A stretch of DNA of 40,891 nucleotides from Actinomycetota bacterium (GTDB lineage Bacteria; Actinomycetota; Acidimicrobiia; Acidimicrobiales; JAHWKP01), in contig JAHWKP010000001.1 in the NCBI GenBank assembly GCA_019347775.1, forward strand, positions 1-40,891, in the 5' to 3' direction. Below are positions 1-40,891 of this stretch, piece by piece. Position numbers and translations under genes: made by a program. The notes under the pieces were generated by a model. It did not search any database, was not told the origin of the DNA, and worked only from the letters and a program-made list of their open reading frames with translations. The number at the start of each line of letters is the position of its first letter. The first letter of the stretch is position 1.

Positions 1-224
1 ACTTTCGAGCCAGCATCGACGCTCGCCGACCCGTCAACGGAGCCGAAGTCGCCGGACCCGTCGCTCAATTCCACGGGCGCATCAACGACGCGGAGCGTGG
101 CCAGGGCCTCCGACTCTTCGCCTCCGAGATCCGACCAGACGGTGAAACGCAGGCCCGCCCCAATCACTGCAGCTAAGACCACGACGATGAGGACGATCCT
201 GGCCCGCGGCATCACCGAAATCAT
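1..224 (-). CDS. Partial CDS (N-terminus only, runs off the left edge); membrane-anchored or secreted protein of unknown function
   Basis: The minus-strand frame is open from ATG at 224 (alternative ATG at 212) to the window edge. It begins MISVMPRARIVLIVVVLAAVIGAGLRF, a basic N-terminus followed by a hydrophobic helix. Third codon positions are GC-rich. It is absent from the ORF track because it has no stop in the window. Confidence 0.35.
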   Translation of the reverse strand, partial: MISVMPRARIVLIVVVLAAVIGAGLRFTVWSDLGGEESEALATLRVVDAPVELSDGSGDFGSVDGSASVDAGSK

Positions 225-257
225 CGCTGATCCACTGGTGACCGTAGGTCGGAGTTC

Positions 258-1685
258 CTAGCTCTCCGGTGGGGCGGCTTTGAGGGTGGGGAAGGCGATG
301 ACGTCGCGGATGTTGGGGCTGTCGGTGATCAGCATCACCAGGCGGTCGATGCCGACCGACATGCCACCCGTTCCGGGCAGGCCGTACTCGAGCGCGCGGA
401 TGAACTCCTCGTCGATGCCCATCGCCTCTTCATCGCCGGCCGCCTTGCGGGCCGCCTGCGCCTCGAAGCGGGCCCGCTGTTCGTCCGGGTCGGTCAGCTC
501 GCTGAAGGCATTGCCCAGCTCACGGCCCGCGATAACCGGCTCGAAGCGCTCGACGAAGCCGTCCAGCTCCCGATGGTCGCGCGCCAGGGGCGAGACCTCT
601 TTCGGGTGGTCCATGACGAAGGTCGGGTCCCAAATATGCGACTCGGCCACCTGCTCGTAGAGCTCGACGATCCACTTGCCTGCGCCAGCTTCAGGGTCCG
701 GCTTCGGGGATCCAACGTGTTCCTCCACCAGAGCGCGCAACTCCTCTACCGGCGTACGCAGGTCGACCCTTACGTCGGCGTACTCCTCGATCAAATCGAG
801 CATCGAAGCCCGCCGCCACGGCGGCGTGAGGTCGAGGTCGCGTCCCTGGTAAGTGACCTTCAGCGTGCCGATGGCCGACTCCAGCGCAACGGCGACCAGG
901 TCCTCGGTCAACTTCATGACGCCGAGATAATCGGTGTAGGCCTGGTAGGCCTCGAGCATCGTGAACTCGGGCTGGTGCCGGTTGGAGATTCCCTCGTTGC
1001 GGAAGTTGCGGCCGATCTCGTAGACCCTCTCGAAGCCGCCTACCACCAGTCGCTTCAGATACAGCTCCGGAGCGATCCGCAGAGACAGCTCGCGGTCAAG
1101 AGCGTTGTGGTGAGTGAGGAAGGGCTTGGCGTAGGCGCCGCCGGCAACCTGATGCAGCATGGGCGTCTCCACTTCCATGAATCCCTGCTCGTCGAGGTAG
1201 CGGCGCATGGCCGAGATCACCCGCGTCCGGATCTGGAACGTCTTGCGAGTGTCCTCGGACACCCACAGGTCGAGCTCCCGCTGGCGGTATCGGGTGTCGG
1301 TATCGGACAATCCGTGCCACTTGTCGGGGAAGGGCCGGCGAGTCGGGGCCAGCAGCCGCCAGCTCGCGACCTTCACCGACAACTCACCCTTGCGGGTCTT
1401 CATCACCTCGCCGGAGGCGCCTACCCAGTCCCCCAGCGACAGCTTGGAGAACTCCTCGAAGTTCTCGGTGACATTGGCTGGCGCGAAGAGCTGGATGCGG
1501 CCGGTCTGGTCCGCCAGGGTGGCGAAGCAGAGCTTGCCCTGCCGGCGGATCAGCATCACCCGCCCGGCGACGGTGGCCTGACGTCCGGTCTCCTCGCCGT
1601 CACCAAGCTCAGCGAACTCCTCGTGCAAGTCGCCTGCGTTGGAGTCCTTGGGGAAGGTGTACGGAAGTTCGGGTCCGGAGCTCAC
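258..1685 (-). CDS. lysS: Lysine--tRNA ligase (class II)
   Basis: The ORF 258..1745 has an OB anticodon-binding region ([21 protein letters not shown]) and class II core motifs ([27 protein letters not shown]). I prefer the GTG start at 1685 because it overlaps the coaX TAG stop by 1 nt (TAGTG). The longest start is 1745. Confidence 0.93.
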
Positions 1686-2476
1686 TACTCCGCAGTCTCG
1701 CGATTTCTCCGGTACACCAAGCGCACGCCGTGAAGAGTTAGCCACGGCTCGTAGTGCTGGATGGCCTCAGAGTGCGGAACGATCAGGTTCGCCAGCCCGC
1801 CCGTGGCCACCACCGTGCACGGTTCGCCCACTTCTGCCTCCACCCGGGCGCACATCCCGTCGGCCTGGGCGGCGAAGCCGTAGACGGCCCCCGACGACAA
1901 GGTCTCGAGCGTCGATCGGCCGACCACCCGCCCAGGTGACGACAGCTCGACGCGGCGCAGACCTGCGGCCCGGCCGAACAGCGCATCGAGACTGATCTCC
2001 ACCCCGGGGCAGATGGCACCGCCCAGGTACTCGCCCTTGGCCGTGACGACCTCGAACGTTGTCGCCGTCCCGAAATCGACCACGATCGTCGGGCCTCCGT
2101 ACAGGTCGAAGGCGGCAACCGCGTCGGCGATGCGATCGGGACCGACCTCCCGCGGGTTGTCATAGAGAATCGGAATACCGCTCTTGACTCCGGGTCCCAC
2201 CGCGACTGCCTCCGTGCCCAAGTGTCTCGTCGCCAGCTCGCGGATGGCGACTGTTACGGGCGGCACAGACGAGGCGATGGCCACGCCAGTGACGACGTCG
2301 GAGAACGATCCGCCAGTCGTCTCGATCAACCCGCCGATCAAAAGCGCGTGTTCGTCCGGGGTCCTCTCCAGCACGGTCGAGACCCGCCAGTGATGGCGGG
2401 GCTCGGCCGAACCGTCCTCCTCGTCGTACAGGCCGAGGACAGTCTGGGTGTTGCCAGCATCGATGGCGAGCAGCAC
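1685..2476 (-). CDS. coaX: Type III pantothenate kinase
   Basis: The N-terminus [17 protein letters not shown] and the VDFGTATTF and GGLA motifs are typical of CoaX (ASKHA fold). The GTG start overlaps the nadC TAG stop by 1 nt. Confidence 0.9.
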
Positions 2477-3348
2477 TAGAAGAACCCCTCCGAATCAGGA
2501 GCGACTCGAATCTCCATGGACAGGTCCAGCGAGGGGGCCGAGTGCGTCAGCCGCCCGATCGAAATGAAGTCAGGCCCGGCTGCGGAGTACGCGCCGACCG
2601 TCTCGAGACTCACACTGCCCGAGACCTCTATCGGGCAGCGGCCTTCGACCTTCTCGACACAGCGGGCCACTTCTTCGGGCGCCATGTTGTCGAGCATCAC
2701 CACGTCGGCCCCGGCGTCAACCGCCTCGATGACTTGCTCGAGCGCCTCACATTCGATCTCGACCTTGAGTTCGGGCCATCTCTTGCGGGCCTCGGCGACA
2801 GCCTCGGTAATCCCCATGGCCGCCAGGTGGTTGTCCTTGATGAGCACCATGTCCGAGAGCGACATCCGATGGTTGAGTCCGCCGCCGGCCCGTACTGCAG
2901 CCTTCTCCAGCTCGCGGAGCCCGGGGGTCGTCTTGCGGGTGTCGAGGATGCCGGCAGAGCCGGTGACGGCTGCCGCGTCCACGAACTTGCGAGTCTGGCT
3001 GGCGACGCCCGACAGGTGCCCCAGGAAGTTCAGTGCCGTCCGTTCAGCGGTGAGGAGCGAGCTGAGCCTCCCGCCGATCGTGGCGATTCTCTGATCTGGC
3101 TGCAGCCTGTCAGCGTCGCGCACCAGCCAGTCCACCCGAGTACTCGCGTCAACCTGACGGAAGGCCTCTTCGGCGCACGCGGTGCCGGCCAGCACCCCCT
3201 CCTGACGGGCGACGATCACAGCGCGCGCCTCTCGATCGGGGATCAGCACGGCACTGACGTCGCCATTCGGCCCCAGGTCCTCGGCCAGAGCACGCGACAC
3301 GGCGTCCCGCACCGCCTGGGTGGGCCGGTTCAGGGCCATCTCCGTCAT
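2476..3348 (-). CDS. nadC: Nicotinate-nucleotide pyrophosphorylase (quinolinate phosphoribosyltransferase)
   Basis: 290 aa. Contains TAERTALNFLGHLSGVA, TRKTTPGLR, IKDNH and MLDNM motifs characteristic of QPRTase. Its start forms an ATGA overlap with the nadB stop. Confidence 0.92.
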   Translation of the reverse strand: MTEMALNRPTQAVRDAVSRALAEDLGPNGDVSAVLIPDREARAVIVARQEGVLAGTACAEEAFRQVDASTRVDWLVRDADRLQPDQRIATIGGRLSSLLTAERTALNFLGHLSGVASQTRKFVDAAAVTGSAGILDTRKTTPGLRELEKAAVRAGGGLNHRMSLSDMVLIKDNHLAAMGITEAVAEARKRWPELKVEIECEALEQVIEAVDAGADVVMLDNMAPEEVARCVEKVEGRCPIEVSGSVSLETVGAYSAAGPDFISIGRLTHSAPSLDLSMEIRVAPDSEGFF

Positions 3349-4967
3349 CGGATCACGATTCGGTGTGCGAACTCCCCCGACTTCTCAGGAAAGTCCGTAC
3401 GAGCGTGTGCCCCGCGGCTCTCTTCCCGCGCCATGGCGGCACCGATGAGAGCGCCCGCGACAGTGACCAGATTGGACAACTCCTGTGATCCTGGCCCCGG
3501 CTGCAGGCTGGCGGATCCGATGTCGGCGACTTCACTGGCGACGCGCTGCAGGGACTCAGCGCTACGCAATACGCCTGCGTCGGCGGTCATGGCCCGCTGC
3601 AGCTGGTCTCGCAGCTTCTCGACATCCTCACCGCCTTGGCCAGGGTGACGGCCCTCACCAGTGCGCTCGCCACTCGGCGCCGCGTTAGGGAGGCTGAGCA
3701 CGGTCGCTCCCTTCGGTGGTTCGAGAACTGCGCGCATGGCGCCGGTCGGCGACGGCCCGTCCCGTCCGTGCTCGATCGCCTCGACTACACGGGGCGAAAA
3801 CACCATCCCCTCCAGCAACGAGTTCGAGGCAAGTCGGTTGGCGCCGTGCACTCCCGTGCAGGCCGCTTCCCCGGCCGCCCACAGCCCAGCCATGGTGGTG
3901 GCGCCATCGAGATCGGTGACCACGCCACCTGAGAGGTAATGCGCGGCCGGCGCGATAGGGAGCCACTCCAAGGCCGGATCGAGACCGACCTCCCGCAGTG
4001 AAGCGGCGATCGTTGGAAAGCGCCGATCGAAGTCCTCCAGCGCAGTGGCGTCGAGCCACAAGTGGTCGACACCTTGGTCAGCCATGCGTGCCGTCATGGC
4101 TCGGCTGACGCGGTCCCGCGGGAGCAGTTCGTCGACGAAGCGTTCGCCCGCGGCATCTCGCAGCACCGCTCCGTGTCCCCGGAGCGCCTCGGACAACAGC
4201 GGCCGCGGCATGGCGGGATGGTGCAGTGCCGTGGGATGGAACTGGAAGAACTCCACGTCGGCGACCGCGGCACCGGCGCGAATGGCCATGGCGATGGCAT
4301 CGCCCGTCGCCTGACGTGGGTTCGTGGTCACCGCGAACAGCTGGCCCGCTCCGCCGGTAGCCAGTACGGTGTGGGCGGCGTGCACCGTGGCCGAGGTGCC
4401 GTCGGGGCGCATCGCCTTTATGCCCAAGCACCGGCCTGCTTCGATCACCAAGTCGGTGGCGAACCAGCCTTCCCAAACGGCGGCGGCGGTTTCCCGGACG
4501 GCCTCGACCAACGCCCGCTCGATCTCGGCGCCGGTGGCCGCTCCGCCGGCGTGCACGACCCGCGCATGCGTATGTCCACCTTCCCGCGCCAGCGACAGTC
4601 CCCCCGCCGCGTCGCGGTCGAATTCCGCGCCGAGCGTGATCAGCTCCTGTACCCGCGCCGGTCCTTCCTCGACCAGAACCCTCACCGCGTCGAGGTCGCA
4701 CAGCCCGTCGCCGGCGCCCAGGGTGTCCGCCAAGTGTTGGTCCGTCGAGTCCTCGTCCCCGCCGAGAACCGCCGCCACGCCCCCCTGCGCCCAACGGGTC
4801 GCCGACTGCGACAGCTCCGCCTTGGTCATCACACCTACCCGCATGCCACGGGCCGCGGCCTGGATCGCGGCAGAGAGCCCGGCGACGCCGCTGCCGAGGA
4901 TGAGGACGTCGAGTGATTCGGTCTCGCTGTCAGCGGGACCGGACGCGGCCCCTGGTGCCGCGTCCAC
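3345..4967 (-). CDS. nadB: L-aspartate oxidase
   Basis: 540 aa. Has an FAD dinucleotide-binding N-terminus (DVLILGSGVAGLSAA) and RWAQGG, HPTAL and GLWAAGEAACTGVHGANRLASNSLLE motifs of the succinate dehydrogenase/NadB flavoprotein family. Confidence 0.92.
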   Translation of the reverse strand: MDAAPGAASGPADSETESLDVLILGSGVAGLSAAIQAAARGMRVGVMTKAELSQSATRWAQGGVAAVLGGDEDSTDQHLADTLGAGDGLCDLDAVRVLVEEGPARVQELITLGAEFDRDAAGGLSLAREGGHTHARVVHAGGAATGAEIERALVEAVRETAAAVWEGWFATDLVIEAGRCLGIKAMRPDGTSATVHAAHTVLATGGAGQLFAVTTNPRQATGDAIAMAIRAGAAVADVEFFQFHPTALHHPAMPRPLLSEALRGHGAVLRDAAGERFVDELLPRDRVSRAMTARMADQGVDHLWLDATALEDFDRRFPTIAASLREVGLDPALEWLPIAPAAHYLSGGVVTDLDGATTMAGLWAAGEAACTGVHGANRLASNSLLEGMVFSPRVVEAIEHGRDGPSPTGAMRAVLEPPKGATVLSLPNAAPSGERTGEGRHPGQGGEDVEKLRDQLQRAMTADAGVLRSAESLQRVASEVADIGSASLQPGPGSQELSNLVTVAGALIGAAMAREESRGAHARTDFPEKSGEFAHRIVIR

Positions 4968-5336
4968 CTATCTGGCTATGTGGAGATCGGGGTGCCCGAC
5001 CGGGCGGTTGCGCTCGTCTACCAACACGATGGCCGGACGGAAATCGGCCAGCTCCTCCTCGTCGACCTCGGCATAGGCCATCACGATGATGCGGTCTCCT
5101 GGATGAACCAGCCGTGCCGCCGCCCCATTCATACAAATCTGACCGGGTCCGCCCACAATGACATAGGTCTCGAGCCGAGCCCCGTTGTCGATGTCGACGA
5201 CCTGCACCTTCTCGTACTCCCGAAGGTCGGCCAACCGCATGAGGTCGGCGTCGATCGTTATCGAACCCACGTAGTGCAGTTCCGCCTCGGTCACCGTGGC
5301 ACGGTGGATCTTGGACTTGAGCATGTGGCGTCGCAT
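4968..5336 (-). CDS. panD: Aspartate 1-decarboxylase
   Basis: 122 aa. [25 protein letters not shown] includes the G-S self-processing site context. Size and sequence are typical of PanD. Confidence 0.95.
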
Positions 5337-6913
5337 CAGATGGTCACTCCAATGTTGTCTATGAGGCGGGCGCGGCCGAGTCGAGCGGCCACGAGCAGGC
5401 GGACCTCGTCGTGAAGTCGCGCAGGAACAGAAAGGTCGGCCGCGTGGACGGCCACGGCGTAGTCGAGTTCGAAGGCGGGCTCCTGGGAGATGAGGTCGGT
5501 CATAACGCCCGACACCCGAGCGGGGTCTCGTTCACCGTCCGCGATGGCGCCGGCTCCGGCAAGCAGGGCCTGGTGCAGCTTCGGCGCGACCTCGCGTTCT
5601 GCCGCCGAGAGGTAGGCGTTGCGACTCGACATGGCCAGACCGTCCTCCTCGCGGACCGTCGGGCATCCGAGTACGGCGACCGGCAGCGCGAGGTCGGAGG
5701 CGAGCCGCTGGATGACGAGCAGCTGCTGGTAGTCCTTCTCGCCGAAATAGGCCTGGCACTCACCCGCTATTGCGAAGAGCTTGGCGACCACGGTGGCCAC
5801 GCCGTCGAAGTGCCCCGGGCGCGATGCACCGTCGAGGACCTCTCCGACCGCGCCTGCCGCGACAGTCGTCGTCGGGGCGCCCTGCGGCCACATCTCCTCT
5901 TGGGCCGGAACGAACAGGTGGTGGGCCCCGGCCTCCCCCGCGATGCGACGGTCGCGGTCGAGGTCTCTGGGATAGGAGCCGAGGTCCTCCGACGCCGAGA
6001 ACTGCAAGGGGTTGACGAACACCGTCACCGCCACCACGTCACACTCCGCCGCCGCGCGTCGGATGAGACTGGCATGGCCATCGTGCAGATAACCCATGGT
6101 CGGAACGAGGCCAACCTTCCGGCCGGCGCTGCGCTCGGCTTGTAGCGCCTTGCGGAAGCCTTCAACTGATACATGCTCGAGCATGTTCACGTCCGCGCGT
6201 GGGACGTTCGAGCCCGCCAGCAGCACGGCCGAGGCCGACATGGCCTCGTAGGCGGGCCGCTCGGGCTCCGGAAGAGCACTCAGGTGGGCGGCGACGGTGT
6301 CCCAGTCACCACGGCGCACCGGACCGGTCAGAGCAGCGGCGGGACCCAACTCGGCGACGTTCTCGATCGTGGCGCGGACGAGACCGAGGTAGGCCTCGAA
6401 CGGAACTCCAGCGTCAGCCGCAATGCGCTCGACTTGGCCAAGCAGGGCGGCGAGATGACTCGCGGCCACCGTGGCGGCGGCGTGATAGCCCACCCGGCTG
6501 TCGTCGGAGACCTCGAAGGCCTTGCCGCCGAGGTCGTCCACGACCTGGCGGATGAAGGGGTCACCGGCGACTGCGAACCAGGCGCCCCCCGACAAGCGAC
6601 GTGCACCGGTAGCGGGGTCCGGTAGCGACACGAGTGGATGGAGCGCAGCCCGCCTCGGATGAGGCACGAGCACATCGGGACCGACCGAACCCGAGAGATG
6701 GGCGATCACCGCTTGGGCATCCGGTGAAATCCGGGCAGCCACAGCCTCGATGGCGGCGTCCGGCGTGGCGATGACGAGCAGGTCGACGCCAGCCGCAGCC
6801 TTCGAGAGGTCGTCGTCCCGACCGAGCGGAGCGAGCATGACCCATCCCGCTTCCTCGAGGGCCCGGTGCAGAGAGCCGCCGGCGCGGCCATGCCCGATGA
6901 CGCGCGCCGTCAT
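5336..6913 (-). CDS. panC: Fusion protein: N-terminal Rossmann/DUF2520-like putative oxidoreductase domain plus C-terminal pantoate--beta-alanine ligase
   Basis: The ORF track gives 5336..7177, but the first 88 codons are Arg/Pro/Trp-rich junk that runs into folK. ATG at 6913 gives [14 protein letters not shown] (GxGxxG). About 245 aa of Rossmann plus helical domain follow, then PanC with [13 protein letters not shown] and later conserved blocks. Confidence 0.85.
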
Positions 6914-6995
6914 TGCTCGGGACTCGCGCGCTGATGTCGGCACTGCCAACCTCGTTTCAGTCGTTCCGGCCCCGGTTTTCGGGTGCCGTTCGGCC

Positions 6996-7472
6996 CTATA
7001 AGGATAGATCGGTTCGGCGTCGTACCTGGGTGCGGGCCCACTCGGTCTGCTCGACCGGCACCAGGGATGGATCCAGGTCGGCCAGAGGAGCCAGGACGAA
7101 GGCCCGTTCGCCCATCCGTGGGTGCGGCACCTGCAGGTCGGCTTCGTCGACGATGAGGTCGTCGACCAGCAGGACATCCACGTCGAGTGTTCTCGGGCCC
7201 CACCGCTCGCGGCGCACGCGGCCGGCGTCGTCCTCCAGGTTGTGCGCGACCTGGAGAAGTTGGCGGGGAGAAAGCTCGGTGTCGATGGCGACGACGGCGT
7301 TGAGGTAGTCCGGCTGAGGGGGCCCTCCAGCTGGGGCGCTCTCGTATACCGGCGACACCCTCACGACATTCGGCAGTCCGGCTAAGGCGCGTCTGAGATG
7401 AGCCTCCCTGTCGCCCAGGTTTGATCCCAGCCCCAAGTACGCCCTCATAGGTTGCCGGTGCCCGTCACCCAT
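6996..7472 (-). CDS. folK: 2-amino-4-hydroxy-6-hydroxymethyldihydropteridine pyrophosphokinase
   Basis: AYLGLGSNLGDR, PRTLDVDVL and HPRM motifs are present. The start may instead be the internal ATG at 7448. Confidence 0.9.
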   Translation of the reverse strand: MGDGHRQPMRAYLGLGSNLGDREAHLRRALAGLPNVVRVSPVYESAPAGGPPQPDYLNAVVAIDTELSPRQLLQVAHNLEDDAGRVRRERWGPRTLDVDVLLVDDLIVDEADLQVPHPRMGERAFVLAPLADLDPSLVPVEQTEWARTQVRRRTDLSL

Positions 7473-7479
7473 ACGCGCA

Positions 7480-7833
7480 TCAGCGGGTAATGGTCACCCC
7501 GGCGCTGTCGAGGTGTGCGGCCACGGGAGGCCTCAGCTTGCGCAATGACACCGTGACCTTCTCGACGCGGGCGTCGGACTTGGCGACCTCCGCGATGCGT
7601 TCGGCCAGGATCTCGATGAGATCAAACGACTCGCCTTCGATGAGATCGACGATCCGTACCGACAGAGGTCCGTAGTCAATCGTGTCCTCTATGTCGTCGC
7701 TGCGGGCCGCTGCCGACAGATCCAGGTACAGGTCGAGGTCGACCTCGAACGGTTGCGCCGAGTCCTTCTCACCGGGCGCCAACCCATGCTTACCGAGCGC
7801 CCTGAGGCCCCTCAAGTTGATGAGGTCGCTCAC
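7480..7833 (-). CDS. folB: Dihydroneopterin aldolase
   Basis: 117 aa. IxLRGLRALGKHGLxxxEKxxAQPFEVDLDL and TIDYG motifs are present. The GTG start forms a GTGA overlap with the upstream gene's stop. Confidence 0.9.
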   Translation of the reverse strand: MSDLINLRGLRALGKHGLAPGEKDSAQPFEVDLDLYLDLSAAARSDDIEDTIDYGPLSVRIVDLIEGESFDLIEILAERIAEVAKSDARVEKVTVSLRKLRPPVAAHLDSAGVTITR

Positions 7834-8855
7834 TTCGGTTTCTTGGCGGCCTTTTTGACGGCCTTCTTAGCCGTGGCCTTCTTGCCGGCCGTGGCCTTCT
7901 TGCCGGCCGTGCCCTTCTTGCCGGCCGTGCCCTTCTTGGCGGCAGATTTCTTGGTCGCCGTCGCCTTCTTCGCTGAAGTCTTCTTCGCTGGAGCCTTCTT
8001 CGCAGCTTTCTTCTTGCGGGCTGCCGTCTTCTTCGCAGCCAACTTCTTGGCAGCGGCTTTCTTGTTTGCGGCCTCCTTCTTGGCGGCCTCCTTCTTGGCC
8101 GCGATCCGGCCGGCCGCCTTCTTCGCCCGCGCCTGCTTGGCGGCGTTCTTCTTGGCGAGAGCCTTCTTGGCCGCGATCTTGGCGGCCGTCTTGGCGGGAC
8201 GCTTCTTCGCCGCGGCCTTCTTCACCGTCGCCGAACGGGCCTTGGCCTTTTCTCTCAGGGACAGCGGCCGGCGCACCCTGCGCGTCGGGGGAGGCAGCGG
8301 CCCCAGGTCGACCACCGGAGCGTCTACCGGTTCCACCGCAGATCCCTCGACGCGGGCCGCCATTGCGACCAACTCTCTGCCCGGCGATCCCATCTGACGC
8401 GCCAGCAACTGTTCGACGACGTTGATGGCCTGCATGACATTGGGCAGCATCCCGGTCCAGAGCAGATAGCCGCCGATGACTCCCATCACCCGGTCGCTTA
8501 CTTCCTCCTGGTGAATCAGCAGCTTCTCGCCGCGTCCCATCCATTCCTTGAGCTTCGGGTACAGCTCGCCCAGAACGTTGATCGGATCGGCGTGCGGCCC
8601 GAAGGGGACGTGCACGGAGGCGAGCTCATGCTCGGAATAAGCATGGAGATTGTGTGGGGAAGGAAGCAGCGAGACGATCCGGTTGAAGCCCTCCTGCTTT
8701 AGCCAGATGATCTCCTCCATCCGTCGCACCGGTCGGTGGTTGCCGCCGTGCCCACCGGGACGCTCGGCTACTGCGAGCTTCCCCTTGATGACCCAGGCGA
8801 AGTTCCGCGGAATGATGCCCGCCGCCCACTTGCCTCGCATCGGACTGTTCAGCAT
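7830..8855 (-). CDS. PTP/DSP-fold protein lacking the catalytic Cys (HQx5R instead of HCx5R), fused to a ~140-aa Lys/Ala-rich histone-H1-like tail
   Basis: I trimmed ORF 7830..9161 to ATG 8855, which forms an ATGA overlap with the folP stop. Residues 1-170 align by eye with small archaeal/bacterial PTP/DSP domains: NFAWVIKGKLAV; EIIWLKQEGFNRIVSLL; VHVPFGPHADP; LLIHQEEVSDRVMGVIGGYLL. Codons at 8508-8513 read CAC CAG, giving His-Gln. Residues ~201-341 are AAKK/AKKA repeats. Confidence 0.7.
   Translation of the reverse strand: MLNSPMRGKWAAGIIPRNFAWVIKGKLAVAERPGGHGGNHRPVRRMEEIIWLKQEGFNRIVSLLPSPHNLHAYSEHELASVHVPFGPHADPINVLGELYPKLKEWMGRGEKLLIHQEEVSDRVMGVIGGYLLWTGMLPNVMQAINVVEQLLARQMGSPGRELVAMAARVEGSAVEPVDAPVVDLGPLPPPTRRVRRPLSLREKAKARSATVKKAAAKKRPAKTAAKIAAKKALAKKNAAKQARAKKAAGRIAAKKEAAKKEAANKKAAAKKLAAKKTAARKKKAAKKAPAKKTSAKKATATKKSAAKKGTAGKKGTAGKKATAGKKATAKKAVKKAAKKPK
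7871..7942 (-). repeat. Four tandem 18-bp coding repeats (ccgtggccttcttgccgg type) inside the Lys/Ala tail
   Basis: Read directly from the sequence. Units 1 and 2 are identical, unit 3 differs from them at one base, and unit 4 from unit 3 at one more. They encode (T/A)AGKKG/A hexapeptide repeats. Confidence 0.85.
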
Positions 8856-9667
8856 CAGGCCACGGCCTCCTCGACCGGTTCGTCGATGAGCCGCAGCGCC
8901 TGCACCGTCGGCGCAACGTCGTGGACCCTCACCATGCGCGCCCCGCGGAGGACGGACCACACCGCGGTGGCGATGGACCCTTCGAGCCTGTCCTCGGGCC
9001 CCGGTGTATCGCCCCCGCGAGCCGTGACCACTCCGAGGAACCCCTTGCGGCTGGTTCCGACCACGACCGGGCGGCCGAGCGAGACCACTTCGCCGATTCC
9101 CCTGACGAGGGCGAGGTTGTGCTCGGTGGTCTTGCCGAAACCGATCCCGGGATCGAGCCATACCTCTTTCACCCCGGCCGTGTCTGCTCGCTCGGCCCGG
9201 TCCCCGAGGAACGAGACCACCTCCGACACGACGTCGTCGTAGCGCGGCGCGTTCTGCATCGTCTGCGGCTCTCCCTGCATGTGCATTGCCACCCAGCCCA
9301 CTCCTTCTGCTGCGGCTACCGCCGCCAGGGAGGCCGACACGTCGTTCACGAGCGTTGCCCCGGCTGCTATTGCGGCGCGGGCTACATCGGCTGACCGGGT
9401 GTCGATGGAGACCCTCACCTCGCGGGCCAGCGCCTCGACCACCGGCAACGCCCGTCGGATCTGCTCTTCGGCGGGCACCGGTTCGGCCCCGGGGCGGGTG
9501 GATTCGCCTCCCACGTCGACGATGTCGGCTCCTTCGGCTGCCATCTCGAGCCCGTGGTCAATCGCCGAAGTGGCGTCGCTCCAGCGCCCGGCGTCGGAGA
9601 AGGAGTCCGGCGTCACGTTCAATATGCCCATCACGAGGGCGCGTTTCGACGCTTCGGAAACCCGCAT
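8855..9667 (-). CDS. folP: Dihydropteroate synthase
   Basis: 270 aa. MGILNVTPDSFSD, DVGGESTRPG, DPGIGFGK and SRK motifs are present. Confidence 0.93.
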   Translation of the reverse strand: MRVSEASKRALVMGILNVTPDSFSDAGRWSDATSAIDHGLEMAAEGADIVDVGGESTRPGAEPVPAEEQIRRALPVVEALAREVRVSIDTRSADVARAAIAAGATLVNDVSASLAAVAAAEGVGWVAMHMQGEPQTMQNAPRYDDVVSEVVSFLGDRAERADTAGVKEVWLDPGIGFGKTTEHNLALVRGIGEVVSLGRPVVVGTSRKGFLGVVTARGGDTPGPEDRLEGSIATAVWSVLRGARMVRVHDVAPTVQALRLIDEPVEEAVA

Positions 9668-9763
9668 TTGGGAGCGAGCGTACCTGTTGCATCCCTGGTA
9701 GAACTTGGCAAATGACCTTCTGAAGCGGCATTTCGTCCCCCAGAGCTTGCTACAGGCGCTGGC

Positions 9764-10333
9764 TCACCGGCCGTGGATGAAGGCCATGGCCTCGGCCCGG
9801 GTGCGCGAGTCGTCGCGGAACAGGCCCCGCACCGCGGACGTCACCGTGGTCGTGCCCGACTTGCGGACCCCCCGCATCGACATGCACAGGTGCTCGGCTT
9901 CGACCACCACGAGCACTCCCCTCGGCTCAAGATGCTTCTCCAACGCGTCCGCGACCTCCGTGGTGAGGCGCTCCTGAACCTGCGGCCGGCGGGCGTAAAT
10001 GTCGACAAGACGCGCCAGCTTCGACAGCCCGGTGATGCGACCGTCAGCATTCGGGATGTAGGCCACGTGGGCGACTCCGATCCAGGGAGACAGGTGGTGC
10101 TCGCACAGTGACTGCGTCGGGATGTCCTTCACCATCACCATCTCGTCATGGTCGGCGTCGAAGGAGACGTTGAGTATCTCGAGGGGGTCCTGGCCGATCC
10201 CGGCGAAGACCTCGGCGTACATCGCCGCCACCCGCTCGGGCGTCCTTACGAGCCCGTCGCGGAAGGGGTCCTCCCCAATGGCCTCCAGGATCTCGCGGAC
10301 GGCCTTTTCGATCCTCGCCTGGTCTACGGGCAT
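9764..10333 (-). CDS. folE: GTP cyclohydrolase I
   Basis: 189 aa. [18 protein letters not shown] and HLCMSMRGV motifs are present. Confidence 0.95.
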
Positions 10334-10344
10334 AGCGGCAGGAT

Positions 10345-12321
10345 CTAAGCGGTGGCCGGGCCCGTGCGAGGGACCCGCCGGCGAGCCGGCCGTGCCCGCT
10401 TCGAGCCCTTCGCCTCGGCGGCGTCTCGTGAAGAGGCCGCCGCGACCTGGTCCCGTGCCCGGGACCTCGATTTGGCCGGCGCGCGTCCGGGCCGGAGAAC
10501 CGGCGCCGGCGAAGGCCAGGGGTCGAGATGACCTATGACGGCCATGAGATCGGGCGTGTCCAGCGTCTCATGCTCCATCAACGCCGCCGCCAGCTCGTCG
10601 AGGGTCGCCCGATGGGTCGTGAGGATGTCGCGGGCCAGGTCGTGAGCCTCGTCGATCAGGCGGCGGACTTCGCCGTCGATGCTGGTGGCCACTTCGTCTG
10701 AGTAATTGGGCGTGTGGTTGATGTCGCGTCCCAGGAAGACCTCGCCGTCGCGCTGGCCCAGTTGCTGGGGCCCGAGCATGTCGCTCATCCCGTACTCGGT
10801 GACCATGGCCCGGGCGATCCGCGTGGCCTTCTCGATGTCGTCCTGCGCCCCGGTGGTCGGGTCCGCGAAGATCAGCTCCTCCGCGCTGCGGCCGCCGAGG
10901 GCCATGGCGAGTTGATCGGTCAGTTCTGAACGTCGGACCAGGTAACGGTCCTCGGTCGGCAGAGACAGGGTCCAGCCAAGGGCTCGGCCGCGGGAAACGA
11001 TCGACATCTTGTGAATGGGATCGGCGCCGGGAAGCACGTGGCCCACGAGAGCGTGGCCACCCTCGTGGTAGGCGATTACGAGCCTTTCGCGCTCGGACAT
11101 GACCCGGGTGCGTCGCTCCGGGCCGGCCAGCACCCGGTCGATGGCCTCCTCGACCTCACGCATGCCGATCCGGGGACTGTCCTGCCGGGCCGCCAGCAGG
11201 GCCGCCTCGTTCATCAGGTTCGCCAGGTCGGCGCCCGTGAAGCCCGGCGTGCGTCGGGCTACGACGCTCAGGTCGACCGTGGTCCCGAGGGGCTTGTCCT
11301 TGGCATGGACCGCGAGAATCGCCTTCCGGCCCTCGAGGTCGGGGCGGTCGACGACGATCTGGCGGTCGAAGCGGCCGGGGCGTAGCAGTGCCGGGTCGAG
11401 GATGTCGGGTCGGTTGGTGGCCGCGATGAGGATCACGCCCGCCTGGGTCTCGAAGCCGTCCATCTCCACGAGGAGCTGATTGAGCGTCTGCTCCCGCTCG
11501 TCGTGTCCCCCGCCGAGACCCGCGCCGCGGTGGCGACCGACGGCATCGATCTCGTCCATGAAGATGATCGCGGGGGCTGAAGCCTTTGCCTGCTCGAACA
11601 GGTCGCGGACCCGGCTGGCACCGACGCCGACAAACATCTCCACGAAGTCCGACCCGGAGATGGAGAAGAAGGGCACGCCGGCTTCGCCGGCCACTGCCTT
11701 GGCCAGCAGCGTCTTGCCGGTGCCGGGCGGACCGTAGAGAAGAACGCCCTTCGGCACTTTGGCGCCGATGGCGCTGAAGCGCTCGGGCGCGGCCAGGTAG
11801 TCCTTGATCTCCTGCAGTTCGGCGACCGCTTCGTCAGCGCCCGCGACGTCGGCGAAAGTGGTCTTGGGCTGATCTTTGGACATGGTGCGGGCCTTGGCCT
11901 TGCCGAACTGCATGACCCGGTTGCCGCCACCTTGCATCGAATTGATGACGAAAAGGAAAATTCCGAGGATCAGCAGGATCGGCAGCAGGTTGATCAGCAG
12001 GGAGACGAGCACATTGCCGCCCTCGGGCCGGGATTCCACTTCCACACCGGCGTCGAGGAGCTTGGTGGTGACCTCGTCCGCGTATTCGGCCGGGTAGTGG
12101 ACCTCGTATTCCGCGCCGGGAACGGTCTTGCCCGTGACCAGACCGTCTCCGTCGACGATCTCGGCAGTTGCGATCTGCTTGTCGGCCAGAAGCCGGTTGA
12201 ACTGGTCAAGCGAGAAGCGCTCGGGCTCGTCACCGCCGCCGAGGAAGCCGGCGCCGAGCACGAAGACGACGGCCGCCACCCCGAGCAAGATGCCGAGCTT
12301 TCGCTTATCTAGGCGGTGCAT
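10345..12321 (-). CDS. ftsH: ATP-dependent zinc metalloprotease FtsH
   Basis: 658 aa. Has two N-terminal TM segments, an AAA+ Walker A (GPPGTGKT), Walker B (IIFMDEID), the second region of homology, and the HEGGHA zinc site. Confidence 0.97.
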
Positions 12322-12374
12322 GAACTACCAACGGTACGGCATGGCAAGGCTGTCGATGCCCTCAGGGGCGGCCG

Positions 12375-12932
12375 CTATTCGTTGCCGTCGGCGAATTCAG
12401 CTACGTATGGCAGGTTCCTGAATCGCTCATCGAAGTCGAGTCCGTAGCCGACGACGAAGCGGGGCGGAATTCTGAAACCTACGTATCGAAGGTCGGGATC
12501 GCCCTTCTGCAGGCCCTCCTTCACGAGCAGGGCGCAGACCTCGAGACTGGCCGGTTGCCGTGCCGCGAGCGTTCGCCGTAGGTAAGAGAGGGTGAGTCCG
12601 GAATCGACGATGTCCTCTACCACGAGAACGTGCCGGTTGGTCAGGTCGACATCGAGATCCTTGACGATGCGGACGACTCCACTGGTCTTGGTCGCGCTGC
12701 CGTATGACGCCACCGCCATGAAGTCGAACTCCACTGGCAGCCGGATAGCTCGCGCGAGGTCGGCCATGAAGATGAATGCCCCCTTGAGGACACCGATCAG
12801 CAACGGCGGGCGGTCGGCATAATCCGCGGTGATGCGATCGCCCAGCTCGGCGACCTTGGCCGCAAGCTGCTCTTCGGTTACGACGATCTCACCTATGCGC
12901 GGGTCGTCGCCCAGTCCCTGCGCTACCCGCAC
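12375..12932 (-). CDS. hpt: Hypoxanthine phosphoribosyltransferase
   Basis: The C-terminal ~185 aa of ORF 12375..13328 carry the PRPP-binding loop [14 protein letters not shown] and [11 protein letters not shown]. The upstream part overlaps tilS in another frame. The GTG at 12932 lies 10 nt after the tilS TAA stop. Confidence 0.88.
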
Positions 12933-12942
12933 GGGGCGCAGG

Positions 12943-13809
12943 TTAGGCGCGGGCCACCGACAGACGGCCCCGGCTGCGCTCGACGCGCACACCTTCGGCG
13001 ACCTCGGTGGCCACGGCTTCTCCCCGGGCGACTGCGAGGACCCGCTCGACTGAGGCCGCCGACGGTGGATGCCCGCCCAGGTGCGGACGCAGCCAACGTC
13101 GCAGGGCGCGGCGGGCGAAAGGCACAGGCGCCCCCGCCACCGCGGCGGCATCGGTCGGGTCGATGTCGGCCGACAACGCGTCCAGCAGGTCGGCATCGTC
13201 GGCGAGCAATCCCGCTTGGCGGGCCAGCACCGCGGACACGTCACGACCGGCAAGCGCATCGAGAAGAGGGAGCACCGAGTGGCGTACGGCGTTGCGCAAC
13301 AGGTTCTGGTCCTCGTTGCTCGGATCAACCACCGGCTCCAGCCCTTCGTCGGCGCAGATCTTGTGCGTCTCGACGCGGCGCAATCCCAGGATCGGGTGGT
13401 TCGGACCGGGCCTCATGCCGGCCAGCCCGTCCAGCCCTGATCCCCGCAGAAGGTTCAACACGACGGTTTCGGCTTGATCGTCGGCCGTGTGGCCGGTGGC
13501 CGCTCCCTCGGGAAGCACAGCCCGGCGAGCGGCCCGCGCCCGAGCCTCCAGGTTCGGACCCGGCACCACTGGGGTCTGCACACCCTCGAATCGGGCGCCG
13601 TAGCGGCGAGCCGCGTCCCGTACGACTTCGGCCTCGGCGGCCGACCCCTCGCGTAAGCCGTGGTCGACATGCCAGGCCGTCACTTCGCACCCCGCAACCA
13701 CGGCCAGAACCAGCAGCGCCAGCGAGTCGGCGCCGCCGGATACGGCGCAGTCGAGCCGGGTGCCCGCCGGAGGAAACGTGCAGCGGTCGAGCAACTCGGT
13801 CAAAGGCAC
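12943..13809 (-). CDS. tilS: tRNA(Ile)-lysidine synthase (short form)
   Basis: Has the PP-loop SGGADS motif ([12 protein letters not shown]). The position upstream of hpt/ftsH is the conserved actinobacterial arrangement. At 288 aa, it lacks the long C-terminal domain of the E. coli type. Confidence 0.85.
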
Positions 13810-13819
13810 CGAGGTTGGA

Positions 13820-14911
13820 TCAGAAGTTCGAGGCCAGCGCCGGGGGTGGAGTGCCGACGCGTCTCAGCCAGGCTGCCGGGTCGGCAATTTCGGCCTTGGT
13901 CGGCAGGTACTCGGGACCCTGCCAAGCCACATCGATGGCGCGCTCCCCCGCGGTCTCCTCGACCCCGGCGATGAAACGCTCACCCGCCTCGTACTGGCGC
14001 ATCTTGGCCTCCAGCCCGAGCAGCTTCTGGAGCACCTTGGCGGCCGGACCGGCCGACGCACGGCGGGCGTGGAGCACCGCCGAGAAGCGCTCGGCGTTCG
14101 GGACCCGGTCCTTGGCGGCACGATCCATGATCACGTCTCCGTGGCCCTCGAGCAGGCTCATCATCGCCCCGAGCGACTCGAGGCTCTCGCGCTGTGCGGG
14201 CGTGGCGAAGACCGCGGCCAAGCCACCGTCATCTAGTGGGTTGCGCCCGTCGCGCACCTCGTCAATCGAGCGCCTGATCACTGCCATGAGATGGGCGGGG
14301 TCGACCCGCAGCGACCCGACCACCCCATCGACCAGGCCCACGAAGTGGTGCCGCAGCCAGGGCACTCCGGTGAACTGGGCGCGATGAGTGAGCTCATGGA
14401 GGGCGATCCAGAGGCGGAACTCGGCGGGCGGGAATCCGAAACGGCGTTCCAGGGCGGCGATGTTGGGGCCGACGTAATAGACCAGATCTTGGTCGTCGGG
14501 ATCCTCGTCCTCGGTCAGCAGCAGGTCGTACTGGCCCAGCACCCGGGTCGACATCCAGCCCAACAGGGCTCCGAGTTCAGCCGCGGTCACCTTGCCCAGC
14601 ACCGGCGCCAGGGGGTTGCGTACGCCCTTGTCCGATCCGAGCCGGCCCAGGACCGGCCCTAGGAGCCGCTTGAAGGTCGCAACGTTGGCGCGGGCCCAGG
14701 CGTCACGGTCGACCACCCGGGCCCGGGCCGCGCCGGTGGTGGATCGCAGGCCGGTCTCGGCCGCAACCAATTCCTCGGCCTCGACCGTCGCGGCCATGAG
14801 ATCGGCCTCGAGCGCGGCTCGATCGTAGGGACCGGGAGGCGAAAGTCTGCCGGCGAGGCCGCCCGCGACCTTGGCCGCCAGTGCCCAATCGACCGCGTCG
14901 TGGAGGCTCAT
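13820..14911 (-). CDS. Zinc-dependent metalloprotease, DUF2342 family
   Basis: 363 aa with an HEXXH motif (ALHELTHRAQF). Composition and length are like the actinobacterial DUF2342/TIGR03624-type hydrolases found next to tilS. The family assignment is from memory. Confidence 0.72.
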   Translation of the reverse strand: MSLHDAVDWALAAKVAGGLAGRLSPPGPYDRAALEADLMAATVEAEELVAAETGLRSTTGAARARVVDRDAWARANVATFKRLLGPVLGRLGSDKGVRNPLAPVLGKVTAAELGALLGWMSTRVLGQYDLLLTEDEDPDDQDLVYYVGPNIAALERRFGFPPAEFRLWIALHELTHRAQFTGVPWLRHHFVGLVDGVVGSLRVDPAHLMAVIRRSIDEVRDGRNPLDDGGLAAVFATPAQRESLESLGAMMSLLEGHGDVIMDRAAKDRVPNAERFSAVLHARRASAGPAAKVLQKLLGLEAKMRQYEAGERFIAGVEETAGERAIDVAWQGPEYLPTKAEIADPAAWLRRVGTPPPALASNF

Positions 14912-14924
14912 CGGCTACCTCGCC

Positions 14925-15083
14925 TCAGCGGCGAGGCGGTGGTGGTTTGTGGGAGCTGACCTTCCTGACATAGCCAACACCGAGCGAGACAGCCAGGAAC
15001 AAGCCGCCCGCGACGAGCGGCGGCGCCACCCAGTAGTGCCAGACCTTGGCTGCGAAAACAGGAAGAGTGATCAGCGCGTCCAT
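14925..15083 (-). CDS. Possible 52-aa single-pass membrane protein
   Basis: Hand-translated as MDALITLPVFAAKVWHYWVAPPLVAGGLFLAVSLGVGYVRKVSSHKPPPPRR-stop. It is below the ORF-track cut-off. It has a hydrophobic core and a basic/Pro tail. There is no clear SD. It fills the gap between rsrA and the protease gene. Confidence 0.3.
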   Translation of the reverse strand: MDALITLPVFAAKVWHYWVAPPLVAGGLFLAVSLGVGYVRKVSSHKPPPPRR

Positions 15084-15116
15084 CTAGAGAAGATGGTAGG
15101 CGGGGATGGAGAAGGC

Positions 15117-15377
15117 TCAGGTCAGGCCAAGCGCGCTGGCGATGCGCTCCCTTAGTCCCGGCGGAACCGATTCACAGCAGGAGCGAGACACGAGAGCCTT
15201 CAACTCCGCTTCGAATCCAAAAGCGTGGTCGCACGGCTGGCAGTCGGCGAGGTGGCGGCTGATTTCCACGCGCACCTCCTGGGTCACCTCACCGTCGAGG
15301 TAGGTGTAGATGTGCATCAGAGCCTCTCGGCACTTGCCGATTGTCGCTGGCCCGATGGAGTTCTCTGATTCAGTCAT
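15117..15377 (-). CDS. rsrA: Zinc-binding anti-sigma factor (ZAS family, RsrA/RshA-like)
   Basis: 86 aa. Has the HxxxCxxC motif (HLADCQPC) plus an upstream Cys and a C-terminal CC. Its start forms an ATGA overlap with the sigH stop. Confidence 0.85.
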
Positions 15378-15997
15378 GCCGCTCCGCCATTTCGGTCCCC
15401 ACTGCCCTTCGTGGCGGGGGCGGGAGCCCCATCACCACGATCTACGAGCCCTCGTTGCTTTCCAAACTCGAACAACGCCTTCTGCAGCGCCTTTCTTCCC
15501 CGGTGGATCCTGCTCATGACGGTACCGATCGGCACCTCCATGATGTCGGCAATCTCCTGGTAGCTGAAGCCCTCGACGTCAGCTAGCAGTACCGCTATGC
15601 GGAACTGGTCGGGCAGCTCCTCGACAGCCCTCTTGACCTCCGCCTCGGTGATGTGCTCCATCACCAGGTCCTCCGGGCTCCGCCCCGTGGGCGCGGTCGA
15701 TTCGCCGCCGAGTCGGCGGTACAGGTAGAGGTCCTCCACGTCTTCGACGTCGGACTCCTGGGGGCGGCGTTTCTTGGCCCGATAGATGTTGATGAAGGTG
15801 TTGGTGAGGATGCGATAGAGCCACGCCCTCAGGTTCGTCCCCTCGGTGAAGCTGCCGAACCCGCGGTAGGCCCGCAGATAGGTCTCCTGCACCAGGTCCT
15901 CGGCATCCGCGGGCTTCCGGGTCATGCGCAGGGCGGCTCCGTAGAGGGCCGGCATGTGCTCCATCGCCATCTCTGCGAACTTCGCCTGGTCGGCCAC
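15374..15997 (-). CDS. sigH: ECF sigma factor, SigH/SigR-like
   Basis: [30 protein letters not shown] is region 2 and [12 protein letters not shown] follows. Region 4 is [27 protein letters not shown]. The GTG at 15997 is the only start that keeps the conserved KFxE helix. An alternative ATG lies at 15970. Confidence 0.9.
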
Positions 15998-15998
15998 G

Positions 15999-16071
<73 letters not shown>

Positions 16072-16127
16072 AATGTCTTTGGCGGCTGGGCACCCCAACC
16101 GACCGGCCTAACAGGCTAAGGGTTCCC

Positions 16128-17189
16128 CTACCCCAGCGAGACCAGTAGCGATGTCAGCAGCAGGATTTCGTTGGGGTTGCGGATGAGGGCCTCGTTGGCC
16201 TCGCCTATGGCTTCGAGTGCCTCCAGATAGCGCCGGGTGGCAGCCCTATCGGCACCGCCCAGCTTCGACCGGTAGTACTCGGCCAGCGTGGCGAATCCCA
16301 TGCGTAGCTCGTCGGTGCGCACCCGCCGGCGCTCGCGGCGCTGTCTCGCCTCGATGACCTTGCGCCCGGAGCCGCGCTTGCCCCACTCGCTCTCCCGACG
16401 GTCCAGCTCCTCCATCTCTGCTTGGTGACGCGCCGCCAACAAGCCCGACTCGACCGTGTCGATCATCGACGTGAGCGCGTCAACGAGATTCGACGCCCGG
16501 TGACCAGTCCCATCCAGCTGCTCGGGCACCGACGACCAGGCCTGCACGCGGGCCGCCAGAGAAGGGTCGGCCGCCAGCAGGCGCGCCCGCTCCGGCCGGC
16601 CACCGGAACTGGCCGCCGCCAGCGCGGCCGCCTCGGGATCGGCTCCCTCGGCCACCAGCCTCTCCTCTATGACTTCTGCGGCCACCGGACCGAAGTCGAT
16701 GCGAGCACAGCGGCTGGCGATGGTCACCAACTCCGGGGGGACGTGCTCGGCCAGCGCGACGAAGTAGGTCGACGGTGGTGGTTCTTCGATGGTCTTGAGC
16801 AGGGCGGGCCCCGCTTCCTCGACCAGATGGAGATCGTCGAGGATCACGACCTTACGTGGGGCCTCCACCGGCGCCTGGGCGGCGATCCGCACGACTTCAG
16901 CGGCGTCGCCGACAGACATCGCCGCCCCTTCGCGCTGGATCAGGCGGACGTCAGGGTGGATGTCGGCGAGCACCCTTCGGCAGATCTCACAATGGCCGCA
17001 CCCGGCGTCGTCGCACAGCAGAGTGGCGGCAAACGACAGCGCCGCTTGCAGCTTGCCGGTTCCCGCCGGTCCCACGAGCAGATACGCATGCACCGGCGTG
17101 CGCGCCGACGCCCGTAGACGCGCCACCGCCGCGTCCTGGCCGACTACGTCGCCATAGAGGCCCTTCGCCTCTTGGGGAGCCAGGGTCAT
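16128..17189 (-). CDS. holB: DNA polymerase III subunit delta-prime
   Basis: AYLLVGPAGTGK and the zinc module CGHCEICRR are present, with a clamp-loader AAA+ layout. The ATG at 17189 forms an ATGA overlap with the tmk stop. The ORF track start at 17228 lies inside tmk. Confidence 0.85.
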   Translation of the reverse strand: MTLAPQEAKGLYGDVVGQDAAVARLRASARTPVHAYLLVGPAGTGKLQAALSFAATLLCDDAGCGHCEICRRVLADIHPDVRLIQREGAAMSVGDAAEVVRIAAQAPVEAPRKVVILDDLHLVEEAGPALLKTIEEPPPSTYFVALAEHVPPELVTIASRCARIDFGPVAAEVIEERLVAEGADPEAAALAAASSGGRPERARLLAADPSLAARVQAWSSVPEQLDGTGHRASNLVDALTSMIDTVESGLLAARHQAEMEELDRRESEWGKRGSGRKVIEARQRRERRRVRTDELRMGFATLAEYYRSKLGGADRAATRRYLEALEAIGEANEALIRNPNEILLLTSLLVSLG

Positions 17190-17800
17190 GACTCCAACCG
17201 CACGCGACTGCGCTCCCACGCGTCCCACACTCGCGCCGCGACGTCGTCGATCGACCCGGACCCGTCCACGACGACCCAGCTCCCGTCGTCCAGCGCTGCC
17301 AGCTGGCGGAATCCGGCAATGACCCGGTCGTGGAAATCCTCGCCGGCTGCCTCGAGCCGGTCACGCGGTCGGCCCACCCGCCCCCGCCGCAGTTCGTCGG
17401 GAACGTCGAGGAAGACCACCAGGTCGGCCGCGACGCCGCCGGTGGCCCAGCGGGACAAGGCGGCGACCTCGCCGGCGTCGAGTCCCCGGCCGAAGCCTTG
17501 ATAGGCAAGCGACGACGGGGTGAACCGGTCGGTCACCACGTGGCGCCCGGCGTCGAGTGCCGGACGGATGACTTCAGCGACGTGTTGTGCGCGGGCCGCC
17601 GCCATGAGCAACGCTTCGGCCCTCGGATCCATGTCGTCGGTGCCGTCGAGCACGAGTCGGCGGATCGCTTCACCCAACCCCGTGCCGCCCGGCTCGCGGG
17701 TCACCACGGCGTCGAGCCTCCCTGCCAGCAACCGGGCTTGGGTTGACTTGCCGCTTCCCTCGCCTCCCTCGATGGCGACGAGCCGCCCGCGCCTAGTCAT
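17186..17800 (-). CDS. tmk: Thymidylate kinase
   Basis: Has the LVAIEGGEGSGKSTQ P-loop and the DRF motif. The ATG at 17800 forms an ATGA overlap with the MFS gene's stop. The upstream 37 codons of the tracked ORF overlap the MFS gene. Confidence 0.9.
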   Translation of the reverse strand: MTRRGRLVAIEGGEGSGKSTQARLLAGRLDAVVTREPGGTGLGEAIRRLVLDGTDDMDPRAEALLMAAARAQHVAEVIRPALDAGRHVVTDRFTPSSLAYQGFGRGLDAGEVAALSRWATGGVAADLVVFLDVPDELRRGRVGRPRDRLEAAGEDFHDRVIAGFRQLAALDDGSWVVVDGSGSIDDVAARVWDAWERSRVRLES

Positions 17801-19242
17801 GACTCCGGAGCCGCAGTGTGCGAGGACTCGTCGCCGTGACCAAAGAGCTCTCGCCGCATGGACATGGTGGCGAGAACCCCGGCGACCACGATGATCGCCC
17901 CGCCCAGCCACAAGGTCAGGCGCACACCGGGCAGGCTGACGCTCAGCTCCCCGAGGTGGAGTTCATGTCCGAACAGCGCACCCGAGGCGCCGTCTAGCAG
18001 CGACGACAGGACCGGCGCCGCGGCGAAGGCAAGCAGAAGGCAGAACCGCACGGCCGTATAGAGCGTGGCGAAGATCCGACCCCTGAGCACGTCGTCGACG
18101 TCGGACTGGATGATCGAGAACCCGAGCACGTACACAGTTCCGGCACACAAGCCGAGCACGCTGACGCATAACACTGCCGGCGTCAGGCTCGCCATAGAGG
18201 CTCCGACGAGGATGGCCGTGCCAGCGCCGAAGACCGCCGCGACGAAGGCGCGCTCATGGGGAAGCTTGCTCTGGAACACCGAGATGAGCACCACTCCGAT
18301 GGCGGTACCGAATCCCATGCCCGTCAACAAGAGGCCGAACCCCGCGGACCCCGCGCCCAAGACTCGCGTCGAGAACACCGGGCCGAGCGGCACGAGCATT
18401 CCGCCACCGATCAGCCCCGTCGCCAGACCGAGCATCACGGATCTGACCAGCGGGCTGGAGCGGATGAACCTCCAGCCATCGGAGAGCTCGCTGAAGGCAT
18501 GACCGAAGGACAGCTTGGGCAGGGGCTCGGTGCGCGGCTTCTCCTCGGGCAGGTGAGTCGAGGCAATGATCGCGGCGGCGCCGATCGAGAGCAACGCGTA
18601 CACCGCGAACGCCACGTTCTCCTGGTTGAGACGGTCGGAGTCGGGCAGGCCCACCCCGACGAGCCACTCGTTGGCCTTGGCCAGCAGAGCGAACACGAGC
18701 GAACCGAGAGGGAATGTGCCGTAGGCGGCCACCAGCGACAGAGAATTGGCGGTCGGGAGTTGATGGGCCGGCACGATGCGCGGGACGGTCGCCTCCTTGG
18801 CCGGCGACCACATGAGGGCCAGGATCTCCAGCGCCAGCGACACGACGAACAGCTCGAGCACGCTGTCGACGAAGGGCAGGAACAGCAGCACGACGCCTCG
18901 GCCGGCACTGCACACGACCAGCACGCGCTTGCGATTCCAGCGGTCGACGAAAACGCCGGCCACGGGCGCAAGGAAGAACCCGGGGATCAACCTCGCTGAC
19001 AGCACCAGGCCGATGGAGGCCTCGGGAGAGGCGCCGCCCACGCGAGCGGCGAGAGCGGTGATGGCGACGAACCCGATCCAATCGCCCAGGGAGGCCAGTA
19101 CTTGTGAGATCCACAGCCGCAGGAAGGCCGGCGTTCCGAAGAGCCGGATTGATTCCGGCCGGTGGGGAATCTCCTCCGGATCGACGAAGGGCGGCTTGGG
19201 AGGATGCGCGGACGAAGGCCCCGCCGAAGAGACTTCAGCCAC
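17797..19242 (-). CDS. MFS-type transporter
   Basis: 481 aa with about 12 hydrophobic segments and the GVFVDRWNRKRVL loop motif typical of MFS loop 2-3. Confidence 0.82.
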   Translation of the reverse strand: MAEVSSAGPSSAHPPKPPFVDPEEIPHRPESIRLFGTPAFLRLWISQVLASLGDWIGFVAITALAARVGGASPEASIGLVLSARLIPGFFLAPVAGVFVDRWNRKRVLVVCSAGRGVVLLFLPFVDSVLELFVVSLALEILALMWSPAKEATVPRIVPAHQLPTANSLSLVAAYGTFPLGSLVFALLAKANEWLVGVGLPDSDRLNQENVAFAVYALLSIGAAAIIASTHLPEEKPRTEPLPKLSFGHAFSELSDGWRFIRSSPLVRSVMLGLATGLIGGGMLVPLGPVFSTRVLGAGSAGFGLLLTGMGFGTAIGVVLISVFQSKLPHERAFVAAVFGAGTAILVGASMASLTPAVLCVSVLGLCAGTVYVLGFSIIQSDVDDVLRGRIFATLYTAVRFCLLLAFAAAPVLSSLLDGASGALFGHELHLGELSVSLPGVRLTLWLGGAIIVVAGVLATMSMRRELFGHGDESSHTAAPES

Positions 19243-19251
19243 GGAGAGAGG

Positions 19252-22023
19252 CTACGCGGGCGGCGGTGGCTGCTCGGGGTCCGGGCCGTTCTCGGCCGCC
19301 GACTTCTTGGCCGAGGCCGTCTTCGCCGCTGCCTTCTTCTTAGCCGGCGCCTTCTTGGGGCTGGCGGCCTTCTTCTTGGTGGCCTTCTTGGATGCTGCCT
19401 TCTTCTTGGTCGCCTTCTTCTTCTTCGACGGGCCAGCGGCGCGACGGTCGGCCAGCAATTCGGCGGCCCGCTCGATGGTTATCGATTCGACCTTGTCGCC
19501 GGTGCGCAGCGAGGCGTTGGTCTCGCCATCAGTGACGTAGGGGCCGAAGCGACCGTCCTTGACCACCACCGGGCTTCCGGTGGCCGGGTCTTCACCCAAC
19601 TCCTTGAGGGGCGCCGCGGCCGCGCCACGGCCTCTGCGCTTGGGTTGGGCCAGGACGCTCAGGGCTTCGTCCTGGGAGATAGAGAAGAGCTGTTCCTCGG
19701 ACTCGAGCGACCGGGTTTCCTTGCCACTCTTGATGTAGGGCCCGTAGCGGCCATTGGCGGCCACGATCTCTTCGCCAGTCGCCGGATCGGCCCCGACCGT
19801 GCGGGGCAGCGTCAGCAACCGGAGGGCGGTGTCGAGATCTATGCCTTCCACCGACATCGTCTTGAACAGCGAAGCGGTTTTGGGTTTGTCGCCACCGTCG
19901 ACTGCCTCGCCCAACTGGACGTACGGACCGAAACGCCCGTTACGGGCCAGTACAGGAAGCCCCGTTTCGGGATCGTTGCCCAGCACCCGCTCCTCGGAAC
20001 CGGTTTCGAGGATCTGCACCGCTCGTTCGACGGTCAGTTCGTCCGGCGCGAGGTCCTCGGGGATCGACGCTCGGTCTTCGCCGCGCTGGACGTAGGGCCC
20101 GTACTTGCCCACTCGGATGATTACCGGCTCGCCGTTTTCGTCGGCGCCGAGCGGGATGGAGTTCACCTCGCGGGCGTCGATCTCGTCGAGGCGCTGGCTC
20201 ACCGCCGCCTTGAGTCCGAGCTTGCCGTCGGCGTCGGAGCCGTTCGCCTCGCCGAAATAGAAACGGGTGAGATACGGAATGGCCTCCTGATCACCGGTGG
20301 CGATGTCGTCGAGGGTGTCCTCCATCGAAGCCGTGAAGCCGTAGTCGACCAGGTTGGCGAAGTGGTGCTCCAGCAGCCCGATCACCGAGAACGCGGTGAA
20401 TGAGGGAACCAGGGCGGAGCCCTTCTTCCAGACGTAGCCCCGGTCTTGAATAGTGCCGATGATGGAGGCATAGGTCGACGGCCGTCCGACCCCCAGCTCC
20501 TCCAGAGCCTTCACCAGGGACGCCTCGGTGTAACGCGCCGGGGGTTGGGTCTCGTGCCCCGCCGGTTCGAGCGACTCAGCCGCAACCCGGTCACCCTCGG
20601 AAAGAGGTGGCAGCCGGACTTCCTGGTCGCCGAGCTCGGAGGAGGGGTCGTCGGAGCCCTCGACATAAGCCCGGAGGAAACCCGGGAAGGAGATGACCCG
20701 TCCGTTGGAGGCGAACTCGGTCTCCCGGCCCGACGCCGAGACCGCTCCGAGGCGCACCGCGACGGACTGTCCCCGGGCATCGGCCATCTGGGACGCGACC
20801 GTCCTCTTCCAGACCAGCTCATAGAGCCGGGCTTCATCGGGGCCCACCTCCCGGGCGACAGCGTCGGGAAGCCGGAAGTCGTCGCCCGCGGGACGGATGG
20901 CCTCGTGAGCCTCCTGGGCGTTCTTCACCTTCTTCTCGTAGCGGCGGGGCTTGTCGGGCACGTAGTCCTCTCCGTAGAGAGAGGTCGCCTGGCGACGGGC
21001 CGCCGACAGCGCCGTGTCCGAAAGCGTGGTGGAGTCCGTACGCATATACGTGATGTATCCGGCTTCGTAGAGCCGCTGGGCGACCTGCATGGTGCGTTGC
21101 GATCCGAAGCGCAGCTTGCGGCCGGCCTCCTGTTGCAGCGTCGACGTCATGAACGGCGCTGCCGGCTTGCGGGCCCACGGCTTCTCCTCGACCGATTTGA
21201 CCGAGAACGACGAGTCGGCCAGATCGCCGGCCAGTTCACGGGCGCCCCGCTCGTCGAGCACGACCACGTCTTCGCGCTTGAGCGCTCCGAGTTCGTCGAA
21301 GTCGCGGCCCGTGGCGAGCCGCTCACCGTCGACCGACACCAAAGTGCCCTTGAAGGTGGGATTGTCAACCGAGTCGGCGATAGCCCTGAAAGCTCCCTCG
21401 ATATCCCACCATCCGGCAGAGCGGAAGCGCATCCGCTCCCGTTCGCGCTCCACCACCAAGCGGGTGGCGACGCTCTGCACCCGTCCGGCCGACAGCTTCG
21501 GTGCGACCTTGCGCCACAGGACTGGAGAGACCTCGTAGCCGTAGAGACGGTCGAGTATCCGCCGAGCTTCCTGGGCATCGACGAGGCGCCGGTCGAGGTC
21601 TCTCGACTCGTCGATGGCGCGCTCGATGGCAGCGCGGGTGATCTCGTGGAACACCATCCGTTTGACCGGCACAGTCGGGCTCAACACCTCGAGCAGGTGC
21701 CACGCGATCGATTCGCCCTCACGGTCTTCGTCGGTTGCCAGATAGATCTCGCTGGCGTCCTTCATTAGCGACTTGAGCTTCTTCACCTGGTCGCGCTTTT
21801 TGGCACTGACGATGTAGATCGGCTTGAAGTCGTTGTCGACATCAACGGCGAGTCCGGACTTCGCCCATGGCTCACTCTTGTAGGCGGCGGGCACCTCGGA
21901 AGCTCCGCGGGGCAGGTCACGCACGTGGCCAAAGGAGGACTCGACGACGTAATCGGATCCGAGAAAGCCCGCGATGGTGCGCGCCTTCGCGGGCGACTCG
22001 ACGATTACGAGGGGCTTGGCCAT
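19252..22023 (-). CDS. topA: DNA topoisomerase I with Lys-rich C-terminal tail
   Basis: ATG at 22023 gives MAKPLVIVESPAKARTI (Toprim). Also present are DEDREGE and the active-site region GYITYMRTDS. The C-terminus has repeated GRFGPYV modules and a KKKKATKKKAASKK tail. The 51 codons upstream in the track are Arg-rich junk. Confidence 0.96.
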   Translation of the reverse strand: MAKPLVIVESPAKARTIAGFLGSDYVVESSFGHVRDLPRGASEVPAAYKSEPWAKSGLAVDVDNDFKPIYIVSAKKRDQVKKLKSLMKDASEIYLATDEDREGESIAWHLLEVLSPTVPVKRMVFHEITRAAIERAIDESRDLDRRLVDAQEARRILDRLYGYEVSPVLWRKVAPKLSAGRVQSVATRLVVERERERMRFRSAGWWDIEGAFRAIADSVDNPTFKGTLVSVDGERLATGRDFDELGALKREDVVVLDERGARELAGDLADSSFSVKSVEEKPWARKPAAPFMTSTLQQEAGRKLRFGSQRTMQVAQRLYEAGYITYMRTDSTTLSDTALSAARRQATSLYGEDYVPDKPRRYEKKVKNAQEAHEAIRPAGDDFRLPDAVAREVGPDEARLYELVWKRTVASQMADARGQSVAVRLGAVSASGRETEFASNGRVISFPGFLRAYVEGSDDPSSELGDQEVRLPPLSEGDRVAAESLEPAGHETQPPARYTEASLVKALEELGVGRPSTYASIIGTIQDRGYVWKKGSALVPSFTAFSVIGLLEHHFANLVDYGFTASMEDTLDDIATGDQEAIPYLTRFYFGEANGSDADGKLGLKAAVSQRLDEIDAREVNSIPLGADENGEPVIIRVGKYGPYVQRGEDRASIPEDLAPDELTVERAVQILETGSEERVLGNDPETGLPVLARNGRFGPYVQLGEAVDGGDKPKTASLFKTMSVEGIDLDTALRLLTLPRTVGADPATGEEIVAANGRYGPYIKSGKETRSLESEEQLFSISQDEALSVLAQPKRRGRGAAAAPLKELGEDPATGSPVVVKDGRFGPYVTDGETNASLRTGDKVESITIERAAELLADRRAAGPSKKKKATKKKAASKKATKKKAASPKKAPAKKKAAAKTASAKKSAAENGPDPEQPPPPA

Positions 22024-22082
22024 TGGGGCGACAGAGTGAGCGCTTAAGTACGGCCGTGTCAAGCGGGCCGCTCGGCGTGGAG

Positions 22083-22709
22083 CTAGGCGCGCTGCCTGCG
22101 GCGATGGGCCAGCCACTCGTGGCCGACGGGGATCAGCGATACGAAAATGACGACGGCGACCATGGGTAGCAACCACTTTTCGGCGTCGGGAATCGTTTCG
22201 CCGACGAGGTAGCCGAGCAGTGTGACGCCGACTGCCCAGAGCAACGCGCCCAGCACGTTGAACACGACAAATGTGCGATACGGCATCTGGGCCGCGCCGG
22301 CGACGATGGGAGCGAAAGTACGGACAATCGGCACGAAACGGGCGATGACGATGGTCTTCGATCCGTGATGCTCGAAATACGACTTCGCCCGGTCGAGGTG
22401 CTGGCGCTTGAACAATCGGGAGTCGGGACGGCGGAAGAGCGGGGGCCCGGTGATCCGACCGAATGAATAGCCGACCTGGTCGCCTGCCACGGCGGCGACG
22501 AATAGACCGACGAGAAGGAATGGCAACGGGAGAGTGAGCACACCCTGTGAAGTCAGCAGCCCCGCGACGAAGAGAAGCGAGTCGCCTGGCAGGAAGAACC
22601 CGAAGAACAAACCGGACTCGGCAAAGACGATGAGGAAGAGGCCGATGATCCCGAAAGCCTCGATCAACCCCCTCGGCTCCGGCAACGGAATCCCAAGCAG
22701 GGCGAGCAC
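22083..22709 (-). CDS. dedA: DedA/SNARE-associated family membrane protein
   Basis: FAESGLFFGFFLPGDSLLF and FVPIVRTFAP motifs are present. The start is trimmed to GTG 22709 (or TTG 22715), just after the hppA stop at 22717-22719. Confidence 0.8.
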   Translation of the reverse strand: MLALLGIPLPEPRGLIEAFGIIGLFLIVFAESGLFFGFFLPGDSLLFVAGLLTSQGVLTLPLPFLLVGLFVAAVAGDQVGYSFGRITGPPLFRRPDSRLFKRQHLDRAKSYFEHHGSKTIVIARFVPIVRTFAPIVAGAAQMPYRTFVVFNVLGALLWAVGVTLLGYLVGETIPDAEKWLLPMVAVVIFVSLIPVGHEWLAHRRRQRA

Positions 22710-22716
22710 GCTCAAC

Positions 22717-25064
<2,348 letters not shown>

Positions 25065-25068
<4 letters not shown>

Positions 25069-25811
25069 GCTCTTGTTCTCTCTTTCTTGTGGGTTCTCTT
25101 GCTCTTTTGGTCTGCGTCAGGCTCGGAACTCTTCGGCTCCGGCCGTACGAAGATCTGGCGGGCGATCTTTTCGCCCACGGTGCGGTCCTTGCCGTCGACG
25201 CTGACGACAACGGGCCCGTCGAACGGGTGCTTTTCTCGGATCTCGATCCGCACGCCGGGGCGAAGACCGAGGGTCGCGAGGAATTCAACTACGTCCGCGT
25301 CGGTCGAGCCCGGAACGGCGACCGTGGCAACGTCGCCTGCCTCTAGGTCGTACAGCGGCGGCATCTCCGGCAGATCGGCGAGTTCAGCGGTTGGAATCGG
25401 GAAGCCGTGGGGGCACGTCGCGGGCCGGTCGAGAGCCACGAACATACGGTCCTCCACCTCCTGAGGCAGGTCGTGCTCGAAACTCCCGGCCAGGCGGTCA
25501 GCCTCGTTCCAGGCGTAACCGAGCATGTCGGAGAGGAACCTCTCCACGATGCGGTGCCTACGGATGGCCGAGATCGCGGCCCGCCGGCCCTCGACCGTCA
25601 GTTCCACGCCACGGTAGGGGCGGTGCACTGCCAGATCCCGGTCGGCCAGGCGCTTGACCGTGGCGGTGACTGTGCCGGGACTGACGCCTAGCGCCTCGGC
25701 CAGATCACCGGTGTGGATCGCTGGGGCTTCGGCCACGGGCGCGGCGCGACTGAGCCGGTACATCGACTTGAGCGTCTCGCGCTCTGAACGGGTGAGTTCG
25801 GCTAGCTGCAT
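25065..25811 (-). CDS. DtxR/IdeR/MntR-family metal-dependent transcriptional regulator with a C-terminal FeoA/SH3-like domain and a short basic tail
   Basis: Has a winged HTH (LAEALGVSPGTVTATVKRLADRDL), the dimerisation/metal region RHRIVERFL and CPHG, and a C-terminal beta domain. Its stop forms an ATGA overlap with the hppA start. Confidence 0.85.
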
Positions 25812-25856
25812 TTTTGGCGGTACGCAACTTAGTTTTCAGACTGCCAAAAAGCAAAT
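25811..25856 (-). promoter_or_regulatory. AT-rich 45-nt intergenic segment with an imperfect inverted repeat and a candidate promoter for dtxR-hppA
   Basis: TTTTTGGCGGT (25811-25821) and ACTGCCAAAAA (25840-25850) are 11-nt arms with 1 mismatch, spaced 18 nt apart. On the minus strand I read TTTGCT (25855-25850), an 18-nt spacer, then TAAGTT (25831-25826). This is the only strongly AT-rich patch in this part of the window. Confidence 0.3.
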
Positions 25857-27776
25857 TTAGGGCGTCATGGTCCCGGCCTTGTCGGCATCGCCGCCCGGTG
25901 CGGCGTAATCGACATGGAACGGCACGGAGGTCACGACGGTGTTGGGGCGATAGAGCAGGGCCAACTTCAGGGCGAGGGCGGATTGATTGTGCAGCACGTT
26001 TTCGAAGAGCCACTTGCCCGCCACGCCCTTGCCGAGGACGAACTCGGGGATAACGACCGTCACCGTGTCGTTGGTCCAGCGCTGGTCGATCTCTTCGAGG
26101 AACCGCTCGACCGGCTCGACCAGCTCCCGGTAAGGCGAACCCTTGATCTCCAGCGGCACCGCAATGCCGAAAGCCTCCCACTGAGCCTGGATGGCCTCCC
26201 GGTCAGCCTCTTCCTGCGCGATGTAGAGGGCCATGATGTGGTTCGGCCGTAGCGAGCTGGCGTAGTCGAGCGCTTTCAGGGCCCGCCGGTCGATCCGCCC
26301 CACCAGGACTACGACGGTGTGGTTGAGAGGCTCGGGCTTCACTTCCTCCGGAGTGATCGCCAATGCCGCATCTACGCGGTCGTAATGGCGGCGGATCGCC
26401 AAGAAGACGCTGATGATCGACGGGACCACTACTAACGGCACCCACGCTCCGCTGGTGAACTTGGTGACGGCGACGACTAACAGCACTCCGGAAGTGACAA
26501 CCGCGCCAAAGCCGCTGACCGTCGCTCTGAGTTGCCACCCGGGCCGGCGCCACTTTCGCTGGTATCGCACCATCCCCGCCTGGCTGAAGGTGAACGACGT
26601 GAATACGCCGACGGCGTAGAGCGGGATCAGCGCGTTAGTCCGACCGCCGAACCCGGTAATAAGCGTTCCGGCCCCAAGGCCGAGAATGACGATCCCGTTG
26701 GAGAACACCAGCCGATCTCCTCGGTTGGCGAGCTGCCTCGGCAGAAACCCGTCTCGGGCGATTATCGAGGCCACACGAGGAAAATCCGCAAAGGCGGTAT
26801 TGGCGGCGAGCACGAGGATCCCGGCCGTCGCCAACTGGAAGACCAGGTACAGCGCCCCTTGTCCGAAGACGGCGTCGGCCATCTGGGAGAGCACGGTTTC
26901 TTCGTGACTCGGGTAGGGGCGGAGCCGATTGGCCAAAAGCGCCGTTCCGAAAAAGAGGGTGCCGAGTATCACGGCCATGATCGTGAGCGTGATGGCTGCG
27001 TTCTTCGACTCGGGCTTGCGAAACACGGGCACGCCGTCCGCCATGGCCTCGATGCCGGTCAACGCGACCGCCCCCGAGGAGAACCCCTTGAGAATAAGGA
27101 AAAGCCCGAGTTCGCCGCCAAAGACGCTCATGCCCTCGAACCGCTCTGGGTCAAGGGGAACGTCGGGGACGGGGGTCCCCAGGAATTCTCTCGCCAGCCC
27201 GTAGAAGACGAGCCCGGACAGCAGTAGGACGTAGCTATAGGTCGGTGCGGCGAACACCGCCCCCGACTCACGGACGCCCCGCAGATTCGCGAGACCGATG
27301 ATGGACAGAAGAATGAGGGCGATGCCGACTCGGTTGTCGCCCAGATGTCTGAAGGTGGGAATCGATACGAGGGCGGCAACGCCGGCCGACACCGACACCG
27401 CGACGGTGAGGGTGTAGTCCACCAACAGCGCAGCGCCGGCGACCAAAGACGGGTTTCTCCCGAGGTTCTCGCGGCTGACGACGTAGGAGCCTCCGCCGGT
27501 CGGATAGGCATGGATCGTCTGGCGGTACGACGTGACCACTATCGCAAGCAGGATCGCCACAGCCAGTGCGATCGGCACGAGCGCCGACAGCCCCAGCGCC
27601 AGGCTCGATGCGCCGACCGCGGTGACAAACAGAATTTCTTCGGAGGCGTAGGCGGTCGACGAGAGCGCGTCGGAGGAGAAGACCGGCAGCGCCAGGGTCT
27701 TCGGCAGACGCTGATGCTCGAGTTCGGCGGTCGACAGCGGACGCCCCACGAGGAACCGTTTCACGGCCGAATACAC
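25857..27776 (-). CDS. APC-superfamily permease with a ~170-aa cytoplasmic C-terminal domain
   Basis: 639 aa. The N-terminus FLVGRPLSTAELEHQRLPKTLALPVFSSDALSSTAYA is typical of the actinobacterial APC permeases found next to trkA genes. About 12 TM segments are followed by a soluble alpha/beta-looking tail. Confidence 0.8.
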   Translation of the reverse strand: MYSAVKRFLVGRPLSTAELEHQRLPKTLALPVFSSDALSSTAYASEEILFVTAVGASSLALGLSALVPIALAVAILLAIVVTSYRQTIHAYPTGGGSYVVSRENLGRNPSLVAGAALLVDYTLTVAVSVSAGVAALVSIPTFRHLGDNRVGIALILLSIIGLANLRGVRESGAVFAAPTYSYVLLLSGLVFYGLAREFLGTPVPDVPLDPERFEGMSVFGGELGLFLILKGFSSGAVALTGIEAMADGVPVFRKPESKNAAITLTIMAVILGTLFFGTALLANRLRPYPSHEETVLSQMADAVFGQGALYLVFQLATAGILVLAANTAFADFPRVASIIARDGFLPRQLANRGDRLVFSNGIVILGLGAGTLITGFGGRTNALIPLYAVGVFTSFTFSQAGMVRYQRKWRRPGWQLRATVSGFGAVVTSGVLLVVAVTKFTSGAWVPLVVVPSIISVFLAIRRHYDRVDAALAITPEEVKPEPLNHTVVVLVGRIDRRALKALDYASSLRPNHIMALYIAQEEADREAIQAQWEAFGIAVPLEIKGSPYRELVEPVERFLEEIDQRWTNDTVTVVIPEFVLGKGVAGKWLFENVLHNQSALALKLALLYRPNTVVTSVPFHVDYAAPGGDADKAGTMTP

Positions 27777-27823
27777 GCGGCAAAGCTACGCCGTTGGCTC
27801 TTCGCGCAAGCGCTCATCGCTGT

Positions 27824-27850
27824 GCGGGCGGGGACCCCACCCCCGCCCGC
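27824..27850 (+). other. GC-only hairpin in the divergent permease/trkA intergenic region
   Basis: GCGGGCGGGG (27824-27833), a 7-nt loop ACCCCAC, then CCCCGCCCGC (27841-27850). This is a perfect 10-bp stem, 38 nt upstream of the trkA ATG. Confidence 0.5.
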
Positions 27851-27887
27851 GTTCTGAACAATCGCCGCGTCACTACGCTCGACCTCC

Positions 27888-28550
27888 GTGCATTCGATCG
27901 TGGTGGGTTGTGGGCGCTTGGGCTCCGAGCTGGCAGTGGCCCTCGAAGCGGGTGGTCACACCGTGTCGATCATCGACAAGCGCAAGACCTCGTTCCAGCG
28001 ATACCTACCCGAGCACTGGACTGGGCGCGCCGTAGTGGGCTTCGGATTCGACCGCGACGCGCTGGATCAGGCCGGGATCAAAGAGGCCTCCGCAGTTGCC
28101 GCCGTCACGGGCGGCGACAACTCGAACATCCTCGCCGCCCGCATCGCCAAGGAGACCTTCCAGATCCCCAACGTCGTGGCCCGAATCCAGGATCCCCGGC
28201 GGGCGGTGCTCTACCAGCAGCTGGGCATTCAGACCGTGGCCACCGTCAGCTGGGCCACCGAGCAGGTGATGCGGCGGCTCTTTCCCTCCGAATCGGTGGC
28301 CGAATGGACCGACGCCACCGGCGCTCTGAAGCTCGTGGAGCGGGCTATCCCCGAGGCCTGGGCCGGGCGGAAGCTGGCCGAACTCGGCGAGGCGGGACGG
28401 TTTCGGCTCGTAGGCCTTACCCGCGGCGGCGAGGCACGGCTCACCGGCCCCGACGCCATGGGCCAGGAGGGCGACCGCCTGCACCTGATGGTCACCGCCG
28501 ACGCCCAAGACGATCTCGACGAACGCCTCGCCTCCGGACCCAGCTCGTGA
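27888..28550 (+). CDS. trkA: TrkA-family potassium uptake protein (RCK N+C domains)
   Basis: 220 aa. The N-terminus MHSIVVGCGRLGSELA carries GxGxxG, and a C-terminal RCK_C-like domain follows. Confidence 0.9.
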   Translation: MHSIVVGCGRLGSELAVALEAGGHTVSIIDKRKTSFQRYLPEHWTGRAVVGFGFDRDALDQAGIKEASAVAAVTGGDNSNILAARIAKETFQIPNVVARIQDPRRAVLYQQLGIQTVATVSWATEQVMRRLFPSESVAEWTDATGALKLVERAIPEAWAGRKLAELGEAGRFRLVGLTRGGEARLTGPDAMGQEGDRLHLMVTADAQDDLDERLASGPSS

Positions 28551-29260
28551 AAGTTGCGGTTGCCGGCGCGGGCAACGTCGGCGTTTATATCGCCAAGGAT
28601 CTGCACGAGGCCGGGCACGAGGTAGTGGTACTCGAGCAGGATTCGGCGCTCGTCGCGAAGCTGCTGCCCCGCCTTCCGATGAAGATCCTCCACGCCGACG
28701 CATGCGAGGTCAACCGCCTGCAGGAGGCGCGGCTCGAGACCATGGATGTGGTCGTCGCCGCTACCGGCGACGACGAGGACAATCTGGTGATCTCCCTGCT
28801 CGCCAAGCAGGAGTTCGCGGTGCCCCGGGTCGTCGCGCGCGTCAACCACCCCGAGAACTACTGGCTGTTCAACGAAACTTGGGGCGTTGATCGTGCGGTC
28901 TCCACTCCGCACCTGCTGACCGCGCTCGTCGAGGAGGCCGTGTCGGTCGGATCGCTGGTTCGTCTCATGGAGTTCGGCGATGCTCGGCTGGTCGAGGTGA
29001 CGCTGGCGGTGGGATCGCCGGCAGCCGGAAAACAGATCTCAGCCCTGCAGCCGTTTCCCCGGGAAGCAACTGTGGTTGCGGTCGTGCGCGGGGAGCACGT
29101 GATCGTCCCGCGCGGCGACACCGTGATCCAGGCCGGCGACGAGGTGATGGTGCTGGTGACCTCGAATGCCTCCGAAGATCAGGTGAAGGAGGTTTTCATC
29201 GGGACGCAGCGTCAGGCGCCCGCTGATGCCCAGAAGCCAACGGAGCCCGCGGCCGGCTGA
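28547..29260 (+). CDS. trkA: Second TrkA-family potassium uptake protein
   Basis: The GTG at 28547 forms a GTGA overlap with the first trkA stop. It reads VKVAVAGAGNVGVYIAKDL (GxGxxG), and an RCK_C domain follows. The tracked ORF 27794..29260 has a spurious 250-aa N-terminal extension. Confidence 0.88.
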   Translation: MKVAVAGAGNVGVYIAKDLHEAGHEVVVLEQDSALVAKLLPRLPMKILHADACEVNRLQEARLETMDVVVAATGDDEDNLVISLLAKQEFAVPRVVARVNHPENYWLFNETWGVDRAVSTPHLLTALVEEAVSVGSLVRLMEFGDARLVEVTLAVGSPAAGKQISALQPFPREATVVAVVRGEHVIVPRGDTVIQAGDEVMVLVTSNASEDQVKEVFIGTQRQAPADAQKPTEPAAG

Positions 29261-29269
29261 CGCGGGCCT

Positions 29270-29632
29270 TCAGAGCAGCTCGTAGCGGGGGTTGAGGATC
29301 ACCAACCGAGCGGTGCGTCCCGACGGGTGGCCGCGTCCCGTAAGGACCAGGCGCCGGCCCTCATGGATGCCGGCGATGCGCTTACGCCCCGTCCACATGG
29401 CCACGACCGTCCCGGTGCCGTCGGTGACGGTGGCCTCCAGCCACGGTGAACCGTCCGGCTTCGGAACGATTCTCCAACTCTGGACCTCTCCCACCACGGT
29501 GGCCCGCTCCCTCGGCGCCACCTCACCGATGGGCTTCGCGTTCGGCACCGCAGAGCAGAACTCCCGCAGACGCTCGGCGTCGAGCTCGGCCGGCGTCGCC
29601 GTGAGCCGCTTGAACTTGTCCTTGAGAGCCAT
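29270..29632 (-). CDS. Small OB-fold domain protein
   Basis: 120 aa. The ATVVGEVQSWRIVPKPDGSPWLEATVTDGTGTVVAMWTGRKRIAG pattern resembles OB-fold (tRNA_anti-like) barrels seen next to trkA in actinobacteria. The assignment is from memory. Confidence 0.55.
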   Translation of the reverse strand: MALKDKFKRLTATPAELDAERLREFCSAVPNAKPIGEVAPRERATVVGEVQSWRIVPKPDGSPWLEATVTDGTGTVVAMWTGRKRIAGIHEGRRLVLTGRGHPSGRTARLVILNPRYELL

Positions 29633-29639
29633 GGGCGCT

Positions 29640-30065
29640 CTATTCCTCGGCGGGCCCGCAGTACATGACGAGGGTCACGACGGTGCCCTCGGCGGAGGGT
29701 TTGAAGTCGACTTCGTCGACCAGAGACCGGATCAGCGGGATCCCGAGCCCCCGCTCGAAGTTCAGACGCTCCGGGTCGGTCACCGGCGGGTGTTGCGGAA
29801 TGCTCGACGGGTCGAACCCGGGACCTCGATCGTTTACCGACACTTCGAGGCGATCATCGCCCTCGGCCCAGCGCACGATCACGCGGTCGGAAGTCGCCTT
29901 ACCGACATGGGCATCGATGGCGTTGGTGCAAGCCTCTGATACCGCGAGCTTCAGGTCGTCCACTCGATCGTCGGCGAGTTCCCGGCGGGTGGTCGCGAGG
30001 GACGAGACGAAAAGCCGGACGAGGCCGACGAATTCGGGCTCCGCCGGTATCTCCAACTCCACCAT
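29640..30065 (-). CDS. rsbW: Anti-sigma factor / serine kinase, RsbW/SpoIIAB-like (HATPase_c)
   Basis: 141 aa. Has an N-box (SEACTNAIDH), a G1 box (NDRGPGFD) and a G2 box (RGLGIPLI). Confidence 0.85.
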   Translation of the reverse strand: MVELEIPAEPEFVGLVRLFVSSLATTRRELADDRVDDLKLAVSEACTNAIDAHVGKATSDRVIVRWAEGDDRLEVSVNDRGPGFDPSSIPQHPPVTDPERLNFERGLGIPLIRSLVDEVDFKPSAEGTVVTLVMYCGPAEE

Positions 30066-30099
30066 CGGGGCGCCGTCTCCGGGAATTGGGTGCCTCCGC

Positions 30100-30435
30100 C
30101 TAACTGGCGGTGGCTGCGTCCACGCTGTCGTGGATCGAAAAGACCTTGGTCAATCCTGTGATCTCGAACACCTTCAGGATCCGCGACTGCGTCGAGACGA
30201 GCGACATCTCACCGTCGTTACTGCGAAGGCGCTTCAGCCCGCCGACCAGGACGCCCAGCCCGGTGGAATCGAGAAAGTCGACTCCTTCGAGGTCCACGAC
30301 AATGTTGCGCTTGCCCTCGGTCACGAGCTCCACAAGACGCTCCCGAAGCCGGGGCGCGGTGTAGACGTCGACCTCGCCTTTGACGGCCAGCACTGTGTGG
30401 CCGTTGCGCTCCTCTACTTCAAGGCCCAGGTCCAA
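30100..30435 (-). CDS. rsbV: STAS-domain anti-sigma-factor antagonist, RsbV/SpoIIAA-like
   Basis: 111 aa. [12 protein letters not shown] contains the phosphorylatable Ser context. Confidence 0.88.
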
Positions 30436-30515
30436 CGCTTCTCACTTTCGACTCTCGGGCCCCCCGACCCGGGGGACAACCTAGCCGCGTCGATTATGAC
30501 CCAGCACGGATGCAG

Positions 30516-31700
30516 CTAGGAGCCACTACTCGGCACGGTTTCCAGCGGCACCCGCTCAACCTCGCTGCGCAACCACAGCACGTGCATGAGAATCACGGTC
30601 AGCAACAGACCGGCCGCCATGAACTTGAGCATGTCGGCCTGGTTGGAGCTGGCGTCGTCGAAGCCGCCCTCAGGTACGGCGAACTCCTCGCCATCAACCG
30701 GCTCGGTGATGGTGCGGGGCTCGAAGGGAAGGTCCTCGCTGAACCCGCCGTCGGGCCGCGGGATGGGCTGGGCCTCGGGCGCCCTGGTCTGGTCGAGCAG
30801 CGAGCCGAAGCCCGAGAGGTCGACCCGACCGCTACGGGAGATCGCCGGCGAGCGCGGCGAGCTCGATCCCGACCCACCGCTGGTGCCGCCGCTACCGCCC
30901 GATCCGCTGCTGCCCTCCCTAATGCTGGCATCGCCGTCACCCGAGGGACCTGTGTCGGGCCCGCCAGGCGAATCGTTGGCGCTGTCGTCTCCACCGCCCG
31001 GCGGGTCGGGGACGGTGGTTGTCGCTGACTCCGACGGCTGCGAGGCGACCCCGGCGTCGGCGGTGGCACCGCGGCGGATCGCGATCACCCGGTAGCTGTA
31101 CTTGCCACCCTTGTTGGCCGTGCGGGTGTCGCGGTAGAACCCTTCGTCGGACTCGCCGGCAACCGACCACTCCGATCCGTCCACCGAACGCTGGATCTGA
31201 TAACCGATCATGTCCGGCTCTTTGTTCAGCCGCCAGGTGACGTCGACTTCACGGCTGTCGGGATCCGTGCGCACTTTGACGTCCCTCGGTATCGCCGGAG
31301 GGGCCTCGACGGCGAAGTTGCGGCTGGTTTCACTCGACTCGCTTCCATTGGTGTCGACCGGCTCGTCCTCTCCTGACGCCCTGACGGTCACGGTGTACTG
31401 GCCGTTGTAGGGAAGCGATGGAGTCCACGAGAAGCTCACTGAGGAACGGCCATCGCCGGCGATGCGGTGGGCACTCGGGACTGGACGCCCGTCGGCTGAC
31501 GAGACCGACGCGACCACCTCGAGTATTCGCCCGTCAGACATCTGGGCGTCGCCCGTCACCGTGGGAGTCGACTTGGTTACGACCTCCTGGTTGCCCGGCG
31601 TGTTGATCCGCACCGTCGGCGCTACTGCCGACACCGGATGCACCCAGAGACTCAGGGCGACGAGGGCGGCCGCCCCCGCTGCAGCGATCCGCCTTCTCAT
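30516..31700 (-). CDS. Secreted, C-terminally membrane-anchored protein with two Ig/FN3-like domains and a Gly/Ser/Asp-rich linker
   Basis: The ATG at 31700 forms an ATGA overlap with the sortase stop. It has a signal peptide (MRRRIAAAGAAALVALSLWVHPVSA), beta-rich repeats ending GQYTVTVRA and GKYSYRVIAIR (FN3-like), a low-complexity linker, and a C-terminal TM helix (FMAAGLLLTVILMHVLWL). There is no LPXTG motif. Confidence 0.7.
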   Translation of the reverse strand: MRRRIAAAGAAALVALSLWVHPVSAVAPTVRINTPGNQEVVTKSTPTVTGDAQMSDGRILEVVASVSSADGRPVPSAHRIAGDGRSSVSFSWTPSLPYNGQYTVTVRASGEDEPVDTNGSESSETSRNFAVEAPPAIPRDVKVRTDPDSREVDVTWRLNKEPDMIGYQIQRSVDGSEWSVAGESDEGFYRDTRTANKGGKYSYRVIAIRRGATADAGVASQPSESATTTVPDPPGGGDDSANDSPGGPDTGPSGDGDASIREGSSGSGGSGGTSGGSGSSSPRSPAISRSGRVDLSGFGSLLDQTRAPEAQPIPRPDGGFSEDLPFEPRTITEPVDGEEFAVPEGGFDDASSNQADMLKFMAAGLLLTVILMHVLWLRSEVERVPLETVPSSGS

Positions 31701-32320
31701 GCTGTGCCCGGTTCTCCCGACACGAAGTTGGCCTTGACGATGAGCCGCTGCCGGGCTGAATGCTTCGGATGGCAGGTAGTCAACGTGAGCTCTCTCGTGG
31801 TCGGGGTGTTGGCCACGACATCCAGATTGGTGGGTGCCACGATGAAGGGCTGCTTGGACACCTCGTACGTGCAGCTGCCGATCGGTGTCTCCAAAATGAT
31901 GGTGTCGCCGGGCTTCAGCCGATCGAGATTGGCGAAGGGTTTCCCGTAGGTCGTGCGGTGCCCCGCAATGCCGACATTGCCGTCCTCGCACGGCAGCGCC
32001 GTGGTCGGGTAATGCCCCGCCCCGGCCCGCAGCGCGCTGGCAGTGGTTCCCTCGACGACGATCGTGTCGACTCCCAGCTTCGGAATTCGGATCCGGGTGA
32101 GGCTCTCGCCGACCTCGACCCGGCGCTGGCGGTACTTCTCCGCCAGCTCGGGGCTGGCGATCTCGTCGGACAGGCGATCCTGGACCCGACCTTGGTAGAA
32201 GTTTGTGTACAGCGGATAGCCGAGCAGGCCTACGGCGCCGGCCAGCAGGGCCACGGACAGCACGGATAGACCGCGGCGAGCCCACTGATGGCTGCGCAGG
32301 TACTGGATCAAGCGGTCCAC
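31697..32320 (-). CDS. Sortase (class E-like, N-terminal membrane anchor)
   Basis: 207 aa. Has a TM anchor, the catalytic His in IAGHRTTYG, the TLTTCHP Cys motif and a downstream Arg. An AAGGAG SD lies 5 nt before the GTG at 32320. Confidence 0.9.
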   Translation of the reverse strand: MDRLIQYLRSHQWARRGLSVLSVALLAGAVGLLGYPLYTNFYQGRVQDRLSDEIASPELAEKYRQRRVEVGESLTRIRIPKLGVDTIVVEGTTASALRAGAGHYPTTALPCEDGNVGIAGHRTTYGKPFANLDRLKPGDTIILETPIGSCTYEVSKQPFIVAPTNLDVVANTPTTRELTLTTCHPKHSARQRLIVKANFVSGEPGTA

Positions 32321-32395
32321 TTCACTCCTTATGCCGGCTATCGGTCTTTCGATCGTACGACCTCAAGACGAAGCTCCGGCGTCGCCATGACGCGA

Positions 32396-32425
32396 AAGAT
32401 CCCGGGGCACTAGCCCCGGGATCTT
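32396..32425 (-). terminator. Strong hairpin downstream of the LPXTG gene (possible partial terminator/attenuator before the sortase gene)
   Basis: AAGATCCCGGGGC / loop ACTA / GCCCCGGGATCTT forms a 13-bp perfect stem, 25 nt after the stop at 32450. The U-tract on the minus strand is only weak (CTTTCG). Confidence 0.45.
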
Positions 32426-32449
32426 CCTTCGTGCTGGTGTGACTAGTTA

Positions 32450-33616
32450 CTAGTGGAGGCTGAGCACCACCCGGCGGGCCACGATGGCCAGCCCGACAGC
32501 GCCAATACCGGCCACCGGAATCCAGGGCATGCCACCGGTGCGGGGCAGCTCTGCAACTTCGACGATCGAGGAGAGGACGGCCGGGCTACCGGCAGCTCCC
32601 GCCTCAGCGTGGGCCAGTTCGAGGACCACGCCGCCGTTGACGCCCTTGAGCAGCTCCAGCTTCACGCCGTCGGCGACTGCCGACACGCTGCCGTCAGGGT
32701 TGTTGGTGACGCTGCCGTCGGCAGCGGTGATCGTCGACTCCAGCGGGGTGCCCGCCAGGATCGTGATCGTCTCGCCGGGAGCCACCTTGACCTCGGTGTT
32801 ACCGGTGAGGGGGGTGGACAGGCGCACGGTCACGATCGCCGGGTCGAAGCTGGCGTTCGCAGTGCCAGCGGCACGGTCGTAAACGGCCGTGGCCTTGGCA
32901 GAGCTGACGATGATGCTGGCGACCGGGTTCTCGAGAAGCCCGCCGACCGGAAGAAGGTCGACCTGGGCAGCCTCGGCCTGACCAACCGCGGTCACGACGC
33001 CGGCGTCAGTGGATACCTCGGACCGGCTGTGGCCGACCACGGCCTCAAGGGTCTTGGTCGTGCCGACTGCGGTGAGCAGGTCACTAACCGTGTCGGTTGC
33101 CGGGTCGAGGGTGTCGGGAAGGGCTCCGAAAACTCCCTCAAGTGCGTCCTGGACAGGGGCGATGACCGAGTTGATCGGCAGGGTGTTGGCCGCGACGTCA
33201 AGCTTGGCCAGCGAGCCCTCGCTGACCGCGTGGGGCATGCCGTTGGCAACCTCAGCAGTCGAAGCCGAGCACACGAGCCCGAGGTCGAGCAGCGGGGCGG
33301 CAACGTCGACCGCAGCTGCGCACTCCTGGGGGGCCTCCTGCTTGGTGTTGTTACCGGAAACATCAGCCTCGGTGGTGCTGCCGAGCACGAGGACCTGGCC
33401 GGCGCCGTCGGCCGAAGCCTTGAGCGTCGAGTCGATCTTCGCGGTCGATACACCGAACGTGGCGGACTGACCGAGTACCGAGAGGTTCAGCGCCCGTCCG
33501 AGGGCGCTACCTGCGTAAACCTCCGGCGTGTCGGCGCCGGCGGGTGCGCTGGCGACGAAAGCACCCGCGAGGGCTACTACGCCGACAACGGCGGTGAGCC
33601 GTCGAACGATTCGCAT
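32450..33616 (-). CDS. LPXTG cell-wall-anchored surface protein, Ala/Val/Thr/Gly-rich
   Basis: An ATG at 33616 is preceded by an AGGAG SD. The signal peptide is MRIVRRLTAVVGVVALAGAFVASAPAGA. The C-terminal sorting signal is LPRTGG, then a hydrophobic stretch, then the ARRVV basic tail. Confidence 0.8.
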   Translation of the reverse strand: MRIVRRLTAVVGVVALAGAFVASAPAGADTPEVYAGSALGRALNLSVLGQSATFGVSTAKIDSTLKASADGAGQVLVLGSTTEADVSGNNTKQEAPQECAAAVDVAAPLLDLGLVCSASTAEVANGMPHAVSEGSLAKLDVAANTLPINSVIAPVQDALEGVFGALPDTLDPATDTVSDLLTAVGTTKTLEAVVGHSRSEVSTDAGVVTAVGQAEAAQVDLLPVGGLLENPVASIIVSSAKATAVYDRAAGTANASFDPAIVTVRLSTPLTGNTEVKVAPGETITILAGTPLESTITAADGSVTNNPDGSVSAVADGVKLELLKGVNGGVVLELAHAEAGAAGSPAVLSSIVEVAELPRTGGMPWIPVAGIGAVGLAIVARRVVLSLH

Positions 33617-33887
33617 CTGTTTATCTCCTGATTGTCTGCTCGGCGGTGCCGAGGCTTCGGATGCAGGGAGTGCCTGCTTGCTCTCCCAGCTAGACGGACC
33701 GTTCGACAAATCATGACGACGGTCCTGCGGGGACTAGACCCCTTCTTGCCGGTTGCTAGGAGAACCTAACGGGATCAGGCGTGAATGGCACGGCTTGAAT
33801 GCCAAATGACCCGGAAGGACTAGTCCGCGCATGGCCCCTTCGGACCATGGCTCCCTTGATCCGGCCACCGAGAGTGAACAGTGCAGG

Positions 33888-34310
33888 TCAGAGGCCCTCT
33901 CGGCGCATGGCGGCGGATGCTCTCAGGGTCAGGTCAGGCACCAGAATGCCGACAATAGGCACCGCCGTGGGCACCCGGTAGGTCAGCCTGGCCGAGACCC
34001 TTCGCGAACCGCGCCGCTGGCCGGTGACGCTGACGCTGAGGCGCCGGCTGTCGAGGCCGGACCTCGAGACCGCTGCTCGCCGAGGAGCACTCCGGTCGTC
34101 TCGCACGGCTGCCTCGCGTACGGCCTCCCGGGCCGCGTGGGTCAGAACCACCTTGTCGCGCACGATGACGGCGGTCTGGAGAAGCGCCAGCAGGAGGAGG
34201 AAGATGACAGGCAGCGCGAGAGCCAACTCCACGGCCGACTGGCCGGACTCGCCCCGCCGACGTGGCGGGGGGCCGAAGCCCCCCGCCCTGCCATGGGTTC
34301 GCGTTCTCAC
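33888..34310 (-). CDS. tadE: TadE-like pseudopilin/pilus assembly protein
   Basis: SGQSAVELALALPVIFLLLLALLQ is the TadE N-terminal motif. The GTG start overlaps the flp TAG stop by 1 nt. Confidence 0.7.
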   Translation of the reverse strand: MRTRTHGRAGGFGPPPRRRGESGQSAVELALALPVIFLLLLALLQTAVIVRDKVVLTHAAREAVREAAVRDDRSAPRRAAVSRSGLDSRRLSVSVTGQRRGSRRVSARLTYRVPTAVPIVGILVPDLTLRASAAMRREGL

Positions 34311-34552
34311 TAGCCCATGTCGCCGAGGATGGATTTGAGAACGTTCTCGAAGATCTTCTGAACGTTCCCGTTCCTCACTGCCCAGGTCCCGAAGAGGATG
34401 GCGAGCCCCGCCGCGGCCATGAGGACGAGTGCGTACTCAGCCGAGGCCTGCCCTCTTTCGTCACGGGACAGGCGCCGGATGAGGCCCCGCGCCGCCATTT
34501 CGCCGGCGCGGGTGGCCGACACGTACAGAAATGTGCACATCGAGTGAATCAT
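34310..34552 (-). CDS. flp: Flp/Fap-family type IVb prepilin
   Basis: The GQASAEYALVLMAAAGLAILF motif (G/xxxxEY) is present. The ATG at 34552 has an AAAGGA SD about 8 nt upstream. An alternative ATG at 34498 gives a 62-aa prepilin with a shorter leader. Confidence 0.75.
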   Translation of the reverse strand: MIHSMCTFLYVSATRAGEMAARGLIRRLSRDERGQASAEYALVLMAAAGLAILFGTWAVRNGNVQKIFENVLKSILGDMG

Positions 34553-34603
34553 CGGAAATTCCTTTCAGCCTGCGTTCGGGCGGGGAAGCGGTGGGGCCGG
34601 TGG

Positions 34604-35464
34604 TCACCAGGACAAGGTGCGCAGTGAAGTGAGCAGCAGCGGCCCGAGAGTCAGGAGCGCGAAGGCCGGCAGGATGCAGGCGACCAGCGGGAAGAGCATC
34701 TTCACGGGCAGGCGCCGAGCGGCCTCCTCTGCCCGTCGCCGCTGGGCGGCCCGCACGTCGGCGGCCAATCGATCGAGGCTCTGCACGAGGGGCACGCCGT
34801 ACCTCTCTCCCGAGGCGAGCAGCGACATCAACGGACGGGTCGGCTCGCCGCAACGCAGGGCCAGATCGTCGAGGGCGTCGGCCAGACGCCGCCCCCGGCT
34901 GGCGTCATGGGCCACCCTCGCCATTTCCTGGGCCAGCGGCCCGGTGCCCCGTCGCCCGACGGCTTCGACGGCCAGGGGCACGTTGAGTCCGGCGGCGAGG
35001 GCCAGGGCGATGAGGTCGACGACCTCCGGCAAGTCGTCGGCGATAGCCGCCATCCGGGTGCGGTGCGCCTTCCGGTAACGGAAATGGGGACAGAACCACC
35101 CAACCGCGGCGCCCCCAACCGCAACCAGTGGACCCAAGGGGAGCAGACATGCCGTGGTGAGAACAGCCCAGCCCGCAGCACGATTCGACAGCGCCGTGAG
35201 CTCTGGATCCGCGTGCGTCGCCCTCGCTCGGTGTCGACTGTGCACAACCGCGAGGGTCAGGCGTCCGATTCGATCGATCGCAGCCACCTCAGCGGTCTCG
35301 GGTCGGACCGTTTCGGCTATTGCGGTTGCCTTCAGCCCACCCAGCCGATGCCGATCGCCGCGCAAGGCGAGTGTCAGTCCAAGCTGCAGTGCTCCACAGC
35401 CGAGAGCCAGGATCGCCGCCAGCAGCGTCGGAGGGCTCACGACCCGGCCATCCGACTCATCCAT
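34604..35464 (-). CDS. tadC: Tad pilus inner-membrane platform protein (T2SS-F family), TadC-like
   Basis: Has a T2SSF-type region (LPEVVDLIALALAAGLNVPLAVEAV ... PVKMLFPLVACILPAFALL). I trimmed ORF 34604..35731 to ATG 35464. An alternative GTG at 35440 forms a GTGA overlap with the tadB stop. Confidence 0.72.
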   Translation of the reverse strand: MDESDGRVVSPPTLLAAILALGCGALQLGLTLALRGDRHRLGGLKATAIAETVRPETAEVAAIDRIGRLTLAVVHSRHRARATHADPELTALSNRAAGWAVLTTACLLPLGPLVAVGGAAVGWFCPHFRYRKAHRTRMAAIADDLPEVVDLIALALAAGLNVPLAVEAVGRRGTGPLAQEMARVAHDASRGRRLADALDDLALRCGEPTRPLMSLLASGERYGVPLVQSLDRLAADVRAAQRRRAEEAARRLPVKMLFPLVACILPAFALLTLGPLLLTSLRTLSW

Positions 35465-36297
35465 TTCATTCCGATCACATCGAGCGCGAGACCGCCGGCG
35501 AGCATCGCCCAGCCAACGGGGGTCGTGAACAGCATCCGTGCGACGTCGGGATCGGTGGCCGCCGCCACGGCACAGAAGGCCACCGGCGCGAGCGCAATGA
35601 CCTGCGCCGAAACTCTCGCCTGCGAGGTGAGCGCCCGCGCTTCGTTGACGACGGCGAGGCGCTGGCGGACCGTAGAGGCCACCCCTTCTACCGTCCGGGC
35701 GTTGGCGCCACCCATTTCGGCCCCGAGACACAGAGCCGCAGCCGCAAGACGGATGGCGCCGGTCGGTTGACGATCAGCCCAGGCGTCGAGTGCCGCGGTC
35801 ACTCCAGCCCCTCGCTCAGCCTCGGACACCACCCTCCGGAGTTCGGCCTGCAGCGGGCCTCGCTCGGCGGCAGCCTCGTCCAGCGCCTGCAACAACGACG
35901 CGCCGGATCGCAGGGCGCGTGCGATCGAATCGAGCACGGCCGGCACGGCCTGTTCACGGCGAAGCGCAGCCCGACGGACGAAGTGACCAGATCCGATGAT
36001 CGGCGCCCCGGCCCACGCCGCGCCCGCCATGGCGGCGAGGCCCGCTCCTCCGATCCACCAGCCGACGACACCCACCGGAGCGAAACCCCCGAGCCAGATT
36101 CGCCACAGGCGGACGACGGAGATATCGAGCGCGGCACCGGCAACACGACGAGCGAACCATGCGGGCACGCTCCAGTCGCGTGGCGCAGCCGCAGGGCTGC
36201 GCAGGGTCTCGTGTCGGCGATTACGCGAGTCCAACGCTCGGAAGAAAGCGAGCGCCGAAGCCAAAACCAAGCTGGCCGACAGGCCGGCCGCCATCAT
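35437..36297 (-). CDS. tadB: Tad pilus inner-membrane platform protein (T2SS-F family), TadB-like
   Basis: 286 aa with the T2SSF layout (ALRSGASLLQALDEAA ... SAQVIALAPVAF). Its start forms an ATGA overlap with the tadA stop. Confidence 0.72.
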   Translation of the reverse strand: MMAAGLSASLVLASALAFFRALDSRNRRHETLRSPAAAPRDWSVPAWFARRVAGAALDISVVRLWRIWLGGFAPVGVVGWWIGGAGLAAMAGAAWAGAPIIGSGHFVRRAALRREQAVPAVLDSIARALRSGASLLQALDEAAAERGPLQAELRRVVSEAERGAGVTAALDAWADRQPTGAIRLAAAALCLGAEMGGANARTVEGVASTVRQRLAVVNEARALTSQARVSAQVIALAPVAFCAVAAATDPDVARMLFTTPVGWAMLAGGLALDVIGMKWMSRMAGS

Positions 36298-37604
36298 GAG
36301 GCGAGCTTTTCGAAACTGGGTGGAGCACCCGCGTAAGGCGAGCGAACCGGCCTGAGCGGGGAGCGCCAGGCGCCATCTGGACCGGCCAGAGCCCTCGTGG
36401 ACGAGCCGAGCTCGGCCGCGCCCGGCATGGGCACTTCGGCCACCTCGCAGATCATCCGCTCTCCGTCCGGGCCTCGGCGGAGCTGGACCACCAGATCCAC
36501 GGCCGCTCGGACCTGTTCGCGCACGGCCGTCAGAGGAAGGTCGACATCAGCCATCAGCACGAGGGTCTCGAGTCGTCGTAGGGCGTCGGTGGGTCCATTG
36601 GCGTGGATGGTCGACAGCGAACCGTCGTGGCCGGTGTTCATGGCTTGCAACATGTCGAGTGCTTCGGCGCCCCGCACCTCGCCGACGACAATGCGGTCGG
36701 GGCGCATCCTCAGCGCATTGCGGACCAACTCGCGGGTCTTGATCTCGCCGGAGCCCTCGGCGTTGGCGGGTCGGGATTCCAGCCTGACCACATGAGGTTG
36801 AGCGAGGCGCAGTTCGGCGGCGTCCTCGACGGTGACGATGCGCTCGTCGTGACCGATGCGACCGGCAAGGGCGTTCAGGAGGGTGGTCTTGCCGGAACCC
36901 GTGCCTCCGGCCACCACAACATTCATCCGGGCCTCGACCGCCCACCCGAGTAGCGACTCCACACCGGCAGGGCAAAAGCGGTGCAAGGGAACCGGTCGGG
37001 CGGCAAAGCGGCGGATCGTCAGATAAGGCCCGTCCACTGCGAGCGGGGGCATCACGACATGGACGCGGGAGCCGTCGGGCAGCCGAGCGTCGACCAGAGG
37101 TGCCGACCGGTCGGCTCGCAACCCGAGCGGTGCGACCACCCGCTCGACGAGGTGACGGATCGTCGGCGCGTCGAGGTCGAGCTCGAGGGGACGAAGTCGC
37201 CCTCCCTGCTCGATCCACACAGGGCCGGGACCGTTGACGAGAACGTCGGTGACATCGGGCATCGAGAGCACCGGCTCGAGCGGGCCCAGCCCGTGGACGT
37301 CGGCCAGCACCTCGTCGGCCAGGACTGTGGCCCGCGCGTTGGGCAGGAGTGGGAACTCGTCGCGGATCAGCTCGGCGACACGCTCAGCGGTCACGGTGTC
37401 GGAAGGTCCAACCTCCTGCAGCAGGCGGGAGTGGACCCGCGTACGCGCCGTCTGCTCGTCGGTAATCACGGCCGCGAGGCGTTCATGCCGCCACCCGAAG
37501 AGCTCGCTCGATGCAACGCGGAACGCGGGTAGAGAGCAGGCCCGCGTCCACGACTCGCGCAACTGCGGCGTCATAGGGAATTTCCGCTCGGACGGGCACG
37601 CCAA
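36294..37604 (-). CDS. tadA: Tad/CpaF-family secretion ATPase
   Basis: Has Walker A (GGTGSGKTTLLNAL), Asp box/Walker B (ERIVTVEDAAEL), a His box (GHDGSLSTIHAN) and the N-terminal VTDVLVNGP. The start is uncertain: 37604, 37574 or GTG 37469. The last avoids the overlap with the upstream gene. Confidence 0.9.
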   Translation of the reverse strand: MACPSERKFPMTPQLRESWTRACSLPAFRVASSELFGWRHERLAAVITDEQTARTRVHSRLLQEVGPSDTVTAERVAELIRDEFPLLPNARATVLADEVLADVHGLGPLEPVLSMPDVTDVLVNGPGPVWIEQGGRLRPLELDLDAPTIRHLVERVVAPLGLRADRSAPLVDARLPDGSRVHVVMPPLAVDGPYLTIRRFAARPVPLHRFCPAGVESLLGWAVEARMNVVVAGGTGSGKTTLLNALAGRIGHDERIVTVEDAAELRLAQPHVVRLESRPANAEGSGEIKTRELVRNALRMRPDRIVVGEVRGAEALDMLQAMNTGHDGSLSTIHANGPTDALRRLETLVLMADVDLPLTAVREQVRAAVDLVVQLRRGPDGERMICEVAEVPMPGAAELGSSTRALAGPDGAWRSPLRPVRSPYAGAPPSFEKLAS

Positions 37605-38298
37605 GTACGTCGCTCACTTCCGAGGCACCCAGTGACCGGCCTGGCTCGGAAACGAGCACCACACCCGAAGGCCGTAGCGAGGTCTGCGACGCCCGCCGCA
37701 GCGCGAGGTAGCACGGTCGCAGGACCAGGAGCGACAAGCTGGCGGCAGCCGCGATCGCAGAGCCACAGGGATTGCCGGGAGGTCCGCAGTCGACGACCAC
37801 TGAAGCGCCCGGGTATTGCGTGGCGAGGCCCAGCGCGACGCGTTCGCCGTCCGCCGACTCGAGGCCGAAGGCCGTGGACGGTCGTAACCCTTCCCGTTGG
37901 TCGATGTCTCCGAATCCGCCGGCGTGTATCAGCCTCAGTTGTGGCGTGACCGTGGTCTCCAGACGACCGAGGGCGTCGGCGGGCACGTCGGGGCCCGCCG
38001 CCGCGAAGTCGATCAACCCCGGGCCTTGCGGCTCTGGAATCCCGCATGCAGCGGGGACATCTCCACCGAGGTCGGCGAGCACGGCGCCCGCCTCCGACGA
38101 TCTGGCGAGAAGAAGAGCGAGGGCGCTGGCAACGACCGTGGTTCCGCTGCCGCCTTTGACCGACCAGCATGCGATGAGCAAGTGCCGCCTCCATGGGTCC
38201 GCGAGCCGGAGCTCGAGCGGATGTGCCTGCGGGGAAGCGGCTAGGCGGACCGTACCTGCGCTGGCCTGACGGGACAAGAGGGGTGAGCCAGAAATCAC
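37483..38298 (-). CDS. ParA/MinD-like ATPase, TadZ/CpaE-like (Ssd-like) pilus localisation protein
   Basis: Has a deviant Walker A (WSVKGGSGTTVVASALA). Its position as first gene of the Tad operon matches the actinobacterial CpaE-like neighbourhood protein. There is no receiver-like N-domain. Confidence 0.72.
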   Translation of the reverse strand: MISGSPLLSRQASAGTVRLAASPQAHPLELRLADPWRRHLLIACWSVKGGSGTTVVASALALLLARSSEAGAVLADLGGDVPAACGIPEPQGPGLIDFAAAGPDVPADALGRLETTVTPQLRLIHAGGFGDIDQREGLRPSTAFGLESADGERVALGLATQYPGASVVVDCGPPGNPCGSAIAAAASLSLLVLRPCYLALRRASQTSLRPSGVVLVSEPGRSLGASEVSDVLGVPVRAEIPYDAAVARVVDAGLLSTRVPRCIERALRVAA

Positions 38299-38319
38299 CC
38301 CCCGGGGCGGGTTTCCCGG

Positions 38320-38505
38320 GTGAGTGCCTTAGGGCATGAACTAGGCGTGCTCGCTTTGATGCTCACCCTCCCGGCCACGCTCCTGGGACTCGTGGTGTTG
38401 CTAGCTGTCACCTCTCAGCTGGAGCGCCAGCTTGGCCGGTCCGTGCGGGCCGCACCGCTGCGCACGACGCCTCGCGTCCGCGTCTCGGCGTCTCACCAGC
38501 ACTAG
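38320..38505 (+). CDS. Possible 61-aa membrane peptide upstream of the HAD gene
   Basis: Tracked ORF with a GTG start. It has one clear TM helix (LGVLALMLTLPATLLGLVVLLAVT) and a basic tail. Its stop is 11 nt before the HAD ATG, with a GGGGGG run between them. There is no homology evidence. Confidence 0.25.
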   Translation: MSALGHELGVLALMLTLPATLLGLVVLLAVTSQLERQLGRSVRAAPLRTTPRVRVSASHQH

Positions 38506-38516
38506 ACCGGGGGGCG

Positions 38517-39428
38517 ATGTCGCCCGCCCCAACCCGGATCGCTGCGTTTTTCGATCTCGACAAGACCGTTATCGCCAAGGCTTCCATGGCGGCCTTCGGT
38601 GGGACGCTGTATCGGGATGGTCTCCTCAGCCGGCGCATACTCCTTCGCGCCGCCTGGTCCCAACTGGTCTTCCTGCACCTCGGAGCGAGTGAGGAAAAAC
38701 TCGTCCAGATCAGGGAGAAGGTCCTCCGTCTGACCAAAGGCTGGGACCGGTCGCGGGTGCGGGCGCTGGTCCGAGAGGCGATGGACGAAGTCGTCGAGCC
38801 GATCATCTACGCCGAGGCACTCGAGTTGATCGAGTACCACCGAGCCGAAGGCCACCGCCTGGTGATCGTGTCGGCCTCCCCAGTAGAGATCGTCGAGCCC
38901 CTTGCCGACTACCTCGACATCTCCGACGCCATCGCCAGCGTGGCGCGGGTCGATGAGAACGGGCTCTACACGGGCGAGATGGAGCGCTACTCCTACGGGC
39001 CCTACAAGGCCGAGGCCATGAACGAGTTGGCCGAGCGTTATGGGTTGGATCTGTCGGAGTCCTACGCCTATTCGGACTCGGCCACCGACCTGCCCATGCT
39101 CGAGGCGGTAGGGCACCCCGTCGCCGTGAATCCCGACAAGGTGCTGGCCCGCCTGGCCGCTGACCGGGGCTGGGAGGTCCGCCACTTCGTGCGACCGGTG
39201 CGGCTGCGAGACCGGGTTCCGGTGCCGCCACCAGTGCCCACCGCGGCCATAGGGCTCGCCGCGGCTGCGGCCGGCACGGCCATCGCCATCCTGCGAAGCC
39301 GACGTCGGCGGCCGCTTCCGCCGCCGAAGAGGACCGCCATGCTCGCCGCCCAGGCTGCCGCGGCCGCCGCCGCGATCAAGCCAGTTCTGAGGCGATCACG
39401 GCAAGCGCCCCCATCACGGAGACGCTGA
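38517..39428 (+). CDS. HAD-superfamily subfamily IB hydrolase (SerB-like) with a C-terminal hydrophobic/basic extension
   Basis: Has motif I AAFFDLDKTVI (DxDxT), motif II LVIVSASP and motif IV AYSDSATDLPML. The C-terminal ~70 aa contain a hydrophobic stretch and Arg/Pro-rich tails. Confidence 0.85.
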   Translation: MSPAPTRIAAFFDLDKTVIAKASMAAFGGTLYRDGLLSRRILLRAAWSQLVFLHLGASEEKLVQIREKVLRLTKGWDRSRVRALVREAMDEVVEPIIYAEALELIEYHRAEGHRLVIVSASPVEIVEPLADYLDISDAIASVARVDENGLYTGEMERYSYGPYKAEAMNELAERYGLDLSESYAYSDSATDLPMLEAVGHPVAVNPDKVLARLAADRGWEVRHFVRPVRLRDRVPVPPPVPTAAIGLAAAAAGTAIAILRSRRRRPLPPPKRTAMLAAQAAAAAAAIKPVLRRSRQAPPSRRR

Positions 39429-40092
39429 GCACCGCAGCCTTTGTGCGACCGGCGTCGAGGTGGGCAGCGAGGCCTCGCGACGCCCAGAATCCGAGCAGCA
39501 CCGGCGGCTGGATCAGAAGCGCCAGTCCGAGCTCCGCAGCGCCGAGGTTTCCCACAACTGCGAGCGCCGCGATCGAGATCAGTCCGCCGATGACGAAGAT
39601 CACCGACAAGGTGCCGCGGATGACGGGACCGCGCTGGCTGGCGTAGACCACGGCCAGCGGTGGGCCACCGATCGACGACACGGTCCCTGAGAACCCCGAT
39701 ACCAGTCCCGCTCCGACGAGCGTCGTCGGCGTGGGCCGCAGCCCGAGATTGACCAGGTTCAGCCCAACCGCCAGCAGCACCGCCAATCCGACGGCGATCG
39801 CGATGCCACTGGTCGAGATCGAGGCGACGAGCAGGGCTCCGAGCACCGTTCCCGGGAGCCTCCCGTACATGACCCAGCGCATGCCGCTCCAGTCGACATG
39901 AGCACGGTCACGCCGGGCGATGAGAACGGTGAGGGCCACCGCAGCCAAGAGCAGTGGGCCGGGCACCAGCCGAGGTTCGACCAGCGCGACGAGTGGCGCG
40001 GCGAGCAGGTTCATCCCGAAGCCGAGTCCGCCTTGCACCGCCGCCGCGCCTCCGAGCACGACAAACACGACGGCGTACTGCAGTGGACTCAC
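39376..40092 (-). CDS. TauE/SafE-family anion exporter
   Basis: 238 aa with 7-8 TM segments. The N-terminus VVLGGAAAVQGGLGFGMNLLAAPL and the internal repeat SGFSGTVSSIGGPPLAV are typical of the family. Confidence 0.82.
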   Translation of the reverse strand: MSPLQYAVVFVVLGGAAAVQGGLGFGMNLLAAPLVALVEPRLVPGPLLLAAVALTVLIARRDRAHVDWSGMRWVMYGRLPGTVLGALLVASISTSGIAIAVGLAVLLAVGLNLVNLGLRPTPTTLVGAGLVSGFSGTVSSIGGPPLAVVYASQRGPVIRGTLSVIFVIGGLISIAALAVVGNLGAAELGLALLIQPPVLLGFWASRGLAAHLDAGRTKAAVLSVSVMGALAVIASELA

Positions 40093-40141
40093 TCCGGGAA
40101 TCCTGCCCGCGAACGCACATCGCCGGGTTAGCGTCGGACAT

Positions 40142-40234
40142 GGAGGTGTCAGCTGACCTGGTGGCAGCCCCCGCCTTCAAAGCGGGTGGGACGGGCGATC
40201 CCCGTCCGGCGGGTTCGATTCCCGTCCACCTCCG
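40142..40234 (+). tRNA. selC: tRNA-Sec (anticodon TCA)
   Basis: 93 nt. The acceptor is GGAGGTG(T)/(C)CACCTCC and the anticodon loop CTTCAAA matches E. coli selC. It has a long variable arm (GGACGGG-CGATC-CCCGTCC), a T arm GCGGG-TTCGATT-CCCGT and discriminator G. The 8th acceptor pair is a T:C mismatch. No CCA is encoded. Confidence 0.8.
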
Positions 40235-40336
40235 CGTATTCGCCGTCGCAACCGAAGGTTGCTCGGCGAGCTAAATCGAGCGCGGCTACGCCGCCCGCTC
40301 AGGCTCCTCCGACTCGCGTCCGCGAGGAGCGCGTTG

Positions 40337-40669
40337 CTAGACGGCGAGGAGGTCGCGGGCGCCGGTGTCGCTGCTGGGGTGACGCAGCTTCGACATGGCC
40401 CTGGCTTCGATGTGGCGGATGCGCTCGCGGGTGAGGTTGAAGTGCTCCCCAACTTCCTCGAGGGTGCGGGCTTCGCCGCGGTCGAGACCGAAGCGCAGCC
40501 GGAGGATCTCCTTCTCCCGGTCGTCGAGCGGGCCGAGGAGGCGGTTGATCTCGTCGGGAAGCAGCGCCGTGGCCGCAACCTCGAAGGGCTGCTCGGCCGA
40601 CAGGTCGGGCACGACGTCGCCGAGTTCGGCGTCGCCGTCCTCGCGCAGCGGCTCCGACAGCGACGGCGA
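40337..40669 (-). pseudogene. Group 1/2 sigma-70 C-terminal fragment (region 3.2 linker plus region 4) with no region 2/3 upstream in any frame
   Basis: SLSEPLREDGDAELGDVVPD...REKEILRLRFGLDRGEARTLEEVGEHFNLTRERIRHIEARAMSKLRHP parallels the HrdB/SigA C-terminus almost block for block. The upstream part of the same frame is Arg/Pro/Ser junk, and the only in-frame start is GTG 40816. Confidence 0.55.
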
Positions 40670-40891
40670 CCCGGCGGTCGCGGCGCCGGACGGGCGGGGG
40701 CGTGAGCTCCAGCCGGCGGCTCTCGGTCGGCACCAGCGCGGTGTCGGCCTCGGCCATGAGGCGCTCGCGCAGGCTGGTGACGAACTGCGGCCGGGGTGCC
40801 GGAGCCGGCACGGCACGCATATCGGAGACCAGCTCGAGCAGGTCGGCGTACGACGACTCCTCGGCGCGGCCGTGGGCAGCGTCGACCAGGG
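40644..40891 (-). CDS. Partial CDS (runs off the right edge): anti-sigma-factor-like N-terminal segment, in a different frame from the sigma fragment
   Basis: The frame with high GC3 reads ...LVDAAHGRAEESSYADLLELVSDMRAVPAPAPRPQFVTSLRERLMAEADTALVPTESRRLELTPPPVRRRDRRVAVAVGAAA. From memory, this resembles the cytoplasmic segment plus Arg cluster that precedes the TM helix of actinobacterial anti-sigma factors. Downstream, this frame degenerates to Arg/Pro junk. Confidence 0.4.

Follow-up and report, generated by a model that had tools for sequence, protein, structure and literature searches.

What does a protein with the fold of a cysteine phosphatase, and without the cysteine, do inside a folate operon? 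The question is raised by a 40,891-nucleotide stretch of contig JAHWKP010000001.1 from an Actinomycetota bacterium of the Acidimicrobiales, hereafter the window, in which a gene that we call X occupies positions 7830-8855 of the minus strand. Its open reading frame, its GC3 and its homologues identify X as a complete coding sequence: the frame translates from 8855 to 7830 into 341 amino acids (MLNSPMRGKW...AAKKPK) followed by a TGA stop, its GC3 of 0.80-0.86 is like that of the neighbouring genes, and more than 2000 clusters of homologous proteins exist. The exact X protein, with any of three start choices, is absent from a collection of 15 billion proteins that does contain FolP, FolE and FolB from this contig. 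A plus-strand ORF at 7753-8397 was rejected as a gene, being a shadow of the repetitive tail of X, and a search of the operon for a riboswitch or other RNA element found none, the only RNAs in the window being two tRNAs.

X sits between folP (dihydropteroate synthase, 8855-9667; Pterin_bind 6.6e-77; MBW3536148.1) upstream and folB (dihydroneopterin aldolase, 7480-7833; Pfam FolB 8.4e-31; MBW3536146.1) downstream, in an operon that also includes folE (GTP cyclohydrolase I, 9764-10333; Pfam 2.9e-76) and folK (HPPK, 6996-7472; Pfam HPPK 4e-41), all on the minus strand. The first-pass annotation had described the gene as locked into this operon by an ATGA overlap with folP and a GTGA overlap with folB. 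The second is present, with 4 nt of GTGA shared between the X stop and the folB start (7833-7830); the first was misread, as the window has TGATG at 8853-8857, where the folP stop (TGA, 8857-8855) and the X start (ATG, 8855-8853) have a single base in common. An ATGA or GTGA does occur at the folP/X junction in 60 of 74 orthologous loci, and a 4-nt folP/X overlap is found in 81% of loci, compared with 6-49% at the other junctions of the operon. Together with a folP-X-folB order in about 150 of 160 loci overall, these tight overlaps bear out the idea of a locked position.

The arrangement extends well beyond close relatives. Of 80 species-level genomes, about 72 have the order folE-folP-X-folB-folK, divergent members at about 30-40% identity precede folB or folK, and at some loci that are missing ftsH, folE and folP, X still stands beside folB/folK. 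In a metagenome scan that used X of a clade without fol genes at its locus as the query (closest matches at most 63% identical), 64 of 80 loci read folP-X-folB, 13 read X-folB up to an upstream contig end, and the classifier singled out three, two of them overlap artefacts and one a contig too short for judging folB; with almost all loci thus ordinary or cut by a contig end, the scan revealed no additional contexts lacking fol genes. X is accordingly present, rather than absent, in the folate operons of its relatives, in species-level genomes and metagenome loci alike. At least 460 species-level genomes carry an orthologue, all public names are "hypothetical protein", no Pfam or NCBIfam model covers the core domain, and a literature search on phosphatase-fold proteins in folate synthesis, bacterial pseudophosphatases and folate auxotrophy of Acidimicrobiia found nothing relevant to the family, in agreement with the initial impression that it had not been described. 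X defines an unannotated family whose place in the folate operon is fixed across hundreds of bacteria of the Acidimicrobiia type.

The core domain of X (residues 1-176; 8328-8855, minus strand) is a Cys-less member of the dual-specificity phosphatase (DSP) fold, as found by AlphaFold2 modelling, Foldseek and hhalign. The AlphaFold2 model (pLDDT 89, pTM 0.85) matches DUSP23/VHZ (2img/4erc; E 8e-8, TM 0.71/0.83) in Foldseek, with Cdc14, BVP, KAP, Tk-PTP and Siw14 also among the top matches. At the sequence level, phmmer aligns X with the Cys-containing DSP of Ca. Chlorohelix (PDB 25xa) at E 1.5e-7, pairing LIHCRAGYGRTG with LIHQEEVSDRVMG, the family profile reaches the same protein at E 3e-9, and hhalign against an alignment of Cys-DSPs gives a probability of 97.8% and E 9e-13. 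No Pfam PTP/DSP model is reached by X, whereas its Cys-containing relatives match five to eight of them. The protein had been proposed from its blocks alone to be a PTP/DSP fold with the nucleophilic Cys missing, a proposal that would have failed had no structural match emerged, and these matches sustain it. X shares its fold with DUSP23/VHZ, among them the prokaryotic "DUSP23" proteins known from Chloroflexota and Thaumarchaeota (25xa, 2img, 4erc), and also shares an N-terminal P-x-N-F-x-W-V...KLA motif, a PGG turn, the His before the nucleophile position and, in the lineage of the window, the P-loop Arg. It differs from them in carrying Gln for Cys, in lacking the loop Gly and the Ser/Thr after the Arg, in having Pro at the canonical Asp, and in an extra 6-residue Arg-rich HRxVRR insertion. 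The core of X is a descendant of DUSP23-like dual-specificity phosphatases.

The catalytic loops of this ancestor have been dismantled. The P-loop remnant, H115-Q-E-E-V-S-D-R122 (8490-8513, minus strand), stands in place of H-C-x-x-G-x-x-R and aligns to HCRAGYGR of 25xa, so that the absence of both the nucleophilic Cys and the loop Gly, already read from the codons CAC CAG for His115-Gln116 (8513-8508), is confirmed by alignment; with the following Val, the H-Q-E-E-V-S-D-R-V of the window departs from the signature H-C-x5-R-(S/T) with its nucleophilic Cys. Across 170 related loci His115 is always kept and Cys is never found at position 116, which is instead occupied by Q, R, A, H, G, E, M, N, D, S or K; Gln is thus variable among orthologues, and the possibility that the window carries a decayed copy of a family with a normal HCx5R is answered by the absence of that motif from all 170 loci and from all 270 proteins. 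The claim that the Arg and a general-acid Asp remain holds in part. Arg122 is present in the window and in 152 of 170 loci, but among 39 divergent sequences (38 full-length representatives and the window) it is kept in only 46% and replaced in 54%. In the D-loop remnant, H82-V-P-F-G-P-H-A-D-P91 (8583-8612, minus strand), the candidate Asp (D90 of PFGPHADP) does exist, but it lies three residues downstream of the canonical general-acid column, which hhalign assigns to Pro87, and is conserved in 38% family-wide, the D-loop as a whole showing no family-wide conservation among the 39 sequences. E117, E118 and R122 are not kept in divergent orthologues with unchanged gene context, and between lineages the pocket residues change from acidic (HQEELGDR) to basic (HRRRRTDL). 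Both the P-loop and the D-loop are, on these alignments, degenerate across the whole family.

Conservation has moved elsewhere, to an element that the first-pass annotation had missed. A Gly/Arg-rich strand-loop-helix, E31-R-P-G-G...H40-R-x-V-R-R-x-E-E48 (8712-8765, minus strand), carries the family signature, and within it the six residues HRPVRR are an insertion that Cys-DSPs lack in both profile and hhalign alignments. Among the 39 divergent sequences G34, G35, R44 and E48 are conserved in 100%, E31 and R41 in 97% and R45 in 95%, and the insertion ERPGG-x4-HRxVRRxEE is by this measure the best-conserved element of the family. In all, 25 residues are conserved family-wide. A second conserved loop, S62-L-L-P-S-P-H-N-L-H-A-Y73 (8637-8672, minus strand), follows strand beta3 and is invariant in Acidimicrobiales orthologues, with N69 (95%) and Y73 (97%) conserved family-wide. 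An alignment of 74 fol-linked species-level orthologues contains 48 columns conserved at 95% or more, the conserved polar residues in Acidimicrobiales include 9 Arg/Lys, 9 Asp/Glu and 6 His (the His residues losing their conservation in divergent members), and X has diverged on average as far as FolP and FolK, with a mean pairwise distance of 0.39-0.42. The conserved blocks all follow strands beta2, beta3, beta4 and beta5 of the predicted secondary structure. Strand-following loops form the active-site face of alpha/beta folds, and a beta-strand, a Gly-rich loop and an Arg-bearing helix N-terminus make up a generic phosphate-binding-loop architecture. From this topology we infer that the insertion shares a sheet face with the old P-loop, and the ERPGG/HRxVRR segment, with its three Arg, may be a phosphate-binding-type loop.

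We tentatively favour the explanation that X works in the manner of a pseudophosphatase, as a module that binds an anionic ligand; this ligand is probably a phosphorylated pterin. Like a pseudophosphatase, X has a PTP fold with a replaced nucleophile, kept by selection among orthologues; binding of a phospho-ligand or partner without turnover would complete the likeness. The thiol machinery of a DUSP23-like ancestor has been dismantled, with Cys replaced by Gln, the loop Gly and Ser/Thr lost and the Asp aligned to Pro, and the new Gly/Arg-rich insertion has become the invariant core. Made in translational coupling with FolP, such a protein would bind an anionic, phosphorylated ligand or partner rather than act as a Cys phosphatase. 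Its likeliest ligands would be the phosphorylated pterins of its own operon, dihydroneopterin tri- or monophosphate arising from FolE, or alternatively the hydroxymethyl-dihydropterin pyrophosphate that passes from FolK to FolP, and X may bind, hand over or also hydrolyse such a ligand. By analogy with STYX, the MTMR pseudo-members and LSF1-type proteins, which like X form conserved orthologous families with a PTP fold and a replaced nucleophile, X would act by binding and not by thiol catalysis. Those pseudophosphatases serve eukaryotes in signalling or as scaffolds, and in most cases their phosphate-binding Arg is retained; X differs in being bacterial and encoded in a cofactor-biosynthesis operon, in having an Arg that is dispensable family-wide, and in having a new motif as its conserved core.

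The choice of ligand is complicated by loci where X stands without folate genes. In five Acidimicrobiia loci (L067, JAYSSR010000009; L051, JAYUDQ010000652; L044, JANMEI010000359; L057, CAVXQD010000007; L026, JAYVGK010000427), and in a sixth from an independent divergent lineage (L167), X lies directly before panC with no fol genes at the locus, their absence being judged at the locus only, and four of the six have ftsH upstream of X. Every conserved polar residue of X is kept in the five Acidimicrobiia loci, where this was measured, and the 64-87% mutual identity of these proteins implies long retention; two lineages thus appear to hold X under purifying selection where the locus lacks fol genes. 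Such retention is hard to square with a function limited to the pterin branch. A further locus (L045) that might have represented fol decay around an intact X was rejected as an assembly error because its ftsH is also broken into several frames, and apparent FolP-X, TilS-X and other fusions among the representatives were rejected as frameshifted translations of high-GC or long-read contigs. The surrounding cluster, tilS-hpt-ftsH-folEPBK-panCD-nadBC-coaX-lysS, is conserved by descent and functionally mixed, which makes the adjacency of X and the fol genes weaker evidence than gene adjacency usually is. The original suggestion that X binds or hydrolyses a phosphorylated pterin is weakened by both observations and remains plausible.

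These same observations argue for a somewhat unlikely alternative, in which the role of X is a housekeeping one independent of folate, perhaps that of a regulatory or nucleic-acid- or nucleotide-binding pseudophosphatase that was inserted once into an ancient cluster. X stays before panC after folE/folP and folB/folK have been lost from the locus in two separate lineages, the neighbouring genes span tilS, hpt, ftsH, fol, pan, nad, coaX and lysS functions, the invariant motif is Arg-rich, the median pI of the core is 8.8, and basic disordered tails occur in several branches. The conserved 4-nt overlap with folP is, however, the tightest junction of the operon, X remains with folB/folK where ftsH, folE and folP are missing, and most members are tail-less while other tails are acidic. 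We compared evolutionary distances of X with those of FolE, FolP, FolB, FolK and FtsH by mirror-tree analysis; FolE correlated best (r 0.64-0.68) and FolP least, but the bootstrap ranges overlap those of the control FtsH and of FolB and FolK, and no robust partner signal emerges.

Binding of a phosphorylated pterin, as we prefer, leaves room for catalysis, and X may be considered as a non-thiol, metal- or acid/base-assisted PTP-fold phosphohydrolase that acts on 7,8-dihydroneopterin triphosphate before FolB, removing pyrophosphate and/or phosphate as an analogue of the Nudix enzyme FolQ/NudB and of the unassigned "non-specific phosphatase". We regard this as unlikely, and doubt still more that X is the first Cys-free PTP-fold phosphate anhydride or ester hydrolase, making dihydroneopterin in Acidimicrobiia-type Actinomycetota, a version in which the Gly/Arg-rich loop and pocket carboxylates or His would work with a metal or an activated water. 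In its favour, X directly precedes folB at almost every locus, divergent lineages included, its evolutionary rate is like that of the pathway enzymes, many of its polar residues are conserved in Acidimicrobiales, and the 40-kb window contains no Nudix gene. Enzymes of tri- and pyrophosphates (the BVP RNA 5'-phosphatase, Siw14 and PFA-DSP) are among its top Foldseek matches; the wider group of BVP and PIR1/DUSP11 (RNA 5'-tri/diphosphatases) and Siw14 and PFA-DSP (PP-InsP phosphatases) shows that this fold handles polyphosphate chains, but all of them use the HCx5R cysteine that X lacks. To our knowledge, Cys-independent hydrolysis has no precedent in the PTP fold. X has no equivalent of the nucleophile, position 116 being variable, its E117, E118 and R122 are unconserved in divergent orthologues of the same context, its His residues are not conserved family-wide, and it stays where the locus has lost its fol genes. 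Like FolQ/NudB and the FolQ2 HD-domain candidates, X occupies an operon position beside pterin-branch genes, a kind of clustering (folKEPQC) from which folQ of L. lactis was identified (PMC1971073). X differs from FolQ/NudB in having an unrelated DSP fold with no Nudix box and no match to Nudix or HD Pfam models or Nudix NCBIfam models, and in persisting at loci without fol genes.

The protein of the window carries, beyond a Pro/Arg-rich linker recognised by composition (residues 177-205; 8241-8327, minus strand; pLDDT 57-78), a Lys/Ala-rich polycationic tail (residues 206-341; 7833-8240, minus strand) whose 136 residues include 49 Lys and 49 Ala (36% each) and whose pI is 12. AlphaFold2 predicts one long helix for residues 200-284 and disorder for the remainder of the tail, with pLDDT below 50 at 287-335, and, among the short tandem repeats of its DNA, one of 18 nt (7870-7943; 4.1 copies, TRF score 127, 96% matches) encodes its GTAGKK repeats. 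The tail had been likened to histone H1, and one proposal had X as a pseudophosphatase-type, nucleoid-associated factor. Its composition and AKKA-type repeats do recall HupB/Hlp, TopA, chlamydial Hc2 and Burkholderia H1-like proteins, and TopA of the same window has a similar Lys-rich C-terminus, but the model matches are far under their cut-offs (Pfam HC2 PF07382, 19.1 bits against 40; NCBIfam NF038053, 26.2 against 80, and NF038052, 10.7 against 135), and the likeness is compositional only, in a tail that is attached to a phosphatase-fold domain and is not family-conserved. Most orthologues are tail-less proteins of 165-180 (about 175) amino acids, and some have acidic tails; outside the close relatives of the window (P0001-3, P0122) the Lys/Ala tail is present on just a few independent branches, and tails that are basic and disordered recur in P0122, P0127, P0129, P0130, P0133, P0136, L024, L047 and L048. 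Being lineage-specific, the tail cannot give the X family a nucleoid-associated function, and we consider a mainly DNA-binding, H1-like role highly improbable; the 136-residue segment may at most be a lineage-specific modifier, an add-on that would tether this organism's version of X to polyanions such as DNA or RNA.

Harder still to credit is the idea that X binds metal in the service of FolE, the Zn-dependent GTP cyclohydrolase, as an accessory protein or metallochaperone. Six His and many carboxylates invariant in Acidimicrobiales and the best mirror-tree correlation could suggest it, but the His are not conserved in divergent members, the bootstrap ranges overlap those of FtsH, FolB and FolK, and folE is missing from several X loci. 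That X is a decayed allele, pseudogene or mis-called ORF, as the loss of catalytic residues and the absence of the exact protein from a collection that holds its neighbours might hint, is refuted by an intact frame with coding GC3, by the spread of orthologues over 460 or more species-level genomes, by 48 near-invariant columns, and by the absence of Cys from every orthologue.

In bacterial folate synthesis, no part is assigned as poorly as the one between GTP cyclohydrolase I and dihydroneopterin aldolase. For most bacteria the dihydroneopterin triphosphate pyrophosphatase has no known gene, and the last dephosphorylation is attributed to a "non-specific" phosphatase (PMC1971073). As an unannotated phosphatase-fold gene right before folB in hundreds of species, X is a concrete candidate for this step, and the family, currently without a Pfam or NCBIfam model, merits a model of its own. 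More broadly, X represents a bacterial PTP-fold family that has lost its Cys, Gly, Asp and often Arg and yet evolves as slowly as pathway enzymes, a clean case of a "dead" phosphatase scaffold neofunctionalised around a new, invariant Arg-rich motif.

Gene X, on the minus strand between folP and folB, begins with an ATG at 8855 and stops at a TGA (7832-7830); its 341-aa product has a core domain (residues 1-176) and a tail (residues 206-341). On the same strand of this contig, an NCBI MAG, ftsH (10345-12321), folE (9764-10333) and folP (8855-9667; NCBI MBW3536148.1) lie upstream, and folB (7480-7833; NCBI MBW3536146.1), folK (6996-7472), a DUF2520::panC fusion, panD, nadB, nadC, coaX and lysS follow downstream. 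The first-pass annotation had the X stop and the folB start overlapping in GTGA, as the sequence indeed reads, and the folP/X junction as ATGA, which has to be corrected: it reads TGATG, with a single base shared between the folP stop and the X start. GC3 is 0.80 in the X domain and 0.86 in the tail, both like neighbouring genes.

Residues 1-190 have no match in Pfam or NCBIfam. The homology of the N-terminal domain to phosphatases, proposed from the sequence, is upheld by phmmer, profile-profile comparison and structural matching. The sole PDB-sequence match is 25xa (E 1.5e-7 by phmmer; E 3e-9 with the family profile), a Cys-containing 'dual specificity phosphatase family protein' from Ca. 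Chlorohelix, and the X family aligns with 23 such Cys-containing DUSP23-type phosphatases (Cys-DSPs) at 97.8% probability (E 9e-13, 128 columns). An AF2 model of the domain, built from a 30-sequence alignment, is of high confidence (pLDDT 89, pTM 0.85) and has DUSP23/VHZ as its top structural match (TM 0.71/0.83), with Cdc14, baculovirus RNA 5'-phosphatase, KAP, Tk-PTP, Siw14, PFA-DSP1 and PTEN among the further best matches.

The catalytic apparatus of this fold is gone from X. The H-C of Cys-DSPs aligns to H115-Q116, whose codons CAC CAG are at 8513-8508 as first read; the x-x-G-x-x of the P-loop aligns to E117-E118-V119-S120-D121, the P-loop Arg to R122, the Ser/Thr after it to Val, and the canonical general-acid Asp to Pro87. 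Position 115 is His in 170/170 X loci, and position 116 is Q in 144 and otherwise R, A, H, G, E, M, N, D, S or K, with Cys in 0/170; HCx5R likewise occurs in 0/270 X-family proteins. Because this absence is family-wide, with no orthologue carrying a normal motif, the window copy is not a decayed allele. Since X lacks both HCx5R and the general acid that define PTP/DSP enzymes, we file it as a phosphatase-fold (pseudophosphatase-like) protein only, not as a phosphatase.

As judged from sequence comparison, the conserved part of X is not the old phosphatase active site. Across 39 divergent sequences (38 full-length representatives and the window X; 33-79% identity to the latter), P16, G34, G35, R44 and E48 are conserved in 100%, E31, R41, W21, W51 and Y73 in 97%, R45, N69, H115 and D/E121 in 95%, E148 in 92% and E47 in 90%. 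R122 is kept in 46%, positions 116-120 are free to vary, the D-loop is unconserved, and P-loop variants include HRRRRTDL, HKDDVDDD and HREVIDDS. The conserved core, E31-R-P-G-G-x4-H40-R-x-V-R-R-x-E-E48, contains HRxVRR as a 6-residue insertion relative to Cys-DSPs and in the AF2 model runs from strand beta2 through a Gly-rich loop into the first part of helix alpha1, the general layout of loops that bind anions or phosphate. The remaining conserved blocks follow beta3, beta4 and beta5, and the topology of the model would place the conserved blocks on the active-site face.

A search of 5.8 billion proteins returned 2083 X-homologue clusters, a count inflated by frameshift artefacts (fusions and split genes); nearly all are 165-180 aa, called 'hypothetical protein' and from Acidimicrobiales or Acidimicrobiia MAGs. 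At least 460 genomes of a species-level collection carry a relative, and an exhaustive representative search yielded only 541 clusters at 50% identity, so the family is narrow. Apparent fusions (P0137, P0159, P0183, P0202, P0216, P0239, P0241) were rejected as frameshift artefacts of long-read/high-GC MAGs; in locus L045 (3000-7000), ftsH, folP and folB are each broken across several frames. Within Acidimicrobiales, 48 columns are conserved at >= 95%. Pairs of X sequences are on average as far apart (mean distance 0.39-0.42) as pairs of FolP or FolK sequences, and closer together than pairs of FolB sequences. The family is without a Pfam or NCBIfam model or an informative public name, and our literature search found no paper on it. 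We conclude that it is a new Cys-less variant inside the PTP/DSP superfamily, and that X is a non-thiol derivative of a DUSP23-like phosphatase, maintained by selection.

The tail had been likened to histone H1. Its Lys/Ala repeats are real (36% Lys, 36% Ala, pI 12), encoded by short tandem DNA repeats and modelled by AF2 as a single long helix (residues 200-284) with disorder beyond, but matches to Hc2 and H1-like models fall far under cut-offs, and most members have no tail. It is the exception, found in near relatives of the window (P0001-3, P0122); basic tails unrelated to these are carried by P0127, P0129, P0130, P0133, P0136, L024, L047 and L048, and the tails of other members are acidic or Pro-rich. 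The tail is thus a lineage-specific, fast-evolving appendage, not the family function, and any role as a nucleoid protein would be confined to the lineage that bears it. DNA topoisomerase I (19252-22176, minus; Toprim, Topoisom_bac and 4 C-terminal repeats) also ends in a Lys-rich tail (…SKKKKATKKKAASKKATKKKAASP), so at least two proteins of this organism carry polycationic tails. Opposite the X tail, an AFLAA…-rich plus-strand ORF (7753-8397, 214 aa) was rejected as a gene; it is a shadow of the repeats and a mis-call risk.

The placement of X in folate operons holds among relatives: folE-folP-X-folB-folK occurs in ~72/80 species-level loci and folP-X-folB in 64/80 loci of an independent metagenome set, in which 13/80 show X-folB with a contig end upstream and 3/80 were classifier-flagged (2 overlap artefacts and 1 contig too short to judge folB). 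A 4-nt overlap joins folP and X in 60/74 loci (81%), folB and folK in 41-49%, X and folB in 15-22% and folE and folP in 6-7%. Divergent members retain the fol link: tilS-hpt-folE-folP-X-folB-folK (P0148), folP-X-folB (P0136), X-folB (P0204, P0160), tilS-hpt-X-folB-folK::panC (P0197) and tilS-?-X-folK-panC (P0270). In the divergent lineage of L084/L085, a 225-aa protein without a Pfam match (5327-6004) lies between tilS and X, takes the place of hpt or folP and overlaps X by 4 nt. The unusual fusion of Rossmann-like DUF2520 to PanC in the window (5336-~6900, minus) and a FolK::PanC fusion in a divergent relative (L081, 7015-8325) each put a physical link between the folate and the pantothenate sections of the cluster.

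Relatives read Zincin_2-tilS-hpt; in the window, tilS (ATP_bind_3) was not found between Zincin_2 (13820-14911) and hpt and may be truncated or lost, and the hpt ORF (12375-13820, minus; 317 aa) has a PRTase domain that begins only at residue 153. Elsewhere in the window are a selenocysteine tRNA (40142-40233, plus; Rfam tRNA-Sec, 68 bits) beside TauE/SafE exporter (39376-40092) and HAD hydrolase (38517-39428) genes, a gene for a metal regulator of the DtxR/IdeR type, FeoA domain included, that overlaps a membrane H+-pyrophosphatase gene directly downstream (22717-25811, minus), an anti-sigma-factor-type kinase (HATPase_c_2) paired with a STAS-domain antagonist (29640-30435, minus), an ECF sigma gene (15374-15997) and a sigma-70 fragment (40337-40816).

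The Zincin_2-tilS-hpt-ftsH-fol-pan-nad-coaX-lysS cluster is conserved by descent and mixed in function, and adjacency alone is therefore weak evidence for the function of X. In five Acidimicrobiia genomes (L026, L044, L051, L057, L067), X stands directly before panC with no fol genes at the locus, mostly at about 6001-6500, with ftsH upstream in all but L026 and an alpha/beta-hydrolase gene between ftsH and X in L057. X-panC recurs in an independent divergent lineage (P0217; L167, 6001-6558), with folE, folP, folB and folK absent at the locus. The five Acidimicrobiia copies form a clade (64-87% mutual identity) that differs at the 48 conserved columns by conservative hydrophobic swaps only; this polar conservation indicates that selection keeps X at loci from which the adjacent fol genes are gone.

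We tentatively read X, at somewhat under an even chance, as a pseudophosphatase-type binding module: its remodelled pocket, together with the new loop rich in Arg and Gly, would bind an anion, probably a phosphorylated pterin given co-translation with FolP and the position before FolB. A folate-independent role, to which retention at fol-less loci and the heterogeneous surrounding cluster both point, is in our view somewhat less likely. We give a lower probability still to the enzyme hypothesis of the first-pass annotation, a putative Cys-independent hydrolase of dihydroneopterin triphosphate or monophosphate, against which stand the lack of a conserved nucleophile or pocket chemistry and the same retention at fol-less loci. 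Most bacteria still lack an assignment for that dephosphorylation step (PMC1971073), and the hydrolase reading, if true, would be the most interesting outcome.
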